Source: a virus
Direction: 5' to 3' (one strand)
DNA: 64,000 bases
Virus record (IMG/VR): IMGVR_UViG_3300036770_004917
Coordinates: 22,044 to 86,043 of that record
In this document: in pieces, positions 1 to 64,000 of the stretch
Layout of the letters: every line of letters starts with the position of its first letter
Numbering within the stretch: the first letter of the stretch is position 1
Notes under the pieces: generated by a model
Databases searched by the model: none
Seen by the model: the letters and a program-made list of their open reading frames with translations, nothing else
What the model was told of the DNA's origin: nothing
Position numbers and translations under genes: made by a program

Positions 1-2355
1 ATCGTCGGCCTCCATTTTCAGGAGGTTTGCCAATGTGGGCAATCCGTCTGCATCAAGAGAGTTAATATCATCATTTGGCACAATGCCGGAACGGAGACTG
101 CGCGGGAATGACTGTCCCAAAAGGTCACGTGGATTGAAGGGCTTAATTCCTTGTCGTTTATTTCTCTCGGCAATAGCACCTTCAAATCGCGTATCTGGGT
201 TTCCGCCGATTCCCGCCCTGCTGCCTTCGTTGATAATGTCATCAAGTTCTTTGTCTGACATCTCTTCGAAGTTGATACCTAGTAGTCGCTTGACATCCAT
301 TGGGAGGTCATCTGCACGGCTGGCCCCTTGGCCTGTTGCGCCCGGACCTGTGAATGAACGAGCCGAACGAGTCGATGGCACCCTCTGGGCATCTTCGAGG
401 TTTGCCCCATCAAAATACGATTCGCCAGTATCGTCAGGGAATTTGGCATCAGTCAAATTTGCATCAGTAAAGTCGCTATCGGAAATTCGTGATTCCGTGA
501 AATCAACATTCTCCAGATTTGCTCTAATAAATTGTGTCCCCGTAAAAGATGAACGGCCAAAGCCTGCCCCTGCCAGGTTGGCATTTGTGAGGTCTGCTTC
601 GTTAAAACTTGCACCACTCACACCTTGGCCCGAGGTCTCTGATAGATTTGCTCCCGTCAGATTTGCCCTATTGAACCAAGTATTTGAGATATTGGCTCGG
701 TTGAGATTTGCTCCACTCAGATTGGCCTCAGTGAAAGTTGCACCATTAATATTCGTGCCTGACAAATCAGCATCCGTCAAGTTTGCCTTATTGAAATTTG
801 CAAAATCAAATGTTGCTTCTCTTAGGTCCGCCCCACGAAGGTTGGCCCCAGTAAATGATGCATCGTAGAGATTTGCTCCAGTGAAGTCAACAGATACGAG
901 TTCCGAATCTGACATGTCGGCACTATCAAGGTTGGCGTTTTTGAAATTTAGACCAGTCAATCGCATTCCGGACATATCTGCGCCACTGAGGTCTCGGTCA
1001 CCTTGAAGTTCTTCGAGAATCTGCTCTTCCGTTGGTGCTGCGCCCTTCCATTTTGTTGATTCCAGGCGAGAAGAACGCAGGCTGACTGATTCGCGCCTAC
1101 GTTGGTCGCGGCTTCTTAGTGTCTTGTCTGGGGCATGCTTACCACCACGCTCGTATTTGAAACCCTGCTTTTTGATGTCGTTAAGAATGCGCCCAAGGAA
1201 GTCGGGGTTCGACTCCAACTCCCGAACCCAGTTGTCGTCTACATCTTTATAGGTATAGGTTCGGCCGCCATTAAAGGTAACAATTAGTTCCTTGGCATCA
1301 TCGTCCCATGAGATTTTTTCAACAGCACGCGAACCCTCGGTGTTGATTTGAGTTTTTCCACCCTTGCCAACCCTGCTTGCACCAGCGCGACGTGCGTTCA
1401 TTATCGCCCCTCTGGCACGGGCTGGGTCGAGTGGGTTGCGGCTTGCAGTAGCGCCACTCGGTACGAATCTTGAAAGCCTTGATGAATCGTCCCCAAGAAG
1501 CACCTGAATCTGCTCACTCACGGCAGAAACGTCACTATCGGTCAGTCGACCTGCACGACGCAATTTTTCATTTTCTTCGGAACTTCCCTCAAGGAGTGAA
1601 GAAATTTTTCTGCCAAGATTTTCGGGAACCGTAAAACGTGGGATGATGGGACGCTCTAGGGGCGTGCTCTCGAATACGATTCCATCTTTGTCGGCGTCAA
1701 TTCGGCCAGTTACGTCAATGAACACCAAACCGGCTGGGGCGGCACGAAGTCCACCACCAAGGCGGCTTCCGAGACGCTGGCCCAATTTTTTGACCTCAAT
1801 AAGACCACCAGTAATATCTCTATTTTTGATGAGAGACTTATGGGCGACATCGTTCATGCCAACAACCCGCTGTGCTCCCCTGGAGATTGTGGCATCAACC
1901 TTCGCTTGCATGTGTCGCGAGGAAATACCGTCAATACGCGAACGTACTAAGCCTGTTTTGGGATTAAAACCAATTGCTCCGCTGCGCAGCATGGCTGCGA
2001 ATGAATAGGAGCCAGAGTCCGATTTAAATGCTAGCGCCTTGAAAGATACGGCATTTTGTCGGCCACCCAAACCAAATGCGCGTAATTGAAAGTCGCGAGC
2101 AGATGGGGTAACGGACCACGCATTAGTGCGATGCGACTCAACGTAGGAGCGCTTTCCTGGAGTAAATGATGCTCCACTAATAACTGCATCAAGCAGGCCC
2201 TTGACAAATGTGGGGCTATCATTTCGCAGGGCTGTTGGTGTTGACTGGATGATTCCAGAAGGTAGAACTTGCTCTAGCGATTTATGTTCCTGAGAGTTTG
2301 CCCAATTCGCCCACTCCTCCGCCTTTCGGTGTGCTCCGTGGGCGGAAAACGTCAT
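1..2355 (-). CDS. Giant multi-domain head-operon protein, partial (3' end runs off the window); shared N-terminal module, KTSC-like domain, pentapeptide repeats
   Basis: Absent from the ORF track because it has no stop in the window. Manual translation from ATG 2355 (AAGGA upstream) is open to base 1: MTFSAHGAHRK...IEVKKLGQRLGSRLGGGLRAAPAGLVFIDVTGRIDADKDGIVFESTPLERPIIPRF...VEKISWDDDAKELIVTFNGGRTYTYKDV (KTSC-like, ~1200-1340)...ANLRGADLREATFDFANFNKANLTDADLSG (pentapeptide repeats, ~385-995). Confidence 0.85.
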   Translation of the reverse strand, partial: MTFSAHGAHRKAEEWANWANSQEHKSLEQVLPSGIIQSTPTALRNDSPTFVKGLLDAVISGASFTPGKRSYVESHRTNAWSVTPSARDFQLRAFGLGGRQNAVSFKALAFKSDSGSYSFAAMLRSGAIGFNPKTGLVRSRIDGISSRHMQAKVDATISRGAQRVVGMNDVAHKSLIKNRDITGGLIEVKKLGQRLGSRLGGGLRAAPAGLVFIDVTGRIDADKDGIVFESTPLERPIIPRFTVPENLGRKISSLLEGSSEENEKLRRAGRLTDSDVSAVSEQIQVLLGDDSSRLSRFVPSGATASRNPLDPARARGAIMNARRAGASRVGKGGKTQINTEGSRAVEKISWDDDAKELIVTFNGGRTYTYKDVDDNWVRELESNPDFLGRILNDIKKQGFKYERGGKHAPDKTLRSRDQRRRESVSLRSSRLESTKWKGAAPTEEQILEELQGDRDLSGADMSGMRLTGLNFKNANLDSADMSDSELVSVDFTGANLYDASFTGANLRGADLREATFDFANFNKANLTDADLSGTNINGATFTEANLSGANLNRANISNTWFNRANLTGANLSETSGQGVSGASFNEADLTNANLAGAGFGRSSFTGTQFIRANLENVDFTESRISDSDFTDANLTDAKFPDDTGESYFDGANLEDAQRVPSTRSARSFTGPGATGQGASRADDLPMDVKRLLGINFEEMSDKELDDIINEGSRAGIGGNPDTRFEGAIAERNKRQGIKPFNPRDLLGQSFPRSLRSGIVPNDDINSLDADGLPTLANLLKMEADD

Positions 2356-2420
2356 TCCGTCCTTGACGACAATTCCATAGGTAGAATTATCGCTTGCGTC
2401 CGTCAGGATGACATATTGCT

Positions 2421-4457
2421 TCACTTGTTACCTCCAAGAATTGCGACCAGAATGTCTTGTTGCCGCTCGAGAGTGTCCAGCCGTTGCTTTGAAATTGCTG
2501 AAATAATGTCGAGGTGCGATGTTTCTGCTTCGCTAAGACGCCCATCTCTTTGTAGGCGTTGTTTATAGTTTACAAAGTTGAATGCTCGCGCCCGTGTAAG
2601 TAATCGTTTAATTTCTTCCAAAAATATACGGCGCTGCTGCGCCTTCAACTCTTTGAAGTACTGTCCGTATACCCCAGTATTGGAGAGGCTGCCCATCTCG
2701 GCGACGGCATTTTTTTGTCTATCTACAATACTAATTTTTGACAATTCAGTTAATTCTGATGCAAGGTCAGACGTAACTGGAGTATTTTCGTCAGCATTTT
2801 TAAAGACATCAATTGTTGCTGGATTCCTGTTATTGGTTCCATTAACAAAGTCGGACACGAGTAGCGCCGCCATCTTTTTTGGCGATGCTTCGTTCAGGAG
2901 TACGTCCTTGTTGGCGTCACGACCCTGGAAAACATTCTGAACCGAGTCAACGATATACGGAGAGCGTTTTCCGCTGCGAATCTGATAAACATCCGGTGAC
3001 TCAACTCCAAGGTGTTGCTGGAAGTCTGAGGCAAATGAATCATCCAGGTGACTGAAGTCGGAGCGACCCTGCCGCAGCAAATAGGATTTGCCATTAGCAC
3101 CAACTAGTCGTTCAAGTCCATTGCCTAGATTGCGTCGCTTAAAGGTGTTGTTTTCCGACAAGACTTGCTGAAGTATCTCGGGCGCAATCTTGGCTAGCGA
3201 ACCACCGGCTGCGATATGAGTAAGCGCCTCTGATATTGAAGTAATTTTGTCTGATATTTCCGCGACTGATGAACTGTCTCGCGATTCAAGGAGTTCCGTT
3301 GTTGGTTTCTTTGACAGTAGTTCTTTGACCCAGCGTTCTGTTTGGCGTCCATTTTTTTCACGAATCAATTCGTGTGGGCGGACGATTCCTACGAATTTTT
3401 CAGAGTACTTAATGCCATCACCAGTTTCCTCAACCACCTTCTGAAGCCGTGCGGATGGGTTGGTGCTGTTGTCTATTGATGCCGCCATATTGACTGTACG
3501 GCCCAGTTTGCGGCGTTCGCCAACGGTGAGTGGCCGTACCTTTTCTAGGCTTATTACTGAACCGCCAGGAAGAACCCAGGACACATTTGTCACGCCAGTA
3601 TTGGACAGTAACCCGAGTTCATCCTGACCGATGGATGGAACATCATTGATGCGCAGCAGATACGTTGCGCCCTCCATGTCTCTGTTGTCGGGAATTGCCC
3701 TCAATATCTTGGGACTTACCACTGGTTCAAGAACAAATCCATCGCGCCTCACTAGGCGTGCTGCATTGATATCTGGTGCGCCCATCTCCCTGGCTAGGCG
3801 CTCCACTTCGGCGAGTCGGGCAATGGGATTTGCATCAGAAACTCTTGGAATCTGTGGTCTGCGGGAATCGATGATTGAGTCGCCATACTCACCAGCGCCG
3901 AGGGGATTGCCCTCTAGTGACTGGGCGATGGCCCGCTCTCCACGCCTGACCGCCCGCGCAATTGCGGCGATTGCACGCCCCAGTGGTCCGGGGAGGTCAA
4001 ACAACTTCTGACCACACGTAGATAGTTCATTATCAGTGAAGCGCCCACCGTACTGATACCCTTCTGGGCACCGTGCCGTCCTATCTCGGGTGCTCATTCT
4101 GCCACGGCCGCCACCAGGAAGCCCTGGGGTCAGTGCGGTGAAGATTCCGGAACGAACTGGGCTCCTGAGTGGTGAAATATCACCCGGCAGCGCATATGAG
4201 CCCGCTGCTTGTAGTGTTTGGCCAATTCGGCCAGTAGAACCAATGAGGCCAACACGCTTTACGTTGTAAGAGTCACGCAGCCCACCAACATGGCAGAGGG
4301 CCTTGAATGAAACAACATTGGGGGTTGACGCTGCGGAGCCGTAAAAAATAGAACCTGCAGCCAAGGATTTCGAATTGTGGTCCAATATGACACGACGAAC
4401 GAGAACCTGGCTATTAGGGCAGCACTTGCTCGGCTTTGTCATGTCAATTGTCTTCAT
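2421..4457 (-). CDS. Head-operon protein with RCP-x-G motif and a C-terminal degenerate HipA/PI3-4-kinase-like domain
   Basis: ATG 4457 overlaps the upstream TGA (ATGA). Contains RCPEGYQYGGRFTDNELSTC. The segment GKSYLLR...ASDFQQHLGVESPDV...LLVSDFVNGTNNRNPATI resembles the D-x-x-x-G-N-x-D-R-H-x-x-N kinase motif with catalytic substitutions. Confidence 0.6.
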   Translation of the reverse strand: MKTIDMTKPSKCCPNSQVLVRRVILDHNSKSLAAGSIFYGSAASTPNVVSFKALCHVGGLRDSYNVKRVGLIGSTGRIGQTLQAAGSYALPGDISPLRSPVRSGIFTALTPGLPGGGRGRMSTRDRTARCPEGYQYGGRFTDNELSTCGQKLFDLPGPLGRAIAAIARAVRRGERAIAQSLEGNPLGAGEYGDSIIDSRRPQIPRVSDANPIARLAEVERLAREMGAPDINAARLVRRDGFVLEPVVSPKILRAIPDNRDMEGATYLLRINDVPSIGQDELGLLSNTGVTNVSWVLPGGSVISLEKVRPLTVGERRKLGRTVNMAASIDNSTNPSARLQKVVEETGDGIKYSEKFVGIVRPHELIREKNGRQTERWVKELLSKKPTTELLESRDSSSVAEISDKITSISEALTHIAAGGSLAKIAPEILQQVLSENNTFKRRNLGNGLERLVGANGKSYLLRQGRSDFSHLDDSFASDFQQHLGVESPDVYQIRSGKRSPYIVDSVQNVFQGRDANKDVLLNEASPKKMAALLVSDFVNGTNNRNPATIDVFKNADENTPVTSDLASELTELSKISIVDRQKNAVAEMGSLSNTGVYGQYFKELKAQQRRIFLEEIKRLLTRARAFNFVNYKQRLQRDGRLSEAETSHLDIISAISKQRLDTLERQQDILVAILGGNK

Positions 4458-5089
4458 TTGTCGCATCCACAGTCTTCATCAAAAGGTGCATCCATGACGA
4501 TGCTTTTGCCCATCATGTCATCGCCTTCAATTTCCCAGTTGGCGTCATCGCGCAGGTACTTGCAGAACTCCATTTCCATGTCGGCAAAATCTCGCAGAAC
4601 CAGAAATGCATGCTTTATGTCATCCTGTGTCACAACGTAGTTTTCCTCAACGTCCATCATGTCTTGTTTGATATTGAGGAATTCTGAGAAATAAAAGTCT
4701 TCGCTGAGCGACTTCTTGCCACCGAAGCGAGAATTCATTCGTTTTTTCCAGTCGGCATCTGACCAAATTGAGCCATTGACGACATTCTTCAGTTTACGAC
4801 GACAGTTCTTCATGCCGGGGTGATGACAGCCCTCATTCGGCCACAAACCAGTAGTTTCGTGATGGAGCCAAGCGCAGATATTATTCAGTGGGTACAACTC
4901 TGGGTGGTCGGCAAGAATGACCTTGCAGCGTCTAAATCCACCAGGCTTGCGCATAATTGGACGCCAGTATCGTAGTAGGCGTTCGAGGTTTCCGCGACGT
5001 GGGCCTCGGCCCTTAAGGATGTCTCCGGTAATTCGTTCTTGCGGTAAGTCTAGAATTACGTCCTGTGGCGCCTTGTAGTTGTACTTCAT
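4454..5089 (-). CDS. Phage head-region protein (LRYW...PGGFxRC...CAxLH...TGxWP motif)
   Basis: 211-aa ORF. The Cys/His motif resembles a module I recall from actinophage head regions; function unknown. Confidence 0.6.
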   Translation of the reverse strand: MKYNYKAPQDVILDLPQERITGDILKGRGPRRGNLERLLRYWRPIMRKPGGFRRCKVILADHPELYPLNNICAWLHHETTGLWPNEGCHHPGMKNCRRKLKNVVNGSIWSDADWKKRMNSRFGGKKSLSEDFYFSEFLNIKQDMMDVEENYVVTQDDIKHAFLVLRDFADMEMEFCKYLRDDANWEIEGDDMMGKSIVMDAPFDEDCGCDK

Positions 5090-5100
5090 TATTTCCTACT

Positions 5101-5442
5101 TTAATCCTGAATGTTTTGGAACATGGTTTTTAGAATCAACTTACCATTGGATGTTTCCCAGAATAGGCCATGTACAGATGGCGGCAGTCGTAAAACATTA
5201 TACTGCAAATAAATGTAGGGAATGAGGTCCCCCTCGAATAGTCGTAGAGACCCATTTGTCATAAGTGATTCTGTGTCGTCGTACGTCATTCGTCTATCTG
5301 CGTATGGGTCTTGTCCTGTTAGTAACTTTCGCACAAATCCAACACATTGGTCAGCGGTATATTTTGAAGTTCCTAATTGTGGGCCGGAATCTCCAAAAAA
5401 ATCATTTATTTGTTTTTTGTATTTTTCATCAGTCATTTTCAT
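5101..5442 (-). CDS. Hypothetical protein, translationally coupled to the 1084-aa zincin protein
   Basis: 113-aa ORF with an ATGA overlap with the upstream stop. Confidence 0.6.
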   Translation of the reverse strand: MKMTDEKYKKQINDFFGDSGPQLGTSKYTADQCVGFVRKLLTGQDPYADRRMTYDDTESLMTNGSLRLFEGDLIPYIYLQYNVLRLPPSVHGLFWETSNGKLILKTMFQNIQD

Positions 5443-8400
5443 GGATTGAAAGCCTCACTCATTCTGTCTGATGGCAACCGACCAGAGAAGACCCACTGCA
5501 TCAATTTATTAAGCACCTGAAGTTCTTCGTTGGTGAGTTCCCGCGTAATGAGGCCGGAATCAGCAATCTGCGAGAATGGTATGCCCATAAAGTCGGCGAC
5601 AGCGGACTCGGCTACAAATTCACCAATTGACCATTTTGTACTGCCCAGCCATGTGGTTGGGTCCGTCAGGGTCGCCTGGTACGACGAATATCCCTGTGCT
5701 GGAAGTGAACTAAGTCCAGTGCCCCCTGCGCTGGATTGGACCCCAGCCGGAAGACCTATCTTTCTGGCAATATCATTTATTATTTTAATTTCTGATTGAT
5801 TTAGTGGCGACAGTTCAGTTCTTCCCGTTTTGGGCATAATTTCAAAATTTTCCCATAAACGGCTTGACATAGTGCCTGAATTAATTGCATTAGCAACTGC
5901 AGATAAACTGTCATCTATTCCTGTAAACAATTTTTCGAGAACATCATCAATGGGCATTTCCATAAATTCTGAAAGTGAAATGTCGCCAAAACTACTCGGT
6001 AGGTCAACGGCATCGGGCTCGGAACGGCTCGACATTGCCTGTTCAATATTTTGAACTCCCATTTGTAGTTGTTTTTCTGTTTCGCGGACGAGTGACGAGA
6101 CCCCAATCAGTGCATCAATTAGTGGCTTAACATCTTCCGGTCGCCCACCGCCCATAACGTTTCCATCATCTCCCTTGATGTCGGGGAAACCAAGAGTTGA
6201 CAAAACAATCGCAGGCGATACCTTTCCTAGGGTTAGGCTGTCACTGCCATCTGATTCAAACATTCTGATTCCGCGCATTATGTTGCGGCGAGCACTTTGT
6301 TCTCTTTTTTGAATTGCTGGATTGATGAGAAGTGATGCAATAGCGGGCGTTATTGAGTCACCTGCCTTGAATTCAAGAATACTGTCCAGTCCGAGTATTC
6401 CAGATACTTCAGGAATGCTTGCCTGCATTTTATTTAGCAAATCCGCCATATAGCCGTTCAATGCAACGGGTTTGTCACCCATGAAAATTGGTTGACCAAG
6501 CCACGACTCCATTTGTTGAATAAATTGTTCAACCATTTCGGCTTTTGCCTGTTTTACCAAATCATCAAAATTGCTTTTGCCAATAGAATCTGGATTCTTG
6601 GCCATAAAACCCGCGACACTAAATGGCCCAATTGCCCCCATTGCCCGAGCAGCGTCATATCTACCGACTCCTGGCGGCTGCATCTTTATTATTTCTATTG
6701 CTGATGTGATAGTTGATGTTAGGCCAACCAAAGACTCTGATGTTCCGTTTAACTTTTGAAAATCAGGAATCAATCTCCCTGCTGTACCTCCTGTAGTCAG
6801 CATGAGAATGTCGCGCCTCAGTAGTTCAGGGCTATTTTGTGCGTATTCTCGTATTTCGTCCTTGAAAACATCTGTATAAAATGCCTCGATAGGTAGTTGC
6901 TTCTGCAACTCCTTAAATGTTTCTGGAGTAAGTCCTGCCTCTTTTTGCCTGTCTATATACCTTTGAAGGTATTCGTCGCGAAGTTTTTGTGCTTTTTTGC
7001 GATTACTTTCCAATATTCTCAGGAAATGCAAACCATGTGCCGACTCGTGAACTCCAACCAACTTGGAGTTCACTGTCAGCCATTTGTCCAGTAGTTCTTC
7101 GCCATTGGCGAGATGCATTTTTAGTCCTGGAGAGTTAAGAGAGTTTTGGTACGCCTCTCTTGTTTTGCGTAGCGATTTCAGAATATCCGCAATACTGCCT
7201 TGCTGAATTGCTCTTAATGTTCGTGAAACAAGTAGGTCTTTATCAAATGAAGAGTCAACTTGTGCGATTGCATCAGCGGAATTGTTGACCACATTCCATA
7301 TTGTCTGCAGCAAATCCTGTCCAAGTGCCGAAGATGGAACTTGTGATTCCGCTCCGATTAAATTATTCCCCTGAAGTAGTTGGTTTATGATTTCAGACAT
7401 CGACGCAATTCCAGGTTCAATATCCAATCCATATTTGTATTGGAGCGCGTTCATTATTTTTGACTTATCCGGCATTTCATTCAAGTCATCTCTTAGTGCT
7501 TTGCTTATGGCATATGAAAGTGCAGTAAAGTTGCGCTTATCTTGCTTCATCAGTAGTCCGAGAAGGTATATACGTGAATTTTGCTTATCTGTTTCAGCCG
7601 AATAACCAATAGTCATTAATGGTTTTCTATTTTTTTTGGGTAGCAAGCGCGGTCCCTCATCGCTGAACTTTTGACTAAACTCCCAATCTTTTGCCCCCAG
7701 CGGAACAGACGTATAGCCACCTGCCCCTTGGGCGGCGATACGTGGGTCCATTGACCTCAGTCTCCACGTAACCTCGTTCCTACTGGCATCATCGCCAAAC
7801 ATCAATAAAAACTGATTAATATATGCCAGTTCCCATGGTTTCAAAGAATCACTATCCGCTTTTGAATCCAAGAATTCAATACTTGAGCGAGCCTTGTCGT
7901 TTGGACTTAGTCCGAAAGATGGGATGAGTCTTTTCAGAATATCCATTGCATCTTTGCGTGTCTTTATTTTTTTGCCGTCGTTATGACGGCGTGAAACAAT
8001 CCCGGCGACGTCATCTATCGCACTTAGCATTTCTTCGCGCGTAGCGGAACGGTCTGCTGCCTTATCGGCTCGCCTGGTGGTAATGCTCCTCAGGCTCGTA
8101 TTTGTAGAACTATCCGGCAGAAAATCAAACCCTGGTATGAATGGGCGCATTGTTGGTAGTCCATCATCCACAAAACCATCACCGTCACCATCTACTGATG
8201 GTTTTCCGCTCAGAAGTGGTCCGAGAGCCTTGAATCCGACAATACCCCTCATGTTAAAAACTGATTTCCGTGAAAGAACTGTCTTCTCCATCGGAAGCGA
8301 ACCAGTTGAAGCAATTTTTCTGCGGAACTCATCGGCACGAATTCTGTAGTCTTTTCTTTTGACTTCTTCCTCACCCAAACTCGTGATTATCTTTGCGCCA

Positions 8401-8693
8401 ACGAGCAAATCATCACCTATCGGCTGTGTTTTTTTGAGAAATATTCTGTTCCACTTGTCTCGTTCTTCTGGGGATGAGCCAGGAGACCATAGAAACTTAT
8501 GAAATTTAGAAAACTTAAGTTCTTGTATTGTCGGCGTTGTAGTAATGAAATGGAAAAACTTAACAAAATCAATTTGTCCATCCGGGGAAACGACGGCGCC
8601 ATCAAGCATCTGCTCACCATATGGCCGCAGAAGGTAATAGACCTTATTCCCTTCGTATGCCCCAACGAGAATGGCTTTTGTTTTTACAGCCAT
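5439..8693 (-). CDS. Large head-operon protein with DGDGDG motif and zincin-like metallopeptidase (HESAH)
   Basis: 1084 aa with an AAGGAG RBS. Contains FKALG...DGDGDGFVDDGLPTMRP (~8133-8192), VGVHESAHGLH (~7030-7055) and a distal GEFVAE (~5610). Confidence 0.75.
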   Translation of the reverse strand: MAVKTKAILVGAYEGNKVYYLLRPYGEQMLDGAVVSPDGQIDFVKFFHFITTTPTIQELKFSKFHKFLWSPGSSPEERDKWNRIFLKKTQPIGDDLLVGAKIITSLGEEEVKRKDYRIRADEFRRKIASTGSLPMEKTVLSRKSVFNMRGIVGFKALGPLLSGKPSVDGDGDGFVDDGLPTMRPFIPGFDFLPDSSTNTSLRSITTRRADKAADRSATREEMLSAIDDVAGIVSRRHNDGKKIKTRKDAMDILKRLIPSFGLSPNDKARSSIEFLDSKADSDSLKPWELAYINQFLLMFGDDASRNEVTWRLRSMDPRIAAQGAGGYTSVPLGAKDWEFSQKFSDEGPRLLPKKNRKPLMTIGYSAETDKQNSRIYLLGLLMKQDKRNFTALSYAISKALRDDLNEMPDKSKIMNALQYKYGLDIEPGIASMSEIINQLLQGNNLIGAESQVPSSALGQDLLQTIWNVVNNSADAIAQVDSSFDKDLLVSRTLRAIQQGSIADILKSLRKTREAYQNSLNSPGLKMHLANGEELLDKWLTVNSKLVGVHESAHGLHFLRILESNRKKAQKLRDEYLQRYIDRQKEAGLTPETFKELQKQLPIEAFYTDVFKDEIREYAQNSPELLRRDILMLTTGGTAGRLIPDFQKLNGTSESLVGLTSTITSAIEIIKMQPPGVGRYDAARAMGAIGPFSVAGFMAKNPDSIGKSNFDDLVKQAKAEMVEQFIQQMESWLGQPIFMGDKPVALNGYMADLLNKMQASIPEVSGILGLDSILEFKAGDSITPAIASLLINPAIQKREQSARRNIMRGIRMFESDGSDSLTLGKVSPAIVLSTLGFPDIKGDDGNVMGGGRPEDVKPLIDALIGVSSLVRETEKQLQMGVQNIEQAMSSRSEPDAVDLPSSFGDISLSEFMEMPIDDVLEKLFTGIDDSLSAVANAINSGTMSSRLWENFEIMPKTGRTELSPLNQSEIKIINDIARKIGLPAGVQSSAGGTGLSSLPAQGYSSYQATLTDPTTWLGSTKWSIGEFVAESAVADFMGIPFSQIADSGLITRELTNEELQVLNKLMQWVFSGRLPSDRMSEAFNP

Positions 8694-11600
8694 GGCGTCT
8701 CCTTGTGCGCGGTCATTGGTGGTGATAGTAGGTCGGCAAAGATGAGTCCATCCTCTGTGTAAGCAGACTTGGCGCCACGACCGGTTGACGGCTTTCCGAA
8801 TAGGCGCTTAGCAAGTTTCCGGAGAAATGCAGCCTGCGACTTACTGATGTAGCCTTCACTGAGGGCATAATCAATGACCCATCCAGAGGAATCATTCCGT
8901 AATGTTTTGCGTAGTTGAGATAATACACCAGCAGTTCCATTTTTCTTGAATGCACCACTCAGGTCTCTAGTTAGTTGTTCACCATCAATCTGCTTGCCGA
9001 TTCCTCGTGCTATGTCGGACGTAAAGCGCGTCCCCGTGCGTTGCGTTTGACGACTACTTCGGGTGCTTGTCAATTCTCGTGTGTCCGGACGGGCGATTCG
9101 CTTTGCGGCTGCAATGTTTGCGTTGCGGCCACGGCGTCTTTCATCTGACATCGCAACAAGTCGGTCAATGGTTTCTGAGAAAGTCTGTTCTTCAATTCTG
9201 GAAACACTGTCAAGCATCTCCCTAATGGAGGCACGTTTTTCATCAGACATATCCGACCACGCCCGTGGCGTCGGCATATCGAACGTGAGGAGTGCGTCGA
9301 GTGCTTCTTCTGAGCCAAGTTCGTTGATTATCTGGGAACGAATTTCGTCCTGCTGCCTTCTTACGCTGGCAACAGCATCTGATGCAATTTGTTCCATTTC
9401 TTTCTGCTGGGCCTTTGTTGCACCACGCAGGATTCCTTCTGCTAGTGCCCGATTTCCATCATCTTCGATTTCCCCATCTGGTCCGGCAGATGGGCGTGGG
9501 TCAATCCCTAGTTCGGCCATGGCCGGATAGTCATCAGAAAATGCCCTTGGTTCTCGCGATGAGCGTGTTGAGGCAACCTCACTACGTGCAACGCCGAAAA
9601 TGTCCTGTGTAGTACGTGGGCGTTCGCGAGTAATGAATCCACTGGTCCTGCGTCCACCCCTAGTACGCGCATAGGCGCCATCTGGAATATAGGCACCACT
9701 ATCTCGGACCTCTTGATAGTTGGCGTCCAGGTCATCGTCAGTTTTCCTAACGAAGTCGTCAAATTCATCCTTGGACATGTCTGGAACAGAGTCATCTTTG
9801 ACATAATCGTCTTCCAGTCCCAACTTGGCTTCCTTGATGCCAACCTGATTCTGGTACGACTTGGCAAGATTTAGGGCATCAAAAATACCAACATCTATCT
9901 CCTGGGTATTGATGGTTAGTTTTTCGCCCTCTGGTAAATCCTGGTTAAACATGTGAACTGCCGCCCATCGGTGGTGGCCATCAACAACATATCCATCGTT
10001 GGAGGTGATGATTGCTCCCTTGGCCCACCATGCTTCGGCAAACTTGGGCTTACCCTTATCCATCACTTGATTGCCGTTTTCGTCAAGGACCGGAACCTGC
10101 CCGTCGTATTTGCCGTCGAGCCATTCTTGCCGCAGTTTGAAGAATTCCTTACTACCGCGCTTGATGCCCTTGCTTTCGGACCACTTCAGGAAGGCGGAAT
10201 AGGATTCATCAATGCCATTGAGCATTCCGCTGACTTTTTCTGCCTGAATTTCAGACTGCGATGCGGTGTAATCGTCAGGGCTCACACCATTCTTGGTGGT
10301 GACAATATCCTCGCGTCCGGCCTTGCGCCTTAGATGGTCCATGAAGTTTGGAACAAAATCAACTTCAGTATCTTTCCAATTTACAAGGTCGTAGAATTCT
10401 TTGCGCTCATCTTCGGTCAGGGGGCCCTGGCCTTCCGGGTATTCTCCCTTTGGATTCGGATGACGCTTCTTTAGTTCGTCAAATCTCTCACGCTGTTCTG
10501 GCGTCAGGTCCTCACGCGCCTCCCACGAAGTCTTTACGAGGCCTGCTTTAGCGGCTCGTGCCCCAACAGTATCGTCACCTTTCAGGCGACCACTGATTTG
10601 TGGCATTCTCATGCGCTTGGTGCCAATGTTCTTACCGCAGAAGATATTGCTATTTGGAACGTACATTCTGCATGCATCAATTTTGTACATTGCTTTTTCT
10701 TCTTCAGATAGGTCATTGCGCAATTTCAAATATGAATCAATTTCTTTTTGGAAGTTTTTTATTCCCTTTTTGAGTTGTTTCGCTTTTGCATTATCACCAA
10801 GTTCAACGTTGTATCCCAGCGCCATAAGTGCAACCGCTGACTCTGGTGTCTCCGCTTTATATACTGGCTGTCCATCCGTAATGCCAGTTTTCCCCTCAAC
10901 CCTAGATAGGCCAAGAGTTTTGAGTTCATCTTCACCCATTTCGTGAAGTGCTCCGCGCTTATTCTGTTCAATGCGCTGAATCTCATCAAATCGCTTTTGC
11001 GCTGCAGTCGTTGGGACCGCCTCTGCTTGTGGCGATGTCCCTGCTTTTTCTGTCACTCTAGCCTTTGTGGCCTCGCGCCTGTTTTCGCCGACAGCCTCAC
11101 GTGCGGTGCGGGAACTTCGCGTCGACCGTGGGGTGGCCCCTCTGTCCTGACCACTTATCTTTTGGACATAACCGAAACCTTCCTTTTGTTCGTATAGGTC
11201 CTTATATATGTCCCTTGACATGCGTTGCGCCAACGGTATTCCATCTGCGTCTTCTTCAAAAAGTGCATCAATATGCGATTTCTTTGCGTCCATGTCCATG
11301 GAACCAGCACCATCAACGCGCTCAAACATTCGTTCTTTGCCAAGTACGGCAGCCTTAATCCCCCAATGCTCCTGATAGGCCTTGCCGATTGCAAGTGCGT
11401 CTTGGATTGGGGCATCAATGACCACTGATTTGAGTTTAAGTTTGGCCCGTTCATCCTGCCCGTGGTTGTAGGCAATAAACGATGCCCATCTGTGGTGGCC
11501 GTCAACGACATATCCATCGGATGTTGAGATTATGGAGCCATTCGTAAACCAGGGCTGGGAGATAATCCCCTGCGTACCGCCCTCTCCGATTGGGTCTCCA

Positions 11601-14600
11601 TCACTATTGAGTTTACGACCCTCCCCATCAATTAGGGGCACCGCAAATGCACTTCCATCGGGCTTTGGTTTTCCGTACAACCACCTATCGCGCATGTCGT
11701 AATATTCATCGCTACCATATTCAATTTCTGGGTGAATATCTGCCATGTATGCCTTGAAGGAATGGTCATGGTTTTTCATACTTGTAACCATTCCGCCAGT
11801 CTTGGACATTTGAATTTGCCCTTGCGAAACAGCGAGACTCTCTGGGTCTATCCCATCCTGGTCGTAGATTACTTCATCTGGATTTTTGTCAGGGTTTACC
11901 TTGGCGGACAGTCTCTTGACATACTGCTTGAACTCTTCGGTGAGGTTTGCCTCAGTATCGTTCCAGTCGACCATGGAATAAAACTCTTCCATCTCGCCAT
12001 CTTCGAACGTGCTAGGACTTACGGTGCCATCTTTATTTAACTTGGCATGTTTTGCCTTTAGTTCATCAAACCGAGTTTTTTCTTCTGGAGTCAACTTGGT
12101 TAGATTGCCATCGGCATCGCGTCTTCCGGCTTTCCAATCAACCTTAACAACGCCAGCCTTTGCAGCACGTGCCGCTGCCGTATCTTCGCTTCGCATGCGC
12201 CCAGCAATTTGGGGCATATCTGCGCGCAAGGTGCCAAGTCCGCCTTCGCACCAAAGATTTGTTCCACCTGCATATAGTCGGCATGTATCAATAACGGCGG
12301 TCAGGTCCCTGTTTTCCGACTTGAGGAATTCGTCTAATTCTTTTTGAAGTTTTGCCGATGCTTGCACCAGTAGTGTGGGGGATGGGGCATCGGGGCCGAG
12401 TTCGACGTGATAACCAGCAGCAATTAGGGCAGCGGCAGTCTCAAGGTCATTGGCAACGAACACTTCCTGGCCATCAATGAGGGCCATATTGCCAGAACGC
12501 TCAACCCCAAACTTTTCAAACAATTCGTCATCATCTAGTTGATGGAGGCCACCATTGTTTTCGGGCTTACCTAATCCAGATACGTCTTTATAAATATCTG
12601 CTATTTTTCGCTTTGCGGGCGGTGTTGTTGATGTATTTCCAGACGTGCCACGAACTTCTCTTGGTGAAGATGCCGACCGAGTACTTATTGAATCGGGGTC
12701 AGACACCGAACGTGAAACACGTGACTCAATGTCACTCGCAGTAGTTGAACGTGTCGTCGTTCTTGCTGAACGAAGACCTTCACTCCTTAGTCTTGCTTTT
12801 TCCGCATCGGATAGTTCCCTTGCATGAGCATTCGCATCCGGCATTCTTTCTGATGTTCTGGCTACGCTAGCAATATGGTTGACTGCTTCCGAAATTAGAA
12901 TTGGGTTACTGGAGCCGTCACTGTCGTCCTTGAATGTCTCTTCAAGCACTCTCACCAACTCGGGCGAGAACCCTGTGTATCTTTCCGTTCCTCGTCCTGC
13001 CTCGTTGCCCTTCCATGTAACAATGAGTTCGTTGGTGGAGTCATCATAAGTAATTTTTTCAATTAGTTTGGAGCGTCGTACATCGATTTGCGTTCTTTGA
13101 CCCTTGCCCACGCGACTGAGCCCTGATGCACTTGTAGTCCTGCCCTTTTCTACTTCCCTATTAATTAAATCGACCGTCTTGGGGTTGACGGGCTTGACAT
13201 CAATTTGCTGACCCGACCCTGTGTCTGGCGTGTCGGTTGTGCTTACTGTTGGGAAAACATCCGAATCTGAACTCAATGTTGTTAATCGGCCATTGGTGTA
13301 GTAGTCGTTGCGGCGCTTGAGTGATTCGGGAGTATAGATAGACTTCCCACTTACGTCTCGTGGATTTGGCTCATTTCGTGCTGAGAATCTCCTGGTACTC
13401 GCGCCATGCGCGTCGTATCTGAGGCGCTGAAATAGTTTTTCCTCGGGCGATGAATTTTGGTCAATGTGGGACAGATTTGTGAATGAATCAATATCACTAA
13501 TATCAAATCCATCAGGATTACCGAAAATTAGTGGTGGTTCACCACCACGAGACTTATGGTCTGCTTGTGCTTTTCTTGCCGCAAGAACAAGACGCATTCT
13601 ATTGAATGGGGCAATAAGGTGTTGTGCCTCTTTGGGCACCTTGTCCATATCTCCGGTCAAAAGTGCGTCCAGAATTTCATCAAGGTCATTGTCAATAAAA
13701 CTTTGTCGCAATACATTCTTTAATCTATCGCGTCCACCTATTTCATCAGCGTCTATTTTGTAATTATTTAACTCAAGTGAGTCAACCTTAATTGCCTCAA
13801 TGTCACTGGTACGAATTCCTCCACCAATTACCGCTTCGGCAGACGGTCCAGATGAAGTACTGCGTGATGAGCGAGTAGACGTTGATGGGGTGCCAAATGC
13901 CGCGTAGGTGCCACTGGCGACACTGTCGAGAATTCCTATTGTCTCACGCATGTTGTCAATTTCTGAATTACCAGAATCCGGCCCAGAAACATGAGCAGCA
14001 AGAACTTCAGACCTATTGGTTGAGAGCATTGGTGTTGCTTGGCGAGCCCCATCCATGATGTCGCCCTTGGTGTAGGCGGTTCGTCGTGCAGTTTCTGGCA
14101 CCATTATTAGTTCAACTGTCTTACCGCCAGATTTGAATTCCGCGTGCTGACTAAATTCTGGTCCCTCGGAGAAAAATCTTGCACTGCGCGCCATGCCGTC
14201 AGGTGGCAAACTGTCTAGATAGTCTTGAATTTCTTTTTGGCTCATCGCATGTACGAGGTAACCAAATTGTGAGCGTAGATTATCTGGCGTTGAGTCCGAC
14301 AAGCCGTTATCGCTTTCAAAGGATTTTTGCAGCGAAGCAGCGAGACTTCCAGGCTTATTGTCAAAAATATTCCCAAGAACACCATCACTCAATAAGCCAC
14401 CAAGTTGTTCTGGGGTTATGGCGACTCGTGGGCGGTCATCAAATGCCTCGTGGTATTTGAAAACGGCTTCTTCTACTGTCTTTGTCAGTTCGTCGGCAGT
14501 TGATGAGAATATGAGTTGTTTTGTTTGGTCGGAAATTTCATTGAATAGATTCCAGAAGTCTTCATTTTCCACACCGCCATCACGAACTTTCTCAAGTTCA

Positions 14601-17600
14601 TCCCGCAACTTTGAAATTTCTGCCGCTTTTGCTGCGCGCGTCTTGTCGGCCGTGACCATTCTTCCAATTCGACCACTGTTATCGACTGGCTGAAGGAGTG
14701 AGCCAGCGTCAGTATTTGTTGACTCGGTGCCAAAGAATGAACTTCCCGATTCCCGGAATGCGGCGCCAACCGACGAAGAGCGGGTCGTCTGGAGTAATCT
14801 TGCTGACGCGTCGCCACTTGCTCCGCGGGTTGTGCGCTGCGGGATTTCGGTTTTGCCTATCTCGGTATCCAGTAAGCGCTTTAGGGCACGCTTTTCGGAA
14901 TCCGCCAAAGAACCGCGCTCTGCTTCCACTGAATCAATTGAATCAGCAAGGTCGCCAAGAACTTCAGACTTTGTCTTTTGGCGACTTGGCATCAAAACAA
15001 CAGTTCCATCAGTATCAACCTTCATGACCTCAAGGGTTCCTGGTGGAATGAGGATTCCGTCAGTGTCTCCATCATGGCCATTTTTGGTATGCATTGCACG
15101 CGTTCCCGCAGGCATCGTAACCATAACTCGCTTAGCAGTTGTTGGGTCTGCAAACTTGAGACCATCAGCAGACTGTCCGTCTATCAGTAGACCGCGAATT
15201 GGTCCACTGTGGTCAATTTTTGCACCAGGGGTTAAGTCTCCATCAAGTTCCATTGCGGCAACAAATGACATATCAGTATCTGTTGTTGAGAGTTCCAGTA
15301 TGTCCAGAGTTGGTATGACCGTATCGCGAAGTTGATTTTCTAACAGTTCGTCCTGGCTCTTTGGGTCTGGTGTGCTCATTGTCCCAGCACCATCGCGCAA
15401 ACGCTGGCGCGCCCTTGCTGATGTATCTATGGCGCTACGGAGGCTCTCAGTATCGCCGCTTACCGCATCACTTACAGTTAGCCACGCAGGCCTCATTTCC
15501 ACTGGCTCATCAGACTCAATGACGTCTTTTTGCTCAGCGTTTAGTTTTTCTATTATTTCATCAATCTTGCGGCGACCAACAAGCGCAGGGTCGGACCTAA
15601 GTGTTGCGCTTTCAATTTCTTCTTGTGTTGGCTTGTAGTTGGGATTGAGTTTCCGCTTTTCCTTCGATGTCATGCCAGGAGTGTCACGAATACTTCCTGG
15701 CTCATAGGGGCGTGAGGTGGCATCAAATCCATCCCTACCACCTACGGCATCCCCCGCATGGTTGGCTATTTCTCGTGACCAGTGGGCCAACTCGTCGTCA
15801 TCAACTTCAACTATGTCGTCATAGCCGCGCGACTTCCTCTTATTGATGGCACTATTGCGAAGTCCCTTTTGCTTTGGCCGCAATGCTGAATCAACGCGAC
15901 GCATATATTTTCCAGGTTGTGGATTAATGCCGCGTGCTTTGTACTTCTCAACCTCCTCGTCGCTAAGTTTGGACTTCCTAGTGTTCACGTCAAGAATCTG
16001 ACGCATGCCCTTAATAGCGAGCCACATGCGGGCCTGCTCATCCGCCGTTAGCGGTTCAGTTTTGGATTTTTCAATAAGTTTCCTGTATTCGCTTTCAAGT
16101 TTTTCGTAACGAGCATCCATTTGCTCTGGAGTCATTTTCCAGTAGGCGTCTTTGGCTTGCCTTATTTCACCAAGTGGGTCATTGGGGTCTGGCCCACCCT
16201 CTTCTGGGCCTAGGCCAAATGCAACATCTACGAAACGACTGATTTCATCGGGGTTTTGTTCAATGGGGAGGTTATGAATACTCTCTGGTTGCCACTGAGT
16301 TTCATCATCAAAGTACATATGGCCCGCAAGGTCCATCCAGCGAAGGTCAACCTGTCTTGGTTTTGCCGCGCCTGCTTCTGGCGCCTCGCCACCCTGTACT
16401 CCATCTCCATAGTTGTTATTAATAACAATATTTATTGGAGCATGAATGTTTACATTTATAACCGTTCCACCATTTCCTGGCGGAGCGGTTGGTGGCCCGG
16501 TATTTGTTGGTACGTCCGGCACTGGCGGTGAGTCTGGCGTAGGGGGAACTAAATCAACTTCTGGAGGAACATCATATGGGATATCTCTGACTTTTTTGGT
16601 ATTGATATTTTCGGGCAAAAACCACGCAATAGAATCATCAACCTCGGGTCCGCCCAGGATTCCAAGTTCACGCTGAGCAAAAACTTCAGCCGTTCCTTCA
16701 ACCAACGCCCGTTGCAATGCCTGGCTAACATCCCCGCCTTCCCGGGCTGCTTTCTCCGCATCAGCCAGTTCACTCTGATATCGTTTTCCGGCGAAAATGT
16801 TAACTAATGATTTCTCAAATCGATGCGCTCCACCTGGTGGGAATTGATACCTATTATCTCCCCTAAACATTAGACTAGAAACAGCCTCGGCCCACTGCTT
16901 ATTTGTCCAGGTTGATGGTGGTTCAATAAAATCAACCAATCCATTTGGCGTATCTATAGTAAACTTTCCGTTTTTTTCGTATATGTCAATGATATTTTGC
17001 TGCACGGCATGGTATTGCATAACATGACCAAACTCGTGAAAAGCAACATGTCGTGCTTTTCCGCGCACTGGGTCAAGCCCAAGTGCTGCTTGTAGGCGTG
17101 CTGCACTGGTGTCATTTGCGTATCCATCAGCGCCAACGATTTCGGCATATAGCATTGCGTCGCTAATATCCTCTAAAGCACTTAGTAATAGTGCTCGTTT
17201 TTGTGCTTCACTGGCAGCGCCTGGAGCATCTATAAATATTGAACCATCATCAGTAATTTTGAACGTGTCTTCATCTACCGCTGCCGCATGCAATGCCATT
17301 CCAAGAGCATTAAATGACATCGGTACTTTGATATCGCCATACTCATCATATTGCGCCACAGTTGAGCCCTCGACTCCAAGGAATTCCTCGTTTGGCGTAA
17401 GGTCGTATGGCATCAAGGCGCGAAGTTCGCCAACTCTTTCTGTTGCATCTGGATATTTGTCTTGCAGGTAGACGTACGATTTGAGAAATTCACGCTGTGC
17501 GGCGTGATGTCTTTCGCGAATTGCCTGAACATACTTTTGGGCTACTTCACGCTCTTTTGGGTCACTGCTTGTCAGGAATGGCTTTACTTCATCCGGGATA

Positions 17601-18790
17601 AATTTAGCGATGGCCCTATCCATCATTTCGTTATAGCGCTTAGTATTTGCTGCTATTGATTCTGGTGAGAAATCGCCTTCCCATATGAATTCTTCACCGC
17701 CAAGACCAGCATCTGCAAATATTCCTCCACCAAGCGTTGGGTCATTTTGTCTTTGTTCTGCCGCAGATTTGCCAAATAGAAACTTCCTAAACGCCTCATC
17801 GGCTTCGGCCTCCCTGCCAGGACCATACTTTTCACGGAATAGTCCGTGAAGCCCCTGAATGAGGTCAGCATTGGCGGAAGACGATGCTTCATCGGCGGTG
17901 ACTCCGAATCTCTCAAGCAATCCATCAACTCTGGCATTAAAATCGGCATCGGCGAGTTGAGTTGCTTCGCGTGGCTGAACTGCGTTTGCCCTGGTTGCCT
18001 TGAAACGATTTTGTTGCTCACGCTCATATGGTGTGAGGCTTCTCCCGTATTGCCTGACTTCTGCTCCGCGCTCAGCCATTGCATCTAGGCGTCTACCAAC
18101 ACGGAAAGCGGCCCTAACCACGCTCCCCAGTCCAATGGTATTGCAGTTGGACATATCAATGTCAGTGAATTGGTTGGCGTTCGGCGTCCCAGGTGGGCAA
18201 CGCAGTTTTCCATTAGCATCAATGATGCCGCCCGCCGCCTGGAATGCCTGAGTTGATACGCGCCCCATTGTTGAGCCAATACTGCGGCCCAATTCCTTAA
18301 TCCGAACTTCGTTTTCTATTTCGGTAGTCAACTCGCCATCGGAGTCTCTTTTATATTTACGAAGGAATACGCCAGGACGACTTGAAATTTCTTCTTGTGA
18401 TTTTTTGATTGCGGCGAGTGCTTCTTCTCGCGTTTTGGGACCAGGTGGGTCAATCCAGCCAAACTTTGCGCCCTTTGGAGAAGTCAACTCAGCAAACGTG
18501 GTTGTCAACTTAAGGATTTGACCGGGCTTTCTTTTGGCCTTGGGGTCCCAGTCAAGTTTTAGTGTTGGCTCATCATTATTTTCGCCAGTCTCGTCACGTT
18601 CAGCACCAGAACCTTCGGCTTTTGCACCTTCTGGTAGGGCCTTAACTGCAATATTGGCATTGAGGGTCGGACGAGCAGCGGAATGCATCCGTAGTTCTTT
18701 GAAATAAAGACAGACCTCATTGACATTGCGGTCGCTGAGACGACCAACCTTGCGGCTTATGTGCCTATGAGGGATTCCTTTACCCGCCAT
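8684..18790 (-). CDS. Giant polyvalent-type protein (~3370 aa): zincin, degenerate VIP2-like ART, DUF3626-like domain, KTSC-like domain, two ParB/Srx-like repeats
   Basis: Likely start is ATG 18790 after GGAG (the track starts at TTG 18802). Motifs: RCPPGTPNANQFTD; HEFGH...EGTAE (~16680-17050); LTPGAKIDHSG...VTMPAG...ILIPPG (~15000-15290); FGYL...VELIM...RTAYTKGD...EAVIGGGI...DIEAI (~13780-14460); KITYDDSTNELIVTW (~13020-13070); 2x DGYVVDGHHRWA. Confidence 0.8.
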   Translation of the reverse strand: MAGKGIPHRHISRKVGRLSDRNVNEVCLYFKELRMHSAARPTLNANIAVKALPEGAKAEGSGAERDETGENNDEPTLKLDWDPKAKRKPGQILKLTTTFAELTSPKGAKFGWIDPPGPKTREEALAAIKKSQEEISSRPGVFLRKYKRDSDGELTTEIENEVRIKELGRSIGSTMGRVSTQAFQAAGGIIDANGKLRCPPGTPNANQFTDIDMSNCNTIGLGSVVRAAFRVGRRLDAMAERGAEVRQYGRSLTPYEREQQNRFKATRANAVQPREATQLADADFNARVDGLLERFGVTADEASSSANADLIQGLHGLFREKYGPGREAEADEAFRKFLFGKSAAEQRQNDPTLGGGIFADAGLGGEEFIWEGDFSPESIAANTKRYNEMMDRAIAKFIPDEVKPFLTSSDPKEREVAQKYVQAIRERHHAAQREFLKSYVYLQDKYPDATERVGELRALMPYDLTPNEEFLGVEGSTVAQYDEYGDIKVPMSFNALGMALHAAAVDEDTFKITDDGSIFIDAPGAASEAQKRALLLSALEDISDAMLYAEIVGADGYANDTSAARLQAALGLDPVRGKARHVAFHEFGHVMQYHAVQQNIIDIYEKNGKFTIDTPNGLVDFIEPPSTWTNKQWAEAVSSLMFRGDNRYQFPPGGAHRFEKSLVNIFAGKRYQSELADAEKAAREGGDVSQALQRALVEGTAEVFAQRELGILGGPEVDDSIAWFLPENINTKKVRDIPYDVPPEVDLVPPTPDSPPVPDVPTNTGPPTAPPGNGGTVINVNIHAPINIVINNNYGDGVQGGEAPEAGAAKPRQVDLRWMDLAGHMYFDDETQWQPESIHNLPIEQNPDEISRFVDVAFGLGPEEGGPDPNDPLGEIRQAKDAYWKMTPEQMDARYEKLESEYRKLIEKSKTEPLTADEQARMWLAIKGMRQILDVNTRKSKLSDEEVEKYKARGINPQPGKYMRRVDSALRPKQKGLRNSAINKRKSRGYDDIVEVDDDELAHWSREIANHAGDAVGGRDGFDATSRPYEPGSIRDTPGMTSKEKRKLNPNYKPTQEEIESATLRSDPALVGRRKIDEIIEKLNAEQKDVIESDEPVEMRPAWLTVSDAVSGDTESLRSAIDTSARARQRLRDGAGTMSTPDPKSQDELLENQLRDTVIPTLDILELSTTDTDMSFVAAMELDGDLTPGAKIDHSGPIRGLLIDGQSADGLKFADPTTAKRVMVTMPAGTRAMHTKNGHDGDTDGILIPPGTLEVMKVDTDGTVVLMPSRQKTKSEVLGDLADSIDSVEAERGSLADSEKRALKRLLDTEIGKTEIPQRTTRGASGDASARLLQTTRSSSVGAAFRESGSSFFGTESTNTDAGSLLQPVDNSGRIGRMVTADKTRAAKAAEISKLRDELEKVRDGGVENEDFWNLFNEISDQTKQLIFSSTADELTKTVEEAVFKYHEAFDDRPRVAITPEQLGGLLSDGVLGNIFDNKPGSLAASLQKSFESDNGLSDSTPDNLRSQFGYLVHAMSQKEIQDYLDSLPPDGMARSARFFSEGPEFSQHAEFKSGGKTVELIMVPETARRTAYTKGDIMDGARQATPMLSTNRSEVLAAHVSGPDSGNSEIDNMRETIGILDSVASGTYAAFGTPSTSTRSSRSTSSGPSAEAVIGGGIRTSDIEAIKVDSLELNNYKIDADEIGGRDRLKNVLRQSFIDNDLDEILDALLTGDMDKVPKEAQHLIAPFNRMRLVLAARKAQADHKSRGGEPPLIFGNPDGFDISDIDSFTNLSHIDQNSSPEEKLFQRLRYDAHGASTRRFSARNEPNPRDVSGKSIYTPESLKRRNDYYTNGRLTTLSSDSDVFPTVSTTDTPDTGSGQQIDVKPVNPKTVDLINREVEKGRTTSASGLSRVGKGQRTQIDVRRSKLIEKITYDDSTNELIVTWKGNEAGRGTERYTGFSPELVRVLEETFKDDSDGSSNPILISEAVNHIASVARTSERMPDANAHARELSDAEKARLRSEGLRSARTTTRSTTASDIESRVSRSVSDPDSISTRSASSPREVRGTSGNTSTTPPAKRKIADIYKDVSGLGKPENNGGLHQLDDDELFEKFGVERSGNMALIDGQEVFVANDLETAAALIAAGYHVELGPDAPSPTLLVQASAKLQKELDEFLKSENRDLTAVIDTCRLYAGGTNLWCEGGLGTLRADMPQIAGRMRSEDTAAARAAKAGVVKVDWKAGRRDADGNLTKLTPEEKTRFDELKAKHAKLNKDGTVSPSTFEDGEMEEFYSMVDWNDTEANLTEEFKQYVKRLSAKVNPDKNPDEVIYDQDGIDPESLAVSQGQIQMSKTGGMVTSMKNHDHSFKAYMADIHPEIEYGSDEYYDMRDRWLYGKPKPDGSAFAVPLIDGEGRKLNSDGDPIGEGGTQGIISQPWFTNGSIISTSDGYVVDGHHRWASFIAYNHGQDERAKLKLKSVVIDAPIQDALAIGKAYQEHWGIKAAVLGKERMFERVDGAGSMDMDAKKSHIDALFEEDADGIPLAQRMSRDIYKDLYEQKEGFGYVQKISGQDRGATPRSTRSSRTAREAVGENRREATKARVTEKAGTSPQAEAVPTTAAQKRFDEIQRIEQNKRGALHEMGEDELKTLGLSRVEGKTGITDGQPVYKAETPESAVALMALGYNVELGDNAKAKQLKKGIKNFQKEIDSYLKLRNDLSEEEKAMYKIDACRMYVPNSNIFCGKNIGTKRMRMPQISGRLKGDDTVGARAAKAGLVKTSWEAREDLTPEQRERFDELKKRHPNPKGEYPEGQGPLTEDERKEFYDLVNWKDTEVDFVPNFMDHLRRKAGREDIVTTKNGVSPDDYTASQSEIQAEKVSGMLNGIDESYSAFLKWSESKGIKRGSKEFFKLRQEWLDGKYDGQVPVLDENGNQVMDKGKPKFAEAWWAKGAIITSNDGYVVDGHHRWAAVHMFNQDLPEGEKLTINTQEIDVGIFDALNLAKSYQNQVGIKEAKLGLEDDYVKDDSVPDMSKDEFDDFVRKTDDDLDANYQEVRDSGAYIPDGAYARTRGGRRTSGFITRERPRTTQDIFGVARSEVASTRSSREPRAFSDDYPAMAELGIDPRPSAGPDGEIEDDGNRALAEGILRGATKAQQKEMEQIASDAVASVRRQQDEIRSQIINELGSEEALDALLTFDMPTPRAWSDMSDEKRASIREMLDSVSRIEEQTFSETIDRLVAMSDERRRGRNANIAAAKRIARPDTRELTSTRSSRQTQRTGTRFTSDIARGIGKQIDGEQLTRDLSGAFKKNGTAGVLSQLRKTLRNDSSGWVIDYALSEGYISKSQAAFLRKLAKRLFGKPSTGRGAKSAYTEDGLIFADLLSPPMTAHKETPWL

Positions 18791-18813
18791 TCCGGGCTCC
18801 AATCCCGACTGTA

Positions 18814-20382
18814 TTACTTGTCGTCGCCGACTTCTGTTTGCAGAAGTTCAAACTCCACGAGGCTCTTAAGGAACTCTCCTTCAGAGTCACCATCAACAGA
18901 GATACTCTTTTCGCCCGCAGCCCATTCTGCTGGAATCAGTTTTTCCATACCGAGTTCCATTGCGCGCTTCATGATGTGACGCTTGGCAGCAGGAATATCT
19001 TTCGCTCTGCCGTGAGCCATAATTGCGTTGCGTAGGTCAGCCTCTCCGGAGATTGGGAAAGAGCCGTCTTCCATTGCTTCACCAGACTCAGCCATTTGCT
19101 GGCGTGTCTCTTCGGAGAAGGCGCGCTTGAGTGAAATTTCTGCAGCCTCGGCCTCAATCTCATCAACATCGTCCGGCTCCCACTTGTCCCACCCGAGAAC
19201 CTCGCCATCCAGGGCAACGTAAACGTCATAGGACTTGCTGTCAAAACCGTCCACTTCCACCTGATAAGCATCAAAGCCCTCAAACACGCTGGGCTCAACC
19301 GCCATGACGGTTCCAGGAACCGACTTAACGGCAATCTCAGCAGCCTCGTTGAAGTCGATGAGTTCAATGTCGTCCATAAGTGACTTCTGCTCAAAAATGC
19401 TGTCGTCAAGACGATGGAAACCAAGAACCTCTGCAGTTGTTCCGTCAATGAAAACTTCATTCACGTAGCCAGACTTGGTCTGAACGTCAACGACAAACAT
19501 GTCTGCTTCTGAGGAATAGCCAGAGTCAATTACATCGCCCTTGAACATTGTTTCAGCAAGACCCTCGACATGCAACAAGCCGGGCAGACCCTTCTCTGCA
19601 ACACAACCACCAGGGCAGTCATCGCAGACAGAGATAGAGCCAGGGTAAACCTTGCGCTCAATTGCGCACATAAACCCATTGAGTCCAATATCGGCTGACT
19701 TTGTACCGAGCGAACGGAGGCGCTTCAGGCGGGCTGCTTCAAGGTCTGGAGTCATTCCAGAAGCAGCAGGACGCATGGGCATTACATCGCCCATCTCATC
19801 TTCGTCTTCCTCATCCTCCATCATTTCCTCGTCTTCGTCACCCTCCATCATCTCTTCGTCCTCTTCCTTGTAGGACATCATGCGCTTGCCCCAGCGCATA
19901 CCCTTGGGGGTTGCCATTGGCTCCATGTCTTCTTCTTCGTCCATCATGTCGCCGTCAGCCTCGGGCATGGGCATGCGCATGCGCATACCACCCTTGCCGT
20001 TCGCATACATTTCTTCGTCCATCTCTTCGTCCATCATGGGCATACGCATGCGCATGCCACCCTTCTTCATGGGCTCAAGGTAATCGGATACTGCGGAATC
20101 CTCTTCGTCTTCCATATCAACATCCATGCTCATGCCCATTTCTTTCTTGGCACGACGCATCATGAGCATCTTCTTGTACTCCTCTTCGGACATCTCATCC
20201 TCGGGCAGTTCGGCAACTTCGTTAACGGGCACCATCTTGACCTCGACGGCCATTGCGCCACACTTTCCACATACCTTGGAGCCAGCCTTGTAGCCACACT
20301 CTCCACCTGCAAGGCCTTTGGCGCACTTAGCAACCGCACCATCACTGTCAATTTTTACGATTGCTTTTTGCTCATAACTCAT
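18814..20382 (-). CDS. Scaffold-like head protein: Cys clusters, acidic Met-rich linker, two PepSY-like domains, C-terminal DUF6582-like domain
   Basis: 522 aa with an AAGGAG RBS. IDFNEAAEIAVKSVPGTVMAVE...AYQVEV...YDVYVALDGEVLG matches the PepSY pattern. GSFPI...DLRNAI...GRAKD...KRHIMKRAMELG...LIPAEW resembles DUF6582. Confidence 0.6.
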   Translation of the reverse strand: MSYEQKAIVKIDSDGAVAKCAKGLAGGECGYKAGSKVCGKCGAMAVEVKMVPVNEVAELPEDEMSEEEYKKMLMMRRAKKEMGMSMDVDMEDEEDSAVSDYLEPMKKGGMRMRMPMMDEEMDEEMYANGKGGMRMRMPMPEADGDMMDEEEDMEPMATPKGMRWGKRMMSYKEEDEEMMEGDEDEEMMEDEEDEDEMGDVMPMRPAASGMTPDLEAARLKRLRSLGTKSADIGLNGFMCAIERKVYPGSISVCDDCPGGCVAEKGLPGLLHVEGLAETMFKGDVIDSGYSSEADMFVVDVQTKSGYVNEVFIDGTTAEVLGFHRLDDSIFEQKSLMDDIELIDFNEAAEIAVKSVPGTVMAVEPSVFEGFDAYQVEVDGFDSKSYDVYVALDGEVLGWDKWEPDDVDEIEAEAAEISLKRAFSEETRQQMAESGEAMEDGSFPISGEADLRNAIMAHGRAKDIPAAKRHIMKRAMELGMEKLIPAEWAAGEKSISVDGDSEGEFLKSLVEFELLQTEVGDDK

Positions 20383-20498
20383 TGTTGCGACTCCTTGTAG
20401 TTTGGACCACAGCGAACTGTTTTACTCCATTGGGATAGTAGTCGCGGCGACGACCTCCCGGTGGAAAGGTTAAATATAAATTGTCTCCTGGGTTTAGA

Positions 20499-20504
20499 GT
20501 ATAC
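20499..20504 (-). promoter_or_regulatory. Putative -10 element (TATACT) for the scaffold-like gene, implying a ~110-nt leader
   Basis: Minus strand reads GCTGTATACT in the 155-bp intergenic gap. Confidence 0.45.
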
Positions 20505-20537
20505 AGCAATTATGTGCTGTCATTTCTGCAACTTTTG

Positions 20538-23500
20538 CTAATCATTCAGGGCAATCTCTACCTCGTCGCCGTTCTCATTTATCTTAGTAATTGTTCGTGA
20601 GTGAACTGGTTCTGCTGTTCTGTTGATGAATGTGGCCATGGCAGCCTTCGCCATTAGTTCTGCCATTTCGCCAAATAGGGCCATCCTTGCTTCGCCACCC
20701 CGCTCCACCTGTCTGTCTAGCGCAACATAAAGTGCTTCAATAATTTCGTCAATTTCGTCTTGCGTTAAATACAGGGCACCAGCATTGGTTCTCCTGTCGC
20801 TCAATTTCCCGGATTTCTGACGGGTCAATGTCTTCTTCAATAAGTTCAGGGCGGCAGAATGACGCGGGTCATCGGCCTTGCTTATCTCCCTATCAAGCGA
20901 ATTAAGGAGTTCGTTGAATTTCGTACGCTCTGCACGTATTTCTGCCCTGCCTTCCTTGACCGAAGACCGAGTGGAGCGAGTACTTTGCATAACCTCATTT
21001 TTGCGTGCAGCAAAATATGCATCAATGGCACGACCACGGATGCGTGGTACATATCTGGTTTTTGGAACAATGTCCATTTCGGGCATTGAGCGGACAAGGG
21101 GGGCCCCACGCCCTGGTGCCTTGTCAATGAATTCATCAGTCATTAATTCATTGCGCAATTTATTTAGATAATCACGAGTTCCAGATGCCCTATCAATACT
21201 ATTTTGTACATACTTTTTGCCAATTACGGAAGCACGCGGAGCAAATCCATTGGGTTTTCCATCCATCGCGTCAACGACAAAATCACTAGTCAGGTAATCA
21301 TCCAGAATGTCAATTGCGTCATCAATATTTCCGATACCAAAATCAATCCCAGCACCATCAGCATCCGCGAATAATTTCTTGACATCGTCCCATACCTGAG
21401 AGTGCCGATTGTCCTGATATCTGGTTGAATAAACCGAATCAAGTTCACTCTGGTACTCCCCTATGATGCTTCCAATTCCTGAAGCAATTCGCTGCCTGCG
21501 AACCCTGGCAGCCGTTGGGTTGGACGGGGTGCTGACGGGAGAATCCTCACCTCTAGTGGGCGATGGTGCTGTCGCTTTTGGTGGTGCAGTAATGTCTACT
21601 GGCAATTGGATTCCACTGCGAGTCGGGCGGACGGGAGACTGAACTCTTGATGACCGGACAGGAACAGGAGGCAAGTCCAGGTCTTCGTCCTCAAGACCTA
21701 GTTCTCGCCGCTTATCAATGGCATCAAGAAGTTTTTGACTTGAGGCCATAATGTCATCCCATATCAAGTTAAGGTCGTTGTCGGGTATTTCGCTAACTCC
21801 AGTCCTGCGCTTATCTGCTTCAGGCCTTAAGCGGCGCACTACGTCTGCTGCCTGCATGTGGTTTAGGTTGCGGAAATCATTGTAGAAGACACTTCTTGAC
21901 TCATTATCTAGAATATCTCTTGTTTTCATGCCAAGTGATTCCCAAGATTTTGCAAAATCCGGAGTTGCGGCAGTGCCAGAACCGTTGCCGTAAATAACAC
22001 TCTCGTAGTTATCACGACGCTTGAGGTTGTCTTGGACCATATTGAGTGCATCCATAACTTCGCGAGCCTGCTTGATGGCATCGCTTTGTCTCAGGCCCTT
22101 ATCCCCACCACCCTGCACCATGTTCTCTTTAATCCATGACAATTTGTCCAACGGTGCCATATCCGCATAGTCCGACGGTGCCATTTCTGCAAATGGTGTT
22201 CCTGCTTCGTCACCACCCTTTCTTGGCGCCAAAGACCCAACAGCAGAACGTGTTGGTGTGGAGAATTCCCTAATAGCATCCAACGACTTCCATGTTGCTA
22301 TTGTTTTAAATTTCTCGTTAGCAAGTGATTGCGCAACTTTCATATTTGAACCTTGCGCCCAATCAAGAAGTTTTTGGCGACGCTCTTTATTTAGCGAGTA
22401 GGGTGCCCCTGAGTTGAACAGTGAGTTCACGTCAGTTCCGTTTGTCTGAGGGAATTCGGTTGCATCAAATTTTAATTTTGGTGATGATGCTGCATGGTCA
22501 AGCAATGCAGCACTTGCCGTGCCATCACTCATATTCGATGAACGAAGAGCAGTTATACCATCACGAATAAACTCATACTCTGCTGGCGACATACTGAATG
22601 CAGTCTTGAGTCCACCACTCTGTCCACCAGCAATAAGTTTGTCATAGACATCAATCGCCGAAGTGATTTCGCGATTATTGGCAAAACGCTTTCTCAATTC
22701 TGCCAGTTCATCACGAACTATTCCAGCATCATTGTTGTCCAAAATAATGCTAATGGTATTTGATGGCGTTTTTGGAAGAGGACGATACATGGGTGCTATT
22801 CCATCTGGCAAAAGGCGCGCACTCCTAGAATCCTCTAGTGCATCAACGATGTTAATCGCGGCAGCAGCCTCTTGATTCGCAAATAGTTTCTTAGCAATTG
22901 AGTGAGCCCTGATTGGGTCAACGGGAGCAACCTCGTCCCTGGATGATGCCGAATAAGCACCTGCAAGATTCTTTATTAGAGATGTTTCCGTAGAACTTAG
23001 TTTCACTCTCCGGGCATCTCGTTCAAGGAGTTGGGCAAGCCCTGGGACAAGACCGCGACGGCTGCCATCTGGCGATACCGTATAACTGGAATCTTTATCA
23101 AGTTGATTTAGCGATGCGTCAACTGTCTTTCTGCTTTTAAGGAAAGTATCAATAACCTCATCATTCATTCCGCCATAGCGATAAATGCCGCCATTCCTGC
23201 CGATAATGAGTTCATTGCGGTTCCCATCGTATGCGACGAATGAAACATTGGAATTAGCGAACTTGCTTGAGCGACCAGGGAATAATTGTTCCGAATTTCG
23301 CAAATCAGTACCCATTTTGACTGTTGCCTTACTCGTTATCCGAGGGGATGCAACACTCCGAGTTGATGGGGATATCGCCAATACGGCTTGTTCGTCTAGT
23401 TCTGTAGCGGTTGTATTAATGACGGCTTGTTTTGCATCGGCCAGTTTTCTCTTGCGACGAACGGAGAGGATTGCATTTTCGAGTATGTCTGATGCAGATT

Positions 23501-26500
23501 TATTGATGAACGACCTATCTTCATCATCAATGTCTCTTCCATTGATGATTGAGTCAACTTCAAGCATGTCAATGTAGGAGCCAACCTGGTCGTTGCTTGC
23601 TAGTTGATTGAGTTCTTCTGCTAGTTCTGACGCTGAGGTGCGATTCATTCCTACTGGGCGAGACGTGCCACGTGGCCCGGTGTCAAATAATGACCGCTCC
23701 AATGCTGAGTCATATTCAAGAAGTGACAAGACATCCGCCCAGTCCTCTTCGGTAAGTCCAAACCTTTCGGCTGCATCGTTATAGCCTGATGCTTGCTTTT
23801 TCGCTTTTTTGTATGATGCTGAAGTGAGTGCTGCCTGACGCTCTTCGCGAACAAGGTGCTGGGCTGCAGCAAATATTTCATTTACTTCGCGTTCAATAGC
23901 CAATATTGACTCATCAAGAAATGCTGAACGATTTTCCATTTCGGCATTCGGCCATTCATAATTAACGGCATCAAATTGTGCATCTAGTTCTTTCAACTCA
24001 TCTCGTGAGTCATTCAGTTCATCTAGCAATCCACGAACTCTTCCGACTATTGCGTCAGTTGAACCTGCGCGGAAATCCTCTACCGTATCTCTCCATACAG
24101 CGGGTATCCGAGTACGTCCGCTACGGGTACTTGCTGGACGATTGGCATTAAGAAGTTGTTGGTCATCGGGGATAACTGCCGATATGGCATTACCACTCAC
24201 TAGGTCACGAAGGACCAATTTATTAACACCATCTCGCATTCGCCCAACCGAAGCAACCGAATATCTAGCGTCACCCTGTGATGCTAGGGATTGCATGAAG
24301 TTATCGGGGAGAATGTCACCAGGTTTGACATCGCTGCCAAATGATATATAAGACATTGAGCCATCACTATTTTGGGATGACAATGGACGACCGAGCGGCC
24401 TGAGTTCGCCACCGGCTCTCATTGCCGAAAGACCATTTATGTATTGTTCTTTCGCATTGTTGCCTGGGGCGATAGTGCTTCTCGTAATATTGAGCCATTC
24501 CCGAGAAGATGGACCTTCTTTGCGTTTTCCGGGAATCTTGGTTGCCCGGCGCTTTTGCTCCTGTTCTTGCCTGACTTGTTCTGGCGTCAATTTTTTCATG
24601 TCACCAGTAACTTTTTTGTCCCCAGTGACATTCCACTTTTTGCGATTCTTGCCGCGCTTGGAGCGTGTCGATGGGATGTTACTACCTTGTGCTGTATCGT
24701 CGATTTCGTCGCCCATTTGTGTTGCGATACTTTGTCCACGGACACTGCGCGTACCACCATATTCATACCCTTCGCCACGTGGTGTTGGTGCATCTGTTTC
24801 ACCCTCCACTCCACGGATAATGTCACCAATCGCGCTTTTTTCTGAATTTCCGAGAACACCAATGGATAGAGTTTTATCCTTCTTCGGGATTTCCTGAACT
24901 CCGGTGCGTCTAGCAAAATCAATCTCGTCTTTATCACTTATGGAATAAGCAAGAATGTCGGCGCCAGTTTCAGCATAGATACGCTCAATTGCATCTATTT
25001 GTTCTTCGGTAAACCGAACATCGCCAGCCTCGAAGCCAATATATGGCCTTATCTGCTCAAGTACTTTTTCGCCTCTTGAATTTATTTTTTCAGTAATATT
25101 CCCACGACTCATGCGGAATCGGACCACCCCATCGTCGTAGGCGTTAAGGTAGTCGTGTTCGTCTCCGTGCTCACCAATAACTGGATAAAGCGTCCCATCT
25201 GGATACAGCCATGCTCCAAAAAAGTCAGAATTAATAAACTCATCCACGGTCATGAACTTCATCTGTAGCGGTCGTTTTTCCGAACCCAAACGAGCAGAGT
25301 CGTCAGCCTTTGCCCTCATCCGTAGTTCATCACCAATTGCTGCCAATATGTTTGCCGCCCCCTCATCTGGCTTTCCTCTCATATCAACAATCGCTCGTAT
25401 GTCCTGCTGAAGGTCTCTCAGCATTTCTGGCGTCATTGATGGCGAACGCAGTGGATAATCGGCACGACCACTCAGGAATCTAATTTCCCTCAACGTAGCC
25501 CTATTCAACTTCCCGTTGTCTAGTGACTTTGTTATATCGTCAAGGAGTTTGACTAGGGCTGCATTATTAGCGAGGCGTTTTTCTTGCATTTGTTTTGTAA
25601 TTTGCTCACGCCTCTGCTGCATGTCTGCCTTCATGACGGCCAGGGCCCTTTGTTCTCTTGGGGAGATATATGAGCGAGTAGAGCGGGTAGAGGATGACGC
25701 AAGCCCATCCGTGCCAGTCGTTCTGCCACGCATTCTCTTGAACAGTCGGCCGATTCCGCCCGGTTCGCGCTCTGTCAGGGAATGGTCTCCCGAATTGGCA
25801 AAAATCTCTGGAGCAACGAGTCCGAAAGACCGAAGAAGTTTGCCATTTTTATTCATATCCATTATTTCTGACGCACTAAACCAACCGATTTCAGTGTTTT
25901 CCCCATCTCCGATTTTCACATCAGATAGGTCTCGTCTGCCAACTTCGTAGACATGGGTGTCGTATGCCCAATCCGGAGCACGTTGGTCACGGTAGGAATA
26001 AACCGGCAATAGCCCCTCCAAGTCACCGCCAACTTCCTCCCTAAATTCCGTCACCGCTGTCTCCATCGGAATTTCAGAACTGTCCTTATCCTTATGGACA
26101 CCACCAGGGAATGACCATTGTCCGCCCCCAGAACTCATCCATGGGGCACGTCTGGCTAGTAGGTATTCATAATCTCCGGATAGCCCCCTACGGCGTCGCA
26201 CCAAGGCGCCAGATGCGCCATACCGTCCATTGAATTTTTGGCCAGTAATGGAGAAGTAGTACCCCTCCCCAGTCTCCTGATTTGAGCCGCCACCTCTTGG
26301 TGCAAAGAATGGATATGCGGGTGGCTTTAGTTTGCCTGCACGAAGAAGGGAAACTTCCCTGCTGGATATTCTGTCCGCATAATAGACACCATCATCACTC
26401 TGCAGAATTTTGTATTTTTCCCACGGGCTTGCCGTCTTTTCTTCTTCTATTTCCGCAAGACCCTCGGCAATATCTTCATCTCGCGATAATTCACCTCGAC

Positions 26501-29500
26501 GGCGAGCAACTCTATTGCGGCGGGGGGATTGCTCATCGTTTGCTCGCATCGTTCGCGAGCGAGTACTAGGCATTCCCGTTGATGTCCGCGCATCCCTGTC
26601 CGAACTTAGTCTCGCCCATTCTGGGATGAAATCTGGTTTTTCTACGAAGTCTTCCGTTCCAAGGAATTCCTTTATTTCTTTGGCAGAAGGGGTCCTGGAT
26701 GTTAGGTCAAACTCACCGATGGGGAACAATGCCGGAATGGTATCGCCGCCATAATCACGGCGTTTGCGGCTGACTGATACTGCTGGAGCATCAGAAAGTT
26801 GCACTATGTTAGCAATGGCGTCAATTTGTTTGTCATTTAATCCTATTGCATCGATATTTACGTTTCCGGGGGGACCGAAAAGTAGGCGAACGAGGCCATC
26901 ATCGAATGCATCGCTGTATTCATACTCGGCATCATGTGACATAACCGGATAGATGCGGCCATCAGGGTAAATCCAGGCGCCATGCCAATGCGAGTTAGCA
27001 AAATCTTTTGCAGTAATAAAGTCGTTTGCAAGTACTCTTTCTTCGCCACCAAGTCTTTTTGGCCTATCTCCTATCGCGCGTTCAATCTGGCGAACAATTC
27101 TTTCTTTTTCTGGAGAGGGCTTAACTAGCGCATTCGTAAGAGAAAGAAGTGCTTTATTGGTTCTATCTTCGACAAAACCATAAAGTGGGCGAACGTTTTG
27201 CCTCATTGATGAATTGACGGCTTTGAGCACGTACTCCACGTACCCCCGTTCGCCATCTACCGTCCCTATGGGGCCAATTATTTCTCGCAATTCTTCTGTG
27301 CTCAGGTTTTCCACTGCGTCGCGAATCTGTTGCACTGCATTACGCAATTCGGCATTACTCTCCAGCATGGAGCGAGAATGTTCGTCCCCCAATTTTGCGA
27401 CTTTTGTCATTCTTTCCCGCGAACGTTCCCTATTTTCTTGGACTTTCCGCGTCTTTTCGTCTTCTGCGCTAGTTGTCGTGCTGCGCGTTGACAGGCTGTA
27501 CCTGGCGCTACGAGTACTTCCAGAATTTTCTTTGTTCCACTCGTTGGCAACTCTCTCAAAATATCCAGTTGCTGCATTCAGTGCGTCTGTGTCTGATTCT
27601 GTTCCGGTCCGTGCACTGCTCGCGAATTCAATAGATGCAATAGGTTCAACTTTTTCAAAAACCTGATATTCGCGTTCACTGCGGGGGAAACCAATTGGCC
27701 CTGCGTACATGGTGGCTTGCGACTTAGGAACCGCCGCCAAATAGACTCGGCTTGCTCCTTCATCATTTCTGTCACGAGCGTAACCGATACCAATTCTTAT
27801 ATCTGCTGGATAGTAAGAAAGATGTTCGCGGCCAGATTTTGCGTAATCATGGAATTGTTTATTATCGGCAAGCCATTGTTCTCTGGCTGCAATCGTCTTT
27901 TTTAATCGTTCAATCTGTTCAGTGTTTACACCAACTTTTTCAAATTCTTCAAGTTCGCTACGAGTTATTTCAAGGTCTTTTTCCGCCTGCTCGTAAGCGC
28001 GAATTAGCAGATTGCGACCAGCCTCATTTGAGCGCTTAGAATTTTTGGCACCACCGATAATTTCGGATGCCTCGCCAAAACCGGCAGTGAATTGGGGGTC
28101 CAGTACGCCGCCATCAAGTACGGGGACACCAGTATGCGTCAGGAATAAGACATCTTCGTTTTCAAAATCACCATACTGCTGACCGGGGTTCTCTGACTCG
28201 ACAGCACCAGTGATGAGGGCGCGACCTCTTTCGGCCAAGCGAACGAATTCTGGGTGGTCACGGAGGTTGTCCATGTCCACGTTTCGTGGAGTTTCTCCGC
28301 GCTCAAACTGCTCAATAACCCTAAGACGCTCGACAGCATCTTCTCGTAGTTCTATTAAATTATTTCTATAACGATTAAAGGCCTCTCGTTGCTCTTCTGG
28401 CGTTTGAACCTCACTAAGTTCTTCTTTGGTGAGATTGGTCATGCTTCCACGACTGCGCCTACCACTAACGCGTGGTTCCGCTACATCAAAATCTTTCCCT
28501 AGCCAATCGCCTGTTTCTTCCCAATGGGCAATTGCTTTTTCAATGGAATCTAGTTCTTTCCCCAATTGGGAGTAATAGCCCTCAAGCGCCGATTTCCCAA
28601 AAATCCTGCGATATTCAGGGTCTTCCTGGCGTAGTGATGTTCGTTTCCGTGTTGACCGGAGGCCATCAATGGATACGCCATTGTCGTTCCTCTTGGTAAC
28701 CCTGGGAGCATCAACTGAATCAAGCAACTCATTTCTAATTAGAATTCCGTCAAGAGAATCCCCCGCCAGGCGGGCAAGCATGTCATCTGATGCTTCGGTC
28801 AATGGGGTCTGGCGCACAGAACGACTTGACCTACTGGAGCGAGTACTTGGTGGGTCAAGTTTGTCAAGCAACTCGTCTATAGGGCCGTCGTAGTCTCTGA
28901 TTGTTTCTTCAAAGCGTCCCCTTGCGCGTTCTGGTTTGTCTGGCGAGGCAACAATACCAAGCCAACGTGCAGCAATCTCCATTAGGTTTGACCGAATAAA
29001 GACTTCCCTATCTTCATCGGTGAGGCTCTCTAGGCCCGGTAATTCTCGTAATTTATTCCAGAAATCCTTATCGCGAGCAAGCGAAATCAGGGCAAGGATG
29101 TTTCCCCACTCACTATGTCTGTCAAATGTATTTCCTAGAGCGAAATGACCCATGAGGTCATGGAGCATTGCAAGTGGTGAGACTAAGTAATTGCTTAGTT
29201 CGCCATGGACCTCCGGCACTGCATGTGGGTCTGACATGAGTTGTAGATATCCATGGATAAAAAAGTCATTATCTATCAGGCGCTTGGCAACTTTTGCACG
29301 TTCATTGCGCGGCACTTTTTCCAATTCCGGAATAATATAATGCTTAAGAAGCATCGCCGCTATCTCGTTAGTGCGTACACTTAATGCCACATTTACGGAT
29401 GGCAACTGTTCTTTTAGATGTTCTCTGTATTTTTTGTTAAAAAATTCATGGAAGGGGAGTTCTTCTCCATCATCGAAGGGGCGCGCAAGCCGAGGTTTTT

Positions 29501-30506
29501 TCCTACCTTCAGGGTCTTTGATAAAAATGGAATCAAAGAATTTATGCCAGCGTCCATACTTCTTGCGTGGCTCTACCTCGTCAAAAATTGACAGAATCGT
29601 CTCGCTGTCTGGAATCTCCGTATTGTGGTAATCCCTATTGTCAGGGAGCAAACGGCGCAAGACCGTATTCGTTGGCATTCTCAGCGAGATTGTTCCATCG
29701 TCGTGTACTCGGAGTTCTGACCCCTCGATGATGTCATCAATGGTCATGTCTATATCTGGGTGCGACCCAAAACCATCAATGAGTTTTTCCCGCCTAAGAA
29801 TGCCGGAACGTTCACGACGACCCATTGATTGCCAGTCGTCTCGCATGGCTTGGAGATTCATTATCAAGTTGGAAACTTGATTTTTAATGCGTTTCTTTTG
29901 GTCATCCGTCCAATCGCCGGACTCCATGAGGCGCTTCTCTAATCCATTACGAATATCCACCCAGAACTGACTGTCGCTAATCGCCTCGTCGCCGTCTGTT
30001 CCTTTTTTGGGCCTCTGTGTCGGCTCAAGGATGTCTCCTAGGGGGATTCGTTCTCTGATGCTTCGTGTACTTCGTACTACGCGACCGACATTCGGACCCG
30101 GGCGCACGGACGTATCAATTGCGCCATCTACTTCGGCGTTGCTTGCAATACCAACGCTTGAGTCTTTATCAATTCTTGAAACAATGCTCTGCAGTTTTTC
30201 CTGGCTAAATGAGATATCGGTATTGCCAGCACGCCGCTTGCGCTCAATCTCTTCAGAGTCGCCCTGGGTAAGTTTTGCAACAGACTTTGCAATACTGCGT
30301 GGAACGATGAATCTAGGAATAATGGGTCTTTCAAGGGGTAATCCCTCAAAAACAATCCCATCGTTATCGGCGTCTACTCGTCCTGTGACGTCAACGAACG
30401 ACATCCCAGGCGGCGCAGCACGAAGGCCACCACCAATACGCTGACCGAGTTTTCCGCCCAGTGCTTTAGATTCGGCGTCTAGCCCTAACTCAGCAAAGCC
30501 GGGCAC
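20538..30506 (-). CDS. Giant polyvalent-type protein (3322 aa), probably made as a -1 frameshift fusion to the prohead protease; HDxxGH peptidase-like, ART-like, NUDIX, duplicated GAWxYPDG and KTSC-like domains
   Basis: HDLMGHF...FDRHSE (~29110-29165); LTHTG...HLSYY...VYLAAVP...EREYQV (~27660-28145); NUDIX box WSFPGG...ETAVTEFREEVG (~26025-26120); GAWIYPDG and GAWLYPDG; SNVSFVAYDGNRNELII...GGIYRY (~23175-23255). The GTG start has no good RBS. Confidence 0.8.
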   Translation of the reverse strand: MPGFAELGLDAESKALGGKLGQRIGGGLRAAPPGMSFVDVTGRVDADNDGIVFEGLPLERPIIPRFIVPRSIAKSVAKLTQGDSEEIERKRRAGNTDISFSQEKLQSIVSRIDKDSSVGIASNAEVDGAIDTSVRPGPNVGRVVRSTRSIRERIPLGDILEPTQRPKKGTDGDEAISDSQFWVDIRNGLEKRLMESGDWTDDQKKRIKNQVSNLIMNLQAMRDDWQSMGRRERSGILRREKLIDGFGSHPDIDMTIDDIIEGSELRVHDDGTISLRMPTNTVLRRLLPDNRDYHNTEIPDSETILSIFDEVEPRKKYGRWHKFFDSIFIKDPEGRKKPRLARPFDDGEELPFHEFFNKKYREHLKEQLPSVNVALSVRTNEIAAMLLKHYIIPELEKVPRNERAKVAKRLIDNDFFIHGYLQLMSDPHAVPEVHGELSNYLVSPLAMLHDLMGHFALGNTFDRHSEWGNILALISLARDKDFWNKLRELPGLESLTDEDREVFIRSNLMEIAARWLGIVASPDKPERARGRFEETIRDYDGPIDELLDKLDPPSTRSSRSSRSVRQTPLTEASDDMLARLAGDSLDGILIRNELLDSVDAPRVTKRNDNGVSIDGLRSTRKRTSLRQEDPEYRRIFGKSALEGYYSQLGKELDSIEKAIAHWEETGDWLGKDFDVAEPRVSGRRSRGSMTNLTKEELSEVQTPEEQREAFNRYRNNLIELREDAVERLRVIEQFERGETPRNVDMDNLRDHPEFVRLAERGRALITGAVESENPGQQYGDFENEDVLFLTHTGVPVLDGGVLDPQFTAGFGEASEIIGGAKNSKRSNEAGRNLLIRAYEQAEKDLEITRSELEEFEKVGVNTEQIERLKKTIAAREQWLADNKQFHDYAKSGREHLSYYPADIRIGIGYARDRNDEGASRVYLAAVPKSQATMYAGPIGFPRSEREYQVFEKVEPIASIEFASSARTGTESDTDALNAATGYFERVANEWNKENSGSTRSARYSLSTRSTTTSAEDEKTRKVQENRERSRERMTKVAKLGDEHSRSMLESNAELRNAVQQIRDAVENLSTEELREIIGPIGTVDGERGYVEYVLKAVNSSMRQNVRPLYGFVEDRTNKALLSLTNALVKPSPEKERIVRQIERAIGDRPKRLGGEERVLANDFITAKDFANSHWHGAWIYPDGRIYPVMSHDAEYEYSDAFDDGLVRLLFGPPGNVNIDAIGLNDKQIDAIANIVQLSDAPAVSVSRKRRDYGGDTIPALFPIGEFDLTSRTPSAKEIKEFLGTEDFVEKPDFIPEWARLSSDRDARTSTGMPSTRSRTMRANDEQSPRRNRVARRRGELSRDEDIAEGLAEIEEEKTASPWEKYKILQSDDGVYYADRISSREVSLLRAGKLKPPAYPFFAPRGGGSNQETGEGYYFSITGQKFNGRYGASGALVRRRRGLSGDYEYLLARRAPWMSSGGGQWSFPGGVHKDKDSSEIPMETAVTEFREEVGGDLEGLLPVYSYRDQRAPDWAYDTHVYEVGRRDLSDVKIGDGENTEIGWFSASEIMDMNKNGKLLRSFGLVAPEIFANSGDHSLTEREPGGIGRLFKRMRGRTTGTDGLASSSTRSTRSYISPREQRALAVMKADMQQRREQITKQMQEKRLANNAALVKLLDDITKSLDNGKLNRATLREIRFLSGRADYPLRSPSMTPEMLRDLQQDIRAIVDMRGKPDEGAANILAAIGDELRMRAKADDSARLGSEKRPLQMKFMTVDEFINSDFFGAWLYPDGTLYPVIGEHGDEHDYLNAYDDGVVRFRMSRGNITEKINSRGEKVLEQIRPYIGFEAGDVRFTEEQIDAIERIYAETGADILAYSISDKDEIDFARRTGVQEIPKKDKTLSIGVLGNSEKSAIGDIIRGVEGETDAPTPRGEGYEYGGTRSVRGQSIATQMGDEIDDTAQGSNIPSTRSKRGKNRKKWNVTGDKKVTGDMKKLTPEQVRQEQEQKRRATKIPGKRKEGPSSREWLNITRSTIAPGNNAKEQYINGLSAMRAGGELRPLGRPLSSQNSDGSMSYISFGSDVKPGDILPDNFMQSLASQGDARYSVASVGRMRDGVNKLVLRDLVSGNAISAVIPDDQQLLNANRPASTRSGRTRIPAVWRDTVEDFRAGSTDAIVGRVRGLLDELNDSRDELKELDAQFDAVNYEWPNAEMENRSAFLDESILAIEREVNEIFAAAQHLVREERQAALTSASYKKAKKQASGYNDAAERFGLTEEDWADVLSLLEYDSALERSLFDTGPRGTSRPVGMNRTSASELAEELNQLASNDQVGSYIDMLEVDSIINGRDIDDEDRSFINKSASDILENAILSVRRKRKLADAKQAVINTTATELDEQAVLAISPSTRSVASPRITSKATVKMGTDLRNSEQLFPGRSSKFANSNVSFVAYDGNRNELIIGRNGGIYRYGGMNDEVIDTFLKSRKTVDASLNQLDKDSSYTVSPDGSRRGLVPGLAQLLERDARRVKLSSTETSLIKNLAGAYSASSRDEVAPVDPIRAHSIAKKLFANQEAAAAINIVDALEDSRSARLLPDGIAPMYRPLPKTPSNTISIILDNNDAGIVRDELAELRKRFANNREITSAIDVYDKLIAGGQSGGLKTAFSMSPAEYEFIRDGITALRSSNMSDGTASAALLDHAASSPKLKFDATEFPQTNGTDVNSLFNSGAPYSLNKERRQKLLDWAQGSNMKVAQSLANEKFKTIATWKSLDAIREFSTPTRSAVGSLAPRKGGDEAGTPFAEMAPSDYADMAPLDKLSWIKENMVQGGGDKGLRQSDAIKQAREVMDALNMVQDNLKRRDNYESVIYGNGSGTAATPDFAKSWESLGMKTRDILDNESRSVFYNDFRNLNHMQAADVVRRLRPEADKRRTGVSEIPDNDLNLIWDDIMASSQKLLDAIDKRRELGLEDEDLDLPPVPVRSSRVQSPVRPTRSGIQLPVDITAPPKATAPSPTRGEDSPVSTPSNPTAARVRRQRIASGIGSIIGEYQSELDSVYSTRYQDNRHSQVWDDVKKLFADADGAGIDFGIGNIDDAIDILDDYLTSDFVVDAMDGKPNGFAPRASVIGKKYVQNSIDRASGTRDYLNKLRNELMTDEFIDKAPGRGAPLVRSMPEMDIVPKTRYVPRIRGRAIDAYFAARKNEVMQSTRSTRSSVKEGRAEIRAERTKFNELLNSLDREISKADDPRHSAALNLLKKTLTRQKSGKLSDRRTNAGALYLTQDEIDEIIEALYVALDRQVERGGEARMALFGEMAELMAKAAMATFINRTAEPVHSRTITKINENGDEVEIALND

Positions 30507-30518
30507 TATTATTTTTTT
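30458..30518 (-). promoter_or_regulatory. Putative programmed -1 ribosomal frameshift signal (A AAA AAA plus downstream stem-loop)
   Basis: Minus strand reads GGT TCA AAA AAA TAA TAG; the -1 frame reads AAA AAA ATA ATA GTG CCC into the 3322-aa ORF. A GCCCGGCTT...GAGTTAGGGC hairpin can start 7 nt after the heptamer. Confidence 0.7.
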
Positions 30519-31891
30519 GAACCACCAGCCTGGCCATAGAGAACATCGTCAATTGTGAGGGCGATATTCTCTAGTGCGGTGATTGCTTCCTGTGTAAGGC
30601 CGTTGGAGATATGAATTCCCTGGTGGTCAACCTCAGCGTCGAGACGGTGATAATCAATTACTGGGTCAAGCAAACTCTTTACATGGAATGCTTCTTCCGG
30701 CGTGCATAGGACGGTAAAAACCTCTTCTTCTACTGGGTCCTGTTTTGAGCCGGTTAAACCCTGAAGTAGGTCAATTGCGTATTGCAGTTTCTCTGCGGGC
30801 AGTGCCGAACCGCTTGTTGCCACATCAATGATAATGTCTGCCGCTTCATCCATTGCCTCATCTAGAGACTTGCCGCCAGAAGACAGAAACATCATTCCTG
30901 TCGGCATGCCAGAACCTGGCTTGACACTCATTGGCATTGATGGCATTTGTGATGGAACGACAACTGGTGCTGTTGGCATTGTGCTCTGCTGATTACGCAT
31001 GCCAATTTTTTCTGGCTTACCAAACATATATTCGCCTGTCTCTTCCTCGCGATGGTAAGACAGGCGATAGGTGACTGAGTTGCCATTTCCGGCATCACGA
31101 TTGAAAGTAACTGAATTCTCCGTTGCGTGAATGATGTCCAGGGGCAATCGCGACCTGCTCATTAGTTCCATGGCAAGTGCATTGCGTGCCTCATCGGGGA
31201 GTACTCGCGCTTCACCTTCACCAAAGATGTCCTCGCGCTCCTGTTGGCGCTGTGGCGCTATTGCGGATACCTGACGCACGACTTGGGGTAGAACTGGCCG
31301 ACCTACAATTGCGGCCCCACTAGGGATTCCGGGCATATGATGCATGCGAGGCATTGGATTCCCGCACTTTTCTGCTTCGTCGCTCTTGACGGAGATGGTG
31401 CCAGTAAGTTGGTTAGCGCCATGAAGAACTGGACTAACCTCATACAATTCAACTTCATGAAGAATATTGGCCTGTGTACCGGGGTCAAACGTAGCATTGA
31501 GCGTCTTGTACCCAATACTCCACTCTTGCTCCTGGCCAAAGAATGCAACACTAGCAAAGGCTTCGCGACCCTTTTCGGTGGCCAGGTTGAATTGAACCTT
31601 CGCAAAAAGTCCACCCACGCCAGCCTGCTTCATCTTCATTGGTAAACGAGGGTCGCTTGCAGGAACCTCGTAAATTTCAAGAACCTTGCCGATGGGGTCA
31701 TTCCAACTATGCCCCCAGACCACCCGAGGCTTGCGGCGCTTGAGGCTTTCAGTAAAGGCGCCAGTAGCGACAACATCGCCGACCGAGTCCTTGTTGCCAA
31801 CTGCGGCCACAAAGCACTCAACAATGCCTTGTGCCTCGTCAATGTTTATCTGGCCATTCAGTGCCTTGAAACTAATTTGGTCTGTAGACAT
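30509..31891 (-). CDS. HK97-family prohead (maturation) protease with long C-terminal extension
   Basis: VGNKDSVGDVV..GAF..SL, WGHSWNDPIG (His), EWSIGY (Ser) and EVELYEVSPVLHGAN motifs; immediately downstream of the portal. Confidence 0.92.
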   Translation of the reverse strand: MSTDQISFKALNGQINIDEAQGIVECFVAAVGNKDSVGDVVATGAFTESLKRRKPRVVWGHSWNDPIGKVLEIYEVPASDPRLPMKMKQAGVGGLFAKVQFNLATEKGREAFASVAFFGQEQEWSIGYKTLNATFDPGTQANILHEVELYEVSPVLHGANQLTGTISVKSDEAEKCGNPMPRMHHMPGIPSGAAIVGRPVLPQVVRQVSAIAPQRQQEREDIFGEGEARVLPDEARNALAMELMSRSRLPLDIIHATENSVTFNRDAGNGNSVTYRLSYHREEETGEYMFGKPEKIGMRNQQSTMPTAPVVVPSQMPSMPMSVKPGSGMPTGMMFLSSGGKSLDEAMDEAADIIIDVATSGSALPAEKLQYAIDLLQGLTGSKQDPVEEEVFTVLCTPEEAFHVKSLLDPVIDYHRLDAEVDHQGIHISNGLTQEAITALENIALTIDDVLYGQAGGSKK

Positions 31892-31999
31892 ACTGCTCCT
31901 AACGACATTCTCAATAATAGTTCTACCTGCTGTTTATTGGTGCAACTAGGGGTAATTAGATGGAGTTTCAGTAAATAAATGTAGCCAACTTTACTGAAA

Positions 32000-34051
32000 C
32001 TACGGGCGACTAAATTCCCAAGCCCGTCGCGCCTCGCCGGAAGCAACCTTTGGTCGGGTGTTGGCTATTGCGTCAATGAAAATTGACGTAATGGAAGAGC
32101 GTAGGGCGGTATTCCGTGCGGATTCTTCCTGAATCCCATATGAGTTGTAGATTGCCGAACCAACTTGTGAATGAATCCCGTCAATGATTTCTTTGATTCG
32201 TGTCATTTGTGATTCAATGTTCACAACAGTGTCCTGTGCAGCGGGAATTCTGTATCCATCAGACTTTTCGGAGTAAAGTGCTTGGGAATCACGAATTATT
32301 GTTGATAAAACCGGCTTGATGTCTTCGTCAATTTGCTTATGCCATACATCCAGGGATAGGACGGAATCAACATCCAGTGAGCCCTGCATTAGTGACTTTC
32401 TGGATTTCTGGCCGCCAACCTTCTCTAACACCACGCGCTGCATGCGCTCCAGGACTCGCTCTATTCCTCTATCGAGGATTTCTGTCCATCTTGAAAGTGA
32501 TGTTTCATTGGCGTCGTCCTTGGTGGATATCTCATGGCTTGTGGCGCTCATCATGCCCATGCCCTGAGGCATGCCTCCCTGCATTGGAGGCTGTGGGGCA
32601 GCAGCACCCATCGACTCTATGGCCATGGCACCAGCCATCGTGGTTGGGTCTGGTGGTGCTCCGGCAGCCATATCAGGCGGCATTGCTGCCATATCGCCAC
32701 CAGGCATTCCTGGAGGCATACCCGGCGCTCCAGGGGGCATTCCTGGTGCTCCTGGTGGCATTCCAGGACCGCCCGCTCCTGGCATTGGCATTCCGGGCTG
32801 TGCAGGCGCCATTGGCTTCTTTGTATTGGCGATTGGGGTGAGGTTGGGATTCATGAGGAGGCTGTCGGCTAAATCTGCCTCAACATCCTTGCGACCAGTT
32901 CCAGTTCTATACTCGTTGACAGAAATCAATCCAGCGCGCAATTCCTCTAGCAGGTATCTCTCTACTTCCTGTTTTGCAATAATTAGAACAGGGACACTGG
33001 ATGTATCAAAATCAACGTAGTGCTCGGGGTCAAGTTCATCAAAGGCGCGCGCAAGAACTTCGAGGTGTGGAGACATTGTCTCGTTCCAGAAAACACGAAT
33101 TTCTTCACTGGCATTCGAAAACGTTCTGCCTGCGGCATTACCAATTACTGATTCTGGAACGCCAAATGAAGAAAGGATTTCCTCTTTAGTAATTTGGCGC
33201 ATCTGGATATAGGCGGCATCTCGTGGATTCGATGAGGTATCAACGAAGTCGACGCCATCATCGGCAGAAATAACCGTCGTTTGACCAACGCGACCTAAAT
33301 TACCTCTAAACCTATTGCGTAGTTCGTCTTTATCATCATCATCAATTTCGCCACGCAAAACAAGCAGGCCACCGGGTCGCCCGTCATTCAGTAAGTAGTT
33401 TCTGTTATATAACTTGGCAAGGTTCTCAATTTCAATGGCAATGCCTGCCGACTCCATCGGAGTGAGCGAAAGATACGGGTCAATTGGATGCGGCCTACGA
33501 ATCCAGCAGACATCTTCTGGCTTCATAATAACCTTGTCGCCATTAGGCATTAAAACTTCGTACCCAGACACAAATGTCTTGGGGTCTGGGATTGGGGATG
33601 TTGATTGCGGGGGAAGGAGGTTTAGGCCTATGACTCCACCGTCGCGCCCGCGAACTTTCTCAATGAATACACCACGTGTGCCGAGCAGTAATTGCGATGA
33701 AACCCTATATCTGAATATAAATGAATTTTCACCAATATTTGATTTGGTATTTAGGATGTCTAGCAAACTACTATTCTTCGCTGCCTTACCCTTGACAATC
33801 ATTCCTTCGGGAGAATTGTCTTTACGCAAAATTATTGGCAACCGTGCCTGATTCCCGGCAATCGCATCAATGCAGCGCGCTACCCACGTAACCTTCTGCA
33901 TGCCCTCGCGGTATGCCCGTTCAATATCCCATGGGTCGCGGTAGCCCTTGCCAACGTAGGACGAGTTTTGCGCGACTGTTCCACCAGGTCCAAATGCAGA
34001 TTTCTGCCCCTGGTTGTCAAGCGACTTATTGTCGGTTTTGTTCCAAGCCAT
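32000..34051 (-). CDS. Portal protein (HK97-like) with Pro/Gly/Met-rich linker and C-terminal extension
   Basis: WVARCIDAIA...RLP, LLLGTRG...GLNLLPP, NYLLNDGRPGGLL, ILSSFGVPESVIG...TFSNASE and GLISVNEYR are typical portal motifs. Confidence 0.92.
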   Translation of the reverse strand: MAWNKTDNKSLDNQGQKSAFGPGGTVAQNSSYVGKGYRDPWDIERAYREGMQKVTWVARCIDAIAGNQARLPIILRKDNSPEGMIVKGKAAKNSSLLDILNTKSNIGENSFIFRYRVSSQLLLGTRGVFIEKVRGRDGGVIGLNLLPPQSTSPIPDPKTFVSGYEVLMPNGDKVIMKPEDVCWIRRPHPIDPYLSLTPMESAGIAIEIENLAKLYNRNYLLNDGRPGGLLVLRGEIDDDDKDELRNRFRGNLGRVGQTTVISADDGVDFVDTSSNPRDAAYIQMRQITKEEILSSFGVPESVIGNAAGRTFSNASEEIRVFWNETMSPHLEVLARAFDELDPEHYVDFDTSSVPVLIIAKQEVERYLLEELRAGLISVNEYRTGTGRKDVEADLADSLLMNPNLTPIANTKKPMAPAQPGMPMPGAGGPGMPPGAPGMPPGAPGMPPGMPGGDMAAMPPDMAAGAPPDPTTMAGAMAIESMGAAAPQPPMQGGMPQGMGMMSATSHEISTKDDANETSLSRWTEILDRGIERVLERMQRVVLEKVGGQKSRKSLMQGSLDVDSVLSLDVWHKQIDEDIKPVLSTIIRDSQALYSEKSDGYRIPAAQDTVVNIESQMTRIKEIIDGIHSQVGSAIYNSYGIQEESARNTALRSSITSIFIDAIANTRPKVASGEARRAWEFSRP
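32700..32800 (-). repeat. Low-complexity PGMPPGA tandem repeats within the portal
   Basis: PGMPMPGAGGPGMPPGAPGMPPGAPGMPPGMPGG, with a ~21-nt period. Confidence 0.8.
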
Positions 34052-34053
34052 AA

Positions 34054-34263
34054 TTAATCAGAGCCCAGCAGATATCCGTATATTCCGCAATTTACACCTG
34101 CCACGATAAGGGCCAAAGGGGGCAACAAAAGACCTGCTCCAATGGCTGTGAGCAATACAAACAATACCATTAAAAAATGAGCGGAAAAGGAACGAGTCAC
34201 GATACGCTCCCTTTGTAGATGAACTCTTAACCGAAGTAGTAATTTTGCGATAATTGTTTTCAT
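34054..34263 (-). CDS. Small membrane protein upstream of the portal
   Basis: 69 aa with two hydrophobic segments; ends 2 nt before the portal start. Confidence 0.7.
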   Translation of the reverse strand: MKTIIAKLLLRLRVHLQRERIVTRSFSAHFLMVLFVLLTAIGAGLLLPPLALIVAGVNCGIYGYLLGSD

Positions 34264-34339
34264 ATGGTATGGTTCTTGTGTGCCTTAAAGTGATTCACGA
34301 GATGCAATCTAATACATCGCGGGCCGTCCGGAGTGGAAG

Positions 34340-35644
34340 ATGACTGACTGGAATAAAGTTCTCCAATTTTTGGAGCCAAAGCAACCATCGTTCTGCCCGG
34401 AAGAACCGTCACTCACGCAAAAAGTTTTCCTCCGAACATATTCGCTAGAAGCATTATTTGGCGGAGCAGCAGGTGGTGGGAAATCGTCAGCATTATTAAT
34501 GTCAGCGTTGCAATATGTAGATGTTCCTGGCTATTCTGCAATTATTTTCCGTCGTACATATGCCGACTTGGCCCTTCCTGGAGCCATCATGGACCGGTTC
34601 ATTAATTGGATGTCCACCGTCGATGATGTTCGCTGGAACGCCAATAATTACACCGCAATATTCCCTTCTGGGGCACGACTTTCCTTTGGTTACCTAAATA
34701 ACCAACAGGACTTCTTGCGCTATAAGGGTGCCGAATTCCAGTTTATCGGCATGGACGAGGTGACCGAAATCAGGGAATCGGACTACCGATATATGTTCTC
34801 TCGTCTACGTCGCCCGGCTTCAGGCCCACTGGCCCAAGTCCCCCTCAGGATGCGCTCAGCCTGCAACCCTGCACCAAACTGGGTGCGCCAGAGATTCATC
34901 GTAGAGGGGCAAAGCGAGGGTCGCATTTTCGTACCATCAAAATTGTCCGATAACCCCGGCATTGACGCCGACTCTTATCGCACGGCACTGCAGGCACTGG
35001 ACCCACTTGAGCGTCGCCGCCTAGAAGAGGGCGACTGGTGGGCCACTACCCTCGGGTCGATGTTCCAACGAGAGTCAATTGTGATTATCGACCAGACCGA
35101 TATCCCCAAAATTACATCATCGGCCCGTGCCGTCAGATTCTGGGACCTTGCCGCAACGGAGCCTTCTCACTCAAATCCCAACCCCGACTGGACCGTTGGT
35201 ACATTAATGTTATTCGATGGCGGAATTGCGTATGTCCTTGACGTACGTCGTGCGAGGGTACGAGGCGAAAAGGTGGAGGAATTGATTGCTCAGACCGCCT
35301 ACGAGGATGGGCATGCCGTGGCAATTCGCATGGAGCAAGAACCCGGGTCATCGGGCAAGGGGCTAGTTGACCAATATGCTCGGTACGTTCTTCCGGGATT
35401 TGATTTTATGGGAATCAGGTCAACGGGCGACAAGGTAACCAGGGCGCGACCATTTGCGGCTGCCGTGGCCAACGGCAATGTTAGGTGCGTCCGTGGCCCC
35501 TGGCTCACCGACTGGCTTGATGAGTTATCCACCTTTCCTGAAGCGTGCGACCACGACGACCAGGTAGACTCTGCCGTCGGTGCATTTACACATCTTGCTG
35601 GTTTGGGGTTGCCCCAACGCAAGCGAGTGGGTATCATCGTCTGA
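34340..35644 (+). CDS. terL: Terminase large subunit
   Basis: Walker A LFGGAAGGGKS, Walker B FIGMDEVT, coupling motif ACNP, nuclease motifs FWDLA and HDDQVD. Confidence 0.95.
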   Translation: MTDWNKVLQFLEPKQPSFCPEEPSLTQKVFLRTYSLEALFGGAAGGGKSSALLMSALQYVDVPGYSAIIFRRTYADLALPGAIMDRFINWMSTVDDVRWNANNYTAIFPSGARLSFGYLNNQQDFLRYKGAEFQFIGMDEVTEIRESDYRYMFSRLRRPASGPLAQVPLRMRSACNPAPNWVRQRFIVEGQSEGRIFVPSKLSDNPGIDADSYRTALQALDPLERRRLEEGDWWATTLGSMFQRESIVIIDQTDIPKITSSARAVRFWDLAATEPSHSNPNPDWTVGTLMLFDGGIAYVLDVRRARVRGEKVEELIAQTAYEDGHAVAIRMEQEPGSSGKGLVDQYARYVLPGFDFMGIRSTGDKVTRARPFAAAVANGNVRCVRGPWLTDWLDELSTFPEACDHDDQVDSAVGAFTHLAGLGLPQRKRVGIIV

Positions 35645-35669
35645 CACGCTTAATACGGAAGGGGTTCCA

Positions 35670-36155
35670 ATGGATGCGCTAGAGCGCATTGCCGATATTC
35701 GGCAAATTTTGAGCAACTGCATTAATGATGTTGTGAATTCACCCGACATGGAGGTCGGCGGAGTCTGCGAGGTGCTATACGCACTCCGTGAACTCAAGAA
35801 AGATTTGGGCCTGCTGGATGGTGAACTTGAGCAGGCGGCAATCGGGAAAATGGAAGAGAACATTATCCTCCTCCCCTCCGGTCAGCAGGTCGAGCGCCGA
35901 ACAGGAGCAGACAGGAAAGCGTGGGACCACAAGGGTCTTGCCACAATTGTCGCCAACAGAATTTACGAATCATCCATTGACATGGACACCGGCGAGGTCC
36001 TATTGTCACCAACGGAGATGATGGCAAAGATGCTTGATTACGCCGCACCGTCATATTGGCGAGTGGGTGAACTTGGGAAAATTGGCGTGTCGGCTGATTC
36101 ATATTGCGAAAAATCCGAAGGCAAAGTCAGCATTTCCATAACGTCAAAGAAGTAA
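35670..36155 (+). CDS. Hypothetical protein in the recombination module
   Basis: ATG 35670 after GGAAGGGG; ORF track frame 35580-36155. Confidence 0.7.
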   Translation: MDALERIADIRQILSNCINDVVNSPDMEVGGVCEVLYALRELKKDLGLLDGELEQAAIGKMEENIILLPSGQQVERRTGADRKAWDHKGLATIVANRIYESSIDMDTGEVLLSPTEMMAKMLDYAAPSYWRVGELGKIGVSADSYCEKSEGKVSISITSKK

Positions 36156-36170
36156 TAAAAAGGACCAATA

Positions 36171-36995
36171 ATGGCAACCGCCAAGAAGCAACCCCAAACT
36201 AAAACGAATGGAGAGAACGAAGTGGACAGCGAGCCAATCGCAGCAACCAACTATCTACAAGAGCGCATTGCGGAGGATTCCTATTACTCCGAGCGACGCG
36301 CAAAAGATGAACAAAAGCGCAAAGAAGACCTACATCGTCTTCTCGTCGACCTGAGCGAGCCCTTCCCTCCCGAAGTTGAGCGGGAACTGAGAAAGGGTGG
36401 AACATCCCTGACGTACATTCCCGTTAGTGAGGTGATTACTCGTCTGAATCGCTGCTTCGGGGTGACTGGATGGTCGTCGGAAATCATACGATGCGAGCGT
36501 GACCCGCTTGACCCAGACTTTATTGTTGCTCACGTTCGGCTGAGCACCCACAGTGGCGATATGTACCCGAATGTAACCAAGGATGGTTTCGGTGGGCAGA
36601 AAATCAAGCGAACCAAGGCTGGCGAAATTGTTGACCTTGGAGACGAGTTCAAGGGCGCTGTTTCCGATGCCCTGAAGAAGGCTGCCCAGCAATTCGGCGT
36701 TGCCCTGTATCTCGCTCGTTCTGACGAGGCACTCAGTATTGAAATTGAGCAAGATATGGCTCAATCACGCCCACAGATTGACCCCAAAGTCGTTGCACTC
36801 TGGGAGCAGTTCCGTACATTGAGTGGCACCTTTGGTGCTGAGCAAAAAGCACAGTTGGGTCAGTTCTGGAACGAGTACGCCAATGGGGCCCCCAAGCCAA
36901 CATTGGAGACAGCGACGCCACAAATTCTCATGGCGCTTATTGAAGAATGCACGAGGATTAGTTTCCCCGGCTCGCAAGTCATCGTTGAAGAATAA
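36171..36995 (+). CDS. Rad52/22-family (Sak-like) ssDNA-annealing protein
   Basis: LSEPFP...LTYIP...VITRLN..FG..GWS...KDGFG...KGAVSDALKKAAQQFGVALYL. Confidence 0.9.
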   Translation: MATAKKQPQTKTNGENEVDSEPIAATNYLQERIAEDSYYSERRAKDEQKRKEDLHRLLVDLSEPFPPEVERELRKGGTSLTYIPVSEVITRLNRCFGVTGWSSEIIRCERDPLDPDFIVAHVRLSTHSGDMYPNVTKDGFGGQKIKRTKAGEIVDLGDEFKGAVSDALKKAAQQFGVALYLARSDEALSIEIEQDMAQSRPQIDPKVVALWEQFRTLSGTFGAEQKAQLGQFWNEYANGAPKPTLETATPQILMALIEECTRISFPGSQVIVEE

Positions 36996-36998
36996 TCC

Positions 36999-37787
36999 AT
37001 GAACCAACCCGATGGCATCGGGGGGCCGCCATACACGCCTCCCCCATATCTATCCCCTTCGTCAATGGGCACATTTCGGCAGTGTCCGCAGAAATTCAAG
37101 TTCAATAAAATTGATGGGATTCCTGACCGACCGAGCGAGGCAACGCTCCTTGGAAACTTTGTCCATGAAATATTGGAGGAGTTCTATGCTCAGCCAATTG
37201 ATGAGCGGTCGATTGCTTCGGCAAAGGTATTGGCTGCGGAGGTTTGGGCAAAGTCGGAGTGGGAAAAGCGGATTGAGGGATTCGTAAAGCCCGAGCAGCA
37301 CCGCCGCTTTCGTTGGAGTGCATGGTGGTGCTTGGAGAATCTGTGGAAGATTGAGAATCCAAAGTCAATTGAACCAATTGGCATTGAACGCGAGGTCAAT
37401 GGGCTACTCGGCAGTGCGACCGTAAAGGGCTTTATTGACAGGTACGAGCGCATCGGTGATGGCACGATATGTATTTCCGACTACAAGACCGGCAAGACTC
37501 CAAGTAAGTCATGGGTTGCAGACAAGTTTGTTCAGTTGCGAATCTACGCTGCCCTCATGTCGCAAGATGTGCCAGATGTTGGCCAACTCAAGTTGCTTTA
37601 CCTAAAGGACGGTGTATCATTCTCCTACACGATTAATGAGGATAATAATCAAGAAATCATCAACTACGTAGATGAAACTTATGCAAGCGTCCAATCGGCG
37701 TGCCAAAGTGGAGATTTCCCATATGTCCGGTCACGACTCTGCGACTTTTGTGCCTATAAATCAATATGCCCAGGATGGAAAAAATGA
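36999..37787 (+). CDS. PD-(D/E)XK (RecB/Cas4-like) exonuclease
   Basis: YLSPSS..F.QCP, G..VHEILE, KGFIDR...ISDYKTG, QL.IYA and C-terminal CDFCAYKSICP. Confidence 0.9.
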   Translation: MNQPDGIGGPPYTPPPYLSPSSMGTFRQCPQKFKFNKIDGIPDRPSEATLLGNFVHEILEEFYAQPIDERSIASAKVLAAEVWAKSEWEKRIEGFVKPEQHRRFRWSAWWCLENLWKIENPKSIEPIGIEREVNGLLGSATVKGFIDRYERIGDGTICISDYKTGKTPSKSWVADKFVQLRIYAALMSQDVPDVGQLKLLYLKDGVSFSYTINEDNNQEIINYVDETYASVQSACQSGDFPYVRSRLCDFCAYKSICPGWKK

Positions 37788-38293
37788 CAAATGTAATTAG
37801 TGATGACGCCTTTGCGTATTTTGTTGCGGAAGAAGTAAAAAACAAACTCTCTCCGGCTCAACGAAATACCTTACTTCAGCGTGAAAACTGGGACCGTTGG
37901 CAGCGAGCATTGGTCGCCCTGACCGAAAACCTGAAAGACCAGATTCAGCAGATAGCCGGAGCAGAGGCAGAAGATGAGCGTCGTTTTGAGGGGATAGGCA
38001 GCAAGCGAATGCAGAAGGAGATACGTGGGGCATACGCCGACCGTCGCCTCCGCGTTGAGAGATTCTTGTTCCATGTAAACAAGCGCCTTGATGAAGTAAC
38101 CAAGATGATTGAAACAGGTGTTGCGCCAGAAGCAAACCCTTGGGAAGTGATTGACTTCTTTAAGCGTGCGATTTTTGAGCATCGCAAATTGATGGACGAA
38201 CACGACCTAGAGCCAACACCTATTGATGAGGCTCTATGGGCTGCGCTGTCTGATAAATGGCTTTTTGATAAAATAGATACATCACTTCTGTAG
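37784..38293 (+). CDS. Hypothetical coiled-coil protein
   Basis: ATGA overlap with the exonuclease stop. Confidence 0.7.
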   Translation: MTNVISDDAFAYFVAEEVKNKLSPAQRNTLLQRENWDRWQRALVALTENLKDQIQQIAGAEAEDERRFEGIGSKRMQKEIRGAYADRRLRVERFLFHVNKRLDEVTKMIETGVAPEANPWEVIDFFKRAIFEHRKLMDEHDLEPTPIDEALWAALSDKWLFDKIDTSLL

Positions 38294-38305
38294 TAAGGGT
38301 GTGCA

Positions 38306-38614
38306 GTGCGTAGACGAAGCAAAAAACGCGAAAAAGAGTACGTGATACGCAGGGAGGTCGTGGAACGGCTCCTATCCGAGCGTCCATACTGCGAAGCCTG
38401 TCCAAAATTTGCCAAATATGACGGGAAAGTCTCATACGTACGGCGCGGAAGCGTAGATATCCACGAGATTGTTAGACGGTCTCAGGGTGGCTCAATAATA
38501 GATGAACCAAACCTTTTGGCCGTATGTCGTGAATGTCATAATCGCATAGGCCGAGAGCCTCAATTGGCCTTTGACCTTGGTTTGGCTAAACATGGTTGGG
38601 AACGAGATAGTTAA
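38306..38614 (+). CDS. HNH endonuclease
   Basis: CEAC...DIHEIVRRSQGGS...NLLAVCRECHNRI. Confidence 0.88.
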   Translation: MRRRSKKREKEYVIRREVVERLLSERPYCEACPKFAKYDGKVSYVRRGSVDIHEIVRRSQGGSIIDEPNLLAVCRECHNRIGREPQLAFDLGLAKHGWERDS

Positions 38615-38708
38615 GTCGTCACAAATTTGGGGTGATTGTTCACTACGGGGGCGGCGTAATGTAGTAAAGTCTATTTGTCGTAACCCACACTAGACACGGA
38701 GACACAAC

Positions 38709-39089
38709 ATGAGTTCAGTCCTTACCCTCCAGGTTCCTGGCACGCTTTCAACTTCAACTGATGTGAAGGTTGTGGCCCCAGTTTCCGGAAAAATCACCGC
38801 TGCCTATGCAGCAGTAACCACCGCCCCCGTTGGTAGCGCACTTACAGCCACGGTGCTAAACGGCGCCGACACTGCTGTTGCTTTCTCAATTGCTGCTGCC
38901 GGAACCACCGATGATGGCACCCTCACTGCTGCCAACTGCTCCTTTGATAAGGGCGACGTCATCACTGTTGATGTCACCGCAGTCGGCTCAACCACCGCTG
39001 GCGCAAACTTGGTCGTATCGTTGGCCATTGAGGTTGACGCCGAAGAGACCACCCCAATCACCATCTCGCCAGACAACCGCTTCGGCTGA
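38709..39089 (+). CDS. Small beta-rich, probably structural protein (capsid decoration-like)
   Basis: Ala/Thr/Val-rich 126 aa with its own GGAG RBS, upstream TAAAGT -10 and a downstream terminator. Confidence 0.45.
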   Translation: MSSVLTLQVPGTLSTSTDVKVVAPVSGKITAAYAAVTTAPVGSALTATVLNGADTAVAFSIAAAGTTDDGTLTAANCSFDKGDVITVDVTAVGSTTAGANLVVSLAIEVDAEETTPITISPDNRFG

Positions 39090-39166
39090 GCCTGATAGCG
39101 GCACCGTCTAGCGGTGCGACAAACGAATACCTTTGGGTGCGTAGTTCCGTTACCTTAGGAGTCACT

Positions 39167-39200
39167 GACGGGAGGGAGACCTCCCGTCTTTGGCATTTTC
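39167..39200 (+). terminator. Intrinsic terminator-like hairpin
   Basis: GACGGGAGG-GAGA-CCTCCCGTC (9-bp stem, GNRA loop) followed by TTTGGCATTTT. Confidence 0.75.
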
Positions 39201-39218
39201 TGGTGCTACTGTGCGTGA

Positions 39219-39752
39219 ATGGTTCTCATGGGGCTCGACCTCTCTTTGACGTCTACTGGTATCTCAATCGATGGGAACACGCAAGCCATAGTAAGTAAAT
39301 TCAAGGAAACCAAACGCCTTGCAGATATCCGTGACCAGTTGTCGCTTATCTTGGTTCAATTTGGGGTGCAGGGTGTTGTTGTTGAGGGTTACGCATTTGC
39401 GGCACGTAATTCCCAATCACACAAGATTGGCGAACTGGGTGGAGTAGTTCGCTTACTCCTTCATGAGATGATGATTCCTTTTGTTGATGTCCCACCAACA
39501 AGCCGAGCAAAATTTGCTACTGGCCGTGGTAATGCAGCAAAGACAGAAGTTATTTCTGCAGTTTCAGCAAGAACCGGCTTGATTTGGTCCGGCAAGAGTG
39601 CTGACGACGAATGCGATGCATGGTTGCTTGAAGAGATGGGCTTGCAGGCCATTGGGTTGGGCAAGTACCATTGGCCTGAGAGCAATATGACCGCCATCAA
39701 GAATGTTGACTGGTCGCCAATTAAGGAAGGTGTTACACATGGGTCTGCGTGA
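39219..39752 (+). CDS. RuvC-like Holliday junction resolvase
   Basis: MGLDLSLTSTG, VVVEGYAF, IGELGGVV, KFATGRGNAAK and DDECDA. Confidence 0.88.
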   Translation: MVLMGLDLSLTSTGISIDGNTQAIVSKFKETKRLADIRDQLSLILVQFGVQGVVVEGYAFAARNSQSHKIGELGGVVRLLLHEMMIPFVDVPPTSRAKFATGRGNAAKTEVISAVSARTGLIWSGKSADDECDAWLLEEMGLQAIGLGKYHWPESNMTAIKNVDWSPIKEGVTHGSA

Positions 39753-40086
39753 TAATCCAATTAGTCAGGTTGAGATTGAATCAGAACTCCTTCGCCTGAT
39801 TGACATGCTTGAAGAGGAGACTGAGGCATTCGAAAAACTTGCCGAGGATGCTGCCAAAAAGGAAGCCATCTACAAGGCGAATTGGGCAAAGGAATACCTT
39901 GCGGCAAAGGGCTCAATCAAGGAGCGCGAAGCGTGGGCTGACTACAAGTTGGCCGATGAACAATTTGATTACAAGATTTCGGAAGCCCTCGTTAAGTCTA
40001 AGAGGGAGAAATTACTCTCACTGAGAACGTCCATAGATGCAATGCGTACATTGAATGCCAACGTGCGCGCCCAGGTCATGCCTTGA
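39739..40086 (+). CDS. Helical protein, possibly a UvsY-like recombination mediator
   Basis: ATG 39739 after AAGGAAGG; coiled-coil with GSIKEREAWA. The resemblance is only general. Confidence 0.4.
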   Translation: MGLRDNPISQVEIESELLRLIDMLEEETEAFEKLAEDAAKKEAIYKANWAKEYLAAKGSIKEREAWADYKLADEQFDYKISEALVKSKREKLLSLRTSIDAMRTLNANVRAQVMP

Positions 40087-40556
40087 TTCCGTCACGCAGG
40101 GAACTCAACTGGCTAAAGTCATGCATCCAGTTGGCCCAAACATTTTCTACCTGTTCTAAAAGACAATATTTTGCAGTTGTGTTGATGGAAAATGGACGGG
40201 TCGCTGGCGTTGGCTACAACGGCTCGCCGCCCGGAATTGGTCATTGCAACGAGGGGCATTGTCCACGATACGCACAGAACAGCGAACCTGGCTCCAATTA
40301 CGATAATTGCATCGCCCAGCATGCCGAGGCCAATGCCTTGCTTTGGTCGGACCCTTCACTGCGCTCTGGTGGAACCCTAATTGTGAATGGTCCTCCGTGT
40401 TTTGGTTGTGCTAAACAAATTGCTTCTGCGAATATCCAAAGAGTTATCTATCTTGAGGACTCTTCGTATAGTGATGCTGGACGTTCTTTCAATTTGCTAA
40501 CTTCTGCTGGGATAGAGTTAGTTCAAGTTAGTCAATCGCTTCTGGAGGCGTCGTGA
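40083..40556 (+). CDS. dCMP deaminase
   Basis: STCSKRQ, GYNGSPPG..HC, HAEANAL and PCFGC zinc motifs. Confidence 0.92.
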   Translation: MIPSRRELNWLKSCIQLAQTFSTCSKRQYFAVVLMENGRVAGVGYNGSPPGIGHCNEGHCPRYAQNSEPGSNYDNCIAQHAEANALLWSDPSLRSGGTLIVNGPPCFGCAKQIASANIQRVIYLEDSSYSDAGRSFNLLTSAGIELVQVSQSLLEAS

Positions 40557-41356
40557 ATCACAATGTAGACGAATCTTTGTCGAATCTCTTGGTTGATATT
40601 GAGACATTGGTTCCATTGGTTGGAAACCCAAGAAGAGGCAATGTTGACGCTATTGCTGCGTCATACGCCGAATTTGGCCAAGTTAAGCCCGTTGTCATTC
40701 GTCCCAATGATGATGGCACTGCGACAATTATTGCCGGTAACCACCAGGTGATGGCGGCCAAGAAACTTGGATGGACACACATTGCTGCGGTGCAGATGGA
40801 CGCCGATGATTCACGTGCAATTGCATTTGCCCTTGCGGACAACAGGACATCTGAATTGGGAAAGACTGACGATTCATTGGTCTCAGAGTTGCTTGGTGGG
40901 GTTATAGATGATTACGGTGATTTATTTGACAGGCTTGGTTGGGATGAGTTTGAAATTGCAGCAATGGAAGAAGAGTCTTTCATGCAAGAACGAACTACAG
41001 AATCACGAGAATCGCAACAGTATATTCCTCCGGTGATTCAACCAATTGCCGATATTGGTGAAGCAATTCTTTCTTCCTTAGTGAAAAAGAACAGTGAAGG
41101 GGAATCACAGATAGTTGCCCCTTCAACAGTTGAACATAAGGATGTTGCGGTTCAGGGTAGCGGTCTTGTAACAAATGCGATGCAAGTTCCCAGTGGGCCT
41201 AAGGCAGTCGTTCAGTACACAATTGTTTTCGATGACCCAGAACAGCAGCGCCGTTGGTATGACTTCATTCGCTGGCTGCGAAATGAGGCAGCCTATGACG
41301 GTGAAACGAATGCAGAAAAACTAATATCGTTTATTGATGCGCACTCCGAGTGCTAA
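40553..41356 (+). CDS. ParB/Srx N-terminal domain protein
   Basis: NPRRGNV..IAAS..EFGQVKPVV...IIAGNH...AAKKLGW...ALADNRTSELG. Confidence 0.85.
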   Translation: MNHNVDESLSNLLVDIETLVPLVGNPRRGNVDAIAASYAEFGQVKPVVIRPNDDGTATIIAGNHQVMAAKKLGWTHIAAVQMDADDSRAIAFALADNRTSELGKTDDSLVSELLGGVIDDYGDLFDRLGWDEFEIAAMEEESFMQERTTESRESQQYIPPVIQPIADIGEAILSSLVKKNSEGESQIVAPSTVEHKDVAVQGSGLVTNAMQVPSGPKAVVQYTIVFDDPEQQRRWYDFIRWLRNEAAYDGETNAEKLISFIDAHSEC

Positions 41357-41357
41357 T

Positions 41358-41558
41358 TCACCATTTTCCAAGAGGGCAACTTGAGCCTTTGAGGCGAACC
41401 TTAATCTTCATAAAACACCCACACTCTTTGCAGGTTTTTGTGGGGGTGAATAGGCGGTCGCATGCGATGCAGATATTCCACCGCTTAACTGCAAAATTGG
41501 GAGCATCCATATCTCCATCAATGCCTGCGTCGGAGTAGTCATCTGGTTCAAGCGACAT
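41358..41558 (-). CDS. Small Cys-rich protein (DUF6171-like)
   Basis: R..IC..C......CKECGCF...K.......CPLGKW. Confidence 0.7.
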   Translation of the reverse strand: MSLEPDDYSDAGIDGDMDAPNFAVKRWNICIACDRLFTPTKTCKECGCFMKIKVRLKGSSCPLGKW

Positions 41559-41889
41559 TTTTGGCATCTCCCTCAAGTGTGAATGTTTTGTGCGAAATTT
41601 GACCGACGAGCACCTGGATATACGTCGCCATGCCAGCCAAGCCAACGATATCTATCGGCGGTAGGCCGTCAGCAATGTACTTGACAGTATTGATGAACTC
41701 ACTACTAGATGCTTCGTTTTTTGTGACAACAGACAGTGCTGCCGAACGTGACTTTGTGTCAATTTTCAACTCCCAGAGTCGCCCAAGATATGTGGCCCTA
41801 ACGGCAACATAGAAACACTCAGTCTCAACCTTAGGTATGTCATTGGGGTCAGTGATGACAATTAGTTCTTCAGGGTTTGGTGGAATCAT
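41548..41889 (-). CDS. Hypothetical protein
   Basis: 113-aa ORF with a GAGG RBS in a tightly packed minus-strand cluster. Confidence 0.6.
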   Translation of the reverse strand: MIPPNPEELIVITDPNDIPKVETECFYVAVRATYLGRLWELKIDTKSRSAALSVVTKNEASSSEFINTVKYIADGLPPIDIVGLAGMATYIQVLVGQISHKTFTLEGDAKNVA

Positions 41890-41898
41890 TTTCTTTCC

Positions 41899-42225
41899 TC
41901 AGGCTGGGGCAACGAAAAAACCAACGAGAAATCCCACCAAGCCCGTGATTACCGCCACGCCAAGCCATGCAAGTATTTTCATGTTCTCTCCATCTGCTGA
42001 TTTTTTATGAAGGTTATCATCTAGTTCGTCTGGGCCGAAGAACATATCCTCAAAATCAGATGGAGAATCGCCATCAATGACAAAGTCTGGAATAAGGCTT
42101 TCTTCCAGGACGATTATTTCCATTAGACGCGAAACAACTTCACCCGTATTAGTGAACTGGCCCGTTGATTCAAGACTTGTCGCCGCCAACTCAACAACAT
42201 AATCCTCTAGGTGCCTCAAGTACAT
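41899..42225 (-). CDS. Hypothetical protein with C-terminal transmembrane helix
   Basis: 108 aa; hydrophobic C-terminus ILAWLGVAVITGLVGFLVGFFVA. Confidence 0.65.
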   Translation of the reverse strand: MYLRHLEDYVVELAATSLESTGQFTNTGEVVSRLMEIIVLEESLIPDFVIDGDSPSDFEDMFFGPDELDDNLHKKSADGENMKILAWLGVAVITGLVGFLVGFFVAPA

Positions 42226-42228
42226 CTT

Positions 42229-42447
42229 TCACCTATCTCGGAACAAGAGGTGAAATAGCAGTAGTCCAGCGATTGCCCCAGAAACCTCTGGACCATAGCC
42301 AAGGTTCTTGAGGTGCTGAACGTCGCGACTTATTGTGTTTCTATTGCGCCGAATAGCAAAAATATCGTAGACAAGAACAAACAAAGCAACCGAAAGGGGG
42401 CCCGTAAGATGGGCATCATCAAGTTTCTTAAATGGTCTACTCATCAC
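42229..42447 (-). CDS. Small membrane protein
   Basis: 72 aa with two hydrophobic stretches. Confidence 0.6.
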   Translation of the reverse strand: MMSRPFKKLDDAHLTGPLSVALFVLVYDIFAIRRNRNTISRDVQHLKNLGYGPEVSGAIAGLLLFHLLFRDR

Positions 42448-42691
42448 TAATTGTCAACAAGGGTGGGAGCAGTTCATCTGCCACCCGCCTAGCATGATGT
42501 TGCTTTAGGGCCAATTCTGCGGTGACATGGACATCTCCGGTTGCTCCGGACATAATGGATGCCAAGCAAAACGCAAGTTGTTCGGAGTGGTCTACCTCGT
42601 CAACATATCTTGCCCGCTCTGAGGCAACTTCTTCCCGGAGGATGATGATTGCCTTCTTTAGGGAATGTATCTTGTTGACCAGTTCACTCAT
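42437..42691 (-). CDS. Hypothetical protein
   Basis: 84 aa, overlapping its neighbours in an operon-like way. Confidence 0.6.
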   Translation of the reverse strand: MSELVNKIHSLKKAIIILREEVASERARYVDEVDHSEQLAFCLASIMSGATGDVHVTAELALKQHHARRVADELLPPLLTISDE

Positions 42692-42881
42692 TGCGTTCTT
42701 CGCGCATTCTGTCTATTCCTGCGCGTGCCTTTCTGATGCGAATATTTTTGTTTGAAATTACCAGAGAACGCAGTAGTTTTTGCGCCTGTTCCTCGGTTAG
42801 TGAGTCTTCGCTGGCACCTATAAGTGCGGCCGCCTCAGAGATTGCGCTGAATTTTTTGTCCATATAATTCACCTCGGACAA
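42684..42881 (-). CDS. Hypothetical protein (start uncertain)
   Basis: About 60 aa; overlaps the next gene. Confidence 0.5.
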   Translation of the reverse strand: MSEVNYMDKKFSAISEAAALIGASEDSLTEEQAQKLLRSLVISNKNIRIRKARAGIDRMREERNE

Positions 42882-42909
42882 AATAATACATCACAATCGC
42901 TAGGTTGAT

Positions 42910-43365
42910 TTAGCGAGACTTTTTGTTGCGTCGGAAAATGCGGGAAAAGAAACCCTGCTTCTTCTTGACGGGAGTGCTGGCGTGAGCGGTCTTGGGTGGG
43001 GCAATCGGTGGGACGATTCCACTTGCAGTCGTTGTCGTGGACGACGAAGCAACTTCAATCCCAGTCGCCTGTACATTCACATTGGGGGTTACGACGATTG
43101 CTGGCTTGGCTACCGCCTCAACTGCGGGCGAAGCCTGCTTCTTGGGGCGACCAGGCTTGCGTCGCTCGTGTGCCGTTCCGTCCTGAAGAATTCCATCGCC
43201 ATCGCCATCCTTAGCCTTGGCCTTGAATTGGGCAGTCTTTGCTGGCGTGCTAGACTTTTTTGGGGCACCACTCTTGGACTTTGGCGTTTGCTTTTTGGGC
43301 GTAACCTTCGAGGGGGCAGACTTCTTTGTGGTTTTGCTTGAGGCTGACTTTTTGTTTGTGCTCAT
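42910..43365 (-). CDS. Lys-rich histone-like protein carrying the DGDGDG..QDG...ER motif
   Basis: 151 aa, K/S/T/P/A-rich; contains KDGDGDGILQDGTAHERRKP; leaderless promoter. Confidence 0.75.
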   Translation of the reverse strand: MSTNKKSASSKTTKKSAPSKVTPKKQTPKSKSGAPKKSSTPAKTAQFKAKAKDGDGDGILQDGTAHERRKPGRPKKQASPAVEAVAKPAIVVTPNVNVQATGIEVASSSTTTTASGIVPPIAPPKTAHASTPVKKKQGFFSRIFRRNKKSR

Positions 43366-43428
43366 ATCGCGAAACCTAGCACACCCATTGTTGCAACGGC
43401 GGAACTATTTCTGGGTTAGGTTAAGCCG
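43366..43428. promoter_or_regulatory. Divergent leaderless promoter pair
   Basis: Minus strand: GTGTGC-TAGGTT-7nt-ATG(43365). Plus strand: TAGGTT(43417-43422)-6nt-GTG(43429). Confidence 0.6.
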
Positions 43429-44064
43429 GTGGACAAGTACGACGATGCGATGAGCAAAATGGCCCTGGGACTAACGAGTTCCCAGGTTGCAAAAAATTAC
43501 ATGGTGGAGGATTTTGGCGTTGGGGAGGAACTTCCATTCACTTTCTTCATGTGGAGCGGTGGCGACCTGACGTTGGCAATTCAACTAAGGCGTGAATTAA
43601 TGCAGCAGCCAGTAGAAGCAAGGCTTTCGCGATGCCGAACAATGTGCATGGCAATCTGTTCGGCAGTACCCTCGGTGACAGCAATATCATTTATTGCTGA
43701 AGGATTTGAAACACTTGACAAGAACCGCCTGAATGGACGAGACTTGAGGAGTGCCTTCATTGAAGACGAAGACCTGGTCAGGGAGTGCTTAACGGTGACT
43801 CATTGTGAAAAATTGCCGCAAACCAAGAGCCTGGAGATAACTCTCCTATCTTTGCCCTATGAGTACAAGTTGGGTCGAATGGTCGAGTGGGGGCGTCCAC
43901 TTGGATTCATTAGTGGCATGGATAAGGTTTTGAAGACTTCAAGTGTTTCCCAGATGCTGCAAAGCGCGCTCAGCCAGCCCGGCGGTGACTACTATAGCGA
44001 TGATGACATAGATATTTTATTTAATAAAATAATATCTAGCGGATTTAATATAGAAGGTTTTTAG
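43429..44064 (+). CDS. Hypothetical protein
   Basis: 211-aa ORF with a leaderless start. Confidence 0.75.
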   Translation: MDKYDDAMSKMALGLTSSQVAKNYMVEDFGVGEELPFTFFMWSGGDLTLAIQLRRELMQQPVEARLSRCRTMCMAICSAVPSVTAISFIAEGFETLDKNRLNGRDLRSAFIEDEDLVRECLTVTHCEKLPQTKSLEITLLSLPYEYKLGRMVEWGRPLGFISGMDKVLKTSSVSQMLQSALSQPGGDYYSDDDIDILFNKIISSGFNIEGF

Positions 44065-44072
44065 TTACACAA

Positions 44073-44148
44073 TCGGGCGTATCGGCTCACTCTTATAAGG
44101 TGTAGAAACCGTAGCGGTGACACGTGGGTTCAAATCCCACCGCCCGAA
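44073..44148 (+). tRNA. Atypical tRNA-Ile(UAU)-like RNA lacking a D-arm, with a long variable arm
   Basis: Acceptor TCGGGCG/CGCCCGA+A; anticodon arm CACT-CTTATAA-GGTG; variable hairpin ACCG-TAG-CGGT; T-arm GTGGG-TTCAAAT-CCCAC; only 8 nt between acceptor and anticodon stems. Confidence 0.7.
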
Positions 44149-44186
44149 CTCTCATCACGCTATTGGCGCAATGATACAATTGTTCA

Positions 44187-44498
44187 ATGGACTTGTATTT
44201 TTCCCAACATCTTGACTTTCGTGATGACACATTCCGAGACATAAAATTCTTGCGCGCAGACAGACAGCCATGCTTGGTGTGTGGGCATCCCACTGGGGAC
44301 TGCGCGACCGACACATCAAACCCAACGCATGTAATTGGATTCGATGTAGCAGGGAAAGATAACACTCCATTGATTTTTCTTGAAGAAGATGTTTGGGAAG
44401 AGCGTGCAATAACCCCATACACAAAGGCGCGTGTTCTGGTATACAAGAAGGGTCAGAGCATTGGTCACGATGAAGCAAAAAGATTGGGTCTTATCTAG
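44187..44498 (+). CDS. Hypothetical protein with CxxCGHxxGDC motif
   Basis: 103 aa; leaderless TGA-TACAAT-6nt-ATG. Confidence 0.75.
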   Translation: MDLYFSQHLDFRDDTFRDIKFLRADRQPCLVCGHPTGDCATDTSNPTHVIGFDVAGKDNTPLIFLEEDVWEERAITPYTKARVLVYKKGQSIGHDEAKRLGLI

Positions 44499-44570
44499 AC
44501 ACTTTCTTCATTCGAGTTTCATCTACAATTGCTTCTCTAACAAATCCACCCCTGTATAAAAGGAACAACA

Positions 44571-46496
44571 ATGGCCCGCATCACCGATGACTTCGTACGC
44601 TCTCATTCAGCACAAACACCCCCGTGGGGATTCAATGGAATGGGTGAAATTGTTTTCCTCCGCACCTATAGCCGCAAAAAAGAAAACGGCGATACAGAAA
44701 CTTGGGGAGAGACAATCCAGCGTGTCATCAATGGCGCAATTGATATTGGCGTTCCCTACACGCAAGATGAGGCTGAGCGCCTATTTGACCATCTTTACAA
44801 CTTGCGTTGTTCTTTCTCTGGTCGGTCCCTATGGCAACTCGGAACACCGCTTACTCAGAAGTTCTCAGGAACTAGCCTCAATAACTGCTATTTCGTAAAT
44901 ATTGAAGCCATTGAAGACTTTGAACTTCTCTTTGATTACCTAATGCTTGGAGGCGGAGTCGGCTTCTCTGTGGAGCGAGCAAAGATTCACGACCTCCCTA
45001 AGGTGAAGGGTGGCGTAGCAATCACCCACGAGCGTTCAAACGACGCAGACATCATCGTTCCAGATAGCCGTCAAGGATGGCGTCGTCTCCTTCACGCCGT
45101 ACTGAAGTCATACTTTGAGACTGGCAAGTCCTTCTCGTACTCAACGATTCTTATCCGTGAATACGGAGCACCCCTAAAGACATTCGGAGGAACCGCATCC
45201 GGCCCTGGCGCACTCATTGATGGCGTCGCCGACATTTGTAAAGTTCTGGAGAATCGCGTTGGCAAGAAGTTGCGTTCAATTGACGTTCTGGATATTTGCA
45301 ACATCATTGGTCGCATTGTCGTATCTGGCTCTTCTCGCCGTTCGGCGCAGATTGCCATTGGTGACCCCGACGACGTTCTATTCCTTCGCGCCAAGAACTG
45401 GGGAACGGGCAATATCCCCGCATGGCGAGCCAACTCCAACAACAGCATTTATGCTGATGCATACGAGGAGATTCTCCCCGAATTGTGGCGTGGTTATGAC
45501 GGTAGCGGTGAGCCATATGGTCTCGTCAACCGTCGCCTTGCCCGTAAGTATGGACGCATTGGGCAGTCAAAGCCAGACCCTACGATTGAGGGCTATAACC
45601 CATGCGCCGAGATTGCTCTGGGTGACGGTGAGTCATGCAACCTATCAACAATCTTTCTGCCGAACGTGGAATCATTGAAGCAGTTCAAGGATATCTCGTA
45701 CCTCCTATACAAGACGCAGAAGCAAATCACTCGTATGAACTACCCATACGAAAAGACCACGAAGATTGTTCAGAAGAATGCCCGTCTTGGTCAGTCAATT
45801 ACTGGCATTCTTCAATGCCCTTCTGACAAGATTGCTTGGCTGTCGCCTGCATACGAATACCTGGAAGCGCTGGATAAGGAGTATTCCGCAGAACACGGAA
45901 TGCCAACATCGGTGCGCCTGACAACCGTACAGCCCTCCGGAACACTCTCCTTGCTGCCAGGAGTAACTCCAGGTATTCACCCAGCATTTGCTCAGTATTA
46001 CATTCGTCGTGTTCGCTTCGGCTCGTCCGACCCATTGGTAGATGCCTGCCGTAAGCGTGGCTACAAGGTTCAGTACGATGTCGGCATTGACGGCAGGGAA
46101 GACCACACACGCTTTGTTGTTGAGTTCCCATGCGAGTCGCCTGAGGGTTCTGTTCTCGCCAAGGACATGACTGCGGTTGCTCAGTTGGAGTGGGTCAAGA
46201 AGATGCAGACCGAGTGGGCAGACAATGCTGTCTCCGTAACGGTTTACTACCGCAAGGAAGAACTTTCAGAAATCAAGGAATGGCTGTCAAAGAACTACGA
46301 CGATGCCGTGAAGTCTGTTTCGTTCCTCCTTCATTCGGACCACAACTTCCCGCTTCCCCCCTATGAGGAAATCAGCAAGGAAGCATATGAGAAGATGCTG
46401 GACAAGATTGATTTCACCATTCCAATTCACAGACCAGCATTTGATGGTGCGGTGGAACTTGATGACTGCGCTACTGGGGCTTGCCCAATCAAGTAG
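44571..46496 (+). CDS. nrdJ: Class II (adenosylcobalamin-dependent) ribonucleotide reductase
   Basis: RTYSR, SLNNC, LMLGGGVGFSV, RRSAQIAIG, catalytic NPCAEI, TTVQPSGT and C-terminal CATGACPIK. Confidence 0.93.
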   Translation: MARITDDFVRSHSAQTPPWGFNGMGEIVFLRTYSRKKENGDTETWGETIQRVINGAIDIGVPYTQDEAERLFDHLYNLRCSFSGRSLWQLGTPLTQKFSGTSLNNCYFVNIEAIEDFELLFDYLMLGGGVGFSVERAKIHDLPKVKGGVAITHERSNDADIIVPDSRQGWRRLLHAVLKSYFETGKSFSYSTILIREYGAPLKTFGGTASGPGALIDGVADICKVLENRVGKKLRSIDVLDICNIIGRIVVSGSSRRSAQIAIGDPDDVLFLRAKNWGTGNIPAWRANSNNSIYADAYEEILPELWRGYDGSGEPYGLVNRRLARKYGRIGQSKPDPTIEGYNPCAEIALGDGESCNLSTIFLPNVESLKQFKDISYLLYKTQKQITRMNYPYEKTTKIVQKNARLGQSITGILQCPSDKIAWLSPAYEYLEALDKEYSAEHGMPTSVRLTTVQPSGTLSLLPGVTPGIHPAFAQYYIRRVRFGSSDPLVDACRKRGYKVQYDVGIDGREDHTRFVVEFPCESPEGSVLAKDMTAVAQLEWVKKMQTEWADNAVSVTVYYRKEELSEIKEWLSKNYDDAVKSVSFLLHSDHNFPLPPYEEISKEAYEKMLDKIDFTIPIHRPAFDGAVELDDCATGACPIK

Positions 46497-46505
46497 TCTT
46501 AAAGC

Positions 46506-46751
46506 ATGGCAATAGTTCATGTAAATAGCAACACGATTCGTTCAAACCGAAAAAACCAAGCACAAACCCCACCGCTGAGCGTGCGAAAAACACGCAGCGC
46601 AAAGGCCCAGTATTGTGATGGTGTTGATATTTTTGACAGCGTTGGCAATGTTGTTGCCCGCGTTGTTTATCAACCTAGTACGCCATTGTCATGTGGCGCT
46701 CAGGTTTGGATTGAAACTGTCTACGATGTAGGAGTCCAGGATGAGCAGTGA
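46506..46751 (+). CDS. Phage hypothetical protein
   Basis: IVHVN...VVYQP..PLSCGAQVWIET, a motif I recall from small phage proteins. Confidence 0.7.
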   Translation: MAIVHVNSNTIRSNRKNQAQTPPLSVRKTRSAKAQYCDGVDIFDSVGNVVARVVYQPSTPLSCGAQVWIETVYDVGVQDEQ

Positions 46752-46977
46752 TGCCGAGTATGTTCTTAGCGGATTGCGCAGGGAATATGAATCGCTATCC
46801 AACGATGTATTTGCGCTCAGGAACGATGTTTACTTTCTTACCCAGCAATTGCAAAAAGAAATTACCTTCAGCGAAAAACTGATTTCGGTAATACAAAACA
46901 GCATGCCCCATGGGGTTAGTAAGGACATACTGGACGCGATAATGCTTGAATTCGGAAGAGCGAAGAATACTCCATGA
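46741..46977 (+). CDS. Hypothetical protein
   Basis: 78 aa with an AGGAG RBS. Confidence 0.6.
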   Translation: MSSDAEYVLSGLRREYESLSNDVFALRNDVYFLTQQLQKEITFSEKLISVIQNSMPHGVSKDILDAIMLEFGRAKNTP

Positions 46978-47330
46978 CGCCTGGGACAGGAAAATTCTTT
47001 CCCAATAGCAATAAACGGCATGAACAGGCAAGCGATGTTGTCGCTGAACTTCGTGATTGGGCTGAAATCATCGACCGGGTCAACGATTCTGGCACTGCCG
47101 CAGTAACGATGATTAGCGGTGCTGTTCATCGCGAAGCGGCTGACGAGATTGAGCGCCTTCAGGATGAGCGGGATAACTGGAAAAAGGTTGCAGAACTATT
47201 CAGTAACGCCTACACTACTGACGAGTCGGGCCAGTTTGCAATCTCCAATGGCTCCGATTTGTTTAGGGCGGTAATGGCGTATGAGAGGGCTTTGCGCGAT
47301 GAGCGAAATGAGTTTCCAGGAAAAACTTGA
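46974..47330 (+). CDS. EAADEIERL-motif protein (array member)
   Basis: ATGA coupling; contains SDVVAELR...EAADEIERLQ. Confidence 0.7.
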   Translation: MTPGTGKFFPNSNKRHEQASDVVAELRDWAEIIDRVNDSGTAAVTMISGAVHREAADEIERLQDERDNWKKVAELFSNAYTTDESGQFAISNGSDLFRAVMAYERALRDERNEFPGKT

Positions 47331-47592
47331 GGAAATTTGGCGTCTTTTAGCCGAGGCATACGAGCACTATTTCTCATACGAATCGCACTGCAAGTCCGAT
47401 GAGGGTGCTGTTTCTGTGAACTACCCAACATTCTTTGAAATGCGTGATGGCAAGACCGAGCCAACAGTGTCTGTCTACTCATACTGCCTTGGTCCAAATC
47501 GCAATCATTATTTCTCAAATATTGATGAGGCCTTGACAGAAGTCCGTAAATGGCATAAAAAGGAAATGGAATATGTTCCGACAGAAGAGTGA
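47299..47592 (+). CDS. Hypothetical protein
   Basis: About 97 aa, start uncertain; lacks the array motifs. Confidence 0.65.
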   Translation: MSEMSFQEKLEEIWRLLAEAYEHYFSYESHCKSDEGAVSVNYPTFFEMRDGKTEPTVSVYSYCLGPNRNHYFSNIDEALTEVRKWHKKEMEYVPTEE

Positions 47593-47854
47593 TGACATCG
47601 TGACCCGACTACTGGATTTCACCCCGTTGAATGACGCTGACCTAGCGAGACTCATGCTGGAAGCCGCCGACGAGATTGAGCGACTGCGAGCCGAGGTCGT
47701 TTCTATCCATACGGCGACACATCAAGCGATGTGGTTAGACACCATTATCCCCATTGCCGAAGCGTGCGGTGTCGGCGTTTCAGATGAAGATGGCTACCCA
47801 CGCCACCAATTCCAAATGGTAGAAGAAATCATAAAGGCGGTGCGTGGTGAGTGA
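47573..47854 (+). CDS. SDDIV/EAADEIERLR array protein
   Basis: SDDIVTRL...EAADEIERLRAE...AVRGE*. Confidence 0.7.
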   Translation: MFRQKSDDIVTRLLDFTPLNDADLARLMLEAADEIERLRAEVVSIHTATHQAMWLDTIIPIAEACGVGVSDEDGYPRHQFQMVEEIIKAVRGE

Positions 47855-48047
47855 CGACTGGGTAGACGACTTGATTGAAGAAAAGCACAAGTTGGAAATA
47901 GAAGTCAGCCGCAAATATGACGAGATTCAACGACTGCGTGAAGCAGGCGACTGGATGTGGGAAGCCATGTCACGCCACGACAACACCAGAGAATGCCCAC
48001 AATGCCAAGACATGATTCGACTATGGAAAGAGGTGCGTGGTGAGTGA
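47844..48047 (+). CDS. SDD/DEIQRLR array protein
   Basis: SDDWV...DEIQRLREAG...EVRGE*. Confidence 0.7.
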   Translation: MVSDDWVDDLIEEKHKLEIEVSRKYDEIQRLREAGDWMWEAMSRHDNTRECPQCQDMIRLWKEVRGE

Positions 48048-48333
48048 CGACATCGTGACCCGACCGTGTTGCGATGTTCGCCCGTGTGGTTGCGCCGATG
48101 CGCGCATGGTGATTGACCATCTGCACGCCGAGATTGAACGACTGCGTGCCGAGAATCAGCGTCTGAAGGAAGCACGGTTTGACCTTCAAGCGTCCGACTT
48201 CCATTGCTGGGTCTGTGCGGATTTTCTCCCTACCGCACGGCGACCAACCGACATTCATCGACTCAAAGAGGAAGAGAAGTCTGTGCCTGAAGAGTATGAA
48301 GTATTTGAGCACAAGGAAGGCGGTGAATGGTGA
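48037..48333 (+). CDS. SDDIV/EIERLR array protein
   Basis: SDDIVTR...AEIERLRAE...GGEW*. Confidence 0.7.
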   Translation: MVSDDIVTRPCCDVRPCGCADARMVIDHLHAEIERLRAENQRLKEARFDLQASDFHCWVCADFLPTARRPTDIHRLKEEEKSVPEEYEVFEHKEGGEW

Positions 48334-48527
48334 TTGACGACATCATGACCCGACTGAAAGAAATGCTCGACGGACCCGTGCCATTCGTTATCGGCAGAGA
48401 GGACATCCGAGAAGCAGCCGACGAGATTGAACGACTGCGTAAAGCAGGCGATGCCCTCGCTCATGGTATTCGTACAGGACAATGGGATGATGCGCTAGAC
48501 GCATGGACGGAGGTACGTGGTGAGTGA
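48327..48527 (+). CDS. IDDIM/EAADEIERLR array protein
   Basis: IDDIMTRL...EAADEIERLRKAG...EVRGE*. Confidence 0.7.
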   Translation: MVIDDIMTRLKEMLDGPVPFVIGREDIREAADEIERLRKAGDALAHGIRTGQWDDALDAWTEVRGE

Positions 48528-48774
48528 CGACATCGTGGCCCAAATAGGGGTGGAACTGTCATGGATTGAAAAACATGGCACGGAGGCATTGAACAATTCA
48601 GACCATGCCGCCCTGCTGGTTGCGTTGCGTGACGAGATTGAACGACTACGAGCAGAAGTCAACCTTTGGATGGGTGCTGCCGAACGATTCGCGGAGTCCG
48701 ACCCCAAGTTTGAGGCGTTTGGGTTCTATTTCCGTGCGAGAGCAAAGGCAGGTCTTGATGCGCCGAACAGTTGA
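48517..48774 (+). CDS. SDDIV/DEIERLR array protein
   Basis: SDDIVAQ...RDEIERLRAE. Confidence 0.7.
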   Translation: MVSDDIVAQIGVELSWIEKHGTEALNNSDHAALLVALRDEIERLRAEVNLWMGAAERFAESDPKFEAFGFYFRARAKAGLDAPNS

Positions 48775-48958
48775 TGACGGATACAGCGAGACGGAGTGCT
48801 GCGCTCGCATCGACTGCGACCTTGAGGTAGTGCGCCCGGGCAAGGTCCAATGCCGTGGAGAATATGACTCATTAGGCTGTCCTCACACGGTCGAAGAACT
48901 TGTCAGCACAATGAACAAGACCATCAAAAACATACCAAAGGGGGCACACAATGATTGA
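48758..48958 (+). CDS. Small Cys-containing hypothetical protein
   Basis: ATG 48758: MRRTVDDG...CDLEVVRPGKVQC. Confidence 0.55.
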   Translation: MRRTVDDGYSETECCARIDCDLEVVRPGKVQCRGEYDSLGCPHTVEELVSTMNKTIKNIPKGAHND

Positions 48959-49022
48959 CGTAATAATTATGTTCACAGCATTTTTCATTGGCTATATTAT
49001 TGCAAAAACAGAGAACAGATGA
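48951..49022 (+). CDS. 23-aa hydrophobic peptide
   Basis: AAAGGGGG RBS; MIDVIIMFTAFFIGYIIAKTENR*. Confidence 0.45.
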   Translation: MIDVIIMFTAFFIGYIIAKTENR

Positions 49023-49053
49023 AGCGATTGATGCTATTGTCAATCGCCGTCAA

Positions 49054-49129
49054 TGGCGAGTAATTCAGTGGATAGAATAGCGGTTTCCTAAACCGTCTGC
49101 CGCAGGTTCGAATCCTGCCTCGCCAGCCA
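49054..49129 (+). tRNA. tRNA-Arg(CCU) with encoded CCA
   Basis: TGGCGAG/CTCGCCA-G-CCA; D-arm ATTC..GAAT; anticodon arm GCGGT-TTCCTAA-ACCGT; T-arm GCAGG-TTCGAAT-CCTGC. Confidence 0.95.
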
Positions 49130-49146
49130 CCCAACAAGGAGAAAAC

Positions 49147-49314
49147 ATGCCATACGGACATGATTCAGCAGTAGAAGCAAATCGTCGCCTAGAGGCTTCC
49201 CGGAATGCTTGGCAAGCCGGTGAACCAACTCGCGAAATGCATCAAACAGTCAAGGAAATTAAGGTTCTTCTCACGGAGATTCTTGAAATTCTTCGCGCCG
49301 ACAAGAAATCATAG
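49147..49314 (+). CDS. Hypothetical protein (55 aa)
   Basis: AAGGAG RBS; MPYGHDSAVEANRRL...RADKKS*. Confidence 0.65.
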   Translation: MPYGHDSAVEANRRLEASRNAWQAGEPTREMHQTVKEIKVLLTEILEILRADKKS

Positions 49315-49323
49315 TTTTCAACA

Positions 49324-49539
49324 ATGGCGCATACTGACGACATTGACAAAATTCGCTATGAATCCACAATTGAACGAATCATAAGGTTCAAGCAAGTGGA
49401 GTGCGATGGCGTTACTAAATACTCCAAAGAAACGCCAATGGAGTTTATCTGGCCAGAGGGCGACCCAGTTCCCAGGGATAGAGAAACCCTTGTTCAGTTC
49501 ATAACAAAAGAAGAATACGAAAATGGAATTCAAAGTTGA
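49324..49539 (+). CDS. Hypothetical protein
   Basis: 71-aa ORF in an operon. Confidence 0.55.
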   Translation: MAHTDDIDKIRYESTIERIIRFKQVECDGVTKYSKETPMEFIWPEGDPVPRDRETLVQFITKEEYENGIQS

Positions 49540-49738
49540 GGACATGCTCGCTCGCTTTAAAGAGCGTGCGGATGCAGTAAAGAAACGACCACTACCACCC
49601 GTGGCCGGTCCTGAACGAACACATTTCGTGAATCAAGCACAAATTGACTTCCAAGACTTTGCAATGATTGGTGACTGCGAAGCAACTCTTGAGGATGGGA
49701 TACTTATTCTCAAGTTGAATCTACGTAAGAAGGATTGA
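49523..49738 (+). CDS. Small protein (RFKERADAVKKRPLPPVAG motif), possibly host-derived
   Basis: 71 aa; the motif recalls small actinobacterial proteins (unverified recollection). Confidence 0.65.
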   Translation: MEFKVEDMLARFKERADAVKKRPLPPVAGPERTHFVNQAQIDFQDFAMIGDCEATLEDGILILKLNLRKKD

Positions 49739-49739
49739 C

Positions 49740-50105
49740 ATGGAATATCCAGAGTTTTTGCAGCCGGTCCTTGCACGCATCAACCCAGATTATGGCGTCG
49801 TAATATCCTGTGAATCTGGCTGGTGGACACTCATTTCCAACTGCGATAAAGAATTATCTGCGATTGACCCCGACTATACAATTTTTCAAATCAAAGAAAA
49901 GTTTGGCGGACTTCGCTACTACTACTCGCCATCAAATCCAGACAATGGCACCCAGATGGATGAAATTGTCCGGAAATACGAAAAAATTTGCTCAATGACC
50001 TGCGAGGTCACCGGAAAGCACGGCTACTTCATGAAGAAGGATTTTCGGTATAGAACACTACATGAGTCGTACATCGAGCAGGGGTGGGCTAAGGTAGACC
50101 AATGA
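49740..50105 (+). CDS. Phage protein with GW...QIKEKFGGLRYY...TCE motif
   Basis: Recognisable motif of a widespread small phage protein family. Confidence 0.75.
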   Translation: MEYPEFLQPVLARINPDYGVVISCESGWWTLISNCDKELSAIDPDYTIFQIKEKFGGLRYYYSPSNPDNGTQMDEIVRKYEKICSMTCEVTGKHGYFMKKDFRYRTLHESYIEQGWAKVDQ

Positions 50106-51238
50106 CCCGCCAACGCATGTTCTTAGATATCTCTTGCGTGGAGGCTGCTAGGCAAAGAATTCGTCACGTCTACGACACCTTTGACTCCGTATGTGTTCAA
50201 TTTTCTGGTGGCAAAGATTCTTCGGCAGTTCTTTATTTAGCCAAGGAAATTCACGAGGAACGTGGACTTGGTCCGGTTAAGGTCATCTTTCGTGATGAGG
50301 AATTTGTTAGCCCAGCAGTAGAACGGTACGTAGAGTACATCCGAGGCCTGGATTGGGTCGACATGGAGTGGTACTGCATGCCTCAGGGTCTGGAGGTATG
50401 GGCACTAGGTCGCAGACTTGATGAGATGATTTGGTCTGGAGACAGAATTGTTAGCAATCGCCTTTTCAGGCCAATCCCAGAGAACGCAATAACGGCATAC
50501 CACTTCGGTTTAGACCACTTTTCGCCAATCCCTGAACATATTGACTACTACACAACCGCTGGCAAGCGAGGAAATATTGCTTTCATTACCGGAGTCCGTG
50601 CAGCGGAATCAATGGTTCGGTATAGGTCAGTTGTCCAAAAACTGAATGAGAACTACATCGTTACTCCATTCAAGTCAAAAAAGGGATTGCCAGTTAAGTT
50701 TGCAAAAATTATTTACGACTGGCAGATTAATGATGTTTTTAAGTTCCTCTCCGAGGAGCACAATGCCCCATACTGCGAGTATTACGACCTAGCAACATTG
50801 ACAGGCTCCAATAATCGTGTTGGGCATCCACTTCATAGCGTTGCTGCGAGGCGCATTGGTGACGTTATTGCCACAGAGCCAGACTTCTATGACCGCCTAT
50901 ATGACGTTTTTCCAATTATTGATGCCCAGCGCCGTTGGTGGCCAGATTTTGATGTCGAAAAGTTGATAGCCACAACTGCCGCAAAAGGCTGGGATGGCGT
51001 AATGCCGTTTATTAAGCAGTTCTGCTGGGGGCAAGATACTGCCCAGCGTGCAAAAGCATTTGCTGCAGAATTTAGGCAAAAGCACGCCAAGGACCCGTAT
51101 TCGTATCCACTCGAATGGCTTATTCGCACAATATTCATGCACGCGCTATGGGGTCATACGGTCACACCCGTAGGACCAAAGACGAGAGCACACACTGTTC
51201 GCCAAGCCGCAATGCAACAAATGGAAGAGGACTCGTAA
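50102..51238 (+). CDS. PAPS-reductase/PP-loop family protein (IbrA/YbdN-like)
   Basis: AARQRI...CVQFSGGKDS, FRDEE, GVRAAESMVR and IYDW motifs. Confidence 0.85.
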   Translation: MTRQRMFLDISCVEAARQRIRHVYDTFDSVCVQFSGGKDSSAVLYLAKEIHEERGLGPVKVIFRDEEFVSPAVERYVEYIRGLDWVDMEWYCMPQGLEVWALGRRLDEMIWSGDRIVSNRLFRPIPENAITAYHFGLDHFSPIPEHIDYYTTAGKRGNIAFITGVRAAESMVRYRSVVQKLNENYIVTPFKSKKGLPVKFAKIIYDWQINDVFKFLSEEHNAPYCEYYDLATLTGSNNRVGHPLHSVAARRIGDVIATEPDFYDRLYDVFPIIDAQRRWWPDFDVEKLIATTAAKGWDGVMPFIKQFCWGQDTAQRAKAFAAEFRQKHAKDPYSYPLEWLIRTIFMHALWGHTVTPVGPKTRAHTVRQAAMQQMEEDS

Positions 51239-51792
51239 TGGACATCGCCAATGTCAATGTCAATGAATTGATTGAACCAAAGTGGAATGCTACGCATATC
51301 CTGAGGCCAGACCTGCTGGTCTTAGCAGACTCAATCGGACAGAATGGCATCTTGACGCCACTTATTGTTCAGAAAAGTGGTCGCTTGGTCATTGATGGAA
51401 CCCAGCGTCTTCGTCTAATTATGGGCAATAAGCACCTTATGGAGGCAACGGGTGGGGTTGTGCCAGTGAATTGGGTCGACGTTGATGAACTTGACGCAAT
51501 GGTCATGCATGTTCAATTGAATCGTGGCAAGGGGAGTATGGTCGCCAAGAAACTTTCTAGCATTGTCAGGACGCTTTCAATGACTACGAAGTTTTCTGAA
51601 GAGGATTTTGTAAGACATTTTGCTATGAAGCCACTAGAACTTGAACTAATGCTGGATGCCACAATCATCAAGCATCGTGATATCAAAAACCACACATATT
51701 CACGTGCATGGGTTCCCGTGGAGGCCCCACCCGGAACCATTGAAAAAGCAGGCTCGATAGTCATTGAGGCACCACCAAATAGCGACAGGTAG
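51238..51792 (+). CDS. ParB-like protein (IbrB/YbdM-like)
   Basis: TAATG coupling; WNA...LADSIGQNGILTPLIV...VIDGTQR...HVQLNRGKG. Confidence 0.8.
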   Translation: MDIANVNVNELIEPKWNATHILRPDLLVLADSIGQNGILTPLIVQKSGRLVIDGTQRLRLIMGNKHLMEATGGVVPVNWVDVDELDAMVMHVQLNRGKGSMVAKKLSSIVRTLSMTTKFSEEDFVRHFAMKPLELELMLDATIIKHRDIKNHTYSRAWVPVEAPPGTIEKAGSIVIEAPPNSDR

Positions 51793-51815
51793 TTCTCTAG
51801 CCACACATTAGTCGC

Positions 51816-51824
51816 TGGTATACT
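51816..51824 (+). promoter_or_regulatory. Extended -10 promoter of the neck/tail operon
   Basis: TG-G-TATACT about 30 nt upstream of ATG 51855. Confidence 0.55.
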
Positions 51825-51854
51825 CGGGGTGTACGTTCTCATCTTGGAGGGAAA

Positions 51855-52001
51855 ATGCCCGAGACTAATCGACTACGCAGAGCGCTCAATCGTGCCACAG
51901 GGCGAGTCAGGGATGTTGGCGCCAGAATCGCCGACCGTCTCCGTCGTGGTCGTGCAGCCAGACGGGCGGTTCGAGGCGGGCGACGCACTCCAGGACGCTG
52001 A
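51855..52001 (+). CDS. 48-aa arginine-rich (protamine-like) peptide
   Basis: GGAGG RBS; MPETNRLRRALNRATGRVRDVGARIADRLRRGRAARRAVRGGRRTPGR* (17 of 48 residues Arg). Below the ORF-track size cut-off. Confidence 0.75.
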   Translation: MPETNRLRRALNRATGRVRDVGARIADRLRRGRAARRAVRGGRRTPGR

Positions 52002-52027
52002 AATATCAAATAAATCGGAGGTGACCC

Positions 52028-52888
52028 ATGCTGGTCTCAGTCAATGACCTCGTCACCTACATGGACATCACATTCAGCCTGCGTCAACGTGATGCGGCAG
52101 AGTTTGTTCTTGAGGGGCTTCAGAGTGAATTAGAAGCCTATCTTGGTAGACCCATAGAAGTTCAGGAATTTACCGAACAATACGTATTGCCGTACGAGCA
52201 CGTGGGCATGCCTACGTCTTCGTTTTTCTACAATACGTCACTTGATACGACTATGAATCCATTGACGTACTCGCAACCATCGCCAACAATTTATCTTCGC
52301 AACTCACCGGTAACGAAGGTCAATTATGTGAAAATTATAAATACATCAACGTCCGGCCTATACATGGCAGAAGCCATAGACAGGCGGGCTACCGTGACAA
52401 ATGCCGTTAAGTCGGGCACGAACGTCACATACACCGCGGCGGGCCATGGGTTCACCAGGGGCCAGCACGTAACAGTTGCTGGGATTACTCCAACTGGTTA
52501 CAACATAGTTGACCGAGAAATAACAAGCGTTACCTCATCGACTTTTACTGTTGGTGGGTTTACGGAGAACATTGCCGCCTTTTCTTCTGGCGGTACGGCG
52601 GACGCATTTGGTTACGACTACACGGTGCGACGATACGGGGTTGATGTTTACCGTGGATTTGCTAATGACATTTTTGAAATTTCGTACAATGCTGGCCTTG
52701 ATGGGGCGAGTATTCCTGTTTTTAAACTGCTGATTCTCCGTGCTGCAACTCGCGAAATGCAAAACATGCATGACGATGTTGTGGGCATCAAAGACCTTGA
52801 ACCACGAAATGTTGCGCCGATGGAGACTGGATTCACTGAACGTGAATTAATGTCGGTCAAGAGCCACAAGCGGGTAAGGGTTTCCTAA
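52028..52888 (+). CDS. Head-tail connector/adaptor with inserted beta-domain
   Basis: MLVSVNDLVTYM...LEAYLGR...SPV...YNAG adaptor pattern; GGAGG RBS; position before the tail genes. Confidence 0.7.
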   Translation: MLVSVNDLVTYMDITFSLRQRDAAEFVLEGLQSELEAYLGRPIEVQEFTEQYVLPYEHVGMPTSSFFYNTSLDTTMNPLTYSQPSPTIYLRNSPVTKVNYVKIINTSTSGLYMAEAIDRRATVTNAVKSGTNVTYTAAGHGFTRGQHVTVAGITPTGYNIVDREITSVTSSTFTVGGFTENIAAFSSGGTADAFGYDYTVRRYGVDVYRGFANDIFEISYNAGLDGASIPVFKLLILRAATREMQNMHDDVVGIKDLEPRNVAPMETGFTERELMSVKSHKRVRVS

Positions 52889-53337
52889 TGCCAAAAATTG
52901 ACCTCAAAGTCAGATTCATCGATAACGACATCCCTGACGAAATCGAAAAAATCAAAGATAATTTAGATGACTTCGGTCCAGTTTTTGAAGAAGCCAAAGA
53001 GGATTTAAGAACGCTGTGGAAAAACAACTTCCTACAAAATGGGCTACCCGCCGGAGGATGGAAACCCCTTGATGCGGAGTACGGCTCCTGGAAATCTGTA
53101 AATTTCCCAGGAAGAGGGCCGATGATTCGCAGTGGAAAACTGTTTACCTCATTATCAGAATTGCGCGGAAACCCAAACAAAATTGACAAAAAAGAAGCAA
53201 CATTCGGAACAAATGTCAAATATGCAGAGTTCCATCAATCAGGAACACGAAACATGCCAGCACGACCAGTTGTATTTGTTACTGAGCGATATGAAAGAAA
53301 ATGGGCAGATTCCGCAGCAGAACACGCTGCTGGGTAG
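52888..53337 (+). CDS. Virion morphogenesis (Mu gpG/P2 gpS-like) neck protein
   Basis: F...G...GGWKPL...SGKL..SL...FGTNVKYAEFHQSGTRNMPARP. Confidence 0.85.
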   Translation: MPKIDLKVRFIDNDIPDEIEKIKDNLDDFGPVFEEAKEDLRTLWKNNFLQNGLPAGGWKPLDAEYGSWKSVNFPGRGPMIRSGKLFTSLSELRGNPNKIDKKEATFGTNVKYAEFHQSGTRNMPARPVVFVTERYERKWADSAAEHAAG

Positions 53338-53344
53338 GTGAAGC

Positions 53345-54172
53345 ATGACCATTGAGCCAATGCATGGTGCGCATTTCGCAAAGTCTTATGTGAGCGCATA
53401 TCTGACAGCAGACCTACCGACACGTCTCCTCAGTTATCGCAATGCCTGGGGAATCGACGACATTACTCTGCCAAGTCCGGTTACATACCTGACCCACGAA
53501 CCAATCGCCCTTGATGAATGGCCAACGATAATAACAACAGCAATTTCAATGACCGGCCTTGAGAGAATCAGCCACGATAGGGGCAACCCCCTATATCGAG
53601 TCAAATACTCAATGCGCACGTACGTTTGGGTTCGTACCGAATATTCTGCTGAGGCGACAATAATGCGCGACAGACTTACGACCGTTGTGCGTGCAGCGCT
53701 ACTGGACTACCCATGCCTAAAGGCAACAGATGCACGCGGCACATTCCGGGTCACGATTGACGAAAGTTCAATCAGGGAAGAGTATTCGGACCTCACGCTC
53801 CTGAAGGGCGACAGAGTTCTTGCCGGTTCATACATCTCCTATGACCTAGAAATAGACGAAATTGTGATGCGCGAAAATATAGCGACACTTAACGAGATTG
53901 ACCTTACTGTCATTCAAAAGGGCGTTACGGAAACACGTTCATCAGGGATAACTGGCGCGACCAAGACAAATCAGACAATTGTCTATAATGCAGTCAATAA
54001 TTTTGCAGTTGGGCAGAAAGTTACAATTATTGGAATTAACCCCACTGTATACAATATGTCTCAGGTAACTATTACTGCAAGAACAAATTCAACATTTACC
54101 ATTGGCGGCATAGAGGGAGCATTTGACGCCTATGTTGGTGGGGGCGTTGCTTACGCCTACTCTACGATTTAG
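53345..54172 (+). CDS. Tail completion/terminator-like protein with C-terminal beta-domain
   Basis: Lies between neck and sheath genes; the C-terminal domain is paralogous to the insert in 52028-52888. Confidence 0.55.
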   Translation: MTIEPMHGAHFAKSYVSAYLTADLPTRLLSYRNAWGIDDITLPSPVTYLTHEPIALDEWPTIITTAISMTGLERISHDRGNPLYRVKYSMRTYVWVRTEYSAEATIMRDRLTTVVRAALLDYPCLKATDARGTFRVTIDESSIREEYSDLTLLKGDRVLAGSYISYDLEIDEIVMRENIATLNEIDLTVIQKGVTETRSSGITGATKTNQTIVYNAVNNFAVGQKVTIIGINPTVYNMSQVTITARTNSTFTIGGIEGAFDAYVGGGVAYAYSTI

Positions 54173-54220
54173 GCAGATGATGTAATATTTGTTTGTTAAC
54201 AAGTTTGCAGGAGAGAAATA

Positions 54221-54616
54221 ATGGAATTCATTGACATTGATGGTCCAGGGGAAGTACAGTCTTATCTCGATAGAGGATATTCCGTTATTAATAACGTATC
54301 GCTTGCCCCAATGCGGCTTCATATATTTCAGGCTGATTTGTATGCAGGAAAATGGGCTGCAGTAAAGGGTGGGAATGACTATCTAGACAAATTGGTCTCC
54401 AAGGGAACATTGTCGGTCTTGAGTAGGACTATGGCTAGCCCAACGGCAGTTGACTCTGAAATTACGAGCGAAGAAGAAGCCCCAAAGGCGAAGAAAAAAG
54501 CAAAAGAAATACAGGAAGAACCAGCCTCGGTGACAGAAGATGCACCAGTTGCAGAACCTGCCATTGAAGTTGTTGATGAAAATAAAGATGTTGAGGTGCA
54601 AGAGAGCACCCAATGA
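54221..54616 (+). CDS. Hypothetical protein with acidic low-complexity C-terminus
   Basis: 131 aa with an AGGAG RBS, just upstream of the sheath. Confidence 0.7.
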   Translation: MEFIDIDGPGEVQSYLDRGYSVINNVSLAPMRLHIFQADLYAGKWAAVKGGNDYLDKLVSKGTLSVLSRTMASPTAVDSEITSEEEAPKAKKKAKEIQEEPASVTEDAPVAEPAIEVVDENKDVEVQESTQ

Positions 54617-54706
54617 GTTTGGTATTCTCTTAGAGCGTACTACGGTAACGCGTCGCTTGGGTAGCCAAACAAACGTGCCGAAAATAGAGCAACCAAGGAA
54701 GGTCTC

Positions 54707-56227
54707 ATGCCTGGTATTCAGATTTCAACAGCAGTAAGAACTGGCCCCACTAACGCAACGGTGCGTGAGTCATCTCAAGCATTCTTCGTTGGCAAGGCAT
54801 CACGCGGACCAGTGGATGAGGCATTGCTTGTCACAAGCCTTGAAGATTTTGAACTCAAGTATGGCGGCTTTGTCAGTGGCTACTACCTCCACCCGACAGT
54901 TGAGGCATTCTTTGAGGAGGGTGGCACTCAGTGTTACGTCGTCCGCGTAGAGAAGGCTGACGCGGTTGCTGCAAGCGCAACCGTACCCAACGACCTCGCA
55001 ACACCCACCACCGCAATCACTATGACCGCAAATGGTCCAGGAACATGGGCCAACGGTGCTGCTAGTGGACTCACCTGGACTGTATCGGCAGGTTCGATTA
55101 CAGGCGCACGTTCGCTCACCCTCTATCTCAATGGCGTGGTGGTCATGACCACCGGTTCTTGCACGACGACCGCCCAGATGGTTGGAAAAATCAACACCCA
55201 TCCCGTTGCATCCCTCTATGTGACTGCCGTTGAGACCAACGCTGGTGTGTATACATCAGAAACAACCATGCCTGATGTCAACGAAACTGCCCAGAACTTT
55301 GCAAGCGGCACTGCTGGCAGCACGAGCATCACAAATGCACAGTACGAGACAGCACTCACCTACTTCCTTGAGTCGTACGGCACCGGCATGGTTGCAATCC
55401 CAGAGAACCCAAGCGTCGTAACTGACGGAGTCTTTGACGACATTACTCTGGACATTATCGCTCACTGTAATACGCATAGTCGTGTTGCCGCCCTACACGG
55501 AGCATACGACGATACCACTACTGAAATTCGTGGAGTTGCCCAAGAGGCTCAATCCCTCGATAACGCTGAGCACATTGCTGTTTACTATCCATGGGTGTAT
55601 GCGCCAACTGGAACGGTTGGAGTTAATCGCATGATTCCCCCCAGTGGATATGTTGCTGGTGCTCGCGCCCGTGCACATAACCAAGTTGGACCACATCAAC
55701 CAGGTGCAGGAATTATCTCCGACGCTCGCTTTGTCAATGGTGTAGTTGCTTCAATTGACAAGACGGTTGGCGATGTTCTGGATGCTGACTGCGTTAATGC
55801 AATTAGAGTCATTAATAACCGTGTCCGCATCTATGGCGCACGCTCCTGCTCGGCCGACACGGCAAACTTCCGATACCTAAATGCACAGGATGTCGTGAAC
55901 TATGTAGTAATTCAGGCCAACCGTACGCTGGAAGATGTTCTCTTCAGCCCAATTGATGGTCGTGGCGGGATGTTTGCTTCAATTGAGGCACGCCTCGTTT
56001 CTGTGATGGAGCCACTTCGCACTCTTGGGGCCCTATACGAAGCCTTTGATGTCAACGGTCGTCGCATCGACTTCGGATATACCGTTAAGTGCAATAATGC
56101 ACTGAACCCCCTATCGCAACTCGTCAATGGCACAGTTACCGCCAGAGTCGGGCTGCGAGTGTCGAGTATTGGTGACTCAATCCAAGTCGACATCATCAAG
56201 TCAAACCTAACCACCTCGGTGGTCTGA
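54707..56227 (+). CDS. Contractile tail sheath protein
   Basis: MPGI, FFVG...RGP, AFFEEGG..CYVVRV, AVYYPW, PPSGYVAG and NAIR...RIYGARS. Confidence 0.93.
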   Translation: MPGIQISTAVRTGPTNATVRESSQAFFVGKASRGPVDEALLVTSLEDFELKYGGFVSGYYLHPTVEAFFEEGGTQCYVVRVEKADAVAASATVPNDLATPTTAITMTANGPGTWANGAASGLTWTVSAGSITGARSLTLYLNGVVVMTTGSCTTTAQMVGKINTHPVASLYVTAVETNAGVYTSETTMPDVNETAQNFASGTAGSTSITNAQYETALTYFLESYGTGMVAIPENPSVVTDGVFDDITLDIIAHCNTHSRVAALHGAYDDTTTEIRGVAQEAQSLDNAEHIAVYYPWVYAPTGTVGVNRMIPPSGYVAGARARAHNQVGPHQPGAGIISDARFVNGVVASIDKTVGDVLDADCVNAIRVINNRVRIYGARSCSADTANFRYLNAQDVVNYVVIQANRTLEDVLFSPIDGRGGMFASIEARLVSVMEPLRTLGALYEAFDVNGRRIDFGYTVKCNNALNPLSQLVNGTVTARVGLRVSSIGDSIQVDIIKSNLTTSVV

Positions 56228-56253
56228 GTCTAGTCCTATTAGTGGAGGCTTAA

Positions 56254-56727
56254 ATGGCAAAGGTATCTCAGCGGCAGATTTTGGCAGACATTAGTCCTGT
56301 CAATGATAACCACCCTAAGTGGATTGGATTCAAGTTCGCCCAGGTTTCTGGTGGCGAAATTACCGCATCAGTAGAAAAGATTTACGAAGGCGGTGCTCGC
56401 TTCCCTACGGTGCTGTGTGCGCCCTTTGAAATCGGCGACGTTACGCTGACTGCCCACTACGACGATGAGTTCCAGGGCGACATCTCCAATAACGCCTCTG
56501 GTATCGCACGTAAGTTGCGCGACCTGCGTCAGTTGGTTGGTAAGGCTTATTACAACATCAACATCAAGACCTATAACTGCGACATTGAAGAACTCGGCAA
56601 CGACCGTGTCTACACTGGTGCACTTCTGGTCGGAATCACCGAGCCTGATGGTGACTCGTCATCTGGCGCTCCAGCAACATTTTCGCTGACTTTTAGTATC
56701 TCAACTGTCGCTTCTGGTACTTCCTGA
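56254..56727 (+). CDS. Tail tube protein
   Basis: 157 aa directly after the sheath; F..VSGGE...GDVTLT...PDGDSSSG. Confidence 0.8.
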   Translation: MAKVSQRQILADISPVNDNHPKWIGFKFAQVSGGEITASVEKIYEGGARFPTVLCAPFEIGDVTLTAHYDDEFQGDISNNASGIARKLRDLRQLVGKAYYNINIKTYNCDIEELGNDRVYTGALLVGITEPDGDSSSGAPATFSLTFSISTVASGTS

Positions 56728-56770
56728 TAGTTGCACTATGGCACTCATCTAGTGTGCTAGGTTGCCACTT

Positions 56771-57292
56771 ATGAGCGAAAATCCATTGTACGAAGAAGCA
56801 GACCAGAGCGTTAAGGCCGCAAAGACCAAGGCGACCAGGTCAGAAACACCCCTTGACAGACTGCTTTCTGTCATCTCATCTAAGGTTGAGATTCCTCCCG
56901 TTCTTCTTGACGTTCCATCGCGTCCTGGCGTCAAACTCCGCATCTCGCCCAATGTATCTCAGCAGCAGATTCGTGCATGGCGAAAGAATGCTGGAGAAGA
57001 CTCCAAGCACGGAATGGACTCAACCAAGTTTGCCGCGTACGTCATCGGCAACACGACCATTGGAATCCTCTTCAACGAGGAGGAGGTGGAGGAAGATGGT
57101 CATGCCCTCAACTTCGCTTCGCCATCAATTCTTGCCGCAACCGATGCGGCACGCCCGGTGCCTGATGCCGTTCGTGCATTCTTTGGCGTTGATGCTCACG
57201 TAGAGTCTGCTGCACTCGCAATTCTTGATGCCTCTGGATACGGGGACACCGTTGAGGTTGAGGACCCTACGAGGGAGTCTTCGACGAACTAA
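56771..57292 (+). CDS. Tail assembly chaperone (gpG-like)
   Basis: Between tube and tape measure; leaderless ATG 56771; ends EDPTRESSTN*. Confidence 0.8.
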   Translation: MSENPLYEEADQSVKAAKTKATRSETPLDRLLSVISSKVEIPPVLLDVPSRPGVKLRISPNVSQQQIRAWRKNAGEDSKHGMDSTKFAAYVIGNTTIGILFNEEEVEEDGHALNFASPSILAATDAARPVPDAVRAFFGVDAHVESAALAILDASGYGDTVEVEDPTRESSTN

Positions 57293-57465
57293 TCGAAGAC
57301 TCCTATGTAAAGAGTGCTGCAAGACTGGGGGAATTGTGGCATGTCAATCCCATAGATTTGCTATCATTAAATGATGATGAATGGCTAATATTGATGGCAT
57401 GTGCTAAAGTTATAGAGCAAGACCGCCAAGAGCAGGAGCGCCAGTCGAAGAGCAATCGCCCCTGA
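57262..57465 (+). CDS. -1 frameshift extension of the tail assembly chaperone (gpGT-like)
   Basis: The -1 frame reads GVFDELIEDSYVKSAARLGELWHVNPIDLL...SNRP* with no obvious start of its own. An 11-bp hairpin (57274-57303) follows GGACCCT. Confidence 0.75.
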   Translation, partial: GPYEGVFDELIEDSYVKSAARLGELWHVNPIDLLSLNDDEWLILMACAKVIEQDRQEQERQSKSNRP

Positions 57466-57493
57466 TAGTAGCCTTTATTGAGAGGTGGGGCCA

Positions 57494-60400
57494 ATGGCCG
57501 CAACTTCAACCTTAACTCTCAGGGTAAAGACTATTGGCGACAAGTCGATTGACTCGGTTACGCGCAAACTGCTGAAGTTGCAGGGCGTCGTCCAGGGCTA
57601 CAATGCCATCAGTACACGCAGCCTAGAAGCCACAAATGTCAAGTGGAGACAACACTTTGATGCTGTTGATAAAGGCATCAAGATGTTTGGTGGTGTGCTG
57701 ACAAAACTGGTGACGAAAAGCGCTAAGTTGGCGACGCTAGAAATCGGCCTTCTTGGTGCTGCAATGATGGGCGTCCATGCGGCATTTGTGCTTGGTAATG
57801 CAACAATGAAGGCGTTCCGATTTGTTGCCTCAGGGGCAGCGGGTGCGGTTGCGGCGCTTACCGTTGCTGCATCAACGGCAGCAGCAGCGATACGTGAGCA
57901 GCAGATGGCCATGTACGCATTCAAGGGCGGAGGCAACTATCAGGCCGCATCCGTCATGATGCGACAACTTGCTTCTGATGCAGATTTAGCATCATTGGGC
58001 GCAGAGAACCTACAGGCAGCATTCGCAACCGTCTCCAAGACTTCTACGTTCACTGCTGGCTCATCGAATCTACTAAAAGGTCTGATGGACTTTGCTAGTG
58101 CAGGCAAGCCACTAGAGGAAGGCGTCAAGGCGGCAGGAAACCTCATCGCCAAACTCCAAGACCCCAAGGCAACATTTAGCCAAATTACCGAGGCTGCCAA
58201 GGAACTTGGCCCCGAAATGGAGAAGGCACTCGCCGAAGCGGGTGGCAAAGGAATCAAGACTGCTGAACAACTCAAGAAAGCAATTCTTGATGGAACACTC
58301 TCTGCTGCAGGTGGAGTGCAGGGTCAGTTTGATGCGGTGAATGGAACATTGCTCAGTCGCTTCAAAGCAACGTTCAACATCATCAAGACAGACTTTGCGG
58401 ATTTTGGTGAACCATTCCTGAAACCGACCAAAGACCTTCTTGAGGATATTTCTCGCACGTTCAAGCGGACATTTGACAGAGTATCTGGTGAGATTGCAAT
58501 GTTTGCCGGAGCGGGTTTCTTTGATGAAATCGGCGGTGTCACAGAGAAAATTGGGGACTTCTTCGTAAAGTTCATTCGCGATTACCTGCCCAAGGTCGAT
58601 GGAATGTTTTCCAGTCTTGGAGGTTGGTGGGACCGCTTCAAGCAGGGCTGGAATATGATTCTGGACAAACTCCGCCCTCTCATTGAGGGAGCGCGAGTTT
58701 TTGAAGAAACACTAATGAGAGTCTTGCGCCCAATTGGTGCACACCTATCCGACGCATTCGGTGGCTTTAATGAGCAGATTATTGCCAATGAAGAAAAGTT
58801 CTACGCCTTTGGTGATGCTGTAGGTCAATTTATTGGCGTGATTTCTAAGTATGCGAAAACTGTTCGTGAAATTTTCATTGATGCTCTCCCGTTCATTACA
58901 AAAATCATCAATGGTCTAACCGGAATCGTTGACCTATTCATGAGTCTCCTCGGTGGATTTAGGGACCTCTTCGGTGGCGGTGGACTCGGTTCATTCATGC
59001 TTATTGCCAAGTTGCTCGTTGGTGGACGAGCAATGAAGAAGACCCCGGGCGGTGTTCTTGCGTCCTATGGAATGAGAGATATAACGCAGGGTGCTGGTGG
59101 CGGACCACTTACTGGTCAGACCGCTGCAGGAAACGTCACAGAGGGCGGAAAAGCAAGAGCCGAAAGACTCGCCAAAACAGCAGGCGCAATTTCACAGCAG
59201 CGAGTCGCTCAAATGAGCGTTCAAAGCATGACGGTTATGAGTTCGTCAGATAAGGCAACTGCCTCTGCGCGCTCTCTCGCCCAACAACAAAAACGCGACG
59301 AGAAACGCTATGAACGAAATTACAAAATCGCAGCAGCAAAGGCAGAGCGTGATTCCACCAGGTCTGCCACTGCGGCAGGAACGGCAGTACCATCAGCACT
59401 CAGTAGGCAGGCCTCTGCACAACTTCAGCAACAGGCCGCCCAAGCAAGGTACGAACAGTCTCGTGGCTTAGGAAAGATTGGTGCCTACAGGGACTTGCGA
59501 CGAGCCAATAAGGCAGAATTTGAGGCGCGCCGGGGGACGATTTCACTACCTCAATACAGTCCATATGGTAATGCTCCTGACGCGACATACAAAAACAACT
59601 TCTTTACAAGAAACTTCCGCATGTCTTCGGAGCAACGTGCTCAAATGGTCAATGAAGAGATGGCAAGGCGGGGGGCTGCTGGCATACCCATGGGCCCAGG
59701 GGCACTTTTCAGAGGATTTACCCAAAAGGGTCGCCAGATGCGAGATTCATACGGCTACAAGAGAATCTTTGGTGGAAACGTTGGCACCAAGGATAATCCC
59801 GTCATGAAGAAGGGCATCAATAACTCAATGGGCGCCGGGATGGCAGCAAGCCTGGGTCTTGGGCTTCTCTCCAACGTGATGCCACAGGAATCACAGGGCG
59901 CATTGGCGCTTGGTTCAGCGGTATCAATGGTTAACCCCATTGCCGGTCTGGCTGTTGGCGTTATCGGTGGGGCAATCATGGGGATTCGTGGGGCCACAAA
60001 GCGCAAAAAGAAGGAAGCCATTGCTGAAGCAAAGAGACAATCGCAAGACTTCATGGAAGGCGTTGTTGGTTCATACACGAAAAAAATGGGCGAGATGCTG
60101 GAGAGGGGGACACTCACCAAGGATGCCCTGAAAAACATGCGTCAAACTCGCAAGAATCAATTTCAGGATAGGCAAAATCAACTAGATGCAATAATTATGG
60201 GAACCCTCAATAGAAGAGGTAAGCGTGCGCTGGAGATTGGTGCTGGAACTGGCGCCCCAGCGATGGTCGGGGAAATGGGAGCGACGACCGCTGCCGAACT
60301 CGCCCGAATGGACCTTAAGGGCTATGACATCATGGATAGTGGTGCCCTAAAGGACATGGCTAAAAAACAAAAAATGACTGGTACTGGCATTTTTGGTTCA

Positions 60401-61894
60401 CTAAGCGATGAGGCATACAAGGAGGCAATGAAGAACCCTGATGCATTCATTGCTGCACAAAGAGAAATTAATGAAGTTCAGGCTCAAGCATTTGACTTAG
60501 TAACACAGTTCGGAGACCAGCGAGCAGGGAGTATTGCTTCCTCGCTTGGAAAAACTGAAATGGAAATCAGGAAATTAGCCGATGCGGCTGGCGTCAATTT
60601 GCATGACAGTGCTCAGACTACGCGTGAACAGGTAATGAAACTTGCTGAAGCAATGGTCAACACATCTCAGGAATTGCGGAATGCTGCTGCTGATGTATTT
60701 GCAACAGGTACTGACATATTCCGCAAGTCAAGAGAAGCAAAAGAAGGGAAAAGTGCCCTTAATGAAGAGTCATTTGCAATTCGTGGTCAAATTGATGAAT
60801 TCCTGAAGGGAAATATCTTTGATGCTGCCGCCCAAGATAGTTTGGATACAGGTCTCCTAACATATTTTGAGAATTTTAGACAAAATCTTATTGCTCAGTA
60901 TGGTGGCGACACGATGCTGGCTGACCAGGAATTTAATAGACTATTTGGAGTTGGTGGAACTGCATTCAGTCAAGAAGGTGGAGCACTGCAGGGGCAAGAA
61001 TCACTAATTTATTCACTCGTCGGAGATGAACTCGGCAAAGTCATTGGAGCCGGAGAAGCAGGCGGAACTAAAAATATTGAAGAATTACTCAGGAGCAATT
61101 TCCTAGAATCTGGATTCCAACTTGGTGGCGATGTTGGCGCAATGGCCAAGGCCATATATGGCTTGGACGCACAAACTCAACAGCAGTTATTTAGTCAAGT
61201 TGAAAATGCAAACCTAGCGGACCCTGGCGTTCAGAAAGCAATACTGGATATATTGCAGAGAAATACTGGAGTCACTGGTATTGAAGCCAGCACCTATATT
61301 GAGCCACAACTTGAGGCTGCGGGCCTTATGAAGGATGCTGCAGAACTTTTCAAAAATTCTACAATGACATTCCAGGAAGCGAGTGGACTTATTATTACAG
61401 AATTAGGAGAGGGTGACAGACGTTCTCCATTTGGTGGAATTGGTGATTCGCTGACGTCATCAATGGGCAGAACATTATCTAGTCACTCCGCAATAAATTC
61501 TGGAATCCCAGGTCGCCGAACAATTACGTCTGGATATAGAAACTTTGCCCTCGGCTCACTGAAGTCCGACCATGTAACGGGTAGGGCGCTAGATATGGTG
61601 GGAGACAACCTTGTTTCCTATCGCGACAAGATGACTGCGGCTGGTGGTCTTGCTGAATTCCACGGCAAGGGTGATTCTCGACATCTCCATGTCGTTCCGC
61701 CACAATCTGGAAGCATTGGAGACTCACTAACTGCGGTTTCTGCAACTTCCGCTTCAGTATCTAGTGGAGGGCGTGGGACTTCTGTATCCAATACAAACAA
61801 CTTCTATATCACGGGGACAAATGCAAATGAAATTGCAGATGCCGTCATGTCCAAGATGGCTATGGTCAATAAAAGCAATGAGGAGAGACGATGA
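57494..61894 (+). CDS. Tape measure protein with C-terminal M15/LAS-type peptidase domain
   Basis: Long Ala/Gly-rich helical protein after the chaperones; ITSGYR...SDHVTGRALD...HLHV at ~61520-61695. Confidence 0.88.
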   Translation: MAATSTLTLRVKTIGDKSIDSVTRKLLKLQGVVQGYNAISTRSLEATNVKWRQHFDAVDKGIKMFGGVLTKLVTKSAKLATLEIGLLGAAMMGVHAAFVLGNATMKAFRFVASGAAGAVAALTVAASTAAAAIREQQMAMYAFKGGGNYQAASVMMRQLASDADLASLGAENLQAAFATVSKTSTFTAGSSNLLKGLMDFASAGKPLEEGVKAAGNLIAKLQDPKATFSQITEAAKELGPEMEKALAEAGGKGIKTAEQLKKAILDGTLSAAGGVQGQFDAVNGTLLSRFKATFNIIKTDFADFGEPFLKPTKDLLEDISRTFKRTFDRVSGEIAMFAGAGFFDEIGGVTEKIGDFFVKFIRDYLPKVDGMFSSLGGWWDRFKQGWNMILDKLRPLIEGARVFEETLMRVLRPIGAHLSDAFGGFNEQIIANEEKFYAFGDAVGQFIGVISKYAKTVREIFIDALPFITKIINGLTGIVDLFMSLLGGFRDLFGGGGLGSFMLIAKLLVGGRAMKKTPGGVLASYGMRDITQGAGGGPLTGQTAAGNVTEGGKARAERLAKTAGAISQQRVAQMSVQSMTVMSSSDKATASARSLAQQQKRDEKRYERNYKIAAAKAERDSTRSATAAGTAVPSALSRQASAQLQQQAAQARYEQSRGLGKIGAYRDLRRANKAEFEARRGTISLPQYSPYGNAPDATYKNNFFTRNFRMSSEQRAQMVNEEMARRGAAGIPMGPGALFRGFTQKGRQMRDSYGYKRIFGGNVGTKDNPVMKKGINNSMGAGMAASLGLGLLSNVMPQESQGALALGSAVSMVNPIAGLAVGVIGGAIMGIRGATKRKKKEAIAEAKRQSQDFMEGVVGSYTKKMGEMLERGTLTKDALKNMRQTRKNQFQDRQNQLDAIIMGTLNRRGKRALEIGAGTGAPAMVGEMGATTAAELARMDLKGYDIMDSGALKDMAKKQKMTGTGIFGSLSDEAYKEAMKNPDAFIAAQREINEVQAQAFDLVTQFGDQRAGSIASSLGKTEMEIRKLADAAGVNLHDSAQTTREQVMKLAEAMVNTSQELRNAAADVFATGTDIFRKSREAKEGKSALNEESFAIRGQIDEFLKGNIFDAAAQDSLDTGLLTYFENFRQNLIAQYGGDTMLADQEFNRLFGVGGTAFSQEGGALQGQESLIYSLVGDELGKVIGAGEAGGTKNIEELLRSNFLESGFQLGGDVGAMAKAIYGLDAQTQQQLFSQVENANLADPGVQKAILDILQRNTGVTGIEASTYIEPQLEAAGLMKDAAELFKNSTMTFQEASGLIITELGEGDRRSPFGGIGDSLTSSMGRTLSSHSAINSGIPGRRTITSGYRNFALGSLKSDHVTGRALDMVGDNLVSYRDKMTAAGGLAEFHGKGDSRHLHVVPPQSGSIGDSLTAVSATSASVSSGGRGTSVSNTNNFYITGTNANEIADAVMSKMAMVNKSNEERR

Positions 61895-63471
61895 CTCTCT
61901 ATACTGCTGAGCAATGGCCAAGGGGTTTCGTCATACGCAAAGACCCATTTCCTCAAAGTGGCGTGCGTGGAACGATTCAGAAACAAAACGCTGGACCGAA
62001 TTTGGTTGGCGGCGTACTGACCGATGTGGCCAAACGGGCAGGCGTAAAACCAGATGATGTAATTAAAAAAATTACTACAACGAATGCGTTGGGCTATACA
62101 ACTACTACTTGGACAAACACAAGAACTGGTCAAATATTCAATGCCAATCCATACAAGATTGAACCACGACCGCCGAGGGGTCAGCCTATTGCTCAAAGTA
62201 CATTCACAAAAACAAATTGGATTGGCCTCAGGCTCCCCGGTGGCCAGGGAACACCTATAGGAATGCAGTTATGGATTGTGACCGGTACGGGAATAAATAA
62301 AGAGGATGCATCAAACGCGTATATCCGTAGAGGTGGCAGATTTATTGAAACTAGTGGTGGTGAATATTTTGTACCATACAGCGATATGCGTGGAACATCC
62401 AATAGATACGCGCCTCGCAAACTTGGCCTGCCATACAGAAGTGATGATGAAATAGTCGACTATAAGCAAGAAGTTTTTGAAAAGTTTGGCATTACCTCAA
62501 ATGAACTAACCGCACAGGGGTTTGACTGGGTGAATGGATTCTATCCAGCACCACCTGGCGAGATTAGTCAGTATGATATTGGATATTGGACAGGGTCAGA
62601 TTCCCTAGTTAATCAGCCACTAAATTTTGGCGGCTCGGGTGGTGGTTCTGGTCGAGGGTCTAGTGGAAGGGGTAGCGGAACACCAGCAACCCCAAATCTC
62701 CCCGTGCCTGCGGTGACTATCACGACAAGAATGCCCAAAGGTTATGCTGGTCGTGGCGAAGCGGTGTCCTCACGTCCACAGATGGTGCAGCGATATTTGA
62801 CCGACGACAATAAACATGCTGATGAGGTTTTTATATTCAAATATGTTCCCCAAGGAATCAAGTACAGTGGACTCTCGGGTCAGTGGGTAGAGGTGCCAAG
62901 AGCGGAGGATATTCCATTCGTAGATTGGGCTAGTTGGCAACTCATGAAGGTTTCATTTTCTTTTATAGTTGCCGATGACAGGATAGAACCAGGCGGCACA
63001 TCAGTTCCTGACGGTTTGGAAATCTCGGTTGATGGACAGGTTGAGAAATTGCGCAAAATGGCTCAGCGTAAAACTCCAGTAACACTTGTCAACTTTGATG
63101 AAATGCTCACATTCCAGTTGCGGCGTGGTGTTTCTGGACAAACAGGAACACAGATACCGCAGCCAAATATGGAATTCGTTATTACGGACTTTAGCGTTAC
63201 CGCAACACGAAGAACATCCATACCGCAAACAGGCGCACCGTCAACCCCGTCATTGATTGCTGTTGCTCAGTGCGAAATTACGCTCACTGAAATACCTGTT
63301 GAGACAGTCGGAATTATTGCTTTGCCGCCGATTACGACTCCTGGCCTTCCGACAACAACAAAAAGACCACCCGGAGCGGGCCCTGCCAGCCAAAGATACA
63401 ATTACATAACAGACATTATGGCGTCGCCAGATAAGGCATACAATCCATATGTCCCCAACGACAACACGTAG
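61891..63471 (+). CDS. Baseplate/tail-tube initiator-like protein
   Basis: Follows the tape measure; C-terminal F.YVP..I.YS...W.EVPR...SFSF...ITDFSV...ITLTE pattern. Confidence 0.55.
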   Translation: MTLYTAEQWPRGFVIRKDPFPQSGVRGTIQKQNAGPNLVGGVLTDVAKRAGVKPDDVIKKITTTNALGYTTTTWTNTRTGQIFNANPYKIEPRPPRGQPIAQSTFTKTNWIGLRLPGGQGTPIGMQLWIVTGTGINKEDASNAYIRRGGRFIETSGGEYFVPYSDMRGTSNRYAPRKLGLPYRSDDEIVDYKQEVFEKFGITSNELTAQGFDWVNGFYPAPPGEISQYDIGYWTGSDSLVNQPLNFGGSGGGSGRGSSGRGSGTPATPNLPVPAVTITTRMPKGYAGRGEAVSSRPQMVQRYLTDDNKHADEVFIFKYVPQGIKYSGLSGQWVEVPRAEDIPFVDWASWQLMKVSFSFIVADDRIEPGGTSVPDGLEISVDGQVEKLRKMAQRKTPVTLVNFDEMLTFQLRRGVSGQTGTQIPQPNMEFVITDFSVTATRRTSIPQTGAPSTPSLIAVAQCEITLTEIPVETVGIIALPPITTPGLPTTTKRPPGAGPASQRYNYITDIMASPDKAYNPYVPNDNT

Positions 63472-63482
63472 AATGCACAGCC

Positions 63483-64000
63483 ATGGCCGAAGAGATTAAA
63501 TCAGAGTATGGCACAACTGTTCGTGATGCTACGTATTTTGGCTCCAAGAAAGACTTTTCTTTCCAGTTGGGGATTGTCGACTTGGGTGCGGATGCGGTTG
63601 GTCACATTTCTCGCGCAGTTCAAACGATTAGCGTAAGTTACTCAATGGATATGAGTCCTCAGGTATCTGTTCAATTATTCGACGTCAATATGCAGATGCT
63701 TGAAAACAACTATTTCAACATCGGACGACTATTCCTCTATAAATCCGAACGACGCACACAATTATCGCTTGAGGCAAATCTAAGCGGCGCAGCCGCTGAC
63801 GCTACCAATGGACAAACGTCAGTCACGGCCCCATCTGTGGGGAATCTCGCAACCGTAGAGTTTGCTTATAAGCGTTTCCTTTATGAGTTAGCATCACTGA
63901 GCGTTGGTCCAGGTCAAGGCTCGTCGCCGTCAATCACGCTCGAACTTAGGTCACAGCCGATTATGCAGATGAAGCGTGACCGAAATCCAGGTGCAATCAA
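63483..64000 (+). CDS. Baseplate hub-like protein, partial
   Basis: ATG 63483, open to the window end: MAEEIKSEY...ISVSYSMDMSPQVSVQLFD...ITLELRS. Confidence 0.55.
   Translation, partial: MAEEIKSEYGTTVRDATYFGSKKDFSFQLGIVDLGADAVGHISRAVQTISVSYSMDMSPQVSVQLFDVNMQMLENNYFNIGRLFLYKSERRTQLSLEANLSGAAADATNGQTSVTAPSVGNLATVEFAYKRFLYELASLSVGPGQGSSPSITLELRSQPIMQMKRDRNPGAI

Follow-up and report, generated by a model that had tools for sequence, protein, structure and literature searches.

A candidate programmed -1 ribosomal frameshift joining a prohead protease gene to a giant cargo gene in tailed phages

A programmed -1 ribosomal frameshift cassette probably joins the gene of a prohead protease, or protease-scaffold, to the gene of a giant internal cargo protein in the phage DNA analysed here. 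This reading rests on the sequence features of the junction between the two genes, on their conservation and phase among relatives, on homology to in-frame protease-cargo fusions and on the absence of a start codon that could serve the giant gene in general, all of which we observed.

The protease-cargo junction

We studied a stretch of viral DNA of 64,000 nucleotides (hereafter the window), whose minus strand carries every gene of the junction locus; all coordinates below refer to features on that strand. The prohead (head-maturation) protease ORF (31891..30509, 460 aa) matches both PF04586 Peptidase_S78 (E 9.4e-14, 52.3 bits vs a cut-off of 21, residues 18-171) and PHROG 80 (E 5.4e-29). AGGAG lies 9 nt 5' of its ATG, and the ORF directly upstream matches Phage_portal (PF04860) in Pfam. 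C-terminal to the S78 domain the protease has a conserved part of ~290 aa, which is possibly scaffold-like. No relative was found when the protease was compared with genome contigs. Between the protease gene and the capsid gene lies the giant cargo ORF of 3322 codons (30506..20538, counted from GTG 30506), placed in the -1 frame. The only Pfam domain in its 3322 aa is NUDIX, at residues 1445-1553, and the tripeptide TRS occurs in it 17 times vs 1.2 expected. As to other ORFs of the window, those of 522, 1084 and 681 aa had no match in PHROGs or Pfam, and for each of the ORFs of 3372 and 211 aa the sole match in these databases was a PHROG of unknown function.

The 3' end of the protease gene reads GGT GGT TCA AAA AAA TAA TAG. 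It thus contains the slippery heptamer A_AAA_AAA (30512-30518) in the X_XXY_YYZ phase of the protease frame, which is the proposed site of the -1 shift, followed directly by the 0-frame stop TAA (30509..30511) and by a second one, TAG (30506-30508). In the initial annotation the -1 frame had been read as AAA AAA ATA ATA GTG CCC, continuing into the 3322-codon ORF and giving a fusion of about 3784 aa. The sequence confirms this reading, and the recomputed size agrees with it: after the slip the giant ORF is entered as Ile-Ile-Val and the product has 460 + 2 + 3322 = 3784 aa. Ahead of the 0-frame stop the -1 frame stays open over no more than 37 nt, so a shift is restricted to the short stretch that holds the heptamer.

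The word GGTGG, which had also been pointed out just upstream of the A run, is present at 30522..30526, where it forms a G-rich, Shine-Dalgarno (SD)-like word 3 nt 5' of the heptamer. It is invariant in 11/11 aligned junctions of the window's clade and occurs in all but one of the heptamer-bearing junctions of other clades, directly abutting the heptamer in L106. Its role as a stimulator is inferred; because the word also encodes a conserved Gly-Gly, its conservation may be a matter of the protein. The upstream SD-like stimulator of dnaX sits about 10 nt from the heptamer, and this spacing is not met here, as GGTGG ends 3 nt before the heptamer. Distances between the dnaX frameshift signals do matter, according to the accessible part of one study (PMC5389563). 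An Rfam search of 30300-30700 at E up to 1 matched no family.

A 3' hairpin with a 9-bp stem, one bulge and a 4-nt loop is predicted at 30482..30504, starting 7 nt past the heptamer. When the 45 nt that follow the heptamer are folded, its pairing, GCCCGGCTT/GAGTT-A-GGGC, has the lowest energy (-10.5 kcal/mol); for a 60-nt piece the minimum-energy fold contains the alternative GCCCGG/CTGGGC pairing. The hairpin proposed at this distance in the initial annotation is therefore recovered as a predicted fold, but its stability is only moderate, being reached by 18% of the control windows taken from this locus, and compensatory covariation is lacking, with no pair changed on both sides among the 11 sequences of the window's clade. 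The outer GCCC/GGGC pairs do not vary among these 11 sequences, and the share of paired cells is 86.9%, a value that was reached in 9/500 shuffles. Among in-frame junctions bearing the heptamer, which are described below, 7/8 have GC-rich hairpins, stronger than that of the window and different from it, 5-6 nt past the run (-13.8 to -17.1 kcal/mol), and folds of the junction gave no convincing local hairpin in L106 and the L013 group. For L172, L192, L202 and L200 the hairpins are single-sequence folds with arms read by eye; MAFFT/RNAalifold on these four junctions misaligned the stems. No intrinsic terminator was found at the window's hairpin. Promoter-like matches numbered one vs 0.6 expected, which is not meaningful. 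The hairpin remains a prediction, and any stimulation of the shift by it is inferred.

Layouts of the junction among relatives

We classified 204 loci by the layout of the protease/giant-ORF junction. In 27/204 loci a short protease precedes a giant ORF that lies in the -1 frame, and the A run has fewer than nine residues; every one of these loci has the heptamer in phase, within a shared GGTGG-NNA-AAA-AAA. The proposal of a frameshift depended on homologues keeping the heptamer and the -1 phase, and it holds on this point in 27/27 loci. They comprise 14 distinct junctions and 17 distinct protease sequences (at least three contigs occur in both collections), and their protease identity to the window goes down to 59% within the clade and is 45% in L200/L203. 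The 0-frame stop is found 0, 1, 4 or 7 codons past the heptamer (4 in a pair of loci with A9), and neither the heptamer nor GGTGG nor the -1 relation changes with its position. The codon before the heptamer varies as well (TCA, CAA, CGA, CCA or GGA) but always ends in A, and the X_XXY_YYZ phase of the A run is constant despite these differences. Short protein forms P0017-P0021 end in L-K-K, S-K-K or P-K-K; for them a preceding codon ending in A is only inferred. Variability at the three codon positions after the hairpin (0.27, 0.20 and 0.48) is highest at the third position of the -1 frame and fits translation in that frame.

In nine loci with 54-59% identity (the L018 group and L026), the giant ORF is in frame with the protease, and its N-terminus is 53-59% identical to that of the window. 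The trans-frame product of the window is colinear across the junction with the single-frame protease-cargo of this sister clade (L018 group), where the homologues constitute one in-frame ORF, in support of the fusion originally suggested. The heptamer is present at the same spot in altogether 31 in-frame loci, which have 8 distinct junctions and are spread over at least 4 places on the tree, and in all 31 a -1 stop (TGA, TAG or TAA) is exactly the second codon after the run. Judged by their sequence, these loci have the layout of dnaX, i.e. the same putative switch with reversed polarity. Two further clades depart from both arrangements. In the L118-L131 clade the junction has A9, A10 or A11, two A9 loci being in the -1 relation and nine A10/A11 loci in frame. 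In the L134-136 clade the heptamer is absent and the giant ORF starts from an AAGGG-N6-ATG of its own; as this clade shows, the cargo can work unfused. The layout in which a shift is needed to continue arose at least 2 times on the tree, plus once in the clade with long A runs.

Common to the frameshift, in-frame and separately initiated clades is a conserved module at the cargo start (cargo residues 14-64, 30315..30467) which consists of K-A-L-G, a Gly-rich stretch, DxDxDG and RP-I-I-P, and which two further large ORFs of the window also contain. The motif K-[AG]-[LI]-[GS] occurs in every clade aligned. The module had no match in Pfam or among PDB sequences; a PDB sequence search with the first 140 aa of the cargo gave nothing below E 0.6, and tblastn with its first 135 aa against 50,697 phage records gave no match. 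This module may be a head-targeting or processing tag.

Alternative explanations of the junction

The alternative which survives best is slippage of RNA polymerase, rather than of the ribosome, at the A run, by which some transcripts would gain one A and then be translated normally by ribosomes. Comparative data cannot exclude it, because the protein products would be identical, and it remains an unlikely explanation that still has to be kept in mind. According to the part of PMC5009743 available, polymerase slippage is efficient on runs of 9 A or T in bacteria and is used by Thermus dnaX; the alternation of A9 (-1) and A10/A11 (in frame) in the L118-L131 clade is what one would expect if slippage supplied both frames, and L012 has A8. 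However, the run is A7 in 13/14 distinct shift-to-continue junctions and is never longer than 8, i.e. below the efficient length reported in the same part of that paper, and the requirement of the Thermus dnaX type (~9 or more A/T) is not met in the window but only in L118-L131. Moreover, the X_XXY_YYZ phase is fixed in every lineage, which is relevant to ribosomes and not to polymerase, and a ribosome would meet the conserved structure, as this is placed 5-7 nt past the run.

A less probable possibility, to which we give little credit, is that there is no recoding at all and the two proteins are made separately, the giant ORF starting at GTG 30506 by reinitiation or at ATG M35 (30404). On one hand, a GTG or TTG is present 5 nt past the stop in the window's subclade, M35 is conserved, and the L134-136 clade does express its cargo separately. 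On the other hand, the initial annotation had found no convincing ribosome binding site for the GTG, and we agree: the only SD-like word before it is GGTG at -20 and there is none within 14 nt, whereas 13/22 ORFs of the window have AGGA, GGAG, GAGG or AAGG at -14..-8. In relatives, the codon at this position is GTG, TTG, CTG, ACG or GCG, and since it is CTG, ACG or GCG in 6/13 complete distinct junctions, independent initiation there cannot be general; L088, L011, L025 and the L013 group have no start codon at this place. In the L013 group, as read by eye, no ATG, GTG or TTG occurs from the upstream -1 stop to at least K-G-L-G. A start at M35 does not account for the residues between the heptamer and M35, which are conserved as protein and align with the in-frame fusions; even in the L134-136 clade the cargo's own start lies 5' of K-A-[IL]-G and the residues align there too. 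Neither would separate starts explain the invariant in-phase heptamer or the mirror layout with its -1 stop. We thus rejected M35 initiation and GTG reinitiation as a general mechanism, because several relatives lack the start codon and the residues further upstream are conserved and run colinear with the in-frame fusions. Termination-reinitiation in the window's subclade could nevertheless add some independently started cargo.

The initial annotation had also considered an error in the A run and argued against it from the double in-frame stop. That argument is weak, and comparative data exclude an error far better. Logan contigs from three DNA runs of three studies bridge 30512-30518 without an indel, so support for A7, not A8, comes from three independent runs, at the contig level at which minor variants are invisible; contigs of one RNA run cover only 30304-30476, short of the slip site. 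Although homopolymers are error-prone and the majority of relatives are in-frame fusions, we rejected an assembly or sequencing error hiding one continuous ORF (A8 or A5), the likelihood of which is negligible, because of these independent A7 contigs and because the A7/-1 layout recurs in many samples, where 26 other loci have it, with moved 0-frame stops and 14 distinct junctions.

Proposed mechanism, comparison with known systems and significance

According to the frameshift reading, the majority of ribosomes would end at TAA 30511 and release the free 460-aa protease, while a fraction would slip back one base on A_AAA_AAA, where both Lys tRNAs can re-pair perfectly. Help for this slip would probably come from the hairpin, which begins 7 nt further on, and perhaps also from GGTGG and the neighbouring stop. 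Slipped ribosomes would continue into the 3322-codon ORF and make the 3784-aa protease-cargo fusion; as the protease part is built into the prohead, the cargo would enter together with it, and the slip frequency would fix the ratio. Thereafter the protease might free the cargo and cut it up. K-A-L-G after the junction and the 17 TRS tripeptides are only candidate sites for this, and cleavage itself is inferred, as is the release at ESK|ALG suggested in the initial annotation. Likewise inferred are the ribosome (not RNA polymerase) as the element that slips, the efficiency of the slip and the loading into the head; there is no direct evidence of two products. A broader idea, about which our doubts slightly outweigh our confidence, is that one slip signal (G-rich word, A_AAA_AAA, hairpin) serves as a family-wide flippable switch that provides free protease and tethered cargo in every lineage with the signal, the protease-scaffold being a general vehicle for effectors and the cargo being cut at K-A-L-G/TRS. 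On this view nearly every second ribosome may slip, as in dnaX, which would explain the repeated evolutionary swap of which product needs the slip.

Signals of dnaX include a heptamer, an upstream SD-like word and a downstream hairpin, as stated in the accessible part of PMC5389563. The window resembles E. coli dnaX (tau/gamma) in its A-rich X_XXY_YYZ read by tRNA-Lys, its upstream G-rich word and its predicted 3' hairpin, and the in-frame clades L018, L148, L172, L202 and L106 resemble it further in that a shift would lead into a -1 stop and yield a truncated product. Unlike in dnaX, the shift in the window would extend the product, the heptamer is A_AAA_AAA and not A_AAA_AAG, GGTGG lies 3 nt upstream, and the genes are those of a phage protease and a virion cargo. 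A reversed dnaX layout has been predicted in some bacteria, as far as the portion of PMC5009743 at hand goes.

Like lambda gpG/gpGT, the window has a morphogenesis gene with a -1 shift site, here a proposed one, close to its 3' end, followed by an ORF without its own start. Lambda slips at G_GGA_AAG, and its products are small and do not occur in virions; here, in contrast, the extension is of 3324 residues and is expected inside the head, and the layout can flip between clades. In lambda, the shift extends a share of the product into the startless ORF and fixes an assembly ratio (PMC5009743, accessible part). The resemblance to Gag-Pol is an analogy, in logic only: an assembly protein is fused to another by a -1 shift, packaged and then released. 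In retroviral and totiviral Gag-Pol, the shift fuses a structural protein to enzymes, and a set fraction is packaged and released by protease, these being RNA viruses of eukaryotic hosts with pseudoknot stimulators. Here, the protease itself would act as carrier, and what it carries would be a putative polyvalent protein with several enzymes, encoded by a tailed phage.

Polyvalent virion proteins are very large, multi-domain and predicted to be packaged in heads and processed (Iyer et al. 2017, PMC5512222, available in part). Like them, the cargo is a giant phage protein beside a portal/terminase module, with NUDIX present, although the class calls for several unrelated effector domains and NUDIX is the only one that Pfam shows here; the fusions which the available part of that paper mentions involve MuF or portal domains, unlike the S78 carrier and the proposed recoded link described here, and its main text contains 'frameshift' 0 times and 'prohead' once. 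In-frame MuF-protease and protease-scaffold-capsid fusions are described for Microbacterium phages in the accessible part of PMC7302621, and Gordonia phage DalanDe has a 1633-aa 'capsid maturation protease' with the protease domain near its C-terminus. These actinophage genes are alike in joining the protease to other head proteins, but the fusions are plain in-frame ones, with no frameshift described at these genes in the part of the source available. In most MSTV1-like viruses a -1 shift adds an Ig-like domain to the major capsid protein, one member being directly fused (PMC11375127, in the portion accessible). Extension of a head gene by a -1 shift, proposed here, and the alternation of frameshift and fusion among relatives are common to both systems, which differ in that the MSTV1-like case affects the major capsid protein, adds only a small decoration domain and uses the slippery site A_AAG_GAA.

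We found no report of a protease-to-cargo frameshift in the open literature, including a 2016 recoding review available in part (supplements and subscription journals were outside the scope), and term look-ups in the accessible text of PMC5512222, PMC7302621, PMC7230728, PMC11375127 and PMC5009743 found none either. With this junction the few conserved recoding sites known in tailed phages, so far mainly tail chaperones and capsid decoration, are joined by a new gene pair that has many members, and recoding is tied to the question of how very large effector proteins enter phage heads in defined numbers. Annotators should link the 3322-aa ORF with the protease through a -1 shift rather than assign it a GTG start, and the same applies to dozens of metagenomic contigs. 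The four layouts found among close relatives (a shift that extends, a shift that stops, a plain fusion and a separate gene) amount to a natural comparative experiment on the evolution of recoding signals. If the broader idea of a flippable switch is true, tailed phages would have a Gag-Pol-like way of packaging effector polyproteins of several thousand residues.

Layout of the protease junction and of its relatives

The prohead protease ORF (460 aa, 31891..30509, minus strand; PHROG 80), whose residues 18-171 match the HK97-type Peptidase_S78 family with an E value of 9.4e-14, ends in the codons GGT GGT TCA AAA AAA TAA TAG, and the giant ORF of 3322 codons (30506..20538, -), inside which Pfam places a NUDIX domain, lies in the -1 frame. 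The initial annotation proposed a programmed -1 frameshift fusing the two products within 30458-30530, and all the elements it listed, including the A_AAA_AAA heptamer at 30512-30518 (-), were found where it had put them. The -1 frame is open for just 37 nt upstream of the 0-frame stop. The GGTGG word, which also codes for a conserved Gly-Gly, is nearer to the heptamer than the Shine-Dalgarno (SD) element of dnaX. The stability of the hairpin downstream falls only at the 18th percentile of control windows, and among 11 sequences of the window clade no pair was altered on both sides. As to the length of the run, Logan contigs of the data sets X2, X4 and X12, the second bearing a junction variant like that of locus L003, bridge it without an inserted or missing letter, and since they come from three studies, A7 was assembled independently. 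It needs to be said that these are assembled contigs, and absence of variants is thus not shown.

Scans with the window protease and the proteases of two relatives yielded some 200 loci on contigs of viral or metagenomic origin, some contigs being present in both collections, and 204 loci, the window included, were classified. In 27 loci, among which 14 junction sequences and 17 protease sequences are distinct, a short protease ORF carries the in-phase A_AAA_AAA (A7; A8 in L012) and is followed by a giant ORF in -1; both the heptamer and the phase are kept in these homologues. Another 33 loci have a single continuous ORF with the same heptamer and a -1 stop soon after (L046 and L166 were excluded, their heptamer being elsewhere in the protein), 11 have A9-A11 at the junction, 9 of them in frame and 2 short, 112 are in frame without such a heptamer, 4 are short without it, and in 17 the contig stops before the junction. 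GGTGG, A7 and a GCCC 7 nt further on are invariant in the window clade, though protease identity drops to 59%, while the 0-frame stop is found right after the run, one codon on (TTC TGA or TAC TGA) or four codons on (TAC AAG CGC CCT TAG).

When 103 distinct protease sequences are compared, FastTree places the 16 members of the window's frameshift clade on a single branch with support of 98. Its sister contains loci in frame with the heptamer (L018/L148), loci with a separately initiated giant ORF (L134/L135) and plain fusions (L137/138/142). A distant relative (L200:2682-2731, and L203; 45% protease identity) has by itself the same layout as the window: its junction reads GGTGGT CGA AAA AAA with a 6-bp GC hairpin 6 nt on, the 0-frame stop comes 7 codons after the heptamer and the -1 ORF has 575 codons. 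These two loci are placed among the clades that are in frame with the heptamer. The layout needs at least two origins on the tree, and two A9 loci give a third; the direction of change remains undetermined, because the root is arbitrary and FastTree supports are only local.

In nine relatives with 54-59% identity (the L018 group and L026), a homologue of the giant-ORF N-terminus lies in the protease frame itself, with 53-59% identity over about residues 14-130. The predicted trans-frame product of the window, read in the 0 frame to the two lysines and in -1 thereafter, aligns unbroken to these single-ORF proteins across the linker and a strongly conserved block (K-A-L-G, a Gly-rich stretch, DxDxDG and RP-I-I-P). 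Because of this colinearity, the fused protein is, on sequence evidence, a homologous and functional state, and the window clade is predicted to obtain it only via a change of frame.

The wider head module comprises the large terminase (34340-35644, +; PHROG 979), the portal (34051..32000, -; PF04860) and an HK97-type major capsid gene outside the window (G000:C1:4514-5335, -; PF05065, E 8.5e-51), the parent IMG/VR record being 86 kb long with an estimated completeness of 57%. The protease and capsid genes are far apart, as the latter lies about 47 kb downstream on the same strand, beyond a long block of ORFs of 3322, 522, 3372, 1084, 211, 681 and 808+ aa, and this block breaks up the usual neighbourhood of the two genes. 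For the second giant ORF (3372 aa, 8684-18802, -) the gene listing gives TTG as the start codon, without an SD word; the region around its stop overlaps the beginning of the following ORF, at 8693. The sole tRNA in the window is a tRNA-Arg (anticodon CCT, 49054-49129, +); no tRNA-Lys is encoded within it.

Cassettes of reversed polarity

The heptamer occupies the same spot after the same G-rich word in 31 of the in-frame loci, which share 8 distinct junctions between them, and in every case the second -1 codon past the run is a stop (AGG TGA, AGA TAG, AGG TAG, AGT TAG or ACG TAA). This arrangement is like that of dnaX: read without a shift it would yield the long fusion, and a slip into -1 would yield a truncated, free protease. 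A GC-rich hairpin beginning 5-6 nt after the run (MFE -13.8 to -17.1 kcal/mol, among the lowest 5% for windows of that locus) is predicted at seven of the 8 junctions; at the remaining one, L106, single-sequence folding gave no GC-rich hairpin after the run. The stem arms vary by clade, yet remain complementary (GGGGCG/CGCCCC, GCGCGC/GCGCGC, GCGCGG/CCGCGC), and those of L200 are GCGCCC/GGGCGC. If slip efficiency were near one half, a flip of polarity would barely alter the ratio of products, which could explain the repeated flips.

Ribosome, polymerase or a separate start

Taken together, we are confident that programmed recoding is real here, by one mechanism or the other; that it is specifically ribosomal -1 frameshifting is a reading we favour with clearly more reserve. 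The ribosomal shift is favoured by the constancy of the run (A7 in 13 of the 14 distinct junctions of this layout, A8 in the other), by the X_XXY_YYZ phase, which is kept though the preceding codon varies (TCA, CAA, CGA, CCA, GGA), by a structure 5-7 nt after the run, and by a three-signal design like that of dnaX (PMC5389563). Features of this kind bear on translation by ribosomes but would be irrelevant to a polymerase. The local fold is weak in the L013 group. Calling the fusion a minority product, as the annotation did, is an assumption, the efficiency being unknown.

Transcriptional slippage on the A run would yield the same proteins and remains a live rival. A separate clade with proteases of the 540-aa type (L118-L131, e.g. 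L123:4038-4090, L125 and L119) resembles it: the two loci with A9 can continue only by a -1 change, and the nine with A10 or A11 are already in frame and meet a -1 stop 3-5 codons further along. The pattern suggests transcriptional slippage, in keeping with what the 2016 recoding review (PMC5009743) reports on runs of nine and on dnaX of Thermus, or else homopolymer length variation.

Independent initiation of the giant ORF does not account for the clade as a whole. At the position of the window's GTG, some relatives have GTG or TTG, but L088 has CTG, L011/L025 and L086-L089 have ACG, and the L013 group has GCG; the sequences of this last group, when read from the upstream -1 stop to the conserved K-G-L-G, contain no canonical start. 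The window's own GTG, as the annotation remarked, has no convincing ribosome-binding site, just GGTG at -20; a core SD word at -14..-8 is present in 13 of 22 window ORFs, the protease among them. Past the local hairpin, variability peaks at the third position of codons read in -1 (0.48 vs 0.27 and 0.20), a pattern that translation would produce. The slippery run is absent from the L134-136 clade (L134:6388-11404, L135, L136; protease identity 52-56%), where the giant ORF begins at an AAGGG-N6-ATG of its own and a leader of about 20 residues precedes the shared K-A-[IL]-G block; judged from this gene layout, the cargo can be produced without fusion. Slip site and start signal appear mutually exclusive, since a start signal is missing beside the heptamer and the reverse holds in L134-136.

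Novelty and possible role of the fusion

Frameshifting of the -1 class is textbook knowledge from dnaX and lambda G/GT, and the logic of a protease-cargo frameshift resembles that of Gag-Pol. The mechanism class is therefore known, and what appears new is a predicted recoding site joining a prohead protease to a cargo gene, of which full-text literature searches found no report. The words 'prohead', 'head protease' and 'scaffolding' are absent from the part of the 2016 review (PMC5009743) that was accessible. The giant cargo resembles the polyvalent virion proteins of PMC5512222, a paper whose main text lacks the word 'frameshift'. Actinophages are known to join the maturation protease in frame to further head proteins (PMC7302621), and DalanDe gp27 is such a fusion. 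The 1633-aa protein of this Gordonia phage (L001, ON755184.1 22424-27325), annotated as 'capsid maturation protease', has its S78 domain near the C-terminus, with the major capsid gene directly after; it is an in-frame cargo-protease fusion of opposite order in a cultured phage. The conserved post-junction tag was carried by no cultured phage in a tblastn search with the first 135 aa of the cargo against 50,697 phage records, and the window protease had no relative among the genomes in genome_contigs.

The post-junction block (K-[AK]-L-G ... DxDxDG ... RP-[FI]-IP) repeats in two other large window ORFs, at about 8040-8330 (-; near 8192) in the 1084-aa ORF 5439-8693 and at about 1650-1830 (-; about residues 200-260) of ORF 1-2424, both copies being preceded by 140-200 N-terminal residues. 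Such a placement is consistent with a common module for targeting or processing whose leader can be removed. A DGDGDG match also occurs in a Lys-rich small ORF near 43209 (-). There are 17 copies of the tripeptide TRS in the giant protein, often doubled, vs 1.2 expected (2000 shuffles, maximum 6), and none in the protease; we infer, without cleavage data, that it likely marks processing sites between modules of the giant protein. The cut at K|ALG suggested by the annotation is likewise without cleavage data and may be considered plausible, since K-[AG]-[LI]-[GS] is conserved in all clades aligned across the junction. Prohead proteases are co-assembled into procapsids, and for this reason a cargo tethered to the protease would be carried into the procapsid.
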